From positions 62,001-126,000 of IMG/VR virus record IMGVR_UViG_3300032236_001859: 64,000 bases of DNA. One strand, 5' to 3'. This document shows positions 1 to 64,000 of the stretch, piece after piece (positions within the stretch are counted from its first letter, which is position 1; every line of letters begins with the position of its first letter). Both the position numbers and the translations under genes were made by a program. The notes under the pieces are model-generated. The model searched no databases. It was not told the origin of the DNA and worked only from the letters and a program-made list of their open reading frames with translations.

Positions 1-422
1 GAGTCAAACTCGCGCAATGGAAACGTGCTGGACTCCCGGTAGATCCACCGCGGAGGCGCCGGGGTCTTGGTGAGGGTGTCACGGATGACGAGTTCCCTTT
101 TGAGCCAGCACGACGGACACAGGGGGTGGCGACAGTACCCTTCGGTGTCGGCATCATGGATGATGTGGATACCTCTACAATGCTTTTTGGTGACGTCGCC
201 GAAGGCACGGGCATTGAAGGCTTGCTGCATGGCGCAGAACCCGCGTAGGAACTCACGGGTGAGGTTTTCGTGGTGGTTACCAATCATGTCCACGGCGAGG
301 TCATAATAAACCCCTAGAGGATCCTCTAGGGGTAGACAGTCATTCTCGGGGTTGTTCTTCTCGGAGCTCCGCTCACCCTTTTGGTGCTTGCGGGCCCCCC
401 AGGTTGGTGGTGGCGGTTTCAT
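1..422 (-). CDS. Hypothetical protein, runs off the left edge; CxxxxCPxC motif
   Basis: My own translation: the frame is open from ATG 422 (AAGGA upstream) to base 1, MKPPPPTWGARKH...YCRHPLCPSCWLKRE...; ATG 287 is an alternative start. Confidence 0.5.
   Translation of the reverse strand, partial: MKPPPPTWGARKHQKGERSSEKNNPENDCLPLEDPLGVYYDLAVDMIGNHHENLTREFLRGFCAMQQAFNARAFGDVTKKHCRGIHIIHDADTEGYCRHPLCPSCWLKRELVIRDTLTKTPAPPRWIYRESSTFPLREFD
310..333. repeat. Perfect 24-bp palindrome ACCCCTAGAGGATCCTCTAGGGGT
   Basis: Self-complementary sequence read directly; on the minus strand it is followed by TTATTATGAC. Confidence 0.8.
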
Positions 423-631
423 CGAGCCGTCCTTTGGGGTCCAGGCGACAGACCATGTTTGGGGTCCGGATGCGATCCGTGGACGCCACAGTGGGATCTG
501 AGAGCGGGGACCGATATCTCGGGGTGGGATAGGCGCGGTGGAGTACCGCACGAGGACTCTGTGATAAGTACATGGAAACAGTCTACAGCGTTGAGACTTT
601 TGGGCCAGCTATGAAGTTTTCGTAGCACTGC

Positions 632-1126
632 CTATGCGGAGATGAAAAGGCCTGTGCGACGATGAAAAGTACCCCCTTTGGCTAGATGAGCCTTAATGCT
701 GCGGCGAGTCATCGTCTCCTGTGCAAGAGACCACAGACCTCTATCTGGGTGGTAAACAAAGGCAACGCCTGCTTGGATATCCCTCCAGATCTCCTCGACA
801 TCTGTGACGAGAATGTTGACCTCTGGTCTGGGGAGATCAGGGCGTGGAATCGCAGTGGGTTCGTTGATCCCATTTTTGCGATCGACAAGATGACCATTGG
901 CATGCAGGCCTTCGGCGATTTCGCGTGCGCGCTCTTCGAGGACCTCGATGGCCACAGCGGTGAATGCAATTCGGAGCCCTGCGGCATTGGCGAGCTCCCC
1001 CAGCTTCTTGATGTAGGCCTCAAATGAGAAGCGTAATGCGTCGACGTCACAGCGGCGGTCGAGTTCGGCACGCAAGAGGTCCCCTGGGTACTTGGCGAGT
1101 TCATGCGGAATTGGTCTGTCAGACAT
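632..1126 (-). CDS. Hypothetical protein (164 aa)
   Basis: Strong SD (AAAGGAG) just before ATG; composition is protein-like. Confidence 0.8.
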   Translation of the reverse strand: MSDRPIPHELAKYPGDLLRAELDRRCDVDALRFSFEAYIKKLGELANAAGLRIAFTAVAIEVLEERAREIAEGLHANGHLVDRKNGINEPTAIPRPDLPRPEVNILVTDVEEIWRDIQAGVAFVYHPDRGLWSLAQETMTRRSIKAHLAKGGTFHRRTGLFISA

Positions 1127-1206
1127 GTGAGTCTCCTTTGAATAGAGTTTATAGAAAATCTGGGGTTGACTCGCCTAGTACGGCATAGGTGGGTCAACGG
1201 GGGCCA

Positions 1207-1341
1207 CTAACCCCTCCAGATGTGGCCACGGAAGCCAGTAAATGCCCAGCCGATGAATACCACGGCCAGGAAAATAAGGGCTAACTTGATTAGGATCTGT
1301 GCGAGTGCGACGAGCACGAGCACTTTGATGATAGTCGCCAT
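1207..1341 (-). CDS. Small membrane protein (44 aa)
   Basis: AAGGA before ATG 1341; MATIIKVLVLVALAQILIKLALIFLAVVFIGWAFTG is almost entirely hydrophobic. Confidence 0.6.
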   Translation of the reverse strand: MATIIKVLVLVALAQILIKLALIFLAVVFIGWAFTGFRGHIWRG

Positions 1342-1396
1342 ACGAGGTCCTTGCGGTGCAGGGCACCCAGGAGGTGAGGGCTCTGGCATCACTGCC

Positions 1397-3265
1397 ATGC
1401 CGGATTACCATGAGTCAACCATGGTAGAACTTGCATCCAAGGAAAACGTGAGTCTCGGGGGCGACGCCGCCCTACCGAGTTACAACGATGCCCTCGGACG
1501 TCTTAGCAAGGCAAGGCAAGCCAATCCTAATATGCCCTTGTCGGCTGCCTTGCCTCTGATTTTCAAATTGAAAGGGAAACCATACTCGATAGCGAATACC
1601 CATTTCCTGTTCGAGCACGAGTATGCCACCCACAACATCCCCCGCCGGCAAATCGATAAGGCGGGGCGTCAGCTCTCGAAGTCGACGAACAAGGCCGCTG
1701 GTGGGATCATCCGTGCGGCGAGTCACCCCTATTACAACATGCTCTCGGTGACCCCGCTGTTCGAGCAGATCCGAAAGTTCTCCAACAACTATGTCCGCCC
1801 ATTCCTCAAAGAGTCCATTGTACGTGCACGTCTAATGGATGAGAGCAGGGACCAACAGGTCCTGCAGCGCACTCTCGGTAACGGTAGCAATCTGTTCTAC
1901 AATTACGCAACAAACTCAGCGGATCGTATCCGGGGCACGTCCTGCGATGAGGTCGCTGTGGATGAGCTCCAGGACTTTGACATCGATGTTTTGCCAGTTA
2001 TTCAAAGTTGTTTAGACGCCTCCCCGTATAAACTCGAGAGGTACTCGGGAACCCCAAAAACATTTGACAACCCCATAGAGGTGTACTGGGAGCAGTCGTC
2101 TCAGGGCATCTGGCATATCCCATGTGAGGCCACGGGTTGCAAGCACGTCAATGTGTGCTGTGTCGACGGCGACATCCTGAACATGATTGGGGATAACACG
2201 CAGAGGAAGGATGGGTCCCCTCGCACCCTGATTTGTGCTAAATGCGGGGGTCCCCTGGATTCCAGAGGTGGCTACTTCATACACCGATTCCCAGAGCGAA
2301 GGCTGACCTTCTCGGGCTACCATGAGCCCCAGATCGTCTTCCCCATGCACTACAATTCTCCGTTGTCATGGGACAAGATTCTGGACACCCTGCGGAATAA
2401 ACCCAAGTACATCTTCTACAACGAAGTCCTCGGGGAGAGTTACGACACCGGTCAGAAGTTGATGACCATTAAGGATCTCACTGCGGCCGCAACTGCTAAA
2501 TACGTCAGACCGTCTCAGCTCGATAAGAGCAGATACAATGCAGTAATGCTTGGGGTCGACTGGGGTGGCAAGGGTCGTGAGAAAACCACTGACACCGAGG
2601 ACTTCATCTCAAACACCGCATTGGCTTTAGCTGGTATCAACGTGCACGGAATCGTGGATGTCATGTGGGGATATGCGACCCCATACATCGCGGATCACTT
2701 CCAGGAAGCCAGCATTGTTAAAGAGGCCGCGGCTACTGCAGGCGTCAATTACATATGTCACGATTTCGGGGGTGCGGGAAATATAAGAGAGTCCATATTG
2801 ACCCATATGGGGTGGCCGCTCTCCAAGCTGTGCCCGTTCACTTACATGGCACAACCCAACCAAGATATCATCAATTTCAGTCCGTCTGGTGAAGCAGGCC
2901 CACGGAACTATTGGTCCCTGGATAAGGCGCGTAGCCTCCTCATGCTGTGCGAACTCATCAAGTGCGGAAAGGTGCGCTTCGCCCCCTACGAGGGCCCCAT
3001 GCAGCACCTCATGAACGACTTTCTATCCATCTTCGAGGAAATCAGAGATAACCCGCGTGGGCGTGGGATGAACTTGGTGCACCGGATTCCCAAGCGACAC
3101 GATGACTTCGTGCATGCCGTGAACTATGCGGTCATGGGTCTCTATCATCACACCCAGTTCTGGCCTGACATGGCGCAGTCCTGGCATAAGATGCGAACCA
3201 TGGTGGCCTCTGACGGTACCACGGAATCCACGAATCGTCAGTGGCTCCCCGATGACGTCCTCTGA
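1397..3265 (+). CDS. terL: Terminase large subunit, GpA-like (start 1397 or 1421)
   Basis: Walker A-like KAGRQLSKST, Walker B VAVDELQD, coupling motif SGTPKT, Cys cluster (CEATGC...CAKC), nuclease motifs GVDWGG and HDDFVHA. Confidence 0.9.
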   Translation: MPDYHESTMVELASKENVSLGGDAALPSYNDALGRLSKARQANPNMPLSAALPLIFKLKGKPYSIANTHFLFEHEYATHNIPRRQIDKAGRQLSKSTNKAAGGIIRAASHPYYNMLSVTPLFEQIRKFSNNYVRPFLKESIVRARLMDESRDQQVLQRTLGNGSNLFYNYATNSADRIRGTSCDEVAVDELQDFDIDVLPVIQSCLDASPYKLERYSGTPKTFDNPIEVYWEQSSQGIWHIPCEATGCKHVNVCCVDGDILNMIGDNTQRKDGSPRTLICAKCGGPLDSRGGYFIHRFPERRLTFSGYHEPQIVFPMHYNSPLSWDKILDTLRNKPKYIFYNEVLGESYDTGQKLMTIKDLTAAATAKYVRPSQLDKSRYNAVMLGVDWGGKGREKTTDTEDFISNTALALAGINVHGIVDVMWGYATPYIADHFQEASIVKEAAATAGVNYICHDFGGAGNIRESILTHMGWPLSKLCPFTYMAQPNQDIINFSPSGEAGPRNYWSLDKARSLLMLCELIKCGKVRFAPYEGPMQHLMNDFLSIFEEIRDNPRGRGMNLVHRIPKRHDDFVHAVNYAVMGLYHHTQFWPDMAQSWHKMRTMVASDGTTESTNRQWLPDDVL

Positions 3266-3681
3266 CGCCAATTAGCCATGTTGTCGATTTCTCGGGCCCC
3301 TGCGGCGACAGCACCGGGGATCCTGACCGCTTTGATCCCATCAACGATGTCATCCCGGAACGGGGTGTAGACCCCGATCTTGAATATGTTGGGATGACTG
3401 GGCTTCCGGTAGATCCTGTAGGCGTGTCGGCTCATCCGGGTCACCAGGAGACCCCCATCCGTGGGCACCAACCAGACACAGTTGTTGAGTACCACCGCGC
3501 AAACCGTGAAACGCTCCCCGTACTCGGGGAACAGCTCACATGGGATCTTGATGTGTGTCTTCGTGATCTTGAGAAGCCCGTGATCCTTGCGAGGTCTTCG
3601 TGCACGGGGCGACCGGAGATCACTGAGGTTGAAGGCACCCGGGGGTAGCAGCTCCGACAGCCTGGAACTTTTTACGAGCAT
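3238..3681 (-). CDS. Hypothetical protein, start uncertain
   Basis: The C-terminal ~110 aa of the 173-aa ORF look protein-like and fill the gap between terL and the RNase H-like gene. Confidence 0.45.
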   Translation of the reverse strand: MLVKSSRLSELLPPGAFNLSDLRSPRARRPRKDHGLLKITKTHIKIPCELFPEYGERFTVCAVVLNNCVWLVPTDGGLLVTRMSRHAYRIYRKPSHPNIFKIGVYTPFRDDIVDGIKAVRIPGAVAAGAREIDNMANWRQRTSSGSH

Positions 3682-4081
3682 GGAGGGCCTCCTGGATAAT
3701 GGGGAGATGTTCATACCTGGATTCCCAGGTCCACGAGATCTCGTAGCCCCGGGTCTCAAACCAGGTGATGAACCTCCAGTCCGAGGCCAGGTTTCGCTTC
3801 CAGGGGTTCACACCAGCGGTGATGACATCGGGGGCATCGGTGATGCAGAGGACCTGGGGGCGCATGATCTCTGACTTCGAGTTGTGCGCGTTGTGCCACC
3901 ACTGAATCGCGGCAGCAAACGGCATGACATCGGCGTCGTCTTGGGTGGCCTCAGCGCTGCCATCCACGATCTTCTTACTCTCCCCGGTACTCGGGATAAT
4001 AATGAACGCAGCCCAGCCCACGGGGCCACCCCAACGGGCGCCCACGGCTCCACCAATCACGATGAGATCTGGCTGCGACAT
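3620..4081 (-). CDS. RNase HI-fold protein, catalytically degenerate
   Basis: GGPVGWAAFII, VLCITD, WKR and ISWTW follow RNase HI motif order; the first catalytic Asp position reads IVIGG. Confidence 0.6.
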   Translation of the reverse strand: MSQPDLIVIGGAVGARWGGPVGWAAFIIIPSTGESKKIVDGSAEATQDDADVMPFAAAIQWWHNAHNSKSEIMRPQVLCITDAPDVITAGVNPWKRNLASDWRFITWFETRGYEISWTWESRYEHLPIIQEALHARKKFQAVGAATPGCLQPQ

Positions 4082-4166
4082 GACTCCCAGTAAATCAGGT
4101 TTTCATTCGCTGTCTACCCCAACAGTCTCCAGCGTCGAGACTTTTTAAGACACGTGAGGTCATAGG

Positions 4167-4233
4167 TAAAGAAAACAACACGCCCTCCCCGATACCACTG
4201 GGTAGACCAGCGATATCAGAGAGGGCATGTGTT
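4167..4233 (-). terminator. Intrinsic terminator (imperfect long hairpin plus U-tract)
   Basis: Arms AACACGCCCTC...GAGGGCATGTGTT next to TAAAGAAAACAA on +, downstream of gene 4264-4449. Confidence 0.6.
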
Positions 4234-4263
4234 TAACATGGCATAACAAAGCCCGAGGGCTTA

Positions 4264-4449
4264 TTATGACCCGGGCTGTGCCGGGGCGGGCTCCAGCCCT
4301 GGTTTCGGCGCGGTTCGCCGGAGTTGCCATTTCGAGGCTTCACCTCGAGACATCTGGGTCCCATTGGGACCCTTCACGGCAACCCACTCGTATCCAGGTG
4401 GGTTGTTCGTGGGGGGATACTTCGACCACTGGACATTTCGTTGAATCAT
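4264..4449 (-). CDS. Microprotein with NPPGYEWV motif (61 aa)
   Basis: ATGA overlap with the upstream gene; a paralog lies at 6910-7023. Confidence 0.7.
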   Translation of the reverse strand: MIQRNVQWSKYPPTNNPPGYEWVAVKGPNGTQMSRGEASKWQLRRTAPKPGLEPAPAQPGS

Positions 4450-5249
4450 ACTGCCTCCGCTTCAACTCCCTGAGTGGAAAAAATCCGGAGAGCGTCGATG
4501 ACGCCAACCGGTGCGCGTCCCGTATTCAATGCTGCACGAATACGGGGCATGATTACTGCAATGAAGTCTTCCCTGGCGAGACCCAGTTTGGGGCGCGCCC
4601 CGAGGGCATCAGCCATCCGACGGAGCTCGAGGAGACGCATGGTCCCCAGGGCTTCTGGAGTCGCCACGTTCTCAAGAAGAGCACAGGCTTCTTCCTCACG
4701 GATCTCCTCCTCGGTCTTCGGGAGATCCGCGATATCCACGTATCCACGTGGCTGCGCCTTGGAGACCAAGGCGGCCCCAATGGCAGGTGCCCAGACGCGA
4801 TCTTCAGATCTCCGCTGGATGCGGAGACGGCGAGTTGCCATCTCGATACGCGGCGACGACCACAAGGCGACGAACTGATTCCCCGCGGGATCATTTTGAT
4901 CCTTGGCGAAGGCCTTGCCGGCTTCCAGAGTTCGTACGCGTTCGCCGACCAGGGTTTCCTTGCCGTCGACATCGGTTTCGGAGACCTGGTAGCCAAGATC
5001 GATGCCATCAGCATAGACCTTGTAGACCGTCAACTTGCCGAGGTGCGAGAGCTGCACCTTACCGGATTCCACGGGACGTGAGACGATGTGCTTGGCCCCG
5101 GAAGCCCGGAGCAGCATATCACTGCAGACCTGGATCTGGGGCTTACTGGACTTCATCCCCTTCTTCATGGTTTCCGCGGCAAGGCTGCGGAGGGCTGTGA
5201 CATCGTCACGGCGTGGGCAAATTGCATTTGAGTATATTAGTTTTTCCAC
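4446..5249 (-). CDS. Hypothetical protein with C-terminal Rho_N/HeH-like motif
   Basis: GTG start after AAAGGAG; LGTMRLLELRRMADALG...LAREDFIAVI matches the Rho N-terminal domain pattern. Confidence 0.75.
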   Translation of the reverse strand: MEKLIYSNAICPRRDDVTALRSLAAETMKKGMKSSKPQIQVCSDMLLRASGAKHIVSRPVESGKVQLSHLGKLTVYKVYADGIDLGYQVSETDVDGKETLVGERVRTLEAGKAFAKDQNDPAGNQFVALWSSPRIEMATRRLRIQRRSEDRVWAPAIGAALVSKAQPRGYVDIADLPKTEEEIREEEACALLENVATPEALGTMRLLELRRMADALGARPKLGLAREDFIAVIMPRIRAALNTGRAPVGVIDALRIFSTQGVEAEAV

Positions 5250-5256
5250 GGTAGAC

Positions 5257-5284
5257 TCCTTTGTGCGCACGAAGCGCATTGAGG
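5257..5284 (-). promoter_or_regulatory. 28-nt leader element, copy 1 (hairpin next to the SD)
   Basis: CCTCAATGCGCTTCGTGCGCACAAAGGA, 27/28 identical to 5927-5954. Confidence 0.75.
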
Positions 5285-5323
5285 TGATGCTGACCTCAGG
5301 AAAGCCCTGGGGTTGCAGCTTGG

Positions 5324-5548
5324 TTATATTTCCCGGACGTCGCCACCAAAACAGGTGACGAGGCCACCCACGGCGATGCCACCACCAATGGCAACCATCG
5401 CAATAGGAATGAATGCGCCTTCATCGGGACAGATCCCGACCACAGCACATGTAATGATGGCAACCACGAATGACACCCCTGCCATGACGGCGCAGTTGCA
5501 CCCCATGGTTTTCAGGGCTTCCAGTGTTGTGACGTCTTCCTCGCTCAT
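5324..5548 (-). CDS. Small protein with two TM helices (74 aa)
   Basis: Two hydrophobic segments; ATGA overlap with the upstream gene. Confidence 0.7.
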   Translation of the reverse strand: MSEEDVTTLEALKTMGCNCAVMAGVSFVVAIITCAVVGICPDEGAFIPIAMVAIGGGIAVGGLVTCFGGDVREI

Positions 5549-5919
5549 GGGAGAACACCACGGTTATGGCGTACCACAGCGAGATAAAGACGGGCAGCAT
5601 GGGTGGCTGCTTTGGTGGCCTGCGAAATCATGGCCTTGCGACCACGGACCCAGGCGGCACCACGGGGGTTATACGCTGGGGTGCCCTGCTTGCGGCGCAG
5701 GGAAGTCTCGGCGCCACGGACAACCCCATTGGCAAACGTCAACCTGGATTCCCAGTGGGGCATCCCTTTGCACTGGGGCTTCAACCCCACGGCGCGTTCG
5801 CAGCGCGCCACGGCTTCTTCAACGAGACCAAGGGCTTCACGGAACGCGATCTCGGGGTGTGCTCCGGGGAGCACTTCAACTAAGGATTCATGAGCGGATA
5901 GCAGGGCTTCAATCGACAT
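5545..5919 (-). CDS. Hypothetical protein (124 aa)
   Basis: ATG 5919 follows AAAGGA of the leader element. Confidence 0.75.
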   Translation of the reverse strand: MSIEALLSAHESLVEVLPGAHPEIAFREALGLVEEAVARCERAVGLKPQCKGMPHWESRLTFANGVVRGAETSLRRKQGTPAYNPRGAAWVRGRKAMISQATKAATHAARLYLAVVRHNRGVLP

Positions 5920-5926
5920 GGTGTTT

Positions 5927-5954
5927 TCCTTTGTGCGCACGTAGCGCATTGAGG
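5927..5954 (-). promoter_or_regulatory. 28-nt leader element, copy 2
   Basis: CCTCAATGCGCTACGTGCGCACAAAGGA. Confidence 0.75.
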
Positions 5955-6091
5955 GTTAGCAGGGGTCGACCACAACGGCGTGGTAGATTCCCAGAAGACT
6001 CAGGGGGACCACCCCTGATTCCCGGACTTGAGACCGGGTCCACTTTCGTGGAGGCCTTACAACTCAGGGGTGGGCGTTGAGTTGCTCTCGG

Positions 6092-6349
6092 CTAAAATCT
6101 ACGCTCTACAGTCAGCATCTCCTCGATCCCAGTGGGCCCCATGGCTTCCTCAGGCATGTCCTCGAGGATCTGGAATTGCTCCCTCACTGACAGCTTTCGC
6201 CAGAGATGGCGCAGCATGTGGTGTTGGGCATGCCCAGCTGACCACTTGCGGTCATCGGGATTCCTCTGGTAGTTCCTGTCAAACTCTTTCCAGCCTGTTA
6301 CGAAGGCCTGGGCCATCCCGCTTAGGGCTGGCGGTGTTGCTGTTTCCAC
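6092..6349 (-). CDS. Hypothetical protein (85 aa)
   Basis: GTG start after AAAGGAGAG; this is the 3' part of the 191-aa ORF, downstream of a terminator. Confidence 0.7.
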   Translation of the reverse strand: METATPPALSGMAQAFVTGWKEFDRNYQRNPDDRKWSAGHAQHHMLRHLWRKLSVREQFQILEDMPEEAMGPTGIEEMLTVERRF

Positions 6350-6410
6350 TTTACTCTCCTTTGCCCCATGGGGGCGTGATACCGGGATCCGCCGGCGCGG
6401 TTTATCAACT

Positions 6411-6446
6411 AAAAAGAAAACCCCGGGGACCACGTGGTCCCCGGGG
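6411..6446 (-). terminator. Intrinsic terminator; perfect 26-bp palindrome
   Basis: CCCCGGGGACCACGTGGTCCCCGGGG followed on minus by TTTTCTTTTT. Confidence 0.8.
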
Positions 6447-6515
6447 GCTTGGAGTCCTGGTTTCCCAGGGGCGAGCATGACACGTCTCCTTATTCCATTT
6501 CGCTGGTGTGACAGC

Positions 6516-6698
6516 CTAGGCTGCCACGGCAGGTTCGAGCTGGGCACGGAGCTCTGAGATCTCCTCTGAGATCTCAAAGGTGTCGAGGCCACGGTCGCTG
6601 CGGCGATCGTATTCGGCCTCGAGTTCAGTGATCCGCATGCCGATATCACGTCGGCGGAGGATGTCATCGACTTCTTCGCAGTTGTTTCTATATGACAT
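6516..6698 (-). CDS. Small charged coiled-coil protein (60 aa)
   Basis: SD AAGGAG; E/R-rich heptad pattern. Confidence 0.75.
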   Translation of the reverse strand: MSYRNNCEEVDDILRRRDIGMRITELEAEYDRRSDRGLDTFEISEEISELRAQLEPAVAA

Positions 6699-6753
6699 GA
6701 TTATTCTCCTTCTGAGTGTGGTGACTTCCTTTTGCCAGACAATGAGTCATAGC

Positions 6754-6827
6754 AAAAAAAGAAGTCACGCCCACTCAACTATGACCACCCCTTTCGGGGG
6801 TAGCCATAGTTGAGTGGGCGTGACTTC
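6754..6827 (-). terminator. Very long hairpin terminator
   Basis: Perfect 23-bp arms (6761-6783 and 6805-6827), inner stem with GAAA loop on minus, then T7. Confidence 0.8.
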
Positions 6828-6909
6828 AGATAGAAAGCCAAGTCTTGCGACTTAGAAATCTTTTATGGATTATCTTTAACGTCCCTCCAAGGGGGACAAG
6901 ACGACGACA

Positions 6910-7023
6910 TCAAAGTGGTTTGAGTTTCCACACCTTGCTGCCGTCGTCATTCTTCCTAACCTCTACCCAGTGATACCCGGGTGGGTTGGCGGGAGCAGTG
7001 CTCCCAATGTGGGTGCGCTTCAT
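6910..7023 (-). CDS. Microprotein with NPPGYHWV motif (37 aa; not in the ORF track)
   Basis: MKRTHIGSTAPANPPGYHWVEVRKNDDGSKVWKLKPL*, GAGAGGG upstream; similar to 4264-4449. Confidence 0.65.
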   Translation of the reverse strand: MKRTHIGSTAPANPPGYHWVEVRKNDDGSKVWKLKPL

Positions 7024-7264
7024 GGCGTACCCTCTCTGCCGCTTTAGGCCCGGCCGGCCAATGCGCTCATTGTTTTACACCTGGGGTGGCGCGGTACCAC
7101 GTCTTAGTGGCTCCGGGTTGGATACCAGATTCCCCTGACAACGACATCGTGAACTCGGAGGCGCCGGCACAGCGCGCTTCTCACCTACACCAAGGGGATG
7201 TCGACCCCTGGTTTGTGACCCCCTACCATCATTGGGGGTAGCTTATTTTGTGATGGTGGTGTGC

Positions 7265-7690
7265 TCAGAGGTGGCTCACCCAGGGGGCGATGTCCTCCTC
7301 CTCCTTGAATACGGGGAGGGCGCCGGTGCCCACCCATTTCAGGTGGATGAAGGTGGGCTTCCCACCTTCCGGGGAACGCATGGCATTCCATGCTTCCATC
7401 ATTTCCAGGCCTCGGTGACAATAGTCACCGGCACTGACCGCGGTGGTGGACCGCCTGTCAGCTATTGAGCGGAGTGCCGGGGGGAACACCCCGAACACAT
7501 AATCCGCTTTCAGCTCTCGTGCCGCCGCGGAGAGCAGGGCCAAGGTGGCCCTCACGTCTTCCTTGTTTTCGAGAGCCTTTTCAGCCCCCAGCCCCATGGG
7601 CTGGCACAGCTTGAGGCCCATGGCTTCAATCTGTGCCAGCTGATCCTGCGTTGGATTGTGACGTGAAAACCAGATAGCGTTGCTGTTCAT
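7265..7690 (-). CDS. Csx20/Csx15-like (CARF-related) protein, candidate ring nuclease
   Basis: WFSRHNPTQDQ, ADYVFG and EGGKPTFIHLKW; SD AAAGGGA. The gene itself is solid; the family call is tentative. Confidence 0.55.
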   Translation of the reverse strand: MNSNAIWFSRHNPTQDQLAQIEAMGLKLCQPMGLGAEKALENKEDVRATLALLSAAARELKADYVFGVFPPALRSIADRRSTTAVSAGDYCHRGLEMMEAWNAMRSPEGGKPTFIHLKWVGTGALPVFKEEEDIAPWVSHL

Positions 7691-7798
7691 ATAATCCCTT
7701 TCAGGTGAGGCCGATTCAGTCGGCGACGTCCTCTGCGTTTATAGGGGCTTGGAACCCTCGATCTGACATCAGACAGATCGGCCGCATTACGTCATACC

Positions 7799-7843
7799 AA
7801 AAAAAAACCGTGGGAGTCGCTGGCGTACCAGCGACTCCCACGG
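7799..7843 (-). terminator. Intrinsic terminator
   Basis: Perfect 16-bp stem with UACG loop on minus, followed by T9. Confidence 0.85.
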
Positions 7844-8592
7844 CTGAAAATTCATCAGGGTTGTTTCGGAGGCGCCATTCTCCCCCTCACCTGACTGGCT
7901 TTTTTGCATGGGAGCCGACCCACGTGTTGGTACCTCCTCTGGTCTTCGAGGGGGCCGTCATTTCCGTGACGTACACCAACAACCCTACCAACTGGGTTGT
8001 CAGCGTTGAGGGGGATCTGGACCCTCACCAGGCTACAGGCGCCGGCGCTATGCCGCGATTCCGACGAACCCGCTGTAGCGCGGTTTTCGCCGACTGACGG
8101 ATACGGGTGTACCGCTGCCGTCAGGACAGCCCAGATATTACTATCTGGGTTGACCTCCCCCGCTACGGAGAGGCGTATCATGAGTGCCCTTGTGGACATC
8201 CCGGATGGGCTCCGGTATCCCAGGAGCTTCCCGCCCTGGGCAAGTGTGTGGCTGTTATCACCACACACTATCCTTAACTAATGTTAAGGCAGTCAAACGT
8301 GGTGGTCCAGCAGTGTCCTACTGCCTGGGGGAATAGCGCCCCGTGACCACGTTTTTAGGCTTTTCCCTTTGAGGGGACCCAGCCATGACTGTTGGGGTAT
8401 CACCGCCTCTTTCCCTTTAAGGGGACCTGGCCGTGACCGTGGGAGGTCTCACCCTTTCCCTGCTGGGCATCACCCAAGCAGGTGGGACAACCCACATGTA
8501 AGACAACCCTCGCACAATAAAGTGCAAGGGTTGTCTTGGTGGGTGATGGAGATGTCGGTCTGGGGTGAGCCAGAACTACTTAGGTCCATCAC
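7844..8592 (-). ncRNA. Candidate large structured non-coding RNA (~750 nt)
   Basis: Near-continuous hairpins between an AT-rich promoter-like site (~8593-8612) and the 7799-7843 terminator; only weak ORFs are present. Confidence 0.4.
8362..8460. repeat. Degenerate tandem repeat, 45-48-bp unit (two copies plus a start)
   Basis: TTTCCCTTT(G/A)AGGGGACC..GCC(A/G)TGAC at 8362 and 8410; TTTCCC again at 8455. Confidence 0.7.
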
Positions 8593-8622
8593 TATAATAT
8601 ACGACAAAACGGGGTTTTATTT
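8590..8622 (-). promoter_or_regulatory. Putative promoter for the leftward early region
   Basis: AT-rich minus-strand sequence AAATAAAACCCCGTTTTGTCGTATATTATAGT containing -10-like hexamers. Confidence 0.45.
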
Positions 8623-8625
8623 AGC

Positions 8626-8833
8626 TAACCCCCCGGCAGGGGTTGGTTTACGCTTACAAGCCTTATTTTGGGTCCCATAAGGATCCCGACGTTAATCTAC
8701 CTGGATTAACGATACCCGTGATACCCCGGGATCCACCCGGGGGGGATCCCCCATCCTTATGGGATAAGATTTTTTGTCCCATAAGGAGTGTTCACCTGGA
8801 TAGGTTAATACCCCCCCCCTCGGCAGGGGTATT
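8626..8833. repeat. Cluster of direct and inverted repeats (origin- or operator-like)
   Basis: TCCCATAAGGA at 8673 (+), 8754 (-) and 8777 (+); CCCC..CGGCAGGGGT hairpins at both ends; three GGATCC. Confidence 0.6.
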
Positions 8834-11309
8834 AAGTGGTTTCAATGAATATCGAGGAATAGATATTCAGGGTGCGTTCCTCGATACCCCATTCCGTGGG
8901 GGTATTCTTGACCAGGAGGTTGGCCCTGACCAATAGGCGCTCAATAAACGCCATTTCCAGCCTGGGTAGCCCAGGGGTCATAAACAGCCTGGAAACCTCG
9001 GTGCGGTTAAATATGACGACGCCTTCTTTGGTTTCGACGTGGAGCCCGCCGGCTTCAACCCCGCTCCAGAGGTGGGCGAGGACAAGACCACCTGAGTTAT
9101 CTGGGGTCGCGAATACCCTGCCGAGATCGGAACCCGCTTGGAGCACCGCGGTGGGGTCCACTTTCCGGGCACGCAAGGCATTGGCGAGATCCCCGGCGAC
9201 CCTGCTGTAGAACCCAACTGGGTTGGTGTCAAACCCTGACTTCGATTTCGTGAGGAGATCGGGGAGGAGTAGGAATATCGTGTTCAGGTTCTCGACGCAG
9301 GGGACATCATAGATATCCAGGCATGCCCATCCCGGGTGTAACCGGAGCAGCTTGTGCTGGAGGCGATCCGCGGAGACCAAGATGTTCTTGGGACCATGGG
9401 GCTTCAAGGCGGCTTCCATGACTTCCTGGGAACTCCAGGTCACCGGCATCACCAGGGGGTTCTCGGCGTGTCTGGCCAGGGCGCCGGCGTCGGGATCGGT
9501 GACCACTGGGATCCCGAGGATCCCGGCAACCTTCTCGACGACGTGCTGGGCACTGTGGACCACGATCCCGGTGCCCCCGAGACCCTCACGGGTCCGCATC
9601 AGGTTACCGGTGAGGACAACTGCCATCGTGGCGAACTCGACGTAATCCCAGGCCGCCCATTGCCGGGATCCCAAGTTGACTGGGGCCTGGATCTGGGGTC
9701 CGCTGAGCCGGGATTCCGTCATGACTACCCCAGAGGGCAGCACGGAGAAGTGGGGCATACAGAGCACCCCGGAATCCCGCTGCCACCCATAGGTCGCCGC
9801 CAATGTGGATCTCGTCGGGGCATTGAATGCAGCTGCGATTCTGAGGAGCTCACGTGCCCATGCCGGCTTCATAAATGGGATATCGTTGCCACTCCTGAGC
9901 AGGATGAAGTCCTCGATCCATTTCGCCGGGTTCTTCCGGAGGGCATCGTAGTCGGCGTCGAGATTCCAGGTCTTCCCTTTGAAGGTCAGGGTGCCCGAGG
10001 CCACGTGGGTTTTCTTCACGGGATCCGTGGTGATCTCCTTGATAACCAGGATCACTGATGAGATCAGGGAGTTGCCGTGATACCAGCCATCGCTGCGTTC
10101 CGTGATAATCTTGCCGTCGATGTCCACGGAACGCGGGGCATCATCGGTAACAAAGAGTGCTTTGAGATCCCGGAGATCAGCGCCCTCAAAGTAGGTCAGG
10201 ATCTGGTTGCGGTGCGCCAGGGGTATCGAGTATGCAGCCACCATCTTCTGGGCCATCTTGATGTCCTGGGCGAGGAGGAGTCTCCCCATGGCCTCATGTG
10301 GCGGCAGCGATGCCCGGATCATGGAGTTCACAATACCTGAGGAGGTCAGCCCGGAGCGACCAAAGCCTTCGTAGAAATCGAAGATGATATGGGCATCCCT
10401 GGCATCCGGGGAATACCATAGACACCCTGCACCTAGAACCCCGAGTGCACCATGGAAGACCTCGGCGCGTTCGGCGAGGAGGCTGGGTACAAAGACGGGC
10501 TGGGTACCCGTGAGGTGGAACAGCGAGGGGGTCTCCGTGGCGACCACGAATGGGGCCTTGATACCACCATCGGCCCACTGCCGCATATTGAACCGAAAGG
10601 CCACCGAGGGATCCCTGACCACGAATGAGGTGTCATGATCATCGCCGACGAGGTTGGCGTACCCCATGGCCTTACCGGGATGGAGACTGAGGTAGGTCCA
10701 TGTCGCCAGGGTTTTGTCGGCGAGATTCGCCCTCTTGGGGAGGATCAGCCAGAACCCCACGATCTTCCACTCCGAGTATGCCGGAATCGCGATAGCCGCG
10801 TACTTCCCCCAGGTCTGCATCGCCGATTTCGCTGACTTCGGGATCTCGATGTCGTGATCCTCCAGCATCTGGGAAATCAGGGCGATGTGGTAGTTGGATC
10901 CCGCGCGACCCGCGGGTTCGCTGAACCAGCACCCGTAATCCTCGCAGATCTGTCGGATATTTCCTGGGAAATCTGAGTAGTAACTGCGGCCTGCCTTGAG
11001 GAGCCTACGAAGCCTGGCCTGTTCATCGGCGACGAAGAGGTAGTCGGCGACCTCCTGCCGGGTATCCGGGGTTACGGCTTCCACGATCTCCAGGGATGAG
11101 ATGGCGTCCGCGATGGATAGCTTGCGGACCCCGGCGAAGTAATGGATGGCGTCGCCGACGAACCCACAGTGGCTGCAGGCCAGATAGTGGGGGCCCCGGG
11201 TGGCGAGGCCGAGGTCGGTTTGACACATCAGACATCTCACCGAAGATGCAGCCATACCGACACCATGGGTGCCGAGCTGATCCAGGGTAGCCGTCAAGGA
11301 GATTCGCAT
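8832..11309 (-). CDS. Zn-finger primase/helicase-like replication protein (825 aa)
   Basis: CLMC...HYLACSHCGFVGDAIHYF...LSIADAI matches the CHC2/DnaG zinc finger; central YGWQ region resembles DUF927-type primase-helicases; start uncertain. Confidence 0.6.
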   Translation of the reverse strand: MRISLTATLDQLGTHGVGMAASSVRCLMCQTDLGLATRGPHYLACSHCGFVGDAIHYFAGVRKLSIADAISSLEIVEAVTPDTRQEVADYLFVADEQARLRRLLKAGRSYYSDFPGNIRQICEDYGCWFSEPAGRAGSNYHIALISQMLEDHDIEIPKSAKSAMQTWGKYAAIAIPAYSEWKIVGFWLILPKRANLADKTLATWTYLSLHPGKAMGYANLVGDDHDTSFVVRDPSVAFRFNMRQWADGGIKAPFVVATETPSLFHLTGTQPVFVPSLLAERAEVFHGALGVLGAGCLWYSPDARDAHIIFDFYEGFGRSGLTSSGIVNSMIRASLPPHEAMGRLLLAQDIKMAQKMVAAYSIPLAHRNQILTYFEGADLRDLKALFVTDDAPRSVDIDGKIITERSDGWYHGNSLISSVILVIKEITTDPVKKTHVASGTLTFKGKTWNLDADYDALRKNPAKWIEDFILLRSGNDIPFMKPAWARELLRIAAAFNAPTRSTLAATYGWQRDSGVLCMPHFSVLPSGVVMTESRLSGPQIQAPVNLGSRQWAAWDYVEFATMAVVLTGNLMRTREGLGGTGIVVHSAQHVVEKVAGILGIPVVTDPDAGALARHAENPLVMPVTWSSQEVMEAALKPHGPKNILVSADRLQHKLLRLHPGWACLDIYDVPCVENLNTIFLLLPDLLTKSKSGFDTNPVGFYSRVAGDLANALRARKVDPTAVLQAGSDLGRVFATPDNSGGLVLAHLWSGVEAGGLHVETKEGVVIFNRTEVSRLFMTPGLPRLEMAFIERLLVRANLLVKNTPTEWGIEERTLNIYSSIFIETT

Positions 11310-13038
11310 GTCACTTACCGATCTGCACGTGTTGCTTGGTGTAACCGGGCGTCCAAGTTACGTGAAAGCCGCCTCTGAACAAGTCGCCGAGGATGCCCCC
11401 GTGCTTCCCCAGGCCTGTGCAGACGGCATCAAGGGCACCCTGCCCTGTAACTCCAAGGAGGCCACGTTCCTGAGTGCTGCTAAAGTGGCCTCGGCACGCG
11501 CCGCCGGGAAACCCTATAACACGGAAACCGAACAGGGCATCATGAAGTTTGCTCGGTTCTGGCAGATCACCGACGACGTCGTCGCCGCCCAGAAAAAGAT
11601 CGCGGCGGCCGCGGAACCCCGAACCCTGGGCTCCAGTGACTTCGCACTCAACGAAGTCCACCAGGGCACCACGTTGAAAAAGTACGCGGCTTATGATGGC
11701 GACACCACGACTCGTGCGGCTTCCGCGTTCTATGACAACCGTCACAAGTATCCGTTGCCCTGGCGTCAGAAGACTGCCAAAGAACTCATTGCTCGGGCGA
11801 CTCGATTCGGAGTCATCGGTGACATCCCCGGCAATGTCAGCACCTATTTGCACAAAGCCGCGGGTTACGCGTTCCCTTCCCAAGAAGCCATCACGAACAG
11901 TTTGGTGTGCCGCCTCAATCGCCTCCCGGGTTCCAAGAAAGTGGCCTCTGAAAAACTCGCCGCTGCACTGGGTGCCATCGCGGATGCCCCACATCTCCGT
12001 TACAACCACGCCTTGGTTCAAGATGTCCTCACCCTCACGGATCGCTTCGACCACGAACTTAAACTTGCCGCGCATTATGGTGACGAAGACGTCACGCTCC
12101 CCGAGGAAATGCTGGATCTGACGACCCCAATGATCAAGCACGCCGGCGAAGTCCACCGTGGTGGTGAAGTCGACCTCCAGAATGGTAGCACAGTCAATGT
12201 CCACTTCCTGACCAAGGAAGCCCTGGAAGTCGTGGATCCCGAACTCGCCAAGATGTCGAAGCTCAAACTCGCCGGGGTTCTCCCCACGCTTCCCCGCCCC
12301 GACGCCGACTTGCTCTGCAAGGCCGCAGGGGTTCAGAAGAAAACCGCTGGTCTCATGAGTTCGATTGCCCAACGCCTCAATCTCACGAAATCCAAGGATC
12401 CCGTGAGTCCAGGTGCCAGCAACATCGGGAAACCCCCGACGAATGCTGAGCTCGCGAAAACCGCGGGTCCCCTGGAGACCCCTGGTCTCCCCGCCGGAGC
12501 TGGACCAGCCCCGATGGCACCCCCACAGGGCCAGCAGCCTGCACCGGGCCCCATGGACCCCGCTCAAGCCCAGCAAGCCGCGAGTGCCCCTGACGCCGGC
12601 CACGCCCCAGAGTTCACACAGAGCCCTGGTCAGGCCGCGACACCAACACAGCACCAGGGCTCCCCGAACTCCACCGGAGGCGGCCCACTTGGTGGTACTG
12701 GTGAAAACGCCATGGATCCCAATGCAGTCCAGCTCCCCAATGCTGGCCAAGGCATGTTTGATTCTCCCCTTGAAGACCCCGGTCACGCAGACCCCAGTAA
12801 CGGTGCCGGCAACATTCTCGAAGACCCCTCGATGGAAGCCGCGAGTCCCAGTGACACCGCGACGAGCCCCGCTGCCCTCCATGCCGGAGGTGCTGAATCG
12901 GGATCCGCGGCTCCCCTTGGACAATCCGTGGGTTCCCCGGATCCCGCTGCACACGCGGTCATCAAAGATCAGACCTCTGGGGTCCCCCAGGGTGCCAACG
13001 CCGGCCCGGGAACCGCGGCCTACGGCCTCGGGGTCTAA
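11308..13038 (+). CDS. Probable head-associated protein with many KxA motifs and a P/A/G/Q-rich tail
   Basis: SD AAGGAG, strong codon bias, about 12 KxA motifs. Function is inferred. Confidence 0.7.
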   Translation: MSLTDLHVLLGVTGRPSYVKAASEQVAEDAPVLPQACADGIKGTLPCNSKEATFLSAAKVASARAAGKPYNTETEQGIMKFARFWQITDDVVAAQKKIAAAAEPRTLGSSDFALNEVHQGTTLKKYAAYDGDTTTRAASAFYDNRHKYPLPWRQKTAKELIARATRFGVIGDIPGNVSTYLHKAAGYAFPSQEAITNSLVCRLNRLPGSKKVASEKLAAALGAIADAPHLRYNHALVQDVLTLTDRFDHELKLAAHYGDEDVTLPEEMLDLTTPMIKHAGEVHRGGEVDLQNGSTVNVHFLTKEALEVVDPELAKMSKLKLAGVLPTLPRPDADLLCKAAGVQKKTAGLMSSIAQRLNLTKSKDPVSPGASNIGKPPTNAELAKTAGPLETPGLPAGAGPAPMAPPQGQQPAPGPMDPAQAQQAASAPDAGHAPEFTQSPGQAATPTQHQGSPNSTGGGPLGGTGENAMDPNAVQLPNAGQGMFDSPLEDPGHADPSNGAGNILEDPSMEAASPSDTATSPAALHAGGAESGSAAPLGQSVGSPDPAAHAVIKDQTSGVPQGANAGPGTAAYGLGV

Positions 13039-13041
13039 GCG

Positions 13042-13695
13042 ATGTCTCAAGCAGGCCTAGATTGGCGCCGCAACGCCGCCGAGTTTCTCAGCGGCGCCAG
13101 ACCTGCTTTTGCGTCCACCTTGGTTGCCATTGTCTTGAAGTCCTACGGTGCCGAAGCCATGAATTGGGATCCCTTGACCCGGAGAACCCAGATCTCACAG
13201 GACTTCGGTGTTGACCTCGGCCGCCGGGAATATGAATCCCTGGAAGCCCTAATCAACGCGATGACCACGGATACCGTGTATAACTCTGTTATGGTTTTCC
13301 TGCGCACAGTGGCAGCCCTAAACCGGAAAGCGTTAGACCTCGATGAAACCCCTGATGCCGATGATGTCGCCTGGGCGGTTACCGAGGTCGTCATCAATGA
13401 TCCCGAACCTCCCCTGGCAGCACGCGCAGGATCCCCTTGGGGGCGTGATATCGCCAGGGTTGTCGGCTACGTCTTGGATTCCGAGGGAGTCCTCGGTGAA
13501 CCCCAGTGCCTGCGATTCGCGGATCGGGAACACCAACCCTTGGCGACGGATGCCAGCAATGATGTCGCCGCATTTGAGGGCGCCATGGCGTCCTCAGCTG
13601 CTCATGCCGACGAACTCGATGCCGATGTCGCCCGCAAGATGGCGGCGCTGACCCAGCAACTCGAGCTCCTGGGAATTGAATCGCCTAAACCCTGA
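13042..13695 (+). CDS. Hypothetical protein (217 aa)
   Basis: Starts 3 nt after the previous + gene; helical and acidic. Confidence 0.75.
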   Translation: MSQAGLDWRRNAAEFLSGARPAFASTLVAIVLKSYGAEAMNWDPLTRRTQISQDFGVDLGRREYESLEALINAMTTDTVYNSVMVFLRTVAALNRKALDLDETPDADDVAWAVTEVVINDPEPPLAARAGSPWGRDIARVVGYVLDSEGVLGEPQCLRFADREHQPLATDASNDVAAFEGAMASSAAHADELDADVARKMAALTQQLELLGIESPKP

Positions 13696-13981
13696 CCTGC
13701 CCTGATGTATAGGGGAGTATGATCTCGGTGACTCCGAGCTGCTGCTTCAACCTCGGGATCTCATTAGAATACGCGGCCTGCAGGGATGCCATGATGGCGT
13801 CTTGTTGGCCATCCGAGATACCATACCGCCGGCGTGGCGGACAGCTCGCACAGCCCTGGCGGACATCGCGAACCGTACGACCCCATCTCCGAATCGGTGC
13901 CAGGAAATTGTAACTGTTAAACCCCGAGTTCTCGACGAGAACATACAGGGTTTCCTTGCTCAGGATTATGGATTCGGTCAT
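13685..13981 (-). CDS. Small CxxC protein
   Basis: GCASCPPRRR; ATGA-coupled at the end of the tail operon. Confidence 0.7.
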   Translation of the reverse strand: MTESIILSKETLYVLVENSGFNSYNFLAPIRRWGRTVRDVRQGCASCPPRRRYGISDGQQDAIMASLQAAYSNEIPRLKQQLGVTEIILPYTSGQVRV

Positions 13982-14385
13982 GAGGACACCTCAATGGTCT
14001 GGGCATCACTTAGAGTGTTGTCCAGCCGGGCCATCTCCTCACTGAGGATTCTGAGCTCTTCAAGGATTTCATCGCGGATCTCATAGGCCAGGGTTTGTGA
14101 GGCAAAGACGAGGTCGAGGAGGTTCCTGCGGAAGAAGCCATCCCTGGGGGAGGGGTTCGTCGAGTAATCAACGATGTCAGCGGGGCTGCAAACACCGGTG
14201 AACAAGGCCTCCTCTGCATTGAGCTGTTGGTACCTAAAGATGTTGGCATCCCGATATCCGGACTTCACCGCGGCCGTAATTGCGATGCGGTAGCCTTGGG
14301 TACGTGCATCGACGACCACGGAGTTCTCGCGGTAGTCGAGGTTGAGGGCGTAGACAACTGGAGGTGGCGGTACGGGATCACTCAT
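13978..14385 (-). CDS. Hypothetical virion-associated protein (135 aa)
   Basis: Start MSDPV at 14385 gives ATGA overlaps on both sides. Confidence 0.75.
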   Translation of the reverse strand: MSDPVPPPPVVYALNLDYRENSVVVDARTQGYRIAITAAVKSGYRDANIFRYQQLNAEEALFTGVCSPADIVDYSTNPSPRDGFFRRNLLDLVFASQTLAYEIRDEILEELRILSEEMARLDNTLSDAQTIEVSS

Positions 14386-14684
14386 GTTAGAGCTGCCTTG
14401 GGTTGGGCCGCCGCGGTCTGGAGGACCCCGATGACGCGTTGGAGACTTGGGTTCGAGGCCACCAGGGTTCGGAGTTCCACGGCGATGGCGAGAAGTGCCC
14501 GGTGTGCTGAACGCCGGGCACAGGACGAACACCGTGCTGTATTGATGCCCCCAGCAACCTTGGTGGCCTTCTCCCGCAGTGGAATGAACTCTGGGGCGAG
14601 ACCATCAAGCTGGGGGGAATCGAGAACAACCAGAATGGCGAGGTTGGGATCAATGACTGGGGCCGGGGTGGTTTCAGGGGTCAT
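14382..14684 (-). CDS. Small CxxC protein
   Basis: RCSSCARRS; ATGA-coupled. Confidence 0.7.
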   Translation of the reverse strand: MTPETTPAPVIDPNLAILVVLDSPQLDGLAPEFIPLREKATKVAGGINTARCSSCARRSAHRALLAIAVELRTLVASNPSLQRVIGVLQTAAAQPKAALT

Positions 14685-15541
14685 GGGGACTCCACGTTAT
14701 AGTTTGTGATCTGGGGGGCGGGAAGCGGGGGTGGGGGTACAATGACTTGGATACGGATCCTGTCACCCCCATAGACGCGATCGTCTCCAACATTCACAAA
14801 AGTCATCATCGATGCGGGTCGAGAGGATCCTAACTCGGCACCAATAGTTCCAAGTACCCCAAGGGTGTCGACCACCAAGGGGATGTCGTCGCCGTTCTCA
14901 AATGCGCAGCTGTCAGCACAGCACCCCGTGGTATCCCAGTCCCATGCGGTTTCCGTGGCGCCGCCATCCGGACACTTCACGGTAAGGAATCCCAGAGGAG
15001 CCGTGGACTGAATGGTGCCGCCTCCACTGAGATCGGGGAGGTTTACATTCACCTTTACACCGATGTTGCAGCCTGACCCCGTGACGACATGGCTCGTGGA
15101 ACCAATGAGCCCGGCTCCAGTCATGAAGACGCCACCGTTGGAGAACGTCGGGAAGATACATGGGATGTTGAGGACATCCTTGATGTTGACGCAACAGGGG
15201 TCAGTGGGATCACAGGGCTCCATGGTCCGATTCCAACTCGGAGTCGAACCAGTGATCATGGAGACCTGGGATTGCGTGGACTTCAGGGTACTGCAGTGGA
15301 GGCCGATACCTGGTGGGATCGGGAACAGGGCTCGGATCCGCATCCAGGGGTATTTGAGCTGACCCAGTGGGGTCGTCGGCAGGGCGTAGGGACGTGCCCG
15401 GATGATGTGCTGTAGGGTTGGCGGCCAGCAGGGGCGTGCGGGGATAACGACGTCAATACATGTGGGGACATGATCGACGACGGGGTACGCCGAGGAGGTC
15501 AGATCAGGCAACGCGATGACGTTGAGATCAGGTAGCCGCAC
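14681..15541 (-). CDS. Cys/Pro-rich baseplate or fibre-associated protein
   Basis: In the operon; N-terminal AYPVVD echoes the paralog family. Confidence 0.65.
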   Translation of the reverse strand: MRLPDLNVIALPDLTSSAYPVVDHVPTCIDVVIPARPCWPPTLQHIIRARPYALPTTPLGQLKYPWMRIRALFPIPPGIGLHCSTLKSTQSQVSMITGSTPSWNRTMEPCDPTDPCCVNIKDVLNIPCIFPTFSNGGVFMTGAGLIGSTSHVVTGSGCNIGVKVNVNLPDLSGGGTIQSTAPLGFLTVKCPDGGATETAWDWDTTGCCADSCAFENGDDIPLVVDTLGVLGTIGAELGSSRPASMMTFVNVGDDRVYGGDRIRIQVIVPPPPLPAPQITNYNVESP

Positions 15542-16607
15542 CCTTTAGCCTTTCCGCGTTGAAGACGAGATAGATCCTGTGGTCGAGTTCTGATGCCAAG
15601 ACTTCAACATCGGTTCCCGCAACAAGTGTTAAACTTTCACTGTGAACCCCGTTCAGGGACTTCACAGTGTTCACTGCTTTGGTACCAGGGGAACACCCGG
15701 AAATGGGGTCACATGAGAACCCGTCACCACCCCCGAGTCGAAACTTGATAGTGATCCCACTGGGGGAATCATAGCCGAGATCGATGTTGTAACCCTCGGC
15801 GACTTCGGCGCCGCCTACAATTGCATCCTCGGTGACCTCGGCATCAAAACCGGGGTCAGCGGGGAGAGCATCCGTGATCATGGCATCATGGAGACTGATG
15901 GTGGTCACAGCCCCAGTGGCGAGCTCCGTGGTGGCCACTGAAGGTGGAACAATGGGGATGTCAGCGGTGGCGTGGCCCTGGGGATCCGGGGTTACCGCGA
16001 CCTGGGGTAATGGGTTCCCCGCAGATGGACTCCCCGGGGGATACAGCCCGATTTCAACACACCCCGGTATGGTCGTCGAGGTCACCCCGGTGTACGCGAT
16101 ATCACGGGTTGCCCCTGGGGTCTCCGCGAACACGGAATCGCCAAGACAAGGTGTATTCGCCACCCACATGCGTAGGGCACGGGAACTCTCGAGTAACCTG
16201 ATCGTGGATGCCACGACCTCGATGGTGACCCCAGTGGTCACCACGGGGAGCTCAGCGGCGATGCCCACTATGATGTATCCGTACCCCATCTCGGAGTGGG
16301 CGACATCACTGGGATCCACGAAGGCCACACTGACCCTTTGGAGGTCATCGAGGGCCTGTGGGGTCGACACGAAGGCCCAGCCGGCCAGGGGCCCACTGGG
16401 GATCTCGAAACGGAAGCCAACACCGGTGGAAACCACGATGTTGGATAGAACAAGTGGAATCGGCTGCGCGTAGATCTCGGCGTCCACGGTGATCACGAAG
16501 GCGGCATCGGCGAGCCAGGCGCGTTCGGATGCCGAACGATCTGGAGCAATGACGAAGGGGTAGTCCCGTGTCGTATTCGCGGCAAGGAATTGGTTGGCTC
16601 CGATCAT
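15528..16607 (-). CDS. Baseplate/fibre paralog
   Basis: NTTRDYPF...LADA at the N-terminus; VKSLNGV motif. Confidence 0.7.
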   Translation of the reverse strand: MIGANQFLAANTTRDYPFVIAPDRSASERAWLADAAFVITVDAEIYAQPIPLVLSNIVVSTGVGFRFEIPSGPLAGWAFVSTPQALDDLQRVSVAFVDPSDVAHSEMGYGYIIVGIAAELPVVTTGVTIEVVASTIRLLESSRALRMWVANTPCLGDSVFAETPGATRDIAYTGVTSTTIPGCVEIGLYPPGSPSAGNPLPQVAVTPDPQGHATADIPIVPPSVATTELATGAVTTISLHDAMITDALPADPGFDAEVTEDAIVGGAEVAEGYNIDLGYDSPSGITIKFRLGGGDGFSCDPISGCSPGTKAVNTVKSLNGVHSESLTLVAGTDVEVLASELDHRIYLVFNAERLKGAAT

Positions 16608-17311
16608 GTCGCCCCCTGGAGTTCGACACGAACACGACCACCCCCAAGTGGGTTCACGTTGACCCTGTGGGGGCCATCATGGGGTGACATCGCGATAAAG
16701 GAGATGTTACCTGCGGAGTCTGGGAGAACGCCGTTTATGGTTTTCAGGGCACGCCTGGCTTCAACACGGCCGGCGTAGGGGTCGCCTACCCCAGACACCG
16801 AGAACCCAGTTGGGGTTCTTTCCAAGCGGATGCCATTGGCACCGACGAGGTAGACATCACCGGTGAGCGTGGTGCCGTCGGGGAGGGTGACCCCGCGTCG
16901 CCACGCGGGATCCGAGACCACGACGACATGGGGGACCAGGGGAGCCGCGAACACATAGGTACGTGGGAACCAGGAACGCACGATCTCGGTGGCATCGGGG
17001 TCGACAACAATGAACCCAGTGGAGACCCCTTGAAACCTGACATCGACGCGACCACCACCGGTGGAGGGGAACACAGCGGTACCCACGGGATCCCCTGCGG
17101 AATCCGTGAAGGTCATCGTGATCCCACGTGCTGGGCTCACCGTGATTTCACCGAGAGCAGCACGTGATGTCGTCGATCTCATGAACAAGGCGGCGTCGAG
17201 AATGAAATCCGCGGGGATCCGGAGACCCTCGGATTCCGGGGGCTCCGAGGCCTGGAAGGGGTAACTGAGCCCCTTGAGACTGTCTTCCCATTGTTGGCCA
17301 TAGATGTTCAT
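16604..17311 (-). CDS. Baseplate/fibre paralog
   Basis: W...SYPF...ILDA; LKTINGVLPDSAGNI. Confidence 0.7.
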   Translation of the reverse strand: MNIYGQQWEDSLKGLSYPFQASEPPESEGLRIPADFILDAALFMRSTTSRAALGEITVSPARGITMTFTDSAGDPVGTAVFPSTGGGRVDVRFQGVSTGFIVVDPDATEIVRSWFPRTYVFAAPLVPHVVVVSDPAWRRGVTLPDGTTLTGDVYLVGANGIRLERTPTGFSVSGVGDPYAGRVEARRALKTINGVLPDSAGNISFIAMSPHDGPHRVNVNPLGGGRVRVELQGAT

Positions 17312-18060
17312 GCGCAGGCGTCTCCTGGATCCGACACGAATATCCTGCCGGGGACCCCTGAGTCGACAATGGAGACCACGGGCTCCCCAGGGGCCTTCAT
17401 GATGGTTACCGCGACGACTTCGAGGTTGCCATTGATGTCAGGGAGGACTCCGTTGATCTCACGAATCGGTGGGGTCCGCAGGGCCTCGGCTTCAGCTGAG
17501 ACCTCACAGGGATTCATGGCGACGAGTCGATTTGTTGCGATAAGCCCGATCTTGGCCACCGTTGTAGTCACAATCGAGGAGTCCTGGAGTCGGACCCGCA
17601 TGGTCTCCGCGGTGATCTCAACCCCGGGTCCGGCGACCATGGATACCCGGCCTCCAATGGGGATGCCATGCACGGTAACCGTGGGATCACTGGATCCCAG
17701 GGGATAAACTATAACACACTCGGGGAGCACGGCGAAGGCTCCATCGAGGCGCAGGCGACGACGCGTAATCCCGGATCCCAGTGTTATGGTCCCGGAGACC
17801 CCGGATACCACGGGTTCGAGATCCAGGGGGATCTGGACGATGTCTGCAGTGTTCTCCACGGTGATGTAAGCGATGACTTCACCACCAGCGGAGAGCACAA
17901 CGCTGACAACCAACGCAGTAACCGAAATCGAGGAGATCACGATATCCCCGAATCCACCGGGGACATGGATCAGGAGATCCACGATGACGTCGTGGTCGAG
18001 CCCACTGGAATCATCGACCAGGGGATACGAGATGAGTTCGTTGTTATCAAACCAGGTCAT
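17308..18060 (-). CDS. Baseplate/fibre paralog
   Basis: WFDNNELISYPL...IVDL; IREINGVLPDINGNL. Confidence 0.7.
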   Translation of the reverse strand: MTWFDNNELISYPLVDDSSGLDHDVIVDLLIHVPGGFGDIVISSISVTALVVSVVLSAGGEVIAYITVENTADIVQIPLDLEPVVSGVSGTITLGSGITRRRLRLDGAFAVLPECVIVYPLGSSDPTVTVHGIPIGGRVSMVAGPGVEITAETMRVRLQDSSIVTTTVAKIGLIATNRLVAMNPCEVSAEAEALRTPPIREINGVLPDINGNLEVVAVTIMKAPGEPVVSIVDSGVPGRIFVSDPGDACA

Positions 18061-19370
18061 GGGGTCACCGATGGGGAACTCAAGAGGTCAATGGCTGGGG
18101 TGAGATCCTTATCGATGGTTCCCGCGAGTTCTTGAACCGTGGATCCACTCATGAAGTGGATATCGGCGTGGAGGTGCCAGTGCCCGGTAGTCGGGGAACC
18201 AATAATCATGCGCTTGGCCTCTGAGTTGAGACCAACGCTGTCCTGGGCTTCGACATCGACAACAGCGGTTCCCGGGAATCCCGTGAAATCAGCGAAGGCT
18301 TCACCACCACTCAAGGTGTGCTGGACCAGCCATGAACTCTGTTGGGATACCAACTGAGCCGCGAGTCCGGCCGGCGTAATCGTCACGGTCATCGTGACGC
18401 GAATCTTGCGCTCCGAGTTGTTTACGATGGCGAGGTAGAGCTGGGTAAAATAGGGTCGATTGACAACTCGTTCGACAATCTCCAGGGGACCCGTGGGGGT
18501 CATGATGTCACCCCTGGCCTCGACCTCAGCGATTTTCTCGTTGGCCTTGGCGACGACGTGCTGGTATCTATTGAACTGGTTGTGGTAGATGGCGCCCAGG
18601 GACTGATAGTAAGTCGCCTGGTCTTCCAGCTTATCCTGTACCGTGGCGAGATCCTCGCACTTCACACAGGGATCACAGGTATTCTTGATGACCACTCGAT
18701 TCGGAAACAGGGGATCCACACTGGGTACGATTCTGTAACACGGTCCAGCTTCGACGTGCAGGCTACCCTGGGAATCCGCGATGGCTTGGCCCAGGGAGTA
18801 AGCGTGGTCGCAGGGCGTCGCCGAGCAGTCCACGCGATCCTCGGGATCCGAGAAAGCCACGGAGACCTGTTGACCTAGACTCGTCAGAGTCGAGTAGTCT
18901 TCGAGACGGATGACGACATCCCCGGTGAGGCCCTGGATCGAGGTGACGCCATGGAGACGCCGTGAGCACACCCGTGCCGCAAACTCGACTGGTGCTGCCA
19001 AAGCGGCGAGTCCAGTGATCCCAGCGGTACTCACGATAAGCCGGATTTGACCACCGGAGCCCTGGGCATCCAGACACCTGAAGCCTCCACCGAGGTCGAT
19101 AGAGGTCGCCACAGCGGTATCTATGAATACCCCGGTGGCCCCGGAGACCTGGATAACGGCGAGACCCAGGGGATCCACTGCCAGGGGGTCATAGTTGGGG
19201 TTGAAGGCTTCAAGGATGTAGGGGCCGTCTTGATCCCCGACAACAAGGGCATCGGCGACCACTGATGTGATGAGGACATCACTGGGGTCGGCACCAACGC
19301 TGATGGACTCCGTGGAGTCCACGAAGGGGTACGCGATGTCCAGGTTGGATTCCAGGAATCCTGTGGTCAT
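18057..19370 (-). CDS. Baseplate/fibre paralog with Cys knot and coiled coil
   Basis: NLDIAYPF...VADA; NTCDPCVKC followed by a coiled coil; ATGA overlap at 19370. Confidence 0.7.
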   Translation of the reverse strand: MTTGFLESNLDIAYPFVDSTESISVGADPSDVLITSVVADALVVGDQDGPYILEAFNPNYDPLAVDPLGLAVIQVSGATGVFIDTAVATSIDLGGGFRCLDAQGSGGQIRLIVSTAGITGLAALAAPVEFAARVCSRRLHGVTSIQGLTGDVVIRLEDYSTLTSLGQQVSVAFSDPEDRVDCSATPCDHAYSLGQAIADSQGSLHVEAGPCYRIVPSVDPLFPNRVVIKNTCDPCVKCEDLATVQDKLEDQATYYQSLGAIYHNQFNRYQHVVAKANEKIAEVEARGDIMTPTGPLEIVERVVNRPYFTQLYLAIVNNSERKIRVTMTVTITPAGLAAQLVSQQSSWLVQHTLSGGEAFADFTGFPGTAVVDVEAQDSVGLNSEAKRMIIGSPTTGHWHLHADIHFMSGSTVQELAGTIDKDLTPAIDLLSSPSVTP

Positions 19371-20245
19371 TGCTGCAACCACCCCTCGACGCCACGAAGG
19401 GCACTCTCGACCTGAGCCGCCTTGTTGGCGAGATCGGCGAGGAGTCTGTCGAGGTCTCGGGTAGCCGTGGCCACCGCAGTGATCTCGGCGTCGCCACAGC
19501 AGGGTTCAGCACAGCGATCCGTGAGTTTGAGTCCATTGGTGATCGTGGAGAGATCAGGGCAGCCCTCAGTAACCACTTCAAGGTTACCGTTGATGTCGGG
19601 GGTTACCCCGTTGATGCTTCTAATCGCGGCACGGTTGAGCCCACCGGGGTCTTCGCACCCACATGGGTTAATAACAACCCCGGACGTCATCCCGATCGTG
19701 ATCTCTTGACCAACCACGGTCATCTCGGCATTGGTACCCGGCATCACCGTGATGTCGCCAACAAGTCGAACCGTTCTGCCCAGGGCATCTATAACAGTCA
19801 GCGAGGTCACCCCGGTTTGACCCGGGGCTATCAGGGTTGGGATAATGCGAGTCGCCGCCAATGCGAACGTGTAATCGAGGACACCTGCGGCGAGGACAGC
19901 GGAGGCCCCGCCGAGCACAATGGTGCCGTTTACAGCGTATCCAATGAGACCAGTGACAATGTAACTCTGGTATTCCTCAGTGGAGATCGAGGGTACCGCG
20001 GTGGTCGCCACATCGACGCCATCACATGCAAAGGTCAGGAGCAGACCGGTGCCAAATGCCCGGATACGGGATAGGTAGAATTTGGTGGGGTCCAGGGATG
20101 CCGCCGCGGACAACCTGAGATCCACAATGAGGTCGTCGGGGAGCACGAAGCCCCCCTCGACGGCAGCACGTGATGCCGAATCCAGGAAAGGGAAGGCACG
20201 ATCTGAGTTGAGATCATACCAGTTGGGATTCGTGATTGTGGTCAC
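19367..20245 (-). CDS. Baseplate/fibre paralog with Cys knot and coiled coil
   Basis: WYDLNSDRAFPF...IVDL; IRSINGVTPDINGNL; DRCAEPCCG followed by a coiled coil. Confidence 0.7.
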   Translation of the reverse strand: MTTITNPNWYDLNSDRAFPFLDSASRAAVEGGFVLPDDLIVDLRLSAAASLDPTKFYLSRIRAFGTGLLLTFACDGVDVATTAVPSISTEEYQSYIVTGLIGYAVNGTIVLGGASAVLAAGVLDYTFALAATRIIPTLIAPGQTGVTSLTVIDALGRTVRLVGDITVMPGTNAEMTVVGQEITIGMTSGVVINPCGCEDPGGLNRAAIRSINGVTPDINGNLEVVTEGCPDLSTITNGLKLTDRCAEPCCGDAEITAVATATRDLDRLLADLANKAAQVESALRGVEGWLQQ

Positions 20246-20284
20246 ACGGCGCCCTTAGTCTCGACGTGGAGACTTTTTTAGAGG

Positions 20285-22066
20285 TCAGACGAGTTCGTAC
20301 TCCACTCGGAGTACGGTTATGTTTCCAGAGTAGCCATCTGCGGCATTCCGGGAGAGCCTGAGGACCACGGTGGATCCCCCGGGGACCCCAGGAAGTGTGA
20401 TAGCCTTGGTGACCTCGTATTTGCCCAGGCGAGGTGCGGGTCCGAGATCCGTGTTGGCATCAGTGAATGCCAGAAGGTTGGCCCAGCCCGGGATCACCGC
20501 AGGGGTCGTCGACGGGGGTACAACCTTGTAGTCGAGCTGCATGGGGATCCCCGTGGGCAGCGCGGCATCAGAGTTCACGAAAACCCAGAACTTGAGGTTC
20601 AGGGTGGACAGTACGAGACCAGGGGGCACAAACAGGGTCCACGTCGGCGCCGCGGTGCGCTGGGCCACCAAGGTGACACCCTGGAGCCCTGAGATGCTTT
20701 CGATCTTGGCATTGTTGAGATCAGCGATATCCGCGTTGCCCTGGGTGAGAATCGTGTTGCTCAGCGCAAGGGTGACATCGCCGTAATAACCCTCGGCGGC
20801 GTTGCCCTGAGTTCCCGTGACCACGATTCCAGGGGCACCCTTGATCTTGGCGATTACGGAGCCACGAACGAATTGCTTACCTGCAATGGTCTTCACGGCC
20901 AGCGCTGATGCCGGGATCGCGGGATCCGGAACCGGCAGGGCTTCCTTCAAGGATTTGATCGAGAGTTGGAGGGTGCCATCTGTGGCCGGGTTTCCACCGA
21001 GGTCGAGGAAGGCTGCCTCAAGTTCTGATGCCGGGCTCATGCTCAGGGAGCGCACGATGCCACCATCAGTGGCCAATAGGATGCGTGAAAACCAGAACTG
21101 GATGTTTTCTTCGTTGGCAGGATCTACCTGAACATTCTCCGACCACGGTGCCGCATTGGTGGCATCGTTCTTGTTCTGGGTCCACCAGATCCCGAACTCG
21201 TTGACCACAATACGCCCCATGGGCTGGAGCTCGGTGCCCCGGACGACCACAAAGGAGTCCACGGGTACCGGTGGGAACAGGGATCGCAGAGTGGCATCAG
21301 TGGGATGATCGAGATTGTACCAGAACGATGATGCAGCGGTGACCCCAGGAGGCACGTTTACCGCGGGTTGCGTTGTCGCCGGTAACCAGCCACGATACGC
21401 AGCGTTGGGTACCGTGATTGACCAGACGCCCAAGGTTTCCGTGATATCAGTGGCGACATCGGCTACTGCGGGCAGCGGGCTCAGCGTGAACTCGTGATGG
21501 GTGTGCGAGGCGTAATCGGGGTTTCCGGCGCGGATATCCATGGCACCCGAGGCACTGAGCTGACCAACGTAGACGCCGAGACCACTGGGGGTCAGGGTGA
21601 GGAATCCAGCTTGGGTTGAAGACAAATAATAGTGCCCGGGTACCGCGATACCGCCGACGAGATCCCTGGTTTCGATGTGAGCCGCCCACTGTGTTAAAGT
21701 GAGACCGGTGAAACGCCCGGTGACCCCGATGACCCCGTTGGTATCGGCTTCCTTGGCGACCAAGATGCCAGCAAAGAAACTCTGGGGTAACGCGGGGTTC
21801 CCGTTTTCCTGGGAACGCGTCGCCGAGATCGCGGGGAAATAAGTGTTCGTGGCGCCGTCGAGATATACAGGAGTACCCACTGTCATCCCGGGTTGCAGGA
21901 TGGCATCAGGGATCTCAAGCATCTGTGATGCCGCCAGGGCATCCAAGATCTCTTTGAGATTCTGGGTACGCGAGGCGAGATCCTGAGATGGCCTATTGGC
22001 CACCGCAGCATTCACGGGCTCGCCGTCCATGATGAAACGAATAAGTCTGGTGTATGGTGTCAGCAT
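20285..22066 (-). CDS. Tail fibre or baseplate structural protein (593 aa)
   Basis: N-terminal ANRPSQDLASRTQNLK is a fibre-anchor type motif; beta-rich. Confidence 0.65.
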   Translation of the reverse strand: MLTPYTRLIRFIMDGEPVNAAVANRPSQDLASRTQNLKEILDALAASQMLEIPDAILQPGMTVGTPVYLDGATNTYFPAISATRSQENGNPALPQSFFAGILVAKEADTNGVIGVTGRFTGLTLTQWAAHIETRDLVGGIAVPGHYYLSSTQAGFLTLTPSGLGVYVGQLSASGAMDIRAGNPDYASHTHHEFTLSPLPAVADVATDITETLGVWSITVPNAAYRGWLPATTQPAVNVPPGVTAASSFWYNLDHPTDATLRSLFPPVPVDSFVVVRGTELQPMGRIVVNEFGIWWTQNKNDATNAAPWSENVQVDPANEENIQFWFSRILLATDGGIVRSLSMSPASELEAAFLDLGGNPATDGTLQLSIKSLKEALPVPDPAIPASALAVKTIAGKQFVRGSVIAKIKGAPGIVVTGTQGNAAEGYYGDVTLALSNTILTQGNADIADLNNAKIESISGLQGVTLVAQRTAAPTWTLFVPPGLVLSTLNLKFWVFVNSDAALPTGIPMQLDYKVVPPSTTPAVIPGWANLLAFTDANTDLGPAPRLGKYEVTKAITLPGVPGGSTVVLRLSRNAADGYSGNITVLRVEYELV

Positions 22067-22067
22067 T

Positions 22068-22625
22068 TTAGGTGGCCTCAGTCATCCAGGTTGCCGCGAC
22101 TTGGCCAGAGCTGCCAACGTCGAGAGGTGTGGTCAGCTTGAACCTGGCATAGACGAGGTCATCCACGATTGTGGTCCCTGGTCCAGGTGAAGCCACGAGG
22201 CACAAGGCGAAGATTGTGGATCCCGCGGCAGCTGAGAATGCGAGCCCATTGATTTCACCCACGGCGCCCTGGGAGAGTGCATGGTAGGTGCCCCGGTTCC
22301 CCGTGTACTTCAAGGGGTCGGATGCCGCCAGTAAGGGCTGGGCGACCAGGGGACCCCGGATGATGTCACGGGTGCCCACTGCGGCGGCACGCACTGATGC
22401 CGAGGTATCATCGCGTGATGGTGTCGGGCTCGCGGGGCCCGCGTTGTCAAACTCAAACCACATCCGCGCCAACCGGAACCGGGCATCCCCGGAGAGCAGC
22501 TTGGCGACGATGTCGGCGCCCTGGTAGGTCACCAGGTTTAGCCCAGTGACAGCCCCCTTGGGGCTCTCAGGGCACCACACCCTGACCTGGCTTCGGAAAT
22601 CTGAGAGATCAAGAGATGACTTCAT
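22068..22625 (-). CDS. Baseplate or tail-collar-type structural protein
   Basis: NLVTYQGADIVAKLLSG motif; located after the wedge gene; ATGA overlap. Confidence 0.55.
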   Translation of the reverse strand: MKSSLDLSDFRSQVRVWCPESPKGAVTGLNLVTYQGADIVAKLLSGDARFRLARMWFEFDNAGPASPTPSRDDTSASVRAAAVGTRDIIRGPLVAQPLLAASDPLKYTGNRGTYHALSQGAVGEINGLAFSAAAGSTIFALCLVASPGPGTTIVDDLVYARFKLTTPLDVGSSGQVAATWMTEAT

Positions 22626-24109
22626 GCGTTCCACACTTTCGGCTCGTAGTCCGTGGTTGTAATTGAATCGTTCCCGATAGCCATTCCTGCGGTGATCTCG
22701 ACGAGATCCTGGGTACCCCCAGCACTTGCTGAGACCTGTTCAGGACTCCCGATTTCTGCCATGGAAAGGCTATCCTCAACGGGGTCCAGGGCAATCTGGG
22801 TGATAACCAGGACACCGGCGGGAAGTAATGATTTTATTCTACCCAGGAACCCGGTTTCACGGCTCAGGAAGTCCTGTGGTTTCACCTCAATGAAAACCAA
22901 GCTGCTGCCCAGGATGTTATCGAGCATGAACGCCAGGGGATTCACGGGGATACTGGCATCAACGAAATCCGCCAATGGTTTCCCAGCGGAGACCCCTCGG
23001 GCATGAACACGATCCCAGAACTCGGAGACATCCCGATCGCTCCCCAGGACCTCGAAGCGAACCTCGGGTTCACCATCACGGATGCCGAGCACACTCCAGG
23101 ACCCCAGACGGTTCGGGATCACCACGGTTCCCGTGATATCAGTGAGTTCAGGACTCAAGACGAGGCCGTTGATATTTGAGATATTGTCGGGGTTACCATC
23201 ACTGAAATCGGTGATCACCACGGTGTCGAATACGAAGTCACCTGGTTTCAGGTGATCCCCAACGCTGACCAAAGGGGTCGCCTTGGCGTGCCCACGATAC
23301 ACGGTCTTATCAGTGACGACGACGAGACCATCGATGTCGAGTTCGACGACTTCGACGACCTCTGTGCCCTCGACATACTTGAGACCCGCTGAGGCGAGAA
23401 GCCCGCGTTCCAGGGCTTCAACACTTGGACCCTGGAGGAGCATGGACCACGTGGCCTCCACGGTGTCAATGTAGGCCTGCGAGGATTCTCCACCGATGCC
23501 GACCACGGAGCCAAAGCGGAGATACGGGGTGCGTTCATCGATCTCGATGTCCCGCATCCAGAGCTTCAGACGGCGGTCCTGCCGAGTCGCCCCCGTGGCG
23601 TCTGTATAAGTCTTCGGGGTGCCATCAGCGTTATACAAGAGTTCAGAGGTAACTACCTCAAATGGGTTCTCTCTGAAACGGAGGACTCCAGCGGAGACAT
23701 CAAATACGAAGTTTGTGATATCCCAGATATAGGTCGGGGTCACAATTTTATCTGTGATGATCCCGATACTTCTGAGCTGAGATGGTGCTGGCCAGGCAAA
23801 GCTCGCCGCTGCGGTTTGCCCGTAAACAAAGCTGCCATCAAACCTGCGACCCTCGGACCCAAATACGATGATGTTGGGTTCCACGGTAAGCCCGGATTCC
23901 AGGAGTTCGAGGAGTCCCCATTGCCGGGTCAGATAGGGCTGAATGGTATGAATTGAGATCGCGGCGGTGAGATCCGTGTTCCTCAGATTGACATCCTCTT
24001 CGACCATGAGTTCCGCGAAGGTTTCCAAGGTGAGGAGATCGGCGTCACTGAGTTGCCTCTGCCAGAACTCTCCCAAGGCGTAGAACAACGCCTTGGAGTC
24101 CGTGGTCAT
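22622..24109 (-). CDS. Baseplate wedge protein
   Basis: Directly downstream of baseplate J; start MTTDSK at 24109. Confidence 0.6.
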   Translation of the reverse strand: MTTDSKALFYALGEFWQRQLSDADLLTLETFAELMVEEDVNLRNTDLTAAISIHTIQPYLTRQWGLLELLESGLTVEPNIIVFGSEGRRFDGSFVYGQTAAASFAWPAPSQLRSIGIITDKIVTPTYIWDITNFVFDVSAGVLRFRENPFEVVTSELLYNADGTPKTYTDATGATRQDRRLKLWMRDIEIDERTPYLRFGSVVGIGGESSQAYIDTVEATWSMLLQGPSVEALERGLLASAGLKYVEGTEVVEVVELDIDGLVVVTDKTVYRGHAKATPLVSVGDHLKPGDFVFDTVVITDFSDGNPDNISNINGLVLSPELTDITGTVVIPNRLGSWSVLGIRDGEPEVRFEVLGSDRDVSEFWDRVHARGVSAGKPLADFVDASIPVNPLAFMLDNILGSSLVFIEVKPQDFLSRETGFLGRIKSLLPAGVLVITQIALDPVEDSLSMAEIGSPEQVSASAGGTQDLVEITAGMAIGNDSITTTDYEPKVWNA

Positions 24110-24128
24110 CGTGGCGCGAAGGCTGGGG

Positions 24129-25730
24129 CTATCGGGAAACAATGGTTACCCCCACGTTCGCCGGCGGGCACGTAAAGAAGGTGTTCAGAGGAGAGAATCC
24201 CTTGGCGTAATCCGTGGGGATCGTGAGGAATGACGAATTGGCGAGGATCACGTTGGTGAGATCAGGTGCCAAGATGGTGGCGTTGAGGACGACGTCGGCG
24301 ACCTCCCCAGATGCGATCAAGGGGGATACCGCGGTGTAAATTGTATAGGGGCTCAGACGGGCAACCCCGAAGTTCAACGCATTGATTGCATTGGATACCG
24401 CGGTCTGGACTTCTGCGATAACCGGTGAGACCCCACCAGGTGGGATCTGGATCTCAAGGGACACCCCGACCATGCAGGGCACCCCGGCTCGAACATAGAT
24501 ATCGGTTCCAGAGGGGCGGACCCCGAGGGCGTAAGAGTAATTCCCGACGGCATCGATCGATGGCATGTAGAGGACATCGACGTCGTACTCTGCTGAGGAT
24601 CCCGCGGGGACATCCGTGGTCAGCGTGGTGTCCGTGAAGACAACGCGGAGATCAACGATGCCGCTGTAATTGAGATCTGAGGTCTTCAGTGTTGTCGGGG
24701 TAAAGACGAGGCCTTGCAGCTTCAGGGGGACCATGCTGACGGGGACGTCACCCTGCGCCCCGGGTGTATTGATTGGGCGGATGAACTGGACGCGATAGAT
24801 ACCTGCGGAGTCCGGGTTAAAGATCGTGAATGCGCGTTGGCGCCCAGTGGACGCCGCAGTAGCCGTGACTCTCAAAGTCTTCTGCACTGGAAACGCTGAG
24901 GTCTTGCACCAGATGTCTTCCTTGGAGCCCTGCGAGGTCCCAAAGACATTCCCACGATCCCGGGTCATCAGACCACTGCCGATGCCGATGACTGCGGTTT
25001 TGATTCCAGCAAACTGGGCATTCAAGGCGGCCTGGATGTGATCGGGACCCCCGAAGGTCTTCGCGGTGACACCATCCTGAGCCCTGGCCAAGAGTTCAGA
25101 TGTGGTCTCTGTATCCTGGCCACCCGTGAAGTCCGTGGCTGCCATGGCGGTTTCCATGCCATCGATGGGGGCCGTGATGGTCAACGCGGTACCCGCACTG
25201 ATGAGCCCAGCGCTACCCGATGTCGTCGCGATCACGGGAACCGTGAACTCGTATTTGCCATCGGCACGGGGGATCAGGATCTTTTGTGTTGAAGTCTCGG
25301 CGACCCCACTGCCGGCGCGGAGGACTCGAATGAAGTCAGATGTCTGATAGGTGACCCCATTGGCACCGAAGAGGTAGCCCGAGGGGATCACATAGGTTGT
25401 GTTGAGGTTGACAACGATGCGCACTGGACCCGACGCCGGGGAGGCCTGGCGTCGGGTGATGTAATAGTTTGAGATCAAGGAGTCCACTTTGGCGGCGTCG
25501 ACATCTACCAAGTTGTCAGCGATGGCCTGCAAGGAAAACGACTTGTTAAGGGCATCAAAGTTGGCGTCGTGAACCGCGGCCATCTGGGCTTCATTTTCGA
25601 CGACGAGACCAGAGATCGCGGAACCATCGGCGAGATCCAAGGTGGGATCACGTTCGATGAGCACTGCCTTCACGAACTCCTTGGCGGCCTGAAAGGTTTC
25701 AGCAGAGATCGGTGCGGTTAGGACTGTCAT
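24129..25730 (-). CDS. Baseplate J-like wedge protein
   Basis: ITRRQASPASG, GSAGLISAGT and FTGGQDTETTSELLARA are gpJ/gp6-family motifs. Confidence 0.85.
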   Translation of the reverse strand: MTVLTAPISAETFQAAKEFVKAVLIERDPTLDLADGSAISGLVVENEAQMAAVHDANFDALNKSFSLQAIADNLVDVDAAKVDSLISNYYITRRQASPASGPVRIVVNLNTTYVIPSGYLFGANGVTYQTSDFIRVLRAGSGVAETSTQKILIPRADGKYEFTVPVIATTSGSAGLISAGTALTITAPIDGMETAMAATDFTGGQDTETTSELLARAQDGVTAKTFGGPDHIQAALNAQFAGIKTAVIGIGSGLMTRDRGNVFGTSQGSKEDIWCKTSAFPVQKTLRVTATAASTGRQRAFTIFNPDSAGIYRVQFIRPINTPGAQGDVPVSMVPLKLQGLVFTPTTLKTSDLNYSGIVDLRVVFTDTTLTTDVPAGSSAEYDVDVLYMPSIDAVGNYSYALGVRPSGTDIYVRAGVPCMVGVSLEIQIPPGGVSPVIAEVQTAVSNAINALNFGVARLSPYTIYTAVSPLIASGEVADVVLNATILAPDLTNVILANSSFLTIPTDYAKGFSPLNTFFTCPPANVGVTIVSR

Positions 25731-26134
25731 GGGACTCTCTCAAGGGGGAACGTGATGACGACATCACCGTTTTGCGTCACAAGTCTGACAACCAGCTTCG
25801 TCGTGTAATCTGGGTTGACAGTGGCTGACTCGAGAACTGCACGGACGATCTGTTCATGATCTGGGTACCCGGATTGATCCCCGAGCTGCCTGACGACCTC
25901 AGATGCCGCCAGCGCGAATTGCTGACGTAGTTTAGCCGTGGTGAGCAAGCGGCCAGTGCGATACAGCCGCGGGAAATCGGTGCCGCGATCTCGGGTGGCA
26001 TTGAAGTCGGAGAAGAAGATGGAAGCAAAGCGGGTAATCAGTTTAGGTGAGTTCTCGAGAACACGCCCCGGAGATGCCCATGCCACCTGGGTAGCCGCAC
26101 CCTGTTCTCTGAAAATGGCGAGATCCGTGGTCAT
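25727..26134 (-). CDS. gp25/gpW-like baseplate protein
   Basis: 135 aa, immediately upstream of J; KLITRF...DRGTDF pattern. Confidence 0.65.
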   Translation of the reverse strand: MTTDLAIFREQGAATQVAWASPGRVLENSPKLITRFASIFFSDFNATRDRGTDFPRLYRTGRLLTTAKLRQQFALAASEVVRQLGDQSGYPDHEQIVRAVLESATVNPDYTTKLVVRLVTQNGDVVITFPLERVP

Positions 26135-26553
26135 ACCGTGGCTTCTTCAGTCTTCGGTGGGATGCCCTCGGGGGCATCGTTGTTGAGTACGAGAGTTTCG
26201 AGTTGGAGATCCCTGCGGGTGCCATCTTCGAGCTCACCCAGGAGTCTCGCAAGGGCATCGGCCCTGGACACCCTGACCACTGCTGCAGTTCTCTTCGCGG
26301 CCTCGAGGAGATGAAGCTGGGGGTAGGCTCCCAAGGGGTAGTCAATTTTGGTGCCTTGTCCAAGCACCGTATAGATCTCCCAGATCTCAGCCTGGATTCC
26401 AGCGGGATCGGGGTCCTTGCTGGAATCCAGCTCAAGTGGGGATGCAAAATCCCCGTTGTTGAGGCCTTGACGTGTGGCCTCCAAGAACTCCCGCCGCTGG
26501 GACATCCAGGCCTCGAAGTCCTTATGGATACCACGAATCTTGGGTTCAGCCAT
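26131..26553 (-). CDS. Hypothetical protein (140 aa)
   Basis: Start MAEPK at 26553 overlaps the sigma gene stop; ATGA overlap downstream. Confidence 0.65.
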   Translation of the reverse strand: MAEPKIRGIHKDFEAWMSQRREFLEATRQGLNNGDFASPLELDSSKDPDPAGIQAEIWEIYTVLGQGTKIDYPLGAYPQLHLLEAAKRTAAVVRVSRADALARLLGELEDGTRRDLQLETLVLNNDAPEGIPPKTEEATV

Positions 26554-27349
26554 GGAAAGCATCCAACCTTTCCTGGATCCTGGTGGCGCGTTGAGACACC
26601 GCACCAGGGGTGAGCTTGAGGCGTTTCGCTATGGCTCCGTTGGTGAGTTTGGGGGCTCCACGGTAACCGGTACGATACGATAGAATTACCTTATCGGTTT
26701 CATCGAGGTCATGATAAGTCGCATCAACCCATTCATCGTAGGGATCCGTGGATGATGTCGCGATCTCTGGGGTATCGTCATCATCATCACCGAGACCATC
26801 TTCGTATGCAGAAGACGAGATCCCCTTGCGCATGAGACCACGAACCTTGGTGATTCGCTTCACCGGGATCCCCGTGATCTCGGCGAGGCGTTCATCGCTG
26901 ACCTCGGTGCCGACGACATCGCCGGCTCGGGAGATCGCATCGATAAGAGCCCGGCTGTCCTTCCGCATGCGCTCCGGCATCGGTAAGGGGTCAGTGATCT
27001 TGGGACCCTCGTGCTGGAGCCTCTGGAGCTGCCGGAACACGTGGGTCTTGAGATCGACACCCACATTGGGGTTAAAGGACTTCACGGCCTCTGCAGCGAT
27101 GAGCCTGGCCCTGTGGGCGACCACGGGAGTCTGTACGGGGGCAAAGCTCGTCAGCGCCTTCTGGATCGTGGGCTGTAGGGTATTGACCACTGCTCTGAGA
27201 TTCTCAGGCCTGGGGTCTCCCTGATAAGCCGTGAAGCTCTCATTCCATGTATTTTTAGACGAAGTTGTCGGGGAACCCTTCGGGCTCTGGGGTAACGACT
27301 GTGACGGTTCCAGTCCCTTTTGCGGCGCCTTTGGGGGCTGTGCCGACAC
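26546..27349 (-). CDS. Sigma-70 family RNA polymerase sigma factor (FliA/SigF-like); start uncertain (27349 GTG, 27505 or 27538 ATG)
   Basis: Region 2 AEAVKSFNPNVGVDLKTHV, region 3 GTEVSDERLAEITG, region 4 HTH LTNGAIAKRLKLTPGAVSQ. Confidence 0.8.
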   Translation of the reverse strand: MSAQPPKAPQKGLEPSQSLPQSPKGSPTTSSKNTWNESFTAYQGDPRPENLRAVVNTLQPTIQKALTSFAPVQTPVVAHRARLIAAEAVKSFNPNVGVDLKTHVFRQLQRLQHEGPKITDPLPMPERMRKDSRALIDAISRAGDVVGTEVSDERLAEITGIPVKRITKVRGLMRKGISSSAYEDGLGDDDDDTPEIATSSTDPYDEWVDATYHDLDETDKVILSYRTGYRGAPKLTNGAIAKRLKLTPGAVSQRATRIQERLDAFHG

Positions 27350-29030
27350 TGATGAAGTTTGAACTGTATTTCGGCTTGGTTGGAGTTGATGCGATTGTGG
27401 TTGTTGGAGTGCTGGTTCCCCCGGCGACGGGGTGCTCGTCGAGTCGGCGTCCTGCGTAGGCTTCGGCCCATAGCGGATGCTGAAAGGTGATGCTTCTTTG
27501 GCCATCACTAGATCGAGTAAATCTAGTGGCCTCGACATCGGCGGCCTGATGTTGTTTCGACCTGACATACATGACCTCCAGTTGGGTACCCGCCTGCTTT
27601 GCAGCTGCATCGAGAATTAGCGTAATGCCTTCGACTGCCCCGTACATCGAGGTGCCCTCGTCGATTGGGGTACCTGCAATAGTTGGGTAAACCAACCGGA
27701 CGGGGGTACATAAACCGATATCCATCCGCAAAGGGCAGTCCACTGCAAGAAGACGTCCGACATAGGTCTGTCTTAGTGCGAGTTCTCTGGCGTATGGGTC
27801 CCCGTAAAAACGAAGGTCCCCGTCGGTGACACGCCCTATCAAGGGGCTCTTGAGCCATGCAGGGGCTGGGAGAGTCGTAAACAGCCCAACGGAGTTTCCG
27901 TTGGGGTCAATGGTATTCTTAGCCTGGATAACCCCTTTTCGGCGGAATCCACCGAGAATACTTACCGCCGAGGTATCCGCCCCGGCTTCACCAACCTGCC
28001 CATTGGGGTTATCAATAAACACGAGTCCAGCTACCACAGATGTGCTCTGCGTTACCCAGCTTGCTCTGATGATCGTGGATGGCCAAAGTGGTTTATGTAA
28101 ATCTGTGGGTGCGAATGGTGTGTACGGTACCACTCCTATCCCAGCGCCATGCTCAATTATTGAGAAAAAGAAGTCGTCTGCCAAGGCCTGTGACTTTGAT
28201 AGCATGCTTTGCTGCACAAGGTCTTTGTGGAACTCTGCGCTTAAATAGCCGTGAACGACTTCAGCCATGGTCTCGTTAAAAATACCACCTTTTAGACTGC
28301 CCTGTATCAGATCTAATGCGTTTTTCGCCGCAACTGTCCCAGGCACTGCCAAATAACTTTGAGCGGCCTCGGCAGCTGCGTCATTCCCCCCGTCTGCGAG
28401 AAAACGTACATACGCGTTCTGCAGCCCAAACTTATCCTGGGCCTGGTGATTCAATACAAATGAAAACGCGTCTGTTATACCTGCCCAGAAATCACGTTGG
28501 AATATCTCAAAATCAATAGACCCTTCATACGAGTTATTGGTTGTTTCCACTAACTCGTCTGTCCGCAGGTACGCGGACGTAGTGTTTGAAAAATGAAGGG
28601 CTCCCGTGGCCAGGTATAGTAAGCGTGAAACGATCACAACTCGTAAGTTGAACTTACCGTTGGCGAGATCACTGGGGCCTCCATCATCGACTACCCCAGT
28701 TATGAGATCATGGTCCCCTGCTTTTAGCAGGAGGTCAGATGACCCCTTGGGTCCGCGCAGTGAATAAACATCTGAATCGAAACGAATGACTACTGTTGCC
28801 GGGGTTCCCTTGACGAACACAAAGTCCGCTGGGATTGCCTTGGTGCCCTTTGGGTTTCTCGCATTAACGCCTACTGCGAGGTCAACCACCGCCTTGGTCT
28901 CAATACGTGAGTATCGAACCACTATTTTCACAGCAGCGTATGACTTACCATCAATCGTCACCCATGCTGAGAATGACGTGGGTACAGTCGGGAGATTCCC
29001 CTGCCGCATGTACTGGGTTAGGTCGGTCAC
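27255..29030 (-). CDS. Baseplate hub-like tail protein (591 aa)
   Basis: Position between tape measure and wedge genes; beta-rich ends of gpD/gp27 type. Confidence 0.55.
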   Translation of the reverse strand: MTDLTQYMRQGNLPTVPTSFSAWVTIDGKSYAAVKIVVRYSRIETKAVVDLAVGVNARNPKGTKAIPADFVFVKGTPATVVIRFDSDVYSLRGPKGSSDLLLKAGDHDLITGVVDDGGPSDLANGKFNLRVVIVSRLLYLATGALHFSNTTSAYLRTDELVETTNNSYEGSIDFEIFQRDFWAGITDAFSFVLNHQAQDKFGLQNAYVRFLADGGNDAAAEAAQSYLAVPGTVAAKNALDLIQGSLKGGIFNETMAEVVHGYLSAEFHKDLVQQSMLSKSQALADDFFFSIIEHGAGIGVVPYTPFAPTDLHKPLWPSTIIRASWVTQSTSVVAGLVFIDNPNGQVGEAGADTSAVSILGGFRRKGVIQAKNTIDPNGNSVGLFTTLPAPAWLKSPLIGRVTDGDLRFYGDPYARELALRQTYVGRLLAVDCPLRMDIGLCTPVRLVYPTIAGTPIDEGTSMYGAVEGITLILDAAAKQAGTQLEVMYVRSKQHQAADVEATRFTRSSDGQRSITFQHPLWAEAYAGRRLDEHPVAGGTSTPTTTIASTPTKPKYSSNFISVGTAPKGAAKGTGTVTVVTPEPEGFPDNFV

Positions 29031-29755
29031 GCGGCACCACCCAGGGTCGCCACGGCAGCTGACAACTTGTCGAGCGTTAATGGGGCTGCTCTGTATATCT
29101 TTTCGATTCGAGGCGACATCAACCCCAATAGGGGTGCCTCCACAGTTGGCAGCCGAGATACCGCCTCAAGCAACCACGGCGCCACAATGGCCTGACGGAT
29201 CAGAGTCCAGGTGTCATGCAGATGAAACTGCGTCCCGTAAAATGTGATAACACCCTTTTGATCTGGGAGTTCTATTACTGGTGACCTATCTGTGTATGAG
29301 AACGCAGACGTGGACTGGCGACCGCGATCATCCGAGATCCTGACCTCAGCGGTACCCGCACCGACTGAAATGGTCTCAATGAACCAAGAGCCGACATCTG
29401 GCGTTAGGGGGGATGTTCCGAAGACGAGAGTAGGCACCGGGGCAATGCCGCGCGCTGTAACAACGCCTGCGCTGACCGCGAATAGTGATCGCAGCGTCTC
29501 TGCCGTATAGGTTACCCGGACATCCCTTGCCAGGATGACCTCAGAGAGCGGGGAGTTCATGAGCCCATAGGTTAGCTGAACACAGCGTAGAAAATGCTCA
29601 CGTCTTCCGAGGCCGGAACCTATGATTGCGTTCCTTACCGCGGTCTCCGCCGACCCCATCGCACGTGGGGTAAAGGATGACCACACGATATCCCCTGGGG
29701 AACCCGCGATGTTGTCCAGCCTGACCAAAAAGTCGTTTATCATGCCATACTCCAT
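29027..29755 (-). CDS. Tail/baseplate hypothetical protein
   Basis: Coupled ORF within the tail operon. Confidence 0.6.
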   Translation of the reverse strand: MEYGMINDFLVRLDNIAGSPGDIVWSSFTPRAMGSAETAVRNAIIGSGLGRREHFLRCVQLTYGLMNSPLSEVILARDVRVTYTAETLRSLFAVSAGVVTARGIAPVPTLVFGTSPLTPDVGSWFIETISVGAGTAEVRISDDRGRQSTSAFSYTDRSPVIELPDQKGVITFYGTQFHLHDTWTLIRQAIVAPWLLEAVSRLPTVEAPLLGLMSPRIEKIYRAAPLTLDKLSAAVATLGGAA

Positions 29756-30225
29756 GCCGCGAATTGTAACTGGCTTCGCACCACGGTGCCTTCATGCGCC
29801 TGAGCATTCAAGGCGAGTTCTAGGAGGTACCCTGCGTAGACGTTCTCCCCTATCGCCAGTGTGAGCGGGTTTAACCTGCCATTCTGGAACTTGTTGGCCC
29901 CATACCAGGCCTGGATGGCCTTTACAGTATCAGTGGTTTCTGCCCCGTTTACACCACAGACCTTACCATGCACAAGCCCTACACTCATCATGCCAACATC
30001 ATCCCCAAATGGGATTGCGAATAAAGATTTATCTAGGGTGGTCTGGAACTGCGCCAGCACTTTCTCCCTGAGCTCAACTGTAGTCACGAACCCAGAGTTC
30101 TCGAACTTTCCGCCGGAACTGGCATCTCCTTGAATCTTGAGATTGAAGGTCTGCGCCTCGGAATCAGCATCTATGGCTACGATGCGACCCGGCATGGATG
30201 AGAAGATCGCTGTTCCGTTTGGCAT
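29740..30225 (-). CDS. Tube-like or tube-initiator protein
   Basis: 161 aa, beta-rich, right after the tape measure gene; similar in size and pattern to the tube protein. Confidence 0.5.
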   Translation of the reverse strand: MPNGTAIFSSMPGRIVAIDADSEAQTFNLKIQGDASSGGKFENSGFVTTVELREKVLAQFQTTLDKSLFAIPFGDDVGMMSVGLVHGKVCGVNGAETTDTVKAIQAWYGANKFQNGRLNPLTLAIGENVYAGYLLELALNAQAHEGTVVRSQLQFAAWSMA

Positions 30226-32735
30226 CAGTTATTCCCATTTACAAATGGAGTAAGTCTTTGGTATTTGATGTTGCTACTTAGATTTTCATTGCTGGCAGCC
30301 TGGTCCACTACCACCTCCGCATTCCACCCAGGAACCGGTGTCAATTTTATTGTCACCCCTACTTCCTGGCGTGCCGTCTTCTGTGCTTTCCCACCACTGC
30401 CATCGTCGTTTTTTGAAGCCTGTTCCATTGCGAGTTTTGTTAGCCCTGCCCCAGCTTTCTTCAATCCCTCGGCACCCCAGTTCTCCAGGCGGTCAAACAT
30501 CTCACCGCCCCACCTGCCAAGGAAAGACCCAGACCCCAGTGTCTTCAGTCCTAGTTTGTGCATCTCGCGTTCAGCGGCATGCAATCGAGGGCTGAGTGCA
30601 TCCAGCCGCTCCTGATCGCCCGTTGCCTTAGAAACCTCTACCTGCGTGTTGTAAAACTCGAGGAGGGTGGCACTCAGTTTCTTCCGCTGGCTCGCAGGGG
30701 CTCGCTCAAGGGTGTTTAGCACGTTCGCGCGATCTGCTGGCAGCATTAAATGTGAGGATTCCAACAACCCCATCAGTGCCTTGGAACTTGTAAGATCAGT
30801 TGTGCCACTCTTCAGATGGGCGAGCGCCTCGCCCATCCCGCTCACACTAAGAGTACCAGTCAGCAATGAAGCTATATTTTGCTTCATCACTTCTGCTTCC
30901 CTTTCTGGCCTAAGGTTTTCAGCTACACGCATGGAGTTCAGGCGATATATCGCAGCGTCGGCGCGGTGCCCATTCGCAGCAAAAACTGACTTGAGCTCAT
31001 CGTGCGAGAGATCCAACCCAGTTGCTTTTGCGGCGGCCGCGAACTTGGCCTCGTCATCTGCACTCAAGATGAGCTTGTTCCCTAGCCCATGTAAGACCTG
31101 CGCAGCATCGAGGTCCATACCCGCGAACTTCTGATATACACCTGCCAGGCCAATTCGCTTCCCCTTTACGGAAACGTACCCGGTTCGTTTAAGTGCTTGT
31201 AGCTGCCCCTCGCTGATCCCGCTATCCTCGAACCTTGAGAGGTCATACCCTGCGGCTGCCAACGCAGTCAAGGCATCTGTCATCTGTGCGGGGTCTGCTG
31301 CTCGACTGCGTGACAATAAAGCCCTGCCCTGCGCAGTCCCCAGCTTCTGCATCATCTTGGCACCCCCGTCAGGACTGTTCAGGGCGTCGCCAATGAAATC
31401 TTTGAAATCTGGGTCGGTATAACCCCAGGCCACAGCACGCATGAGATCAGAGCTCTGCGCTCTGACATTGTCCATCGCCATGCGGCTTCCCGCCGCTGCC
31501 AACGTGGAACTCACTCCATGTACCCCGGCATCATTGAGGGTCTGCCCGGTCAGTCGCATAGTAGCCTGTGACATCGAGGCAGTGGCAATGTTTATGAGTT
31601 GATTACCTCCGAACTGCCGAGTTATCACGGTGCCAGCATCCAGCATTTGTTTGGATGTCATACCGGCGGCTTCACCCAGCGCTTTCAGATTGCGCAGGAT
31701 GTCTTGAAAGTTTGCGGCATCGGCGCTGCTACCAGGGATCATCCCAAGTTGCGCTGCGAGTTCGCCTCGCTGTCCTACCGACATGCCTTCACCAAGAGTC
31801 GAACCCAGCGTGGAAATTACGCGTGCTACATTGGCACCCCCCTGCACAGTGGCCCCGGCGAGACGCAGGGCTTTCATCTCAGCCTCGAGATCCGCTGAAG
31901 AAAATTTCCCAGAACCAACACGCGCTGTCAACGTCTCAGTAGCCTTGTCCTTGAGATACTTCCCCTTCAGACTTCCCGAGTAATCCAGTGCGTTGAGATC
32001 CACTGCGATAGCCATTGTTTCAGCGAAGTCATCCATGTTCATGCCGGATGTAAGCACGTTATCCCGAAGCATGAAATCCCCGAGATCACCACCCGCATCT
32101 CCGTAATGTTGCCCCCGGTAGTTCAACCTTGAGCGCTCTTGCAACGTGTTCTTCAGATGCCCGGCCATCGCGCTATCAAGGCGGTGCATGACATTGCGCC
32201 CACGCTGAGCTGCGATTATCCCAGCGCCACCACGCCCAGTCATCAAATTAGGATCCACAAGTCGTGCAGCGTCGGATACCAGCCCACCAGTGAGTTGGTC
32301 TATCATGGGGGCGCCAGACATCAGTATGTTCGCAAACATACTGCCCTGCTGCAGCCCCAGCGCACCTACGGCAACCCTACCCAAATCCTGGGTGCCCAGC
32401 GACATCATGACTTGAGCGTACTCGCGTGACTGCACTTCTCGAATGGGGTCTGCGGTTCCGCGTGCCAAGTTAATACGATTTACAACATCTGCCCAATTCA
32501 GCCCACCTCCACTGGCGGATTGGAAGACCATGGGCAAGAGCATGTCACCAACCATGCCTGCCATTCCGGCGCCTTCGCCGAAACGTCCAAGTGTCTGGGC
32601 AAGACTGAAACCTTGCGATGCCGAGATATCCGGGGCAGTGAATCTTGGCCGATAATTCCCCGACGCAGATCCCGGGTTCTGCATGAGGCCTTGGAGCCCC
32701 TGGAGCATCTCAGGACTTAGACTGGATAGATCCAT
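30225..32735 (-). CDS. Tape measure protein (836 aa)
   Basis: A/G/L/M-rich and helical; follows the chaperone pair. Confidence 0.7.
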   Translation of the reverse strand: MDLSSLSPEMLQGLQGLMQNPGSASGNYRPRFTAPDISASQGFSLAQTLGRFGEGAGMAGMVGDMLLPMVFQSASGGGLNWADVVNRINLARGTADPIREVQSREYAQVMMSLGTQDLGRVAVGALGLQQGSMFANILMSGAPMIDQLTGGLVSDAARLVDPNLMTGRGGAGIIAAQRGRNVMHRLDSAMAGHLKNTLQERSRLNYRGQHYGDAGGDLGDFMLRDNVLTSGMNMDDFAETMAIAVDLNALDYSGSLKGKYLKDKATETLTARVGSGKFSSADLEAEMKALRLAGATVQGGANVARVISTLGSTLGEGMSVGQRGELAAQLGMIPGSSADAANFQDILRNLKALGEAAGMTSKQMLDAGTVITRQFGGNQLINIATASMSQATMRLTGQTLNDAGVHGVSSTLAAAGSRMAMDNVRAQSSDLMRAVAWGYTDPDFKDFIGDALNSPDGGAKMMQKLGTAQGRALLSRSRAADPAQMTDALTALAAAGYDLSRFEDSGISEGQLQALKRTGYVSVKGKRIGLAGVYQKFAGMDLDAAQVLHGLGNKLILSADDEAKFAAAAKATGLDLSHDELKSVFAANGHRADAAIYRLNSMRVAENLRPEREAEVMKQNIASLLTGTLSVSGMGEALAHLKSGTTDLTSSKALMGLLESSHLMLPADRANVLNTLERAPASQRKKLSATLLEFYNTQVEVSKATGDQERLDALSPRLHAAEREMHKLGLKTLGSGSFLGRWGGEMFDRLENWGAEGLKKAGAGLTKLAMEQASKNDDGSGGKAQKTARQEVGVTIKLTPVPGWNAEVVVDQAASNENLSSNIKYQRLTPFVNGNN

Positions 32736-33102
32736 CTTTCAAGGCCTTCTCGATGAGGTCGGGTCGGAACGTGAGATACCAATCCACGATATCGTCGATT
32801 GGCTCATACGCATTCTGTTGAGATCCCAGACGATACCAAGGCATCAGGGTTCCCCTGAACCCCTCGACCCCTTTGATCGCATACTCTTGGAGAACCGCGG
32901 GGCCTTGATCAGTACGCAGCGCCATCGTGGCGATCTGCCGGATTGCATCGATCTCGCCTACTTTATTTGTGAGCGTGCGCTCGAAAGCCTGGAGCCTGAA
33001 TCGCAGGCCCAGCCATTCCTTGTGTGTACCCCGCCATGACTTGAAATCTACGAAGCCGGCCCCGCAGGCGTGAACCATTAGGTAGCGGAATCGGCTTCCC
33101 AA
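32710..33102 (-). CDS. Tail assembly chaperone extension (T/E'-like)
   Basis: -1 frame opens at GGATTTTTGG near the end of the upstream gene; an independent ATG also exists at 33078. Confidence 0.6.
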   Translation of the reverse strand: MGSRFRYLMVHACGAGFVDFKSWRGTHKEWLGLRFRLQAFERTLTNKVGEIDAIRQIATMALRTDQGPAVLQEYAIKGVEGFRGTLMPWYRLGSQQNAYEPIDDIVDWYLTFRPDLIEKALKDGSIQSKS

Positions 33103-33899
33103 AAATCCGGGGATTCCGCCTGAGCGATGAGTTTGTAGACCAGGGACTCAAAGATGGAGTGGGAGGTTCGCAGCGCCGTCTTCATGGGGTTCGAGAGCTC
33201 TTCAAGCAAGGCGAGCCGGGCGTATCGCAAAGGGGTGTGGCCAGGGGTTCCCTTGAACTCTTCGGGGGGTCTCGTCTTCATGGCATCAAAGACTCGTGGG
33301 TTTGATCCCTTGAGATGGATGCTGTGCAGCGATGCCACGAACTGGTAGTCGTAATAGCGCTGGACTCTCAGGTGATTCCTGAGCTCGGATCCCGTGGTCC
33401 CAAAGGAACCATCGATTTCCTCGTCATAGAAGGCCTGACGGGAACATGCCTCATCCTCACCTGCCGTCCTGGTCTGGAAGACAACGGTGAGGGAGCCACC
33501 GAAGAAGGAATACGATTTCTGGAAGCGGGGGGCACCGAGGACGTGGGCGAGGAACGCGGCCTTGTCGACTTTGTCGATCTCGGACTCCACGGGTTCCACG
33601 GGATCCACCGCTTTGACCTCGCCTTGTTTCAGAACAGTTTTGCCGTCGGCGTCCTTGGCTTCATAGCTGGATCCCTCGAGGGCCTGCTGGGCCTTGATGC
33701 GGGCCTCAGCACGCTGGACAACATCTGCGGTGGGTTCCGGTGCGGGGACAACCCTGCGGGTTCCCCCGGGAATCGTTGATGGTGCCTGTGGTGCTGCCAC
33801 GGGGACCTCAGCACCGGTTGGGGTCAGTTTGCCGGCGGCCTCGAGATCTGCGATCTCTTCAGGGGTCAGCTGATTCAATGGGATTTGGGTGGACATCAC
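33078..33899 (-). CDS. Tail assembly chaperone
   Basis: Upstream of the tape measure gene; ends in PDFW with a slippery run. Confidence 0.6.
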   Translation of the reverse strand: MMSTQIPLNQLTPEEIADLEAAGKLTPTGAEVPVAAPQAPSTIPGGTRRVVPAPEPTADVVQRAEARIKAQQALEGSSYEAKDADGKTVLKQGEVKAVDPVEPVESEIDKVDKAAFLAHVLGAPRFQKSYSFFGGSLTVVFQTRTAGEDEACSRQAFYDEEIDGSFGTTGSELRNHLRVQRYYDYQFVASLHSIHLKGSNPRVFDAMKTRPPEEFKGTPGHTPLRYARLALLEELSNPMKTALRTSHSIFESLVYKLIAQAESPDFWEADSAT

Positions 33900-36232
33900 G
33901 GGCTCCTGACGAGTTTGCTGAGATTTGCGGCCGCCGCAGCGGGAACCACTGCACCGGGATCCGCTCCGGGTTGACTCAGAGTAGAGGTCGCTGTCTTGAT
34001 GTCAAAGTAGAGGCCCTCGGGGGACACCAGGTATTGACCTGAGTTCGCCCAGATCTCGTAACCCGGGTACGCCGCAGTCGGGGTACCACCCTTGGAGTCC
34101 ACCTTGCGCTCTTCCCAGGGTGTCCTGGTCAGGCTGCGCTGTTGCCACCTCATCTCGGGTAACGCAAAGTTGAAGTCTCCGGGGAGACCATAATCCACAC
34201 TGCGGATAAACGAGAACCCGTAGGCGTCGAGCTTCAGGGTTGTCATGGGAACATCACGGTTAATGAACTCGGCGACGACTTTGCGGGAAGGCTTCGCTGA
34301 AGTCTCGAATGCGGCCACCGCAGATTTGATTGCTGTGGTATTCGCGGTGATCTGGGTTTCCAGAGACCTCGCCGCTGCGGGGTCCTTGGAGACATCACTG
34401 ATACCATTGGCGACCACAGTCTTCCCAGTGGCCAGTTGTCCGCCTATAACCGCGTTGGAGTTGATCAGCATGCTCTTGAAGCCCACGAAGTCGCCTTGGG
34501 CCACGATATCACCGGAGACACTGAGAACGCTCTTGTCGGGGTCGACCCCCAAGGCGAGCAGGGGGCGATCGGAATCCGCGAAGACTTGGAACTGGCTGGT
34601 TACCTTGAAGGCCAGAGCAGGGGCATCCAGAATGCAGGTATCCAGAGCTCGAATCGCAACCCTGTTTTCAGAGAATACCCCGACATCTGCCTTCGCCGCA
34701 GCATAGATCCCGGATTCACTGAGGATGACGACACCACCAACGGAACCATCGAGGCCGTCACCGGCACGACACGTCGGCGCCGTACTCTTGGATTCGATGA
34801 GGACGCCTTCTTCGCCGCCATCATTGCCACCTAGGATGCTGAGTTGGCGTTCTGCCTTGAGATCCAGGCGCCCCGTGTTCGCTACAACCTGGACGTGCTC
34901 GTAGCCCTTGATGACGACATTCTTCGAGGCATAGGTGAGCTTGGAGCCCCCGCAGAGCTCGATGATGTCACCAGGAGCACTGAGGACGATGTTGGGGCCC
35001 GCGGCCATGATCTGGGCACCATGGGCGTTCTCGATGACCACGTTGCCGTCGGGAAGCAAGGCAACCACTGATCTGCCCACGTAGAACTTCTTTGTCTTCT
35101 CGGGACCCACGGCGATCTCAACTGTTGCGGGGAGGTCTCCCCACATCTTGCCAGTGGGGACCACGAGTTGGGATTCCGGGGGTAGCCTGTCCTGAGTCCA
35201 CCTCTGTTTCACGGTATCTACTGCATTCCTGGCTCGGTAAGATGTCACGCTATCAATGATGTCGAAGACGCTCTGTGCCGAGGTCACCGCGGCAACGATA
35301 CCGGCGAAACTCAGGGGATCCCTTGGAGACTTCAGGGACGCCGCGAGTTCCTTGCCTAATTCAGTGGGATCACTTGGTGTGATCTCCTCGGGGACATCGA
35401 GATCGATGCGGCGTTCCAGGATGACACCGCCGGCCGCCGAGATAACCCTGACCCCGTTTTCATCTACGTGGTCTGACCACAGCGCACGCCGTGGGGTCTC
35501 GCGTTGACCCGGGCCGGCACCATAGAGGTGTGATCCCAGATGCCCTGGACCCGCTTGTTCAATGAGTCTTGGTAGTGCATCGGTATCCACGGCTTCAGCG
35601 GGGGTCCAGAATCGCTTCGAGGTTTTCTCAGCGAAGGCACCTATGTAAGTATCTGCGCTTTGCGACATCAGGGTGTCGTGTTCCCACTGCATTGCCCGAA
35701 GTCTTCCAAGTTGGGTATCCGTGAAGAATGACAGCTCGGCCATGGGGCCGGCGCCCAACCAGGACCGGAAGTGTTCAACACCAATGCCAGCACCAAAGTA
35801 TGACGACTTTGCCCATTCCCCGGGAACAAGGTCTATGATGCCGTCGTTTCGGGATTCACGGAGCCCACGTAGAATCTTACCCTGGAGGAGCTGCTTGGAT
35901 AAACTGCCCTCCCAGTACCCGGAGACCGGAGTCTGTAAGATGGATCTCGGGAGGTAGAGATCAACGCTGGGATCCGTATGGATTTGATCCACACATATGA
36001 TGCGCGAGGGGTTGTCCCCGACTGCCAAGGCGAAGAGGACCAGGGTACCCACGGCGAGACCACCGGATCCCCGGACCCCAGTGGTCCCCGAACCATCTCC
36101 GAACCAGGTGGCCATAACCGTGCAGTAGGGTCCGGCGAGGCGATAATAGTTGGTGCCCGCGTAGGCTTCGATGACACGACCGGGGTAAACGTCGAATGGC
36201 ATGGCGGGGATCCTATCTGGGGTGGTGCTCAA
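33896..36232 (-). CDS. Baseplate central spike (gp5/VgrG-like)
   Basis: OB-fold-like N-terminus (GRVIE...AVGTLVL), followed by repeated short beta strands (beta-helix-like). Confidence 0.6.
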   Translation of the reverse strand: MSTTPDRIPAMPFDVYPGRVIEAYAGTNYYRLAGPYCTVMATWFGDGSGTTGVRGSGGLAVGTLVLFALAVGDNPSRIICVDQIHTDPSVDLYLPRSILQTPVSGYWEGSLSKQLLQGKILRGLRESRNDGIIDLVPGEWAKSSYFGAGIGVEHFRSWLGAGPMAELSFFTDTQLGRLRAMQWEHDTLMSQSADTYIGAFAEKTSKRFWTPAEAVDTDALPRLIEQAGPGHLGSHLYGAGPGQRETPRRALWSDHVDENGVRVISAAGGVILERRIDLDVPEEITPSDPTELGKELAASLKSPRDPLSFAGIVAAVTSAQSVFDIIDSVTSYRARNAVDTVKQRWTQDRLPPESQLVVPTGKMWGDLPATVEIAVGPEKTKKFYVGRSVVALLPDGNVVIENAHGAQIMAAGPNIVLSAPGDIIELCGGSKLTYASKNVVIKGYEHVQVVANTGRLDLKAERQLSILGGNDGGEEGVLIESKSTAPTCRAGDGLDGSVGGVVILSESGIYAAAKADVGVFSENRVAIRALDTCILDAPALAFKVTSQFQVFADSDRPLLALGVDPDKSVLSVSGDIVAQGDFVGFKSMLINSNAVIGGQLATGKTVVANGISDVSKDPAAARSLETQITANTTAIKSAVAAFETSAKPSRKVVAEFINRDVPMTTLKLDAYGFSFIRSVDYGLPGDFNFALPEMRWQQRSLTRTPWEERKVDSKGGTPTAAYPGYEIWANSGQYLVSPEGLYFDIKTATSTLSQPGADPGAVVPAAAAANLSKLVRSP

Positions 36233-36264
36233 ACAAAGACCCCGGCCTCGACGAGACCGGGGTC
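36231..36264 (-). terminator. Intrinsic terminator after the tube gene
   Basis: GACCCCGGTCTC-GTC-GAGGCCGGGGTC then TTTGTTT. Confidence 0.75.
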
Positions 36265-36289
36265 ACAACAATCCAATTCCCACGATGCA

Positions 36290-36796
36290 CTAGGACTTAT
36301 TACGACGCAGAGATGTGAACATCATGGCCAACGATGAATTGATAACGAACTGTTGGGCATCGGCACCAAAACTGATTCCAGTGGAGATCGCACCCCACAG
36401 GGTAAGCGAGAGCACCGGCGGCGTGTTACCGCTACCCTTGTTCCAACCCACGCATTCCGAGCGTTCATTGGCAGTCAAGGTGAGACCACGGTTGTTCAGG
36501 GTGCAGAGGTCAGCGAGGACTTCGACGAGTTCATCGACGAGGCCCTGGGGGCCGACGATGCGTGCCAAGGTGCCCTGGCCTTCGGTGCGACCTTCGATGT
36601 AATACTGCTTCTGGGTGCCCAGCGCCCAGAATCGAGTGATCTGGCGTTGGTAGTTGAGTTGCAGGTTCTGGACCAAGGCGCCCTCGAAGTTGACTTCAGT
36701 GCCGGCGCCATTCTGACCAGAGATGGCCATCGTGAACTTATTGCCTTTGAAGACCCCACCGAGACCACTATCGATTCCAAAGATGTCGCCAGCCAT
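36290..36796 (-). CDS. Tail tube protein
   Basis: 168 aa directly after the sheath gene; LVQNLQLNYQRQITRFWALG; SD AAAGGA. Confidence 0.8.
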   Translation of the reverse strand: MAGDIFGIDSGLGGVFKGNKFTMAISGQNGAGTEVNFEGALVQNLQLNYQRQITRFWALGTQKQYYIEGRTEGQGTLARIVGPQGLVDELVEVLADLCTLNNRGLTLTANERSECVGWNKGSGNTPPVLSLTLWGAISTGISFGADAQQFVINSSLAMMFTSLRRNKS

Positions 36797-36825
36797 GATT
36801 GATTCCTTTTTGGGTTAAACTGGGT

Positions 36826-39516
36826 TCAGACCACGAGATCCATTTCACCATTGTTCAACGGGATCGGGATCGTGGCATTGATGCGGACGACGACGCGATC
36901 GAGGAGAACGGCGTGAGGGCGGATGTATTGAATCTCGGCATCAGTGAGCTGACCACCGAGTTCGTCAGTAGCCGTGTCGGTGACGAGATGTTCGATACCA
37001 CGATTGATCGAGGTCTCGATGAGCTTCAGTGCACTGGGGACCACGTTGGCCTTGCCAATGTACCGGCCGAGTAGACTCAGGAAGTAGTACGAGATCGAGT
37101 CCACGTTGACGGTTGCGGAGTCTTCAGCCTTCTTGGTATCCGAGAGATCAGTGGTGAGCTGCTTGCGGATGAAGGCGACGCCATCGGGGGTCTGGGTGAC
37201 AATGTAGACCCCGTAATTGGCGATGCGATCAAGCTGGTTGGCAAAGGTGACCGTGGACTCACTGAAGTCATCCCAGTCGGTGACTTCGGCGTTGGTGAGG
37301 CCTTGGTGGGGCAGCGAGGCCCCACGGTATGCGGCGAGACCAGCGGCGAGGAAGTAGTTGGCGACTTTGACACCACCGCGACCGGGGTTCGGGGGGAACA
37401 CAACGGTGACGCGACGGTTGGCGTGGTGAGCGGCGCGGCGACCATAGTCGTCGGCTTGTTCATCCACGGTCATGGGATGCCAGATCTCGTAGAGCGAGGG
37501 GACGCCGGATGGGGTCGTCGCGGATTCCACGAGGTTGATGTCTTCTTCGGAAACCACGGAGTCGACTGTGAAGGTCGAGTAAGTGGTGCCACCGAAACCA
37601 TCACTGGTGTACTTGGCACGGACGATGTCACCGGGGATGATACCCTTGGTGATGAACTGGCCATCGACGTCGTGGAGACGGTTGTATTGGGTGCCACCCA
37701 GGGGATCCGTGATCGTGGCGAAACTCTGGGTTTGATCAGGACCACCGATGATGGCCTTCTCGGTCACCAGGGCTTTGCCGTACATCGCGGTGGCCCAGCG
37801 GCCAGCGGTTGCTGTGCTACGACGGTTGATCTCGGCATCCACGGCAGCGTGAACACTTTCATCATGGGTCTGGGGAACGATACGATAGAAGTCGTCACGA
37901 TCCTTGAGGGTAGCCAAGGCAGCCTGATACCCGGCGAGGTCATCGGATGCAATGGGGAGAACTTTGACAACCATTCCAGAGGCCATGGCGAGGGCACGGC
38001 GGACACCGTAGCCGAGGACACCGTCGACGAGGTCCGCACCGACCAGAGATTGGGCAGTGGATTCATCGGCGACATCATGGGTCTTGTTCGCGATTGCCGT
38101 GTTCAAGGCGCGGGTGTCGATAACGGCGTCACCGGCGACAACACTCAGGGCCAGGGCACCGCCGCGTTGATGCGTGGTGGTAATCCCGGCTTGGAGCGTC
38201 AGCGCAGTGGCCGAGGTCACCCAGTTCTTGTTCGGGGGACTCGACAACCGATTCGCGGGGATCTCGAGATCTCCGATAATGGCGAGTTCGACTTGGAGGT
38301 CGACACCACGGAAAGCAGTGGGCAGCGTGTTGGCCAAGATGAGTTCGTTGACATCACCAATGGCTACTGCGGTGGCATCCAGGGTCCATTGATCCCCGGC
38401 GACCAAGACGGCGTTGCCAGCACTGAATGTGAAGCTGACACCTTTGGTACCAATGGGAACCGCGGTGGCCCCGACGACAACGGGAACCCCGGCGTCAGTG
38501 GCATCCGTGGTGGACACCGTGATTTCGGGACGGTTGGCGGCAGCGGGGTCAGTCCATTTGCCACCACGGGTTACGGTGACCACGTAAGTGGTACTCGTTG
38601 CCCCGGAGTAGGAGCCCGCAGGGGTAATCGTGGGGGAGGTGTAGGCCTGGGTGATCGCCCAGCTCCAGGAGTTTCCAGTTTTGAAGTCGTCAGTGAAGTC
38701 ACCGGGGGTGGAACCATCAGCGGTGAACACGATGGAGGCGCCACGGGAACCAATCGGGGTCGAGACCCCGTAAGTGATGCCAGTGATGATTTGTTCGGGG
38801 TCTGTTCCACTCAGGGAGGTCACCCGGAGGCGAACATTAGCGAGCAGATTACTTTCAGAGCCCACGAGGACTTCGATGAGATAGGTCTCGTGCATGGCGC
38901 GGGCACCCTGGCCGGCGTAATTCACTGCCGAGGGGGTCGCGACGACCACTGAGGTGTTGCCCGCATGCGGGGTCAGCGTGGATGCCGCACCTTGGGTGGC
39001 CACGTTGGAGCCCCCAACAGCGACGATACCGGGTCCACCGACACCGGGGATCGGGGTGTTGGGATCCACGGATCCATCGAAGCCCACGATTGAGGTCACG
39101 AAGGCGGCGGAGCCATTGTTGACGCGGACCCAGTCACCGACAACGGGATCAAATGGGATTTCAGCGGCGCGAGAGAACAAACCGTTGTTGACCCAGTTGA
39201 AGGTGCCAACACTGGCTTTCAAGCGATTCGCCTTGCCAGCCACGGTACCAATGTTTTCCGAGGCTGGGATCAGACTATAACGCTGAGCCGCATTTCGGAG
39301 TTCAACACTGGTGTAGGCTTGATCAACGATATCACCAGCCTGCTTATTCGGCCAAGGAAACGCGACCTGGCTTCCAGCATAGGCGCCCAGGGCAACCGCG
39401 AGCTGGACTCGATACGCGGGTCCGAGGACCAAGGCGCGGAGTTGGCGAGTCGTCGCCGAAGCAGACGCCGTGAAGAGCTGATTGATCGCCCACTGCGGCA
39501 AGATTTGATCGACCAT
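36826..39516 (-). CDS. Tail sheath protein (896 aa)
   Basis: Sheath C-terminus: RKQLTTD...NVDSISY...YIGKAN...DRVVVRINATIPIPLNN. Confidence 0.85.
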   Translation of the reverse strand: MVDQILPQWAINQLFTASASATTRQLRALVLGPAYRVQLAVALGAYAGSQVAFPWPNKQAGDIVDQAYTSVELRNAAQRYSLIPASENIGTVAGKANRLKASVGTFNWVNNGLFSRAAEIPFDPVVGDWVRVNNGSAAFVTSIVGFDGSVDPNTPIPGVGGPGIVAVGGSNVATQGAASTLTPHAGNTSVVVATPSAVNYAGQGARAMHETYLIEVLVGSESNLLANVRLRVTSLSGTDPEQIITGITYGVSTPIGSRGASIVFTADGSTPGDFTDDFKTGNSWSWAITQAYTSPTITPAGSYSGATSTTYVVTVTRGGKWTDPAAANRPEITVSTTDATDAGVPVVVGATAVPIGTKGVSFTFSAGNAVLVAGDQWTLDATAVAIGDVNELILANTLPTAFRGVDLQVELAIIGDLEIPANRLSSPPNKNWVTSATALTLQAGITTTHQRGGALALSVVAGDAVIDTRALNTAIANKTHDVADESTAQSLVGADLVDGVLGYGVRRALAMASGMVVKVLPIASDDLAGYQAALATLKDRDDFYRIVPQTHDESVHAAVDAEINRRSTATAGRWATAMYGKALVTEKAIIGGPDQTQSFATITDPLGGTQYNRLHDVDGQFITKGIIPGDIVRAKYTSDGFGGTTYSTFTVDSVVSEEDINLVESATTPSGVPSLYEIWHPMTVDEQADDYGRRAAHHANRRVTVVFPPNPGRGGVKVANYFLAAGLAAYRGASLPHQGLTNAEVTDWDDFSESTVTFANQLDRIANYGVYIVTQTPDGVAFIRKQLTTDLSDTKKAEDSATVNVDSISYYFLSLLGRYIGKANVVPSALKLIETSINRGIEHLVTDTATDELGGQLTDAEIQYIRPHAVLLDRVVVRINATIPIPLNNGEMDLVV

Positions 39517-40295
39517 TACTGGACTCCTTGTGGTGATGTACCCAGGGTAAAGGCTTTGAGACGGGGCGCTAGAGCCTGGAGGGTCCAGGCATATTCGTAG
39601 ACGTATTTGAGGTCAACTGCGATGCCGACCTGAGAAGCCGTATCATTTAAGGCACCTTCTTCGCCCATTCCGGTGACCGCGAAGTCATGGAAGGGAAGGC
39701 TATCGCGAATCGCAGGAGACATGAACGAAAGGAAATCGAAGACTTCTTGGGCGAGATCCTCGGCTTCGCCACCGACATCGGCGATGCAGAAGATACGATG
39801 GGCACCCGTGATGAACCTGCTGTGCTGCGTGATCCCCTGCATTTGTTCCGTGCTGTGATCCAGGCTGCGGCTCTGGGTGAGGTCATCCATGCTATGTCTC
39901 GTGGATTCCAGGGCGAGACGCTTGACGACCAACGCAGGATACTGCCCGGATCCCGAGGGATCAAAAATCACGGATTTCACGATACGAATCTTGGATTCAG
40001 CAACCTTCTCGGAATACACGAATTGACGGAGATTGGGAGTAAGGATCAGGCTGGGATCTGAAAAGTGGTCCTTGAGGAACCGCATGATCAACCCAGTCAT
40101 TGTGCGTGGAGTCAGCCCTACCGCACATAGATTCCGGACCTTGTCGAGGTTGTGACGCCAGATCCAGCCACCACCAGGATTATCCGGTACAGTACCCGCC
40201 TCTATCGCACTGGAGGGCGTATCGATTTGCTCACCAAACCCTGTCATCGGGGGTAAGCAGCTCTCATTGCCGGTTTGTGCGTTGCTGGCAGTCAT
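39516..40295 (-). CDS. Tail terminator/completion protein
   Basis: Immediately upstream of the sheath gene; YPALVVKR...EAEDLAQEV pattern. Confidence 0.6.
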   Translation of the reverse strand: MTASNAQTGNESCLPPMTGFGEQIDTPSSAIEAGTVPDNPGGGWIWRHNLDKVRNLCAVGLTPRTMTGLIMRFLKDHFSDPSLILTPNLRQFVYSEKVAESKIRIVKSVIFDPSGSGQYPALVVKRLALESTRHSMDDLTQSRSLDHSTEQMQGITQHSRFITGAHRIFCIADVGGEAEDLAQEVFDFLSFMSPAIRDSLPFHDFAVTGMGEEGALNDTASQVGIAVDLKYVYEYAWTLQALAPRLKAFTLGTSPQGVQ

Positions 40296-40477
40296 GTGAG
40301 TTTGAGTACCGATCGAATCGGGAGGCGTGACATCGTGGCCGTGCAGATCTTCTCGATCCCTTTGGACTCAGCAACACCCCTGGAGTCTCCAGGCTGGAGA
40401 CTATTCAGATCCAGGGTCTGGGGTGCCGGGATCGCGGCGAGCCCACGTGGCTTACGAATTATTGGCTTGGGAGGCAT
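40292..40477 (-). CDS. Small basic protein (61 aa)
   Basis: MPPKPIIRK...; fills the gap and overlaps both neighbours. Confidence 0.45.
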   Translation of the reverse strand: MPPKPIIRKPRGLAAIPAPQTLDLNSLQPGDSRGVAESKGIEKICTATMSRLPIRSVLKLT

Positions 40478-41393
40478 ACGTGCTCTGGTTTGGCAACGGA
40501 ATCTTGTAGGCGACATGGGTTGTCGGGAGTTCGAGTAACCGGAGCCCCAAGATGACATCGACGCCGCGATGTCTGGCCAGCTTCTCGATGTCGCCCTGAA
40601 TCATGTACCGGGTATCCCCGACTGTGCTCGCCCAGATATCCGCGGCTTCTGGAGCCGGGTGGGCCAGGCATCTCACGGATTCGATGACCACGGTGCGGGT
40701 CTCCCCGGTCTCCGCGATCTTGACTGCACGGAGTCCAGGCTGCTGGATCACCCAATACTCCAGGGGATCATAGAACCCCTTGGTAACCCCGGTGCCCAAG
40801 CAGATCGGGCAATTGGAATCCGTGGCCGTCGCCGAGTTCTTGTCGAGGCAGCGCGGGCAGGGGTCTCCGAATTGGCGGGCCTTGATCAGCCAGCCCTTGG
40901 TACCTGCACCACGTGCTCTGGCCTGACCATTGCGGACCCCTTGGATCAAGAGTTCCTTGCGAACGATTTCGCGAACTAGACGCCAGTCATTGTGATTCCA
41001 GATGACATCAAAACTTACGGGGTGCCCCCAGTAGATGACCCCGTTGCCATCGGTGATCTTGAGACGGTAGTACATACTGCGCTCATGCGGCCGCAGCAGT
41101 GGTCTGTTGTCGTACAACCATGGGCGATCCACGATTTCCGAGATCTTCTCCCAGTTGTCATCATTGATGGCGCGCCCCCGGTAGAGCTCGAACTTGTAGG
41201 GGCCAGGCTCCACGAAATCAGGCTTCATCGCCCAGGACACCTTAATAGATTTGTCCACGGCGAGATGATAGCACCCCTCGACCACCATTCGTTTAATGGG
41301 GTCAAACAATGAATCCGTGTTCTTTGGTGGTAGCGCACCAAAGGAAACCCCGGATCCCGGGTAATTGACGACATCAGGTGTGGAGTTCGCCAT
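40452..41393 (-). CDS. Neck/head-closure protein with Zn ribbon
   Basis: CPRC...CPICLGTG..GFYDP motif in the neck position. Confidence 0.65.
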   Translation of the reverse strand: MANSTPDVVNYPGSGVSFGALPPKNTDSLFDPIKRMVVEGCYHLAVDKSIKVSWAMKPDFVEPGPYKFELYRGRAINDDNWEKISEIVDRPWLYDNRPLLRPHERSMYYRLKITDGNGVIYWGHPVSFDVIWNHNDWRLVREIVRKELLIQGVRNGQARARGAGTKGWLIKARQFGDPCPRCLDKNSATATDSNCPICLGTGVTKGFYDPLEYWVIQQPGLRAVKIAETGETRTVVIESVRCLAHPAPEAADIWASTVGDTRYMIQGDIEKLARHRGVDVILGLRLLELPTTHVAYKIPLPNQSTYASQANNS

Positions 41394-41394
41394 G

Positions 41395-42282
41395 TTATAG
41401 GTAGTAGTTGGTGGACCAGGCCCGGTTCATGTTTTGACGCCGCTTCTCCATCTTGAACCACTCATCGAACTCTTTGAAATCATCGTTGGCGATCTGGAGG
41501 TACTCAGCTGCTTTGTTCTGGTCATCAATTGTTATACCCCCGGCTTGGTAGGCCAGCCGGTTTCGGGCGTAACGCTTCGCAGCCATGCGCAGGAGCTCAA
41601 TGCAGGTGCCCTTGAGCCACCAGTACCGGAAGGGGAAGTTGAAATAGGAGTAGGTGTCCACTGGGGGTGGCGTGTTATTCCAGCGGTCGACAACCCATCG
41701 AATCGCCATGGCGATCTCGGTATCATCGAACTCAAAGGAATCGAGAAGGTTGACTTCGCCTTGAGTGGAGTCCCCAAGCGCAGCCCGGATCTCAGCCAAG
41801 GTAATCATTCCCCTGGCCTGGAATGGGCTCAGCAGATTCGGCTCAATGGCGAGGTAGGCGGGATAGGCGTCGACTTGGTAACCGCCATGAACAAACCGGG
41901 AGATCTGTGCCTTGTAGATCCCGGGGCAGAAGTCCTGGCCGGCTTCGAGCTTGAACTCGACGACTCCCTTGCAGTCCTGGCATTCCTTGCTGTCCGGGAT
42001 GAGTTCACCGAGGACATCGAGGAGAAGCCGGTTGCTTTGTTCACCGGGGACCTCGTCGAGGACAAGGAGTCGAATCGCCACGGTCCCCGCGGCCACCTCG
42101 GTTTGATAACCAAACTGAGGTTTCGCCGCTGGGATATTTTCGGGTTCCTTGGCGAGGTCGACAGGTCTGCCTTCCTCATCAACGATGCGGACGACGACTT
42201 GCTTGCGGCTTCCGTTCAACCATCGAATGGTCTTCCAGGTCTCCGCTTTGGATGATGGCCTGATCTCGACGGGATCGATCAT
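41395..42282 (-). CDS. Neck/head-tail adaptor protein
   Basis: EIRAALGD...EFDDTEI...WNNTPP...RNRLAYQAGGITIDD. Confidence 0.65.
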   Translation of the reverse strand: MIDPVEIRPSSKAETWKTIRWLNGSRKQVVVRIVDEEGRPVDLAKEPENIPAAKPQFGYQTEVAAGTVAIRLLVLDEVPGEQSNRLLLDVLGELIPDSKECQDCKGVVEFKLEAGQDFCPGIYKAQISRFVHGGYQVDAYPAYLAIEPNLLSPFQARGMITLAEIRAALGDSTQGEVNLLDSFEFDDTEIAMAIRWVVDRWNNTPPPVDTYSYFNFPFRYWWLKGTCIELLRMAAKRYARNRLAYQAGGITIDDQNKAAEYLQIANDDFKEFDEWFKMEKRRQNMNRAWSTNYYL

Positions 42283-42285
42283 GGT

Positions 42286-43815
42286 TCAGACCTGACGGGC
42301 CGTGCGTTGGCCGAGGACGACGTGACGGTCTTGGGTACGCAGGATGCCCAGGGCGAGACCAACTCGCTCCGTGACGACCTCCAGCCATTCCGCGGCGGCC
42401 ACAGCGGCCTGATCGGGGTGACCGGGTACCAAGAACTCTTTTTCAACCATCATGCCGGTGACCAGACTTCGGATGTCCTGGTACAGGAAGACGCCTTGGA
42501 TGTTTTCTGGGGTGGCCCCGAAGGTGCCACCGAAGTCAACATTGGCGGGGCCATAGCGATCGACGAGGAGGCGGTCGATGAAGTTGAGATCAATCCCTAC
42601 CTTGGCCCATACCGAACCCTTCTTGGGTTCCAGGGGTTCACGGACCACAGACGACAACGGGTAGTCTGAGTTCGGGGTCCCAATCTTGGAGGCATTGACG
42701 ACCTCGAGATCCTGAATCGATTTCAGGGGGTAGCCACTGGAAGTCCAGTCGCCAACACTGGCATCATAGGTGAGTAGGACGGTGTCATCGTAATCAAATG
42801 AGTTCGCAAAGGTGACGATGAGATCGCGGGGGTCCTGGCCCTCGATGACCCCAGTTGGCGCAACAACCAAACCATTAACCGTGAAGCTGAGACCCACAAT
42901 GTAATCCGTGGAGACCACGGGGAACGAGAACGACAGGGTGAGGACTTCGGGGTCAATCTTGTTGAACGCGATCACGGCGGCCTGTAGCGTGGCGTGATTC
43001 GAGATATTGGTGGCCACGTAATCCGTGAAGGTCACCAGTGGGAATGAACCCGTGGCATTGGTGAGGTCGCCCTTGGTGTCGTCGTAATTGGCCTTAACGG
43101 TGTCCCGATCACTGATGACCCCAGCCATGGTGAGGCGGAGCAAGGAGTCCGTGATGAACACGGCATCGTCGGGATACGCGGCGACACCATTAACGGTGAT
43201 ACGGAAACCTTCGCCATCTCGCCCCGTGGGGGATCGGATTGGTTGATCAAAGGTGATGTCGATCTCGGTCTCCCGAGCCGTGATGTCGACGACCACTGGC
43301 GAAGCCGCGACACGGTGGACAACCTGGATGGTAGTGGCCACTGAGGCACCCGCATCATTCCAAACCACGACGGCGTAGTAATGGGTTTCCGGGGTCAGCG
43401 GGATCGGGGCACCGACGACATGAACGAAATAGATGTCCTCGGCTAAATTGTCACGACTGAACTGCGTGGTGCCCACTGGGGGTAGCCCATAGATGGATTC
43501 ACCCACCGCGATCCGCGGTGCTGCCTCGTCGACGAGCACATTGGTGTTCGATGGCAGGCCACCGTAGTTCACCGGGGGTACCGCTGGGTTCAGTATGGGA
43601 TCCAGCGGCGGAGGCTGAATGGCCAATGCAGCGAGATGCGCAGAGATATCTGCGTTGGCCTGAGCCAGGACATCCGCCAGACTTACCACACTGTGGAAGT
43701 ATTTATACCCCAGGATCTCTGGGAATACTCCTGTGGGCTCATCGTGGCGAAGGGTAATCGAAGAAACGTAGTCGCTGCTCGCAGTAAGCCGCGTGACTTG
43801 GGAAGGAACCGACAT
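42286..43815 (-). CDS. Virion protein with tandem Ig-like/SwmB-like repeats
   Basis: Two repeats of F(R/T)xTVNG...DTVxxxYD; SD AGGAG. Confidence 0.6.
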   Translation of the reverse strand: MSVPSQVTRLTASSDYVSSITLRHDEPTGVFPEILGYKYFHSVVSLADVLAQANADISAHLAALAIQPPPLDPILNPAVPPVNYGGLPSNTNVLVDEAAPRIAVGESIYGLPPVGTTQFSRDNLAEDIYFVHVVGAPIPLTPETHYYAVVVWNDAGASVATTIQVVHRVAASPVVVDITARETEIDITFDQPIRSPTGRDGEGFRITVNGVAAYPDDAVFITDSLLRLTMAGVISDRDTVKANYDDTKGDLTNATGSFPLVTFTDYVATNISNHATLQAAVIAFNKIDPEVLTLSFSFPVVSTDYIVGLSFTVNGLVVAPTGVIEGQDPRDLIVTFANSFDYDDTVLLTYDASVGDWTSSGYPLKSIQDLEVVNASKIGTPNSDYPLSSVVREPLEPKKGSVWAKVGIDLNFIDRLLVDRYGPANVDFGGTFGATPENIQGVFLYQDIRSLVTGMMVEKEFLVPGHPDQAAVAAAEWLEVVTERVGLALGILRTQDRHVVLGQRTARQV

Positions 43816-43882
43816 CTTGATCTCCTGACGACGTGTATCTTGGTAAATGCTTCATCTATGGAATAGCCAACCCCATGGCCTA

Positions 43883-46800
43883 TCAGGATCCCGATATGCA
43901 GCCTGAATGCCAGTAACCAACGGCGTCTTCATACCTTCGGCCCCATTGATCCCATGGGGGTCCGTACTTACGCCACTGCATGATATCTGGAATCGTAAAT
44001 GTACCGATATCGACTGTTTGTCCGGCACTGATGACCGCCGACGGTGTCCCGACTATAGACGCTATTGCGTAAACATTGTATTGCTCGCCATAGTCGAGAG
44101 AAATTAAAGCGGATGCGTTTATTGGTGGACCTCTATCCTCTGGCCTAAAACATGATGCAATTGTGGTCATCCACCCCGCTGAAACATTGCATTTCGCCTG
44201 AACCTGATGACAGACCTGGACACCACCCTGTGTTAAGTTCCTTATGTAGTTACCTGAGCTTGGGGTACCCCCATCTGCGATTAACCACTGCCAGGCCCCA
44301 CATAGTGCTGGATAACTCCCGGCCTCGGAATCGCAGAAATGATTAGTGATTAGATGATGCCCGGATCCATCCACCCCATTTTCTATTCCCAGGGTGATCA
44401 TGGATACCACTGACGGATTCGGGATAACGCTGAATACATCTGAATAAGTCCCGTAAGTCGACCATTGTATGGGCGGTGCCGTGATTATGAAGCCTTGTGA
44501 GCGACCCCATGCACCTTCTAACCCACCCTCCCCGCTAGAAGACATCGAAGACGCGTAGTCCATTAAGGGGAACGATAGCACTACTGGGGTGTCACCTACA
44601 TCGGCGGTACCCGAGGATTCGTTACACAGGTATGGATTTTGAACCCCAAAGAAACTAAGTGTCCAGTTTGCTTTACGCAGTCTTCCCTTGTAATTACATC
44701 CTCTCAAGGCGATTTGAACACGTGCAGGACCATAGTTTTGTAGGTACTCTCTTCTGCCACCTGAACCGTTGTTGGGTCCCATATACGTATTGTCGAGTGC
44801 TGTAAATGTAAAACCAACATTATTCCTGTCCCGACGAATAGTGTCCATGAAGTATGACGGGGGTTCTGGGACCTCGAGGCGATCACACGTGAACATGGGA
44901 TGTCCGGGGTTTATATCGCACTTAATCACTTCATTGAGAGGGACATACTTTTTCACAAGTGTCAGCCGACTAATATACCCCTGACAATTACAATCCTGCT
45001 TGGTGTCGTCATAGTTGACCTGCTGCACGCTTCTGAGGCAGTTTACGACTTGGCCTTGAGTGAGTAAGTCGGCACACCCAGTACCGGAGCCCGCAGCCCC
45101 TGGGCATCTGTACAACTCGGGTCCACAACACGACACATCGATATGACCGGCGGATACCCCAAAAGTACCCCACCTGCCTGAGTAATAATTTCCATCTCCT
45201 TCATTATAGTAACCATAGAAATACCCAATGAACATCTTGGAGTCTTCCTCAACCTTCTCCCACGTGGAGTCATCGTCATCGGAGAGATACCAGGTATCGC
45301 TCTGAAACACATAAACGTGTTGACTACAGTAATCAAACTCACAGTCACAGGTAAGGGGCTCCTCGGAACCCCCTGCGCAGGGCGCACCGCGGACAAACAG
45401 TCTGGCAATGCTCGAGGATCCATTTGACCAGAGTTCAACTTCTTCGGGGTTGTATTCATACCCCCCAACACAAATCGAGGATGCCACGACTTCAGCGGCA
45501 TCTGTGCAATCTGTCTCAATGATGCCATCTACGGTAACACTGGTCGGAGTGATATCCACTGCGGAGTGTGTATGACTCTCACAATCCGCACAGGTATCCG
45601 CTGGTGGCGCGCATGTTGCCCCAGTGGGGCCTCGTGGGCCAGTATCACCTGCTCGGGAGTCAGCGCCAGGCGTACCCTGTTGACCGTCTATCCCCTTGGG
45701 GCCTTCGGCGCCTGGATATACATTTCCAGGGGCACCACGGGGACCAATGGGTCCCCTGTTACCATAACTTCCAGGTGGGCCCTGTGGACCCGGATCACCA
45801 TCGGGGCCCTGTAGACCCGTGGGCCCCATGGGGCCATTGATATTTCCACCAGCGGGGCCCACGGGACCCGCGGGACCACGCGGTCCCACTGGACCCGGAA
45901 CACCCTTGTCCCCGGTTTCTCCGATTTCACCGTCGGGGCCCTGGACTCCAGTGGGTCCAAGCAGTCCAAGGGGTCCGGCGTCGCCTTGAGGACCAATACC
46001 ACCGGCTACACCTGCGGGCCCTTTTTCACCTTGTGGACCCGGGATTCCCTGGACGCCTCGGGGTCCCTTGGGACCATCGAGTCCAGGGGCTCCTGGCTTC
46101 CCGGCTAAACCGGGGTCTCCTTTGATTCCACGTACCCCAGGTAAACCTTCGGGCCCCGTGGCACCCTGGGGTCCGATAACCCCTGTAATTCCCTGTGGTC
46201 CCGTTGCGGCTACACCAGTGGGGCCCTGTTCACCCTGGGGGCCCTGGACGCCTTGTTGCTGGGGTCCTTGGGGACCCTGGGGTCCCGTGGTACCTTGAAT
46301 ACCAGTGATGCCATGTGGTCCCGTGAACCCCCGGGGCCCCGTGGCCCCCGCGGCTCCTGGAGTCGTCCCCGGGATGCCCTGGGGACCCTGTGGACCCTGG
46401 GGTGCCCAGGCCTGAGATGACCACGTGGAAAGTGCAGTGCGTGTATAAACAACGGCGACATCAACGGCAAGATAGGTGTACCCCGTGGGTACACTGCCCG
46501 CAGATGGTCGCCCAGAAAGATTACCAACTCCGTTCAGAGCCTTGGTTCCATCGACACCACGGGGTCCCATGACCCCAGTGGCCCCCGCTGGGCTGATACC
46601 AGTGGGACCCTGGATGCCACGTGGCCCCGGTACTCCGACTGGCCCCTGCAGACCCGTGTAACCCAGAGGACCGCTTGCACCCAGTACACCCTGGACCCCA
46701 GGGGCTCCCTGGAGTCCTTGAGGTCCCGCTATACCCTGCGGCCCGGTATCACCAGGGAATCCCTGTAAACCCAGGGGGCCCTGTGGACCCGCGAGGCCTG

Positions 46801-47479
46801 GTCCAGTGATGCCCTGTGGACCCCTTGGGCCACTCAGGCCTTGTGGACCCGTGGCCCCAACGCCGATCTCAGTCCAATCCGCAATAGTATTGGTTCTCGT
46901 GTTTGCCGTGCATAACCACAACGAGAAGTTTCCGGCGTCCTCAATCCAGCGGTCACCCTGAGAATACTCTCTGGCGAGAACCCAACTCCGTGGGCATCTC
47001 CATTCCTTGAATGGGGCAGACAGCGACAGCGGACTCGGGTATATCTTTGCTGCGATTACCCATGAGTGCACGAACCAAATGAAGAGCTCATTGAGGTCGG
47101 TGTCATACCATCTAAAACCGGTGTCAGATCTACTCAAAGAAATCGCGAGTCGTTGTGTTGTCGGCCCAAACTGGACCTGGAGCTCGGAGATATGCCCAGC
47201 GGTGACCACGAGCCCCACGAGTTCCTGGGCAGCGTGGAGAACCGCTGTGGTGCCCTGGAGACCACGTGCTAACCCATGCAGGAATCTTCCAGATATCGAA
47301 GAGTATCCGATGACTTCACTGGGTTCCCCTACGAAACCAGTACCAACGGCGACGACGCCCCCATTGGGGTCGAGTCGCGTGGTATCCATGACTTCAACGT
47401 AGGAATCGGGACCCTCGGCATCAGCGAGAAGCACGGTGGCCAGTCGAGTAATCGTGTTGTTTTGAATTGGCAGAGCCAT
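43883..47479 (-). CDS. Collagen-like fibre with Cys-rich tip (1198 aa)
   Basis: Shared LPIQNN base domain, long GXY runs, HTH sequence motif (His-Thr-His), Cys/Tyr/Trp-rich C-terminus. Confidence 0.85.
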
Positions 47480-48514
47480 TCAGTACCCCAATAGAGTCTT
47501 GGTGTCACCGCAGGTCTCAACTAGAGTAGGCCCAGCAGACCTGCCGGCAACTATGAGCGACCCCGCACGCAAAATAGTAGTATCGAGGACTTGAGTGAGT
47601 GTTGTCACCGCTTTGACATGAACGGGTGATAATGTATCGCCGGCGTGGTCGTGATTACATGGGGGCTGCGCCGGCCACGTCGAGGGATCACAGGGCCCCG
47701 TAGGTCCAGTGGGGCCCTGGGGTCCCGGGATGACTCTGCCAGGGTTCCCTGGGGATCCCATGTCTCCAGTGGGCCCCTGGGGGCCTACTGGACCGATGCC
47801 GCCATCATAACCTTGAGGCCCCTGGATGCCACGACCACCCGGAGGTCCCTGGGTTCCAGCTGGACCCAGGGGTCCCTTGTTGCCCTGTGGGCCCTGAGGG
47901 CCTTGTGGCCCCGTAGAAGTTTTCCCTGTGGGCCCACGTGGTCCCTGGATTCCGCGTGGACCAGTGGGACCAACTCCAGTGGTACCTCTTGGACCCCGTG
48001 CACCCTTGGCTCCCCTGGGACCACGATCACCTTGATGCCCGCGTGGGCCCTGCTCACCCTGAGGACCCGGGATTCCGTTTGGACCCGGGTCGCCCTGGGG
48101 ACCCCATGGGCCCTGAACTCCCTGGGGTCCAATGTCGCCAGGAGGCCCCTGTAAACCGTCGCGTCCACGGTTGCCGTCTTTTCCTGGATCCCCGACATCG
48201 CCTTGGGGTCCCTGGACACCCTGTCGAAGCGGACCAGTGGGCCCCTGCGGACCCTGGATACCGCGTGGTCCCGTGACCCCATTAAATCCAGGTATCCCGG
48301 TTATACCTTGAATACCAGTGATCCCCTGGGGGCCCGTAGACCCCGTGATCCCCTGAGGGCCCCGTGGACCCTGGATACCCTGGGGACCCCCTGGACCAGA
48401 TAGACCCCGGGGCCCCTGACCGCCGACGACACCACGTGGTCCCGCGGGGCCTTGTGGCCCCTGAGGACCCGCGACGCCTTTACCAGGAAGAGGGCCTAAC
48501 CAGAGATCAGCCAT
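47480..48514 (-). CDS. Short collagen-like fibre (344 aa)
   Basis: About 260 aa of GXY repeats, then CNHDH and a short beta domain. Confidence 0.85.
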
Positions 48515-48547
48515 GATGACACCACCTTGATTTCACTATCACAGAGT

Positions 48548-51500
48548 TCATGCAATGAGATCCCATTCGATCACTGTGGACTCCCAATTCGTATTATCCC
48601 CTGTACCACGTGCAGTGTTATCCGATTTCAAACACAGGTAGTGATCTGTCCCCGCCGCGATCTTTGCAGCCGGAGCAAGTGCCGCGATGGAAGCCCCAGT
48701 GGATACTAGGGACCCATCTGCTTTACGCCCAAACGTCACGAGTCTGCCGCATGCGATCTCAACAATCCCTGTCCAGGCCCCGACGTTGCATTGCCCCTGT
48801 GCATTGGATCCCGTGGCCACAACGGTGCCATCAGATTTAAGGCCTACAGAGTGCTGATACCCCGCTGCGATAGCGGTAACTCCGGTCCAGCCCGAGACGT
48901 TACACTGCCCCGATGAGTTCAACCCAGTGGCGACGACAGTGTTATTTGATTTAAGGCCCAGTGTAAAGAAACCAGTATAACTCGCTGCGATCGATATGAG
49001 TGTTGTCCAGGACCCAATGTTGAGCTGCCCATTACCATTGGACCCCACACCAATAGCGGTGCCGTCTGCTTTACGACCCACTGAGAAATTGGGCCCACTG
49101 GATACCTGAGCAATGGTGGTCCAGCTACTGACATTACATTGCCCCGATGTATTCAACCCCGTGGCAACGACACCTCCCGTGGACAGTCTTCCCAGGGTGG
49201 TCTGCTCGCCACACGCGATCTGGGTGACACCTGTCCAGGCCCCTACATTACATTGACCGACATCATTATTGCCCTTGGCTACAACAGTGCCGTCTGAACG
49301 TAGAGCCACTGTGTTCCTGTAACCACCATCGATATCAATCAGGCTATGCCACCCCGCATTGAACTCGAGCTCGCCATAATAGCTGTACCCACCAAAGGCG
49401 TAGACAAGTGTCCCATCTGATTTGACACCGACGACGTCATAGAGGCCTACTGAAATCGCGACGATACCCGTCCACCCCGAGACGTTTAGCATTCCTCTGC
49501 CATTGTCCCCAACGGCGACAACGGTGCCGTCACCTTTCAAACCAACAGTGCAATACCTCCCACATTTAACAGCTACCATTCCGGTCCAGGTCGAAACATC
49601 GGTTTCACCATAGAATGATGAACCCGTGGCGCGTGCTGTACCATCTGCGAGAATAGCAACTAAGTGGTGGTCCGCGAGATCGAAATCTACGACATCCACA
49701 AACGCTGAGATATCAAGCATCGCACCTGGTTGGTAGTAACTGGAGTCTGCACCAGTAGTTGCCAATAAGGTTCCATTTGATTTCAGGGCGACCACGCACA
49801 TCTGCTTGGCATGAATCTTGGTGATCCCTGAAAACGGAAAAATCGAGATCTGGCCATCAGTGTTGTTACCCACGGCGACAACGGTGCCATCTGGTTTGAG
49901 ACCAATTGTATGCGTGGGTCCACAGGCCACCGCGGAGATCCCGGTCCAGGAAGACACATTGGTTTGCCCATCTGTGTTTTGCCCAGTCGCCAAAACGGTG
50001 CCGTCTGACCTCAAGCCCACGGAGTGGTTTCGACCACAAGCCACGGATACCACATCCGCCCAAGGGATAAAAGCTCGAAGACCAATATCATTCGTGCTCA
50101 CCCCAACAACGGAGCCATCTGCTCGGCGTCCTACGAGGTGGTATGGCCCCGCATGTATCTCAACAATCCCTGTCCAAGAATTAGCGGCGTATAGGGGGTT
50201 GCCTGGATCCGATGGAGTCACCACTACGGTGCCGTCGGCACGCAATCCCGCCGCGAAGTAGTACCCGGCCGCGATGGCCGTTATCCCTGACCACGTGTAC
50301 ACTGCATTATAGACTTCAGAGTACCAGGTGTCTCCTGCGTACCAGACATATCCATCGTAAGTGAGCGCTAGAGAAAAATCTGCTCCTGCGGCTATGGCAA
50401 CAATTCCATAATTCCAATAAAAATTAAGCTGACCCGAGTAGTTATTGCCCACTCCACGTACGGTGCCGTAATAATCTAGTGCTAGGGTGTGGTAAGGCCC
50501 CATGGCGATGGCGTCAATGTTGGACCACGGGTACTGGTACCCATAGTAGTCGTCAAAAAGGTTCAATTGGCCAGAATCATTGTTACCTGCGGTGACCACG
50601 TTGCCGTAGTCACCATATATCCCTATGGTGGATTGCTCAGCACAATAAATCTTTCTGACATCCGCCCATAAAGAGACTTCGCACTGTCCATAGTTATTCA
50701 GACCCGCGGCATGCCCGACCCCGGAAACGATACCGACAACGTGCCCGTTACCGCTTGCGATTGGCCACACACCTGGGCCCCACGTCGGTATCGCAGTGAG
50801 CTGCCCATAGGCATTACTGCCCAGGGTGTGATAATTACCGAGGTCATCTGTCGCGATTACATTCTCATAACCACATGCGATATGAAACTGAGATATCGAA
50901 GTCCACCCTGCGGTGCTAGTTTGTCCATACGAGTTATCCCCTGTACTCACCACGGTTCCGTCTGTTTTAACTCCAAGACTGTGTTGGTCCCCACACGCGA
51001 TATCAGTGATGCCACTCCACCCCGAAACCGTGATCTGATTATTGACATTACTCCCCGCCCCGACGACGGTGCCATCTGATAGCAGCCCCAATGAGTGGGC
51101 ACCACCACCGCTAACCTTGGTTACCCCAGCCCAGGATGAGATATCGATCTGCCCCGATGTATTCAGCCCAGTGGCCACCACGGTATGATCTGCGAGAAGC
51201 CCTAAGGTGTGGTTATAGCCACATGCAACCTGAATAAGTGTCAGCCATGATGTCACCGCGCATTCACCATTTGTGTTGTACCCAGTACCCACCGCGGTGC
51301 CATCTGCCTTGAGACCGATGGTGAACTCAAGCCCGCATGCGAGCTGGGAGATATTTGACCACCCCGTGGTGTTCAGTTGTCCGTTGACATTTCTGCCCTT
51401 GGTGGCCACGGTACCATCATCTTTGACACCAACTGTGCTCTGGTTACCCGCGGCGATCTGATTCACGAGTAACCACCCCGCCAGGTTTCGTTTTCCCTGC

Positions 51501-52864
51501 CCAGAATCCCCTGCACTTACCAGGGTTCCATCGGCACGTAATCCAACTGAAAGCGCGTACCCAGCGGAAACCGCGATGATCTCAGACCACGTGGAAACAT
51601 TACATTCCCCGTAAGCATTGTAGCCCACTGCAATGGCGGTGCCATCTGTCTTCAAACCTAGGACATGGATGCCATTAGAGGATATACCTTTGATTCCTGT
51701 CCACGCCGCACAGCCGGCTTCACCATAATTGTTGTTACCTGCATATAGAACACCGCCGCTGGGGGTCACCGCTGCGGTGTTCTGTTGATTACCGTTCGCT
51801 GAAATCTTGGCGTCATAACTGACGGTTGCTGATGACCGGAACCAGACCTGATCAACGGCGATATCCCACCACATGAACCCAACTGGCTGTGAATCATAAT
51901 TGGAACGAGGGCCATCCAATGAGGTCGCACTGGCCGTGGTGCCCCCACGTGGCCCCACTGGTCCTTGCGCCCCCTGGGGGCCCGTGTGCCCTGCGATTCC
52001 AGGGATACCTTGTTGCCCCGGTGTTGTTCCCGTGGGACCCCGGGTGCCCCGAGGGCCCTGACCACCACGTGGACCCATCGGACCCAGTGGTCCCGTGATT
52101 CCCAGTGGTCCCGTGATTCCCTGGGCACCCATGGCTCCCTGGTCCCCACGAATCCCACGTGGACCCACTGCGCCCTGTGGACCCTGGAGTCCAGTTAGCG
52201 GGGCGACACCCTGGATACCACGTGGGCCTGGTTCGCCGGTTGGGCCAGGGGCACCTGTGGCACCTGAGACGGGTACCCAGTCTGCCAGAGTACGCGTTCT
52301 CGGAGAAACCACGCATCGCAGGAGTTCATTGGTATCCGTGTTTACCCAGCGGTCACCACCATTGTAATCAGCGTTAGTCAGTATCTCGGTGACACCACCG
52401 ATGAACTCCTGAACAGCGACCCCAGTTCCTGCAACACGGTCCAATAAGGGGACTACCCAATCGGAACCAGTCCACTCATAGAACTCGTTGTCATAGGTAT
52501 CGAACCAGGTCTTCCCGACATCCTGTGCAGTCAGGGTTTCCCCAAGAAGCAGTCTTGCAATGGTGTCACCCTCACCGACTTGAAGCTCCGTGATGTGCGC
52601 TGCTAAAACGCTGAGACCACAGTAAGCTCCGACTGGGTGCAAGATAATAGGGGTGCCCATGATTCCACGCGCAGATAACATCAGTGCGTGGTCCGTTTTA
52701 GAACTGTAACGTGCGATCTCGGTGATACCCGGGTTCGATGTCGCGATGACGACGACTCCCTGAGATGGGAACTCCGTGGTATCTGCGAGATGCGCGATGG
52801 TATCCCCGGTGTCGAGCACAGAGGTCAACTTGGTGAGCGCATTGTTGGATACAGGTAGCGGCAT
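48548..52864 (-). CDS. Collagen-stalk fibre with RCC1/BLIP-II beta-propeller repeats (1438 aa)
   Basis: About 28 repeats of W-x-x-I-x-x-I-A-x-G-x-x-H-x-x-G-L-K-x-D-G-T-V-V-A-x-G-x-N-x-x-G-Q. Confidence 0.9.
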   Translation of the reverse strand: MPLPVSNNALTKLTSVLDTGDTIAHLADTTEFPSQGVVVIATSNPGITEIARYSSKTDHALMLSARGIMGTPIILHPVGAYCGLSVLAAHITELQVGEGDTIARLLLGETLTAQDVGKTWFDTYDNEFYEWTGSDWVVPLLDRVAGTGVAVQEFIGGVTEILTNADYNGGDRWVNTDTNELLRCVVSPRTRTLADWVPVSGATGAPGPTGEPGPRGIQGVAPLTGLQGPQGAVGPRGIRGDQGAMGAQGITGPLGITGPLGPMGPRGGQGPRGTRGPTGTTPGQQGIPGIAGHTGPQGAQGPVGPRGGTTASATSLDGPRSNYDSQPVGFMWWDIAVDQVWFRSSATVSYDAKISANGNQQNTAAVTPSGGVLYAGNNNYGEAGCAAWTGIKGISSNGIHVLGLKTDGTAIAVGYNAYGECNVSTWSEIIAVSAGYALSVGLRADGTLVSAGDSGQGKRNLAGWLLVNQIAAGNQSTVGVKDDGTVATKGRNVNGQLNTTGWSNISQLACGLEFTIGLKADGTAVGTGYNTNGECAVTSWLTLIQVACGYNHTLGLLADHTVVATGLNTSGQIDISSWAGVTKVSGGGAHSLGLLSDGTVVGAGSNVNNQITVSGWSGITDIACGDQHSLGVKTDGTVVSTGDNSYGQTSTAGWTSISQFHIACGYENVIATDDLGNYHTLGSNAYGQLTAIPTWGPGVWPIASGNGHVVGIVSGVGHAAGLNNYGQCEVSLWADVRKIYCAEQSTIGIYGDYGNVVTAGNNDSGQLNLFDDYYGYQYPWSNIDAIAMGPYHTLALDYYGTVRGVGNNYSGQLNFYWNYGIVAIAAGADFSLALTYDGYVWYAGDTWYSEVYNAVYTWSGITAIAAGYYFAAGLRADGTVVVTPSDPGNPLYAANSWTGIVEIHAGPYHLVGRRADGSVVGVSTNDIGLRAFIPWADVVSVACGRNHSVGLRSDGTVLATGQNTDGQTNVSSWTGISAVACGPTHTIGLKPDGTVVAVGNNTDGQISIFPFSGITKIHAKQMCVVALKSNGTLLATTGADSSYYQPGAMLDISAFVDVVDFDLADHHLVAILADGTARATGSSFYGETDVSTWTGMVAVKCGRYCTVGLKGDGTVVAVGDNGRGMLNVSGWTGIVAISVGLYDVVGVKSDGTLVYAFGGYSYYGELEFNAGWHSLIDIDGGYRNTVALRSDGTVVAKGNNDVGQCNVGAWTGVTQIACGEQTTLGRLSTGGVVATGLNTSGQCNVSSWTTIAQVSSGPNFSVGRKADGTAIGVGSNGNGQLNIGSWTTLISIAASYTGFFTLGLKSNNTVVATGLNSSGQCNVSGWTGVTAIAAGYQHSVGLKSDGTVVATGSNAQGQCNVGAWTGIVEIACGRLVTFGRKADGSLVSTGASIAALAPAAKIAAGTDHYLCLKSDNTARGTGDNTNWESTVIEWDLIA

Positions 52865-52884
52865 GTTCTATCCAGAGGTGTGAG

Positions 52885-55800
52885 TTAATTCTCGGTGACG
52901 TCTGAACCAAGTAGGGGGTTACCGGGGAGTCCAGCCCCTGGGGTCTTGGTATAAAACTTGCAGTCAGGTAAATGTCTTTCGAGAACCCAAGTAGTTACCT
53001 TACCGCTGATCACAATCACCAATGTAGCAAGGCAGTCGTTGGTGGCATCAAATGTTAGACTAGCGCGAAGAACCTTCCCACCACCTGCTAATCCCTCACA
53101 AGTGAGATCAAAAGATCCTGCTTCCAGTGTCCACTTCCTGGGATCTGCGGTCTGTATCAACCTCAGATTGAGTCCACAGTCCCCTATAGAAGGGATGTTT
53201 GTGATCGTGAATCCAAAGTTGATTTCCGTACCCGGCATATCGCACCCACACTGCTCATACGGCGTACTGGACCCACTGGAGTGATGCGATGAACCACTGG
53301 AATGATGTGATGATCCGCTGGAGTGATGTGAACCACTGGAGTGATGCGACGACCCACTGGGGAGGTGCGAACCGCTGGAGTGATGGGAACTCGCATGACT
53401 CGACCCATGCCCAGACGACTTGCCAGACGGTGGTGGTTTCCCACTGGATCCCATGTGACTCGACGTGTGGCCAGACTTGTGCCCAGACGATCTGCCAGAT
53501 GGCTGATGTTGCCCACTGGAGGTATGGCTGTGCGGCTGACTATGTGGATGGCTGTAGGGGTGGCTACCACAGCATCGGAGGTAGTCGAACCCTGGAGGTG
53601 GATTTGTGTTGGGGTCCGGTGGCATCCCGGCCGCAGGTGACACCTCGCGCATCGTGAAGAGGTCACAGTCAAACTGAGTGCAGGGATCCACTACCACTGA
53701 CTTGATGTAAACGAAACGACATGGATCCGGGTCGAGAACTGGATAGAAGACTATATCGTTGACATGAACACCTTCCCCGCCGCTGTGGTCGCAGACCACG
53801 CAGGTACCAACACAACGTATTCTACCACCGGTGTCGTTGAACACCGCTGTCCCCACAACCTGGATTTCAGCACCGGGGTACCACCCATCGGGGACATCCC
53901 TAAATGGACCGGCCCATACCACTCTATCCGTGAGATCCCATGCCATGGTGTCACAGTTGAACGTGAACTCGCTGATTACGAGCTCCTTCATGAGCTCGCA
54001 GTTGCATTCACATGGATGGCTGTAGGGGTGACTGTATGGGTGACTGTGCTTCCCGCTGGAGTGGTGTGACGACCCCGAGTGCTTGGCGGAGTGATGTGAT
54101 GACCCCGAGTGTCTCCCACTGGAATGATGCGATGACCCCGAGTGATGTGCGGACCCCGAATGATGCGAAGACCCTGAGTGCTTGGCAGAGTGATGCGATG
54201 AACCCGAATGATGTGATGAGCCCGAGTGTTTCCCACTGGAATGATGCGATGAACCCGAGTGGTGTGACGAACCCGAGTGGTGTGACGAACCCGAATGATG
54301 TGACGAACCCGAATGATGTGACGAACCCGAATGATGCGATGATCCCGAATGATGCGATGATCCCGAATGATGCGATGATCCCGAATGATGTGACGAGCCC
54401 GAATGATGCGATGACCCCGAATGATGCGATGACCCCGAATGATGCGATGACCCCGAGTGGTGTGACGACCCCGAATGGTGTGACGACCCCGAATGGTGGG
54501 ATGACCCACTGGAACCACTGGAACCACTGGAACCACTGGAACCACTGGAACCACTGGAACCACTGGAACCACTGGAACCACTGCTGCCGCTGGACCCACT
54601 GGACCCACTGCTACCATTGGACCCACTGGACCCACTGCTACCATTGGACCCACTGCTACCACTGGACCCACTGGAACCACCACCACTGCTGGCTCCACTT
54701 TGTGTGGGGCACTCGGTGACTTCACAATCACATGCTGGTCTGGGATCGCATTGTTTAAGAACCCCGATGCACTTGAACCCAGTAGCAACGCAGGCCTTGA
54801 TGACATCCGGGCACCAACCCACCCCACCAACATCGAGCGCATTCGTCGAACACAGCACTGTATCCATCGTGGAGGTGCAATAGTTTTGTGCAATGATTCC
54901 TGCCGGAGAAATCACGTCACCGCCATCTTTGGGATCCCCTCTACCGAGAACCCCATCACAAACACAGTTACTTACACAGTGTTGATGAGGTTGGCATGCC
55001 GGTTTACCCTGGGAATCACCGAAATCGCCCTGGGGGCCGCGCGGACCCGTGGGACCATCTGGCCCAACGGGGACTTCAGCATCGGGTCCTGCGGGGCCCT
55101 GCGGACCCCTTTCACCTTGAGGACCATCTAACCCGGGGACTCCATCGTATCCCCGTGGTCCCGCTGGACCCTGTACGGTTCCCGCGGGGCCCTGCGGACC
55201 CTGGGGCCCGATATCTCCGGCTTCTCCCTTTAGCCCAGGGATGCCTTGCGGACCCGTGCTACCATCTGGGGGGCCGTCGTAATCACTGCCACGTGGACCA
55301 ATGGGTCCCGTGTGACCACGTGGTCCAGTAACAGATATTCCAGTTAAACCTTTATCACCGGGTTCACCCTGATCACCAGTGGCACCCTGGGGTCCCACTG
55401 GACCCGGGTCGCCTCGAGGCCCCTTGATCACGGCTCCCATGGGTCCGCGGTCACCCCGGGGCCCCTGTGGACCCGGGAGTCCCTGTGGACCCTGTGGCCC
55501 CTGGATGCCGGGGTTGCCTGGTAGCCCGTCTACACCAGGGGCGCCTTGTTGACCCTTGATGCCCTGGGGACCCTGTGGCCCTGGAGTAGTCTGCGCTGGC
55601 CCCTTGGGCCCCATGTAGCCCTGGGGTCCAGTGGGGCCGATCCCAGTGCTCCCCTGTGGACCCGTCGGACCCTGGGGGCCTGGATCTCCTGGGGGACCCA
55701 CTGGCCCCTCGACTCCGGTGTTTCCAGCGATGCCCTGAGTGCCTTGAGGCCCCACGGCACCATCGACACCACGTGGTCCCGTGTACCCCCGTGGACCCTG

Positions 55801-56787
55801 GGCACCCTGGATCCCTTGGATTCCACGGTCGCCTTGACGTGCGGTGAATCCTGATCCCGTGGCACCCTGGGGACCAGTGATACCTTGGGTACCCCGGGTT
55901 CCCGTGGCACCACGTACACCTGGGATGCCTTGCGGTCCCGTTAAACCCTGGGATCCATCGGGGCCCTGATAGCCCTGTGGACCACTGGGTCCACGCGGAC
56001 CACTGGGACCCAATGCAGTTGGTGTGGCGCCAATTGGACCCTGGACACCAGTGGGTCCAATGTCACCCGTTGGTCCACGGGGTCCTCTGGGACCCGTGGC
56101 CCCTGGGGTCCCCGGACCCTGGTCTCCTCGTGGACCCGTGGGGCCCAGAGGACCCCGTGGACCCGTGGCCCCCACAAGAATAGGCGACCAATCGGAGAGC
56201 TGGCCGGAAGGTGTGTGATCGCAGATGTATAACAAGTTGGTGTCGGTATCTAACCAGCGATCACCAAATGAATATGGAAGGACTACGATGTCCTCTGCAG
56301 GCGCAATGAAATCCTTGATACCGCGACTTGGTCCGGTGAGGCCGCCCCCATGGGTGAGTACGGCCGCATTGAACTTGAAGCCATCCCATCGCGTGAAGAC
56401 ATCGCCAGGAGTATCCAAGTAGATGTAACCACGCTCACGTAAACTCAGGGTCAGCGCGGCGCGCTGCTCTGGGGTCATCTCGTGAATCCGGAGTTCCTGG
56501 ATGTGCTCTGCGGTGATCGTGGACCATATCTTGGTACCAGTATCCCATGCCTTGGGAGTTGTACCCCCGAACCCACGACCATTAAGGGGGAGCAGTTCAA
56601 CGAAGAGGAGTCCCGCGCCAACATTCTTGTTTGATAGCCGGATGAGCTCAACACCAGTGGATCGAGACCCCAGAGCAACAATGATCGGGGTCTCGATCTT
56701 GGAGGCATCGCTGACTTCAATCACTGTACCCGAGACCCCAAGTGGGGCCGTAAGGGTAACAACGGCATTGTTCTGAATCGGTAGCAC
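52885..56787 (-). CDS. Collagen-like fibre with GSS and SGSSHH repeats and Cys-rich domains (1300 aa)
   Basis: Base domain, GXY runs, then (GSS)n and (SGSSHH)n. Confidence 0.85.
54012..54690 (-). repeat. Coding tandem repeats: 18-bp (SGSSHH) and 9-bp (GSS)
   Basis: Units such as GAATGATGCGATGACCCC and CCACTGGAA, read directly. Confidence 0.9.
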
Positions 56788-56798
56788 AGGTGCCCCTA

Positions 56799-57119
56799 CT
56801 AGATCATGGTTGCCACGAGAATCTTGGTTTTCCTGACATCGTCGACATACCCACGCATCACGATTTTATTGCGGTAGGTATCCCCAGTGGCAATAACGCG
56901 GAACCGGATTATGGCTTGCGTGAACCCAATAATGGGGTCGACAACATTGGCCAGGGAGAACACGAAGAGCCCGGGGTCAAGTGGGCACTCCACGGCCTGA
57001 TTGTCGGAGACCGCGACTTCTGTCATGGTCTCCAGATTGATGATCAGGACCTCCACGGGTCCTAGACCCGTGGGGAGTTCTGCGGCAACAATGGGTGTTT
57101 CACGATCAGAGTAGCGCAT
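56799..57119 (-). CDS. Hypothetical virion-associated protein (106 aa)
   Basis: Fills the gap in the operon; [10 protein letters not shown] resembles NKLVFGGGED of 61609-62604. Confidence 0.7.
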
Positions 57120-57122
57120 GGT

Positions 57123-59834
57123 TTAATCCCATTCGAGGCGACGGGCGCCCATGGTTGTTGAACCGCCACCGTTGACGTTGACCACGAAGGCAAGACGAGA
57201 AGTCGCGTGGCCAGGAGCGTTACCACCAGGGGCGTTGTCCTCGTCGACCACGGTAAGTGCAACTACGGCGTTGCGGCCATTATCGGCCTGTGGATAGGTG
57301 TGCGAGAAGCTGGGACCAGTTCCCGTGTTATCCTGTCTTGCCAGGTTCCACCACGTCGGGAACGCGGGGTCATTGACACCCAGAGGAGGCAACGCGGTCA
57401 TCGATGACCTGAGCTCCCAGGCATAGGAGGCAATGGCAGCAGGGGTACCCCCGGATTCAATTTCGTAGTCGTTGGCGGTACGGAAGTGTTGAACCCCGGC
57501 ACCATAGGTGATGTTCGCACCAATCACTGAGGTATCCAGCCAAACCTTGGTGGGGTTCGTGGTATCGATGTCCACGATGGGGATGACTTTGGTGATCGCC
57601 CCGGCGAGATCGGTGAGGACGAGAACAGCGTGTCCACCAGTGCGGAGCCCACCATTGATGAGATTGGGATCCGTGAATGCAATTGAGGGATGCCCGGCGA
57701 GAATGGTGCCCGCGGAGGCCAGAACGGGGTCGACACCCAGGGGGTCACCTTGGATCCAGGAGACATCAGTACCATAGGAGCGACGCCCATCGAAGACGTA
57801 AGTTTTAGCACTACCCGGAACCGATGCTGGTGAGGGGATAATCGCAGCGGGGTTCAGGTTGTCCACTGCTCCGGTTTGAGTGTAGACCACAGGGGTGGCT
57901 CCAAAGAGTTTCCAGGGCATCCCGATGGTATCTGACCACCCCGATGTCGACTTCACAGTGGCACGGACATCAAGGGCGTCGTTGACGCTCTGTGGCCATT
58001 TCAGTGGCTTCGAGGGGAACCCAATTGCGATGGTATCTGTGGGTTGCACGAGCCCTGGCAGGGGAGAGCCCACGACTAAAACGATTTGATCGTCACTGGG
58101 CACACTTGCGATGGGGTACCAGCCGCGCATGCCACCGTTGACGACAACGAAGAAAGACCCCGGCCAGGCATGAAGACCAATACCGGGTGAATTGATGGTT
58201 ACCCCGGGGCCCACGGCGCTTCCGCCGAGCTGGGCGTATCCAAGCCCCACACTTTCCCATCCGAATCCGCCGGCATTGATCTCCCACTCCCAGCTCGTGT
58301 GGTTACCACCACCGGGTTCATTGGAGATGAAGAACCAGTCAGATGACGTGTAGACCTGGGTGGAACCCGTGACCGCGATGACGATGGAATCCACGGATGC
58401 CGAGGCCACGATTGGATAACTGTGGAGAATTGGAGCGGCGACACCGCCACCTGCGGGGGTCTGGGTAACAATGTTGAGGAACCCACGGATCTCCCCAGCG
58501 GCGAGATCACCGGCTTGGATGCCTCGCCCAATGTTGGTGACGTTAATAGTGAGGTTGCCACCAATGGCAGTGCTGAGATCAATGGTGCCCGTGAATCTCG
58601 AATAGATCTGCCCAGCAGACCAGGGGTCATTGCGAACCGCGACGCGCCCGGTGCCATTGAGGGCGACCACAGAACCCGCGGGGGCGTCCTGGTATCGTGC
58701 GGCGACAACGATGGTGTTGTCTGCACCGGCGAGCACTGGGCTCACCCTGGCGACGTCACGGATCGTATTTGGGGCCGACGATGAAAACACTGGGGATCCC
58801 GAACTCGCGACGAGGTCATTCCAGGATGCCCACTCGCGTGCGGCAAAACTGAATCCAGGTGCACGGTAGGTGGTTCGCAGATAGAACGTCGCCGTTGCAG
58901 TACGTGCCGGGTTGAGCTCCCCGGGAGCCCCGATACCAGCGTCATCCTTGGAGGTCAACTGAACCGGCCACTTATCGATGTGGTTCCAGGTATGGGTTTG
59001 ACTTGGAAACCCAGGGCCAGGGTAAACGACTTCGGTGCCGCCGACCACGGTACCACTGGGTCCGGCGACCAGGGTTCCAAAGGAGTTGCCATAGAGGGAA
59101 CCATTGGAGAAAGCGAAGCGGGTGCCGTCCACTGGGGAGCCATCTGAGGTCTGGACGCCACCACTGGGACGATGAGCACCCGAGATCTGCTCGAAGAGGA
59201 CCTGGGCGAACTCGGAGTAGAACTGCCCTGTGGTGCGGCCGCCTGCGGTGACCCGGTTCTCGTTATCACTGGAACCATTGCCGAGGATCCTGGCAACGGC
59301 ACGTGAGATATCCGTGGGATTCACGGGATCCAAGCTGACCCCGGTGATAATCGCACTGGGGCCCTGATTGAGCTGGAGGTCAATGTTGCCATTGATATCG
59401 CCGACTCCACCGCCATCTGGGGTCGCATTCCAGGCATCCCCGGTCAACGTGAAGAGAACACTGGCGAATTGGTCTGCGGTGGCATAGTTGGCGACTGCAG
59501 AGGCCCCATTGTCATACTTGAGCCCGAGGAGGTGGTCACCCCCGCTACCATCTGTCGGAGACTGGTTTTCATACGCGGAACCCGGGGGATCCACGGGGGT
59601 GACATCACTCTTGCGCCAAAACAAGACCACGAGTTTGTCACCGTTCTGGCAAACCCAGTTGGTGCCCATAAAGTTGTCTTCACTGATCGCAACCTGGTAG
59701 ATACCAGCGTTATCAGTTAAACGAACCACACGTCGCCAACGTGTTACATTTCCTGGACGCGAATAAATCGCGGTGTAATAAACCCCAGGAGTATTGACCC
59801 CTGCAACCTTGACGAAACCTTGGGCGGTGGCCAT
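57123..59834 (-). CDS. Large beta-rich virion protein with PKD-like domain (903 aa)
   Basis: FDGRRSY...IASYAW...FSHTY...LTVVDED; SD AGGAG. Confidence 0.7.
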   Translation of the reverse strand: MATAQGFVKVAGVNTPGVYYTAIYSRPGNVTRWRRVVRLTDNAGIYQVAISEDNFMGTNWVCQNGDKLVVLFWRKSDVTPVDPPGSAYENQSPTDGSGGDHLLGLKYDNGASAVANYATADQFASVLFTLTGDAWNATPDGGGVGDINGNIDLQLNQGPSAIITGVSLDPVNPTDISRAVARILGNGSSDNENRVTAGGRTTGQFYSEFAQVLFEQISGAHRPSGGVQTSDGSPVDGTRFAFSNGSLYGNSFGTLVAGPSGTVVGGTEVVYPGPGFPSQTHTWNHIDKWPVQLTSKDDAGIGAPGELNPARTATATFYLRTTYRAPGFSFAAREWASWNDLVASSGSPVFSSSAPNTIRDVARVSPVLAGADNTIVVAARYQDAPAGSVVALNGTGRVAVRNDPWSAGQIYSRFTGTIDLSTAIGGNLTINVTNIGRGIQAGDLAAGEIRGFLNIVTQTPAGGGVAAPILHSYPIVASASVDSIVIAVTGSTQVYTSSDWFFISNEPGGGNHTSWEWEINAGGFGWESVGLGYAQLGGSAVGPGVTINSPGIGLHAWPGSFFVVVNGGMRGWYPIASVPSDDQIVLVVGSPLPGLVQPTDTIAIGFPSKPLKWPQSVNDALDVRATVKSTSGWSDTIGMPWKLFGATPVVYTQTGAVDNLNPAAIIPSPASVPGSAKTYVFDGRRSYGTDVSWIQGDPLGVDPVLASAGTILAGHPSIAFTDPNLINGGLRTGGHAVLVLTDLAGAITKVIPIVDIDTTNPTKVWLDTSVIGANITYGAGVQHFRTANDYEIESGGTPAAIASYAWELRSSMTALPPLGVNDPAFPTWWNLARQDNTGTGPSFSHTYPQADNGRNAVVALTVVDEDNAPGGNAPGHATSRLAFVVNVNGGGSTTMGARRLEWD

Positions 59835-59893
59835 TCGTGATCTCCTGTAGTCTTGATACTAAGTCAGTGTTGCCCGGGGAGAAGCCTGTGCTC

Positions 59894-60931
59894 TCACGCC
59901 GCAAATGGGCTGGGGAGGTTGTCGTCACTCTGTCGATTCGCACGTCGAGTGGACTTGGAACCCTCGTCGTGGTAGATCCCCGTGGTGCGATTCTTGGTCT
60001 CGTTAATAACCGTGTTGATGCAGTTCTCGACCCGAATCTTGGTGGAGCCTACCCGACGACTCACGGCATCCTCGGAATGATCCGAGCTCTCCGATGCCGA
60101 CACCAGCATCTCACGGATCAGGGACCAGATGAGATCAACGGTTTCATAGGAGCCGTCGGGGTGACTCCCAAAAAACAACTTGTGGTCGATGGATAGCTGG
60201 TAGTTGGCGAGGCCACGTTCGGCATGGAAGAAAATAGAGTTGAGATCTTTGCAGACTCGATCCGTGATATATGGAGCCTCTTTTTTCCAATTGTTCTTTT
60301 GAATCGAAATCGTGACGACATCAAAGACCTGCGGTTTCACGGAGCGCTCGAAACACTCTTCGATGATACGAATCGAGTCGGCGACGTTGATGACTCCCTT
60401 TTGGCGATCCAGGAGTTCACGTAACACGGATTGCAGATTGCCAAAGGTCTGGTCTAGCCTGCGTTCTCTGGTGTTCTCGCGTTCCGCACTGGTGCGATCA
60501 TGTGCGGCCAAAGATGTCTTAAACGCCTCGGCCTGGGATGTCGTCAAAGTCTCCAGTTTGGTGCCGTGCTCCACCATGTCCTTGCGGAGCCCATGGATCT
60601 CTCTGCCGAGGCCCTCGATGCAGGCGCCATGCTTCTGCAACCCCCGCATGACGAGCTCGTTGGAGTTCGTGATCGCCTTGGCGATGCTCTCATTGGACGC
60701 CGCGATGAGTTCGGCTCGATGTGTCTTGCCTTCTTGCTCGATCTCGAGCTTCTTGTTCTCCGCTGCCTTGGCATCCTTCTTGGAGCGCAACCACAGCCAG
60801 AACGCGATGACCCCGAGGACGAGCACGATGACCAAGAACACGATACCGCCGGTTTCCAAGCGGTTAGCAGCGTTCATGATACGTTCAGATGCCGCCGCGG
60901 CATCCGCTGGATTCGTGGGTATGTCTGCCAT
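59894..60931 (-). CDS. Single-pass membrane protein with coiled coil (345 aa)
   Basis: GGIVFLVIVLVLGVIAFWLWL followed by RSKK. A lysis (holin-like) role is only a guess. Confidence 0.7.
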   Translation of the reverse strand: MADIPTNPADAAAASERIMNAANRLETGGIVFLVIVLVLGVIAFWLWLRSKKDAKAAENKKLEIEQEGKTHRAELIAASNESIAKAITNSNELVMRGLQKHGACIEGLGREIHGLRKDMVEHGTKLETLTTSQAEAFKTSLAAHDRTSAERENTRERRLDQTFGNLQSVLRELLDRQKGVINVADSIRIIEECFERSVKPQVFDVVTISIQKNNWKKEAPYITDRVCKDLNSIFFHAERGLANYQLSIDHKLFFGSHPDGSYETVDLIWSLIREMLVSASESSDHSEDAVSRRVGSTKIRVENCINTVINETKNRTTGIYHDEGSKSTRRANRQSDDNLPSPFAA

Positions 60932-60993
60932 GCTGTTTCCATGCTTAGTGGTGTCGCCACAGAATACCGGATATCCAGGCTACGCCAATGGGC

Positions 60994-61599
60994 TCACCAC
61001 GGCGAAGTCGTCTCGTCGAGACCAGCATTATTCAGTCGAATCAGGACTCGACCACTGTCAACCAAGGCAACCGGGGTATGCGTGGTGCCCAAGGTGATAC
61101 GGACTCCGCGGGGCTCCCACCTGTGATCACCGTCGTCATCCCAGAATAAAGGGAAGTTGGCTTGCGAGTTCAGAGGTGTAGCCCCTGGGAAGAAATCCCA
61201 TACCGTGGCCGCTTTCTGGTCGATCATGGAGCACCGCGTCACGATGTCTCCGGAGACCACAGGGCTGAGGCCTTGGCGCTGATTGATCTGGATGATGAGG
61301 TTGTGAACCGTGGTAACCAGACCCCAAAAGGGGTGGGGTGCCAATCGAGTAATCCAGCCACCGGGGTGCCCGGATGCCGCGATGACCACTGCTGGATCCC
61401 ATTCCATTTCCGCGGTGCTGAAGTCACCAATAGTGATCAGGGGGAGGGTGACCTCTGAGGTCCGCTGGACCCCGCCGGGTTCGATGGGGAGCCAGAGCAC
61501 GTTGTCCTGCCCATCACCCCCGGGTCCCGCATCAGGGATCTGGTTGTGGGCCGCCAACGAATGGATGAATGGCCCCTGGAGGCCCTGAAGGGTTGGCAT
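60994..61599 (-). CDS. Virion-associated protein, paralog of 62656-63582
   Basis: Shared WxxFPGATPxNS...DD.DGD...RG motif. Confidence 0.7.
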   Translation of the reverse strand: MPTLQGLQGPFIHSLAAHNQIPDAGPGGDGQDNVLWLPIEPGGVQRTSEVTLPLITIGDFSTAEMEWDPAVVIAASGHPGGWITRLAPHPFWGLVTTVHNLIIQINQRQGLSPVVSGDIVTRCSMIDQKAATVWDFFPGATPLNSQANFPLFWDDDGDHRWEPRGVRITLGTTHTPVALVDSGRVLIRLNNAGLDETTSPW

Positions 61600-61608
61600 G
61601 TCGACCTC

Positions 61609-62604
61609 TCAGACGTCGTTCTCACGGAAGAGGAATTGATGGGTGCTGATATACGAGGCACCCTTCCAGGTCACCGACACCTTAACAGTGTAGTTGGTCT
61701 CGAAGACGAGATCACTGGCACCTGTTTTGACAATCTTGAAGATACCGCGGGCATCGGCCCCAGTGATCCAGACCTCGGCGCCAGCGCTGTGAGCAGCACG
61801 TGTGGTCCCCAGAGAGGCTCGGGTTACGGTGACTAAAGTGGGGGAGTCCACGGTAACCACGGTCATGAGTTCGCTGTCGCACGCCAAGATCTTGCCGGCG
61901 GTGAGCCCAGTTGTGGATGCAATGCTGAGCTGGACAGCACCTGCACCGCTGCCCAGTGGGGCGCTGAGAAGTTGGGAGTACAGTGGGGTATCGGTGCCCA
62001 CAAAGATCGGGGAGACCCCATCGACTTCATAGAGTTCAACAGTGGCGTGATGCAAGAACTTGTCGGTGATCGCGGCGCCGTTGACTTGAAGCGAGGGGTA
62101 AAAGCCGATGAGATCGTTGGCGGGCACCCCAGTATCCGTGTACTCGAAACCAAGGAGACACATGGACACCGTACTGGAGCCCAGGCGATTGTAGATCTGG
62201 GTGAGGTCGCGGTGGTCATCCCCGGTGATCGCATCGATTTGGTCTTCGCCACCACCGAAGACAAGTTTGTTGAGATCCCTGTTCTCCGCATTGGCGTCGT
62301 CGTAGATCTCGACGAGCATGGCGTGTTCTTCATAGGGAGGGAACTTGACGGCAAAGGTACCCGCACCATTGGCACTCTCGTAGGCCGAGGCGACATCGAT
62401 GCTGTAACAACGCAGGAGGACTTCAGGGGTGCAGACATCGTAACCCGTGATATCCAGGGCCTCACCGGTGAGCCCCCCAGGAATCAGTTTAAGGAGACGT
62501 GCACGCACGGTGCCCACGGGGGCACTGGGGAGGACGCCAACACAGGGGTGCCCAGCATTCAGGGTACCCGCGGTGACATTGTTCACAAAGGATGGATATT
62601 TCAC
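61609..62604 (-). CDS. Virion-associated protein with fibre-base module
   Basis: ELMTV...VTRASLGTTRAAHSAGAEV; GTG start after GGAG. Confidence 0.7.
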   Translation of the reverse strand: MKYPSFVNNVTAGTLNAGHPCVGVLPSAPVGTVRARLLKLIPGGLTGEALDITGYDVCTPEVLLRCYSIDVASAYESANGAGTFAVKFPPYEEHAMLVEIYDDANAENRDLNKLVFGGGEDQIDAITGDDHRDLTQIYNRLGSSTVSMCLLGFEYTDTGVPANDLIGFYPSLQVNGAAITDKFLHHATVELYEVDGVSPIFVGTDTPLYSQLLSAPLGSGAGAVQLSIASTTGLTAGKILACDSELMTVVTVDSPTLVTVTRASLGTTRAAHSAGAEVWITGADARGIFKIVKTGASDLVFETNYTVKVSVTWKGASYISTHQFLFRENDV

Positions 62605-62655
62605 GTGTAATCTCCGATGCTGGAAATCTTGGGATTAGATGGGGGCTGACAATGC

Positions 62656-63582
62656 CTACCAGGCCCAGAGCGTGGTCAGCGGGTTGAGATGAATGATGAC
62701 TTCACCGGCGTCACGCAGTGCGCTCGGGTTGGCTTCTCGCGTGATCTCAATGGTGAATCCCCTGGATTCCTTGTCACCGTCTTCGTCGTCAACAATGGGC
62801 ATCCAGTTCGGGATCGAGTTCACTGGGGTGGCCCCAGGAAAATAGGTCCATCTCGATTTTTCATAGGCGCTGCCACGTGGGCCGCCTACTGTATCCACAC
62901 GTGTCACCGTGTAGGGGTGATAGGGGTTGCAGTAGGCATCATAGATCACGGAGGCCCCCGCGGGGTGATAGCCCGCAGTGGTCCCGAATCGAGATCTCAC
63001 GACCTGGATCTGATGCCCGGATACCGCGATAACCTTCACGGCTTCATAGCCCACAACGGCGTAGTTTCCAATGATAAACAGCCCGTTCACTGGTGCCGTA
63101 AAGTTGAACACGGTATCTGAGGGTAGAATAGTTCCGGAGAGAATACGATTTCCCAACGGGGCGGCGTGGAGGACCCCAATGGAACGATGGTTGGTTTCAT
63201 CCCCGGGGCGCCGGTAGTGAATGTTAAGTTGACGGACAACATCAGAGATTCGAGTCGGCATCCGTGGCCAGACATCAACGGGATATGCGGGGTCACTCCC
63301 AGTATTGATGTCCGAGTATCCCCAGGATCTGGAATCGTCATCCCACTTCATCATGGCCAGTGAAATCGTCTCCGCACCCAGGGGTTGCGGGAAGCATGCC
63401 GCAGGGATCGAGATGTCGTGTGAAATGTTGACATCGGCGCCAATGGCGTCACGGAAGCCCTCGGGGAGCACGATATCAAGGGTTCCGCAATACTGCACTT
63501 CAGGGGGCTCCGTGAGGGGAAGGCCAGCAAATGTGGCGTTATCGGTAAGCGGGAGGGCTCCGGGTATAATGTTCATGGCCAT
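62656..63582 (-). CDS. Virion-associated protein with fibre-base module
   Basis: EAVKV...VVRSRFGTTAGYHPAGASV. Confidence 0.7.
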   Translation of the reverse strand: MAMNIIPGALPLTDNATFAGLPLTEPPEVQYCGTLDIVLPEGFRDAIGADVNISHDISIPAACFPQPLGAETISLAMMKWDDDSRSWGYSDINTGSDPAYPVDVWPRMPTRISDVVRQLNIHYRRPGDETNHRSIGVLHAAPLGNRILSGTILPSDTVFNFTAPVNGLFIIGNYAVVGYEAVKVIAVSGHQIQVVRSRFGTTAGYHPAGASVIYDAYCNPYHPYTVTRVDTVGGPRGSAYEKSRWTYFPGATPVNSIPNWMPIVDDEDGDKESRGFTIEITREANPSALRDAGEVIIHLNPLTTLWAW

Positions 63583-63583
63583 G

Positions 63584-64000
63584 TCAGGGCCCCATGTTCA
63601 GCACGCGGGTCACCGACACCAGGGTTTCAGAAAGAGGCGTGGAATCCACGGGTGCCCAGGCATAGGTCAGGGTGAGCACGGCACCATCACGAATCCTCGT
63701 GATCTGCTTGGTGTGGACCATCCCACTTGGCAGCCAGGTATAGGAAATAACGAATAGTGTTGCCGTCTTAGTGGAATCCGAGTAATGCGTCTTCGTGAGG
63801 AGATCACCGGTGACGGCATCCCAGGTGTACTCAGTATAATAGGCCTGGTTGTCAACCTCGAACTCGATCTCTAACCCGATTTGATCGCAGCAATCACCGC
63901 TTGGTGTGGGCCCCGGACCCCCAGAGGTCGCCCCCGGAGAGTAAGTCAGGACGCCCTTAATAGCCGTGATCTCACGAGGAGTCTGGGAATCGAAAACCCC
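63584..64000 (-). CDS. 3' end of a virion/fibre-type protein (5'-truncated)
   Basis: My own translation: open frame ...YYTEYTWDAVTGDLLTKTHY...TRVLNMGP*, with YD-like beta hairpins. Confidence 0.7.
   Translation of the reverse strand, partial: GVFDSQTPREITAIKGVLTYSPGATSGGPGPTPSGDCCDQIGLEIEFEVDNQAYYTEYTWDAVTGDLLTKTHYSDSTKTATLFVISYTWLPSGMVHTKQITRIRDGAVLTLTYAWAPVDSTPLSETLVSVTRVLNMGP

Follow-up and report, generated by a model that had tools for sequence, protein, structure and literature searches.

A phage collagen-like fibre with long serine-, glycine- and histidine-rich repeat tracts between cysteine-rich domains

An uncultivated jumbo phage, represented by a 216-kb record with terminal repeats, encodes a collagen-like fibre in which small Cys-rich domains are connected by two long tracts of serine, glycine and histidine. 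Within the window, the stretch of 64,000 nucleotides of this record that we analysed, the gene is one uninterrupted open reading frame of 1300 amino acids (P0001; 52885-56787, minus strand) with a GTG start and its stop codon at 52885-52887, and both the start and the architecture are matched in orthologs in L127 (6440-10351), L125 and L007. The modules run from an N-terminal domain through 385 aa of collagen, Cys-rich domain 1, a linker and tract 1, domain 2 and tract 2 to a C-terminal domain. What might such tracts do for a fibre? We tentatively favour the view that they are non-globular tethers in a trimeric fibre, whose His residues would make them switchable by metal or pH, and we give this view a little less than an even chance. 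The first-pass annotation of this DNA had described poly-His-tag-like tracts in a virion fibre. Its observation is confirmed, including the anatomy that it listed ((GSS)n linker, 15 SGSSHH units, variants, SHPY repeats, a Cys-rich domain and a second tract), which the translation of the reading frame bears out. Its interpretation as a whole is partly supported, and metal binding, mineral adhesion and receptor piggy-backing by the tracts are putative roles.

Results

A collagen-like fibre among tail genes

The gene stands among the virion structural genes of a tailed phage. TerL (phrog_675, 1e-44) and baseplate J (PF04865, 7e-18) are encoded in the same window, a neighbour at 61609-62604 has tail-protein matches, and three paralogous collagen-like fibres lie side by side in the structural block, this gene among them. 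An S/G/H tract is unique to this gene among the ORFs of the 216-kb genome. A search for tRNAs as a clue to the host found none.

All features of the fibre gene given below lie on the minus strand. The N-terminal domain (aa 1-205; 56173-56787) is common to the fibres at 48548-52864 and 43883-47479, to which the protein is 40% and 36% identical over aa 2-322/337, and it shares 89% identity with the full ortholog; it matched nothing in Pfam or GenBank phages and is probably the virion-attachment module. The collagen-like Gly-X-Y region that follows (aa 206-590; 55018-56172; 6 stretches) matches PF01391 with an E value of 3.6e-46 and 155 bits against a cut-off of 27.2, and PHROG tail-fibre families were matched through this region only. 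A region of this kind would form a trimeric stalk of an estimated ~110 nm, at 0.286 nm per residue. The trimeric state is suggested by the collagen region by itself, and a place on the virion by gene context and the collagen-based PHROG matches. The first-pass view of a phage fibre is upheld by the collagen match, by the block with baseplate J and terminase, and by the N-terminal domain held in common with two collagen fibres.

Domain 1 (aa 591-696; 54700-55017; 13 Cys) opens with C-Q-P-H-Q-H-C at 54976-54996, which holds its lone HxH motif (aa 601-603), and closes with C-D-C-E-V-T-E-C. The pattern C[QA]PHQHC is the most conserved among the three relatives, and this phage has three collagen proteins with an HxH-plus-Cys motif right behind the collagen region, suggesting, by analogy, that His-metal chemistry may be used in these fibres. 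Domain 2 (aa 926-1073, 148 aa; 53569-54012; 12 Cys) begins with C-E-C-N-C and finishes with C-C. It is 78% identical to its ortholog, with every Cys retained, and is an orphan fold with no match in Pfam, PDB, ESM Atlas or GenBank phages. C-terminal domain 3 (aa 1175-1300, 126 aa; 52888-53265; 6 Cys) is probably the distal tip. Its model is beta-rich, but pLDDT is only around 50, and its sole relative in the best 150 of 4798 matches from a search of 1.84 billion protein representatives was the ortholog's C-terminal fragment, P0002. An ESM Atlas feature search with domains 2 and 3 gave no usable match. AlphaFold2 applied to aa 590-1300 with a 3-sequence alignment returned a mean pLDDT of 35 and a pTM of 0.21, domains and tracts being equally low, which is too low throughout to tell order from disorder. 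A complex prediction in which aa 755-860 were supplied in three copies together with 4 Zn scored 0.00, a value that weighs neither for nor against a metal-bound trimer.

Composition and repeat structure of the tracts

A (GSS/GSN)n linker of 63 aa (aa 697-759; 54511-54699) leads into the repeats, and its last 8 units have identical DNA, GGT TCC AGT. The linker is formally Gly-X-Y, and its matches in the PDB, beyond which a sequence search of that database found nothing, are collagens and engineered GS linkers. A conserved collagen-like helix was considered for it and ruled out: orthologs carry (GS)n at this place, (GS)31 in the full ortholog, and the linker is therefore not a conserved triple helix. 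Next come 15 exact consecutive SGSSHH units (aa 760-849; 54241-54510) and then degenerate, older units and SHPY repeats (aa 850-925; 54013-54240). The latter stretch comprises 64 aa of variant units at 54049-54240, [20 protein letters not shown] with SGSSHH interspersed, followed by [11 protein letters not shown] at 54013-54048. The second S/G/H/P tract (aa 1074-1174, 101 aa; 53266-53568), with 22 His and 0 Asp/Glu, has SHPY/SQPH-type units first and SSGSSHH-type units last. Tandem Repeats Finder reports arrays of period 18 with 21.9 copies and of period 9 with 19.4 copies, and a back-translated three-unit pattern has 13 matches in the window against 0 expected. Alternative-frame ORFs over the array, such as 53988-54893 (minus) and 54012-54719 (plus), are repeat by-products without conserved flanks and were rejected because the main frame alone connects the conserved domains.

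Histidine accounts for 52 of the 229 residues of tract 1 and 22 of the 101 of tract 2, giving 74 per chain, or 22% of the two tracts against ~1% of the remaining protein. Each chain has 27 HH pairs. The phrase "poly-His-tag-like" used in the first-pass annotation was too strong, since the longest His run is 2, where a tag has at least 6 consecutive His, and HH gives way to SGSSHLP in the ortholog and SGSSQP in the third relative. Across the 330 tract residues there is no V, I, F, W, C, D or E, with 1 L and 1 M, a composition that would make the tracts non-globular and, we infer, disordered.

Serine makes up ~47% of the tracts, and one could read them as a glycosylated brush, in which serines are O-glycosylated by a phage or host enzyme to give a mucin-like coat or glycan adhesin and His is secondary. 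Ser/Thr-rich low-complexity regions associate with polysaccharide-related proteins (PMC6821194), and the phage encodes a 579-aa GT2 + Capsule_synth glycosyltransferase elsewhere in its genome. That enzyme, however, is encoded ~78 kb away, with nothing linking it to the fibre, and the His enrichment would be left unexplained. Phage enzymes of the GT2/Capsule_synth type commonly modify DNA or host surface glycans. We consider such a brush improbable.

Synonymous variation and reliability of the array

The claim that unit DNA differs at synonymous sites in blocks, from selection and slippage, withstood a count of the variants. The 15 SGSSHH units fall into 9 DNA variants arranged in blocks, with the Gly codon being GGG in six units, GGC in one, GGA in three and GGT in five. 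All 11 variant states among them are synonymous and 0 are nonsynonymous, against a synonymous share of 26% among the possible single-base changes of a unit (P ~4e-7, or ~2e-5 if only 8 events are counted). The ortholog's heptads and (GS)31 linker have the same synonymous-only pattern. As far as sequence can indicate, this block variation fits purifying selection on the peptide together with duplication of units by slippage.

Could the array be an artefact, a repeat that was mis-assembled or is untranslated? The array interior is a contig end in two relatives, an independent assembly of run X1 (Logan contigs) also breaks inside it, the heptad number is 14 against at least 16 in two otherwise identical assemblies, and the ortholog was split by JGI gene calling. 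We nevertheless hold an artefact to be extremely improbable. The Logan contigs reproduce both flanks exactly (52000-54310 and 54626-57500), and short Logan unitigs match the block junctions; in the window, as in an independent 217-kb contig, a frame that stays open for 3.9 kb connects the conserved domains flanking the repeats; and assembly errors would not give synonymous-only variation. Exact periodicity runs for 78 nt at most, so that reads of 100-150 nt could resolve the array, and a copy number of 15 is plausible. This gene defeats assemblers and gene callers alike: two contigs stop within it, and JGI called just a 116-aa fragment. Proteins of this kind are therefore likely to be under-represented in protein databases.

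What the relatives retain

Only three related records were found. In the full ortholog, which is 76% identical, both tracts stand at the same places and measure 236 and 95 aa, against 229 and 101 aa here; they contain 0 Asp/Glu and 11-18% His, with 17 His in the 95 aa of tract 2. The unit itself differs, (GS)31 being followed by (SGSSHLP)14, so that the hexamer has become a heptamer; SGKH still punctuates the units, and the S-x-P-Y/H end is retained. The third relative starts with (SGSSQP)n, the first seven units being without His. Seven units have identical DNA in L007, as do 11/14 in L127. Taken together, these comparisons show that the tracts are conserved in where they lie, in length, in S/G-richness, in lacking Asp/Glu altogether and in having 11-23% His. 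The His-tag-like density of HH is specific to this lineage. Since the ortholog heptad carries one His and the first units of the third relative none, a His-specific role may be weak or lineage-specific.

These comparisons bear on an explanation without any chemistry of histidine, an inert entropic spacer. Selection would then act only on length and on a hydrophilic, uncharged, S/G-rich character, and His would be a tolerated passenger of whichever unit was amplified (CAT CAT here; CAC TTA CCC or CAA CCC in relatives). It would account for the complete turnover of the unit sequence between relatives that keep tract length, for linkers as simple as (GSS)n or (GS)n, and for the homogenised DNA that amplification has left in L007 and L127. 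It fits less well with the enrichment of His, at 11-23% over a background of ~1-2%, in each tract of the two full orthologs, with the retention of His in older degenerate units and tract 2 while other positions vary, and with the lack of nonsynonymous change in the 11 variant states, His codons included, where 2/3 of third-position changes alter the residue. We judge the inert spacer rather unlikely.

At the other extreme, the tracts might form an ordered, metal-stapled trimeric rod, the His of three chains coordinating a metal column like an extended version of the HxH iron sites of T4 gp37. The collagen stalk would make the chains parallel and trimeric, with 2 His per unit on 3 chains supplying six ligands per unit, and the 15 units are exactly periodic and apparently under purifying selection; HxH motifs occur elsewhere in the same fibres, and there is a precedent (PMC11705849). 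But the motif is HH rather than HxH and comes without hydrophobic or beta-forming residues, the ortholog has a period of 7 with one His per unit, another relative's first units have no His, and no homology to gp37-type domains was found in Pfam, PHROG, PDB or GenBank phages. We therefore give the rod little credence. The same precedent invites a further analogy, that of metal piggy-backing (the "Ferrojan horse"), in which the tract would carry Fe or another metal and the fibre would be recognised by a metal-uptake receptor of the host. The hypothesis for the gp37 HxH sites (PMC11705849) and the high His content make it conceivable, but the tracts are internal and do not form the tip, receptor binding is more readily assigned to the distal orphan domains 2 and 3, and His content differs twofold between orthologs, making piggy-backing very improbable.

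Searches for similar tracts

The first-pass annotation knew of no described phage fibre like this one, and the searches agree with it. Among 50,697 GenBank phage records we found no tract-like sequence, and a pattern of three S-G-S-S-H-H units found no similar tract elsewhere in IMG/VR; this specific pattern replaced a loose DNA pattern, (HHxxxx)x5, whose at least 117 loci in IMG/VR proved to be either giant-virus His runs or other repeats read off-frame. In the search of 1.84 billion protein representatives, no similar tract occurred in the best 150 of 4798 matches, which apart from P0002 were compositional Gly/Ser-repeat matches; weaker domain-specific matches are possible outside those 150. 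One unrelated bacterial protein bears the same hexapeptide repeat. Two scans of JGI metagenomes, with patterns from domain 1 and domain 2, yielded no further relatives, and nothing passed in a word-based protein search with aa 926-1300 as the query, in which low-complexity words probably swamped candidates.

Discussion

How would a switchable tether work? The gene product would be a long homotrimeric virion fibre, consisting of a docking domain, a collagen triple-helical stalk and three small Cys-rich modules arranged as beads on a string, with the S/G/H tracts (229 + 101 aa) as the string that determines how far and how freely the distal modules can move. The arrays would arise and be remodelled as 18-nt and 9-nt units undergo replication slippage or unequal recombination, and selection would then hold array length and composition. 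At 74 His per chain, a trimer would present ~222. Near neutral pH the tether would be close to neutral and could chelate Zn, Ni, Cu or Fe, bridging its three parallel strands or linking them to surfaces outside, whereas below ~pH 6.5 it would become strongly polycationic and could stick to anionic envelopes, exopolymers or minerals. Such a metal or pH response would resemble the working of the His-rich end domains of mussel byssal collagens. The absence of Asp/Glu may count against the metal-binding part of this reading, given that typical prokaryotic metal-binding His regions are Asp/Glu-rich.

A bolder version of the tether, which we regard as speculative and unlikely, is that the tracts constitute a new phage adsorption device: a tether of ~330 residues with ~220 His per trimer, whose reach, stiffness or stickiness would be switched by ambient metal ions or mild acidity. 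On this view the virion could first attach, in a reversible manner, to surfaces that carry metals or negative charge, such as cell envelope polymers, exopolymer or mineral coatings, and its distal Cys-rich modules would engage a specific receptor afterwards; slippage would retune His density between lineages (HH, HLP, QP). To our knowledge, the metal chemistry of phage fibres has so far been described only as a few structured HxH sites, and the debated notion of phages as carriers or exploiters of trace metals rests on them. A fibre that exposed hundreds of histidines to solvent on a flexible tether would offer a far larger and more accessible metal or proton sink than those sites, and a simple, testable case of environment-dependent adsorption. 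The locus also appears to be a clean natural example of how tandem-repeat turnover can rewrite the chemistry of a linker while selection holds its length and charge. As a natural module of GS linker plus His, it is directly expressible and might allow IMAC capture of such virions.

Comparison with known systems

Several known systems share part of this design. Among them are the collagen-like tail fibres of phages (PHROGs 6320, 5073, 819 and 8745; E 1e-50 to 1e-72), which likewise have a Gly-X-Y stalk and are encoded in the structural module; the N-terminal domain, Cys-rich modules and S/G/H tracts of the present fibre, however, are without counterpart in the 50,697 GenBank phage records. HxH trimers bind Fe in T4 gp37 (PMC11705849, where such metal sites of phage tail fibres and spikes are cited to Bartual et al. 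2010 and tied to the "Ferrojan horse" hypothesis). Like gp37, the present protein would be a trimeric phage fibre in which His from three chains could coordinate metal. But gp37 has a few HxH motifs in a folded, interwoven beta needle, whereas here ~27 HH pairs, in place of HxH and without beta-forming residues, are spread over 330 S/G-rich residues, and outside the collagen region no gp37/gp12-type similarity was found in Pfam, PHROG, PDB or GenBank phages.

His-rich low-complexity regions of prokaryotes associate with Ni/Co binding and in a survey averaged 36 aa, with 53% His and 32% Asp/Glu (PMC6821194). The tracts described here are of another composition: they are 101-229 aa long, with 22% His in a Ser/Gly matrix and 0 Asp/Glu, so that neither His dominance nor acidic co-ligands are present. 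The match to the Plasmodium HRP family PF05403 (E 4.9e-4) is compositional, at 20.4 bits against a cut-off of 45.8.

Byssal preCols offer a parallel in a quite different setting. Their collagen domain is accompanied by end domains with ~20 mol% His, which coordinate Zn/Cu, and these His-rich stretches bind Zn/Cu/Ni reversibly and tune mechanics (PMC6477608). The phage fibre has 22% His in stretches on the same polypeptide as a 385-aa collagen region, a likeness that implies no homology. PreCols are animal extracellular matrix proteins with His domains of 20-100 aa at their ends, through which adjacent molecules in a fibre are cross-linked, whereas the tracts here are internal tandem repeats of 101-229 aa in a virus protein, and the resemblance is one of analogy only. 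The last likeness is to engineered linkers and His-tags: (GSS)20 here, and (GS)31 in the ortholog, precede His-bearing repeats much as a synthetic linker precedes a tag. Unlike such constructs, with their runs of at least six His in place of two, the tracts are found between conserved domains in three independent metagenomes and are natural.

Results

The fibre is encoded by a single 1300-aa open reading frame (window 52885-56787, minus strand), whose translation and residue map agree in every particular with the layout described in the first-pass annotation. An N-terminal domain (aa 1-205) precedes a collagen Gly-X-Y region (aa 206-590; PF01391, 3.6e-46), through which the protein is expected to trimerise. 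Domain 1 (aa 591-696; 13 Cys) starts with C-Q-P-H-Q-H-C and ends with C-D-C-E-V-T-E-C. Tract 1 then comprises a (GSS/GSN) linker (aa 697-759), exactly 15 SGSSHH units, a copy number as assembled (aa 760-849), SGSSHH units mixed with [15 protein letters not shown] and SSGRH (aa 850-913), and the repeat [11 protein letters not shown] (aa 914-925). Domain 2 (aa 926-1073; 12 Cys), with C-E-C-N-C at one end and C-C at the other, is joined by a second S/G/H/P tract (aa 1074-1174) to domain 3 (aa 1175-1300; 6 Cys), and the modules flanking the tracts are CxC- and CC-rich. Histidine makes up 22% of the tracts versus about 1% of the remaining fibre protein, and no other His-rich stretch occurs in any ORF of the 216-kb genome. 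The tracts are unable to make a hydrophobic core, since V, I, F, W and C are all absent from their 330 residues, which include just one Leu, one Met and three Tyr. Frames also lie open over the arrays in other phases or on the opposite strand (53988-54893, minus; 54012-54719, plus; 53184-53672, minus), including a 235-aa His/Trp-rich reading; we rejected these as genes and regard them as repeat by-products, open to mis-annotation.

The arrays are reported by Tandem Repeats Finder, and the back-translated three-unit pattern, absent from shuffled sequence (0 matches), has 13 matches in the window. At the DNA level the 15 exact units fall into nine variants, which lie in blocks. All variant states among these units are synonymous (11/11), although a single-base change would be so in only 14 of 54 possible cases (P ~4e-7, or ~2e-5 if a conservative 8 events are counted); this supports the first proposal, of purifying selection on the peptide alongside block duplication of its units. 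Could the array nevertheless be an artefact? We consider this very unlikely, given that two independent assemblies, both full-length, have an open frame linking conserved domains. In an independent Logan assembly of one sequencing run, both flanks are mismatch-free (52000-54310 and 54626-57500), and the assembly breaks within the array, where short unitigs fit the block junctions; an exact 169-nt piece (window 53191-53359) is present in the viral metagenome of a second study. The array has no exactly periodic run longer than 78 nt and is therefore resolvable with ordinary short reads.

Only three related records were found. The first, L127, is a 217,040-bp JGI contig with a full ortholog (1303 aa, 76% identical); the second consists of two contigs from another metagenome, L125 and L128, each ending within the array, whose flanks show 0 mismatches to L127 over 2070 and 1290 nt; the third, L007, likewise ends in the array. 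At least 16 heptads are present in L125/L128 (L125:13054-15789, L128:3-1412) versus 14 in L127 (L127:6440-10351), a difference between the two metagenomes that is either true length polymorphism or assembly collapse. The gene breaks assemblers and gene callers: two IMG/VR contigs (L125, L007) stop within the array, and on the JGI contig gene calling gave wrong-strand ORFs and, of the fibre gene itself, no more than a 116-aa C-terminal fragment, so protein databases hold just fragments of the ortholog.

The architecture is identical in all relatives, with every domain and nearly every Cys retained and per-domain identity of 67% to 89%. In the window and L127 the tracts occupy equal positions, are nearly equal in length (229 and 236 aa for tract 1, 101 and 95 aa for tract 2), contain no Asp or Glu, and are 23% and 22% His in the former and 11% and 18% in the latter. 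Also conserved are the SGKH punctuation towards the C-terminus of tract 1, the S-x-P-Y/H repeats abutting the Cys motifs, and an SSGSHH-type end of tract 2. The units differ: a (GSS)n linker precedes (SGSSHH)15 in the window, (GS)31 precedes (SGSSQQP)2 and then (SGSSHLP)14 in L127, and (GS)n precedes SGSSQP units, at least seven with identical DNA, in L007. Judged from these comparisons, conservation extends to tract position, length, a Ser/Gly matrix, appreciable His and the lack of negative charge. Dense HH is not the conserved element but a lineage-specific elaboration: units differ among relatives while tract position, length and composition persist. The first-pass interpretation is supported in part, for a selected peptide with block duplication of units. 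The array is young in its homogeneous N-terminal part and older in its degenerate C-terminal part. That the unit turns over completely between relatives speaks for an inert spacer carrying His as a passenger; we nonetheless think this unlikely, if worth keeping in mind, as both orthologs are enriched in His in each tract and variation at His codons is synonymous only.

The N-terminal 200-330 residues of the fibre are common to two neighbouring proteins, a 1438-aa collagen-plus-RCC1-repeat protein (40% identity in this part) and a 1198-aa collagen protein (36%), with a pure collagen protein of 344 aa between them. The 1300-aa protein and these two neighbours are paralogous fibres, with one docking module in common and differing distal parts. 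Because the three adjacent fibres (43883-47479, 48548-52864 and 52885-56787, all minus) have a ~200-aa N-terminal domain in common (36-40% identity) while their distal parts are unrelated, they may be interchangeable or co-mounted at a single docking site. The third fibre is 994 aa in L127 versus 1198 aa here. The 1438-aa neighbour (48548-52864, minus) combines a short collagen region with at least 17 RCC1 repeats (PF13540, 1e-129; RCC1-like beta-propeller PF25390, 5e-67), an unusually large array for a phage fibre. PHROG 'tail fibre' matches to the 1300-aa fibre are strong, yet confined to the collagen region.

Three collagen-like proteins have, right after the collagen region, a His-x-His motif beside Cys (54976-54996, 45566-45592 and 47645-47659, all minus; [16 protein letters not shown] and C-N-H-D-H), and C[QA]PHQHC is the best-conserved stretch among relatives of the 1300-aa fibre. 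These motifs may be trimeric metal or disulfide knots setting the triple-helix register; the HxH motif type coordinates Fe in the T4 gp37 trimer (PMC11705849).

The whole IMG/VR virus record is 216,043 bp with direct terminal repeats, and the window, its bases 62001-126000 (GC 57%), encodes a large terminase matching phrog_675 at 1e-44 and a baseplate-J protein matching PF04865 at 7e-18; the source is an uncultivated jumbo tailed phage. No tRNA or tmRNA genes were found in the window or the whole record. Most large structural ORFs of the window lack a Pfam or PHROG match, and a 354-aa ORF within the structural block (26546-27610, minus) has a weak match to phrog_351, a family of RNA polymerase sigma factors (1.5e-8). 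Outside the window, a 579-aa protein (G000:C1:193185-194924, minus; L133:103-1842) has GT2 glycosyltransferase and Capsule_synth domains, and its targets could be the virion, DNA or the host surface. Such a phage-encoded transferase would suit tracts that form a glycosylated serine brush, a reading we consider improbable.

Discussion

What might the tracts do? We tentatively read them as a tether switchable by metal or pH, at a little under an even chance, and take the post-collagen HxH and Cys of the fibre and two neighbouring collagen proteins as supporting context. Three parallel chains would form a loose tether joining trimeric beads, with a contour length of ~80 nm for tract 1 and a further ~110 nm for the stalk (both estimated from standard rises per residue). 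If the His pKa is taken as 6.5, the charge of both tracts per chain would be ~+16 at pH 7.5, +65 at pH 6 and +81 at pH 5. The 27 HH pairs per chain and ~222 imidazoles per trimer could chelate Zn, Ni, Cu or Fe, either inter-strand or external; that metal so held would serve for piggy-backing on uptake receptors seems highly unlikely. Two His on each of three chains would also offer six ligands per unit to an ordered, metal-stapled rod, but we doubt this strongly: the motif is HH, not HxH, the ortholog has a period of 7 with one His, and the sequence resembles no known needle domain. These hypotheses are cheaply testable through recombinant expression.

Domains 1-3 and the N-terminal domain have no match in Pfam, PHROG, PDB or Atlas, and the window has no DNA or protein match, close or remote, to fibres of 50,697 GenBank phage records. 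Identity with Plasmodium HRP (Pfam) was rejected, the match being compositional (20.4 bits vs a cut-off of 45.8). A search of 1.84 billion protein representatives gave just one true relative among its best 150 matches, the 116-aa C-terminal fragment of the ortholog itself; the remaining 149 are Gly/Ser-repeat proteins, and the ten examined in full lack His tracts of the fibre type. The three-unit SGSSHH pattern has no genuine match in IMG/VR, where the lone match is an off-frame artefact, and a single one among 185,579 genomes of prokaryotes, in an unrelated Acutalibacteraceae membrane protein. This MAG protein (L132:3-1352, plus; GTDB genome contig JAZLLB010000090.1) has at least six SGSSHH units, all in frame, where its open frame is cut at the 5' end by the start of the sequence analysed; a Ser-rich and acidic stretch and then a transmembrane segment follow. 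Its array, the only other one of this hexapeptide found in those genomes, looks like convergent evolution. The literature searched yielded nothing relevant on histidine-rich phage fibres, and the original remark that no described phage fibre resembles this one stands across GenBank phages, IMG/VR, the best 150 protein matches and that literature.

The tract feature is real, rare and selected, and the protein belongs to the collagen-like phage fibres that have low-complexity linkers, as a His-rich type undescribed so far. Tract 1 is twice as long as the largest low-complexity region (115 aa) in a survey of 102 phage proteomes (PMC6821194). The same survey ties His-rich regions of bacterial and archaeal proteomes to Ni/Co binding, but those regions are Asp/Glu-rich, whereas tract 1 has no acidic residues (PMC6821194). 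The closest working analogy is provided by mussel byssal collagens, in which a domain of ~20 mol% His adjoins a collagen domain, as His-rich tracts accompany one here, and forms reversible Zn/Cu cross-links (PMC6477608).
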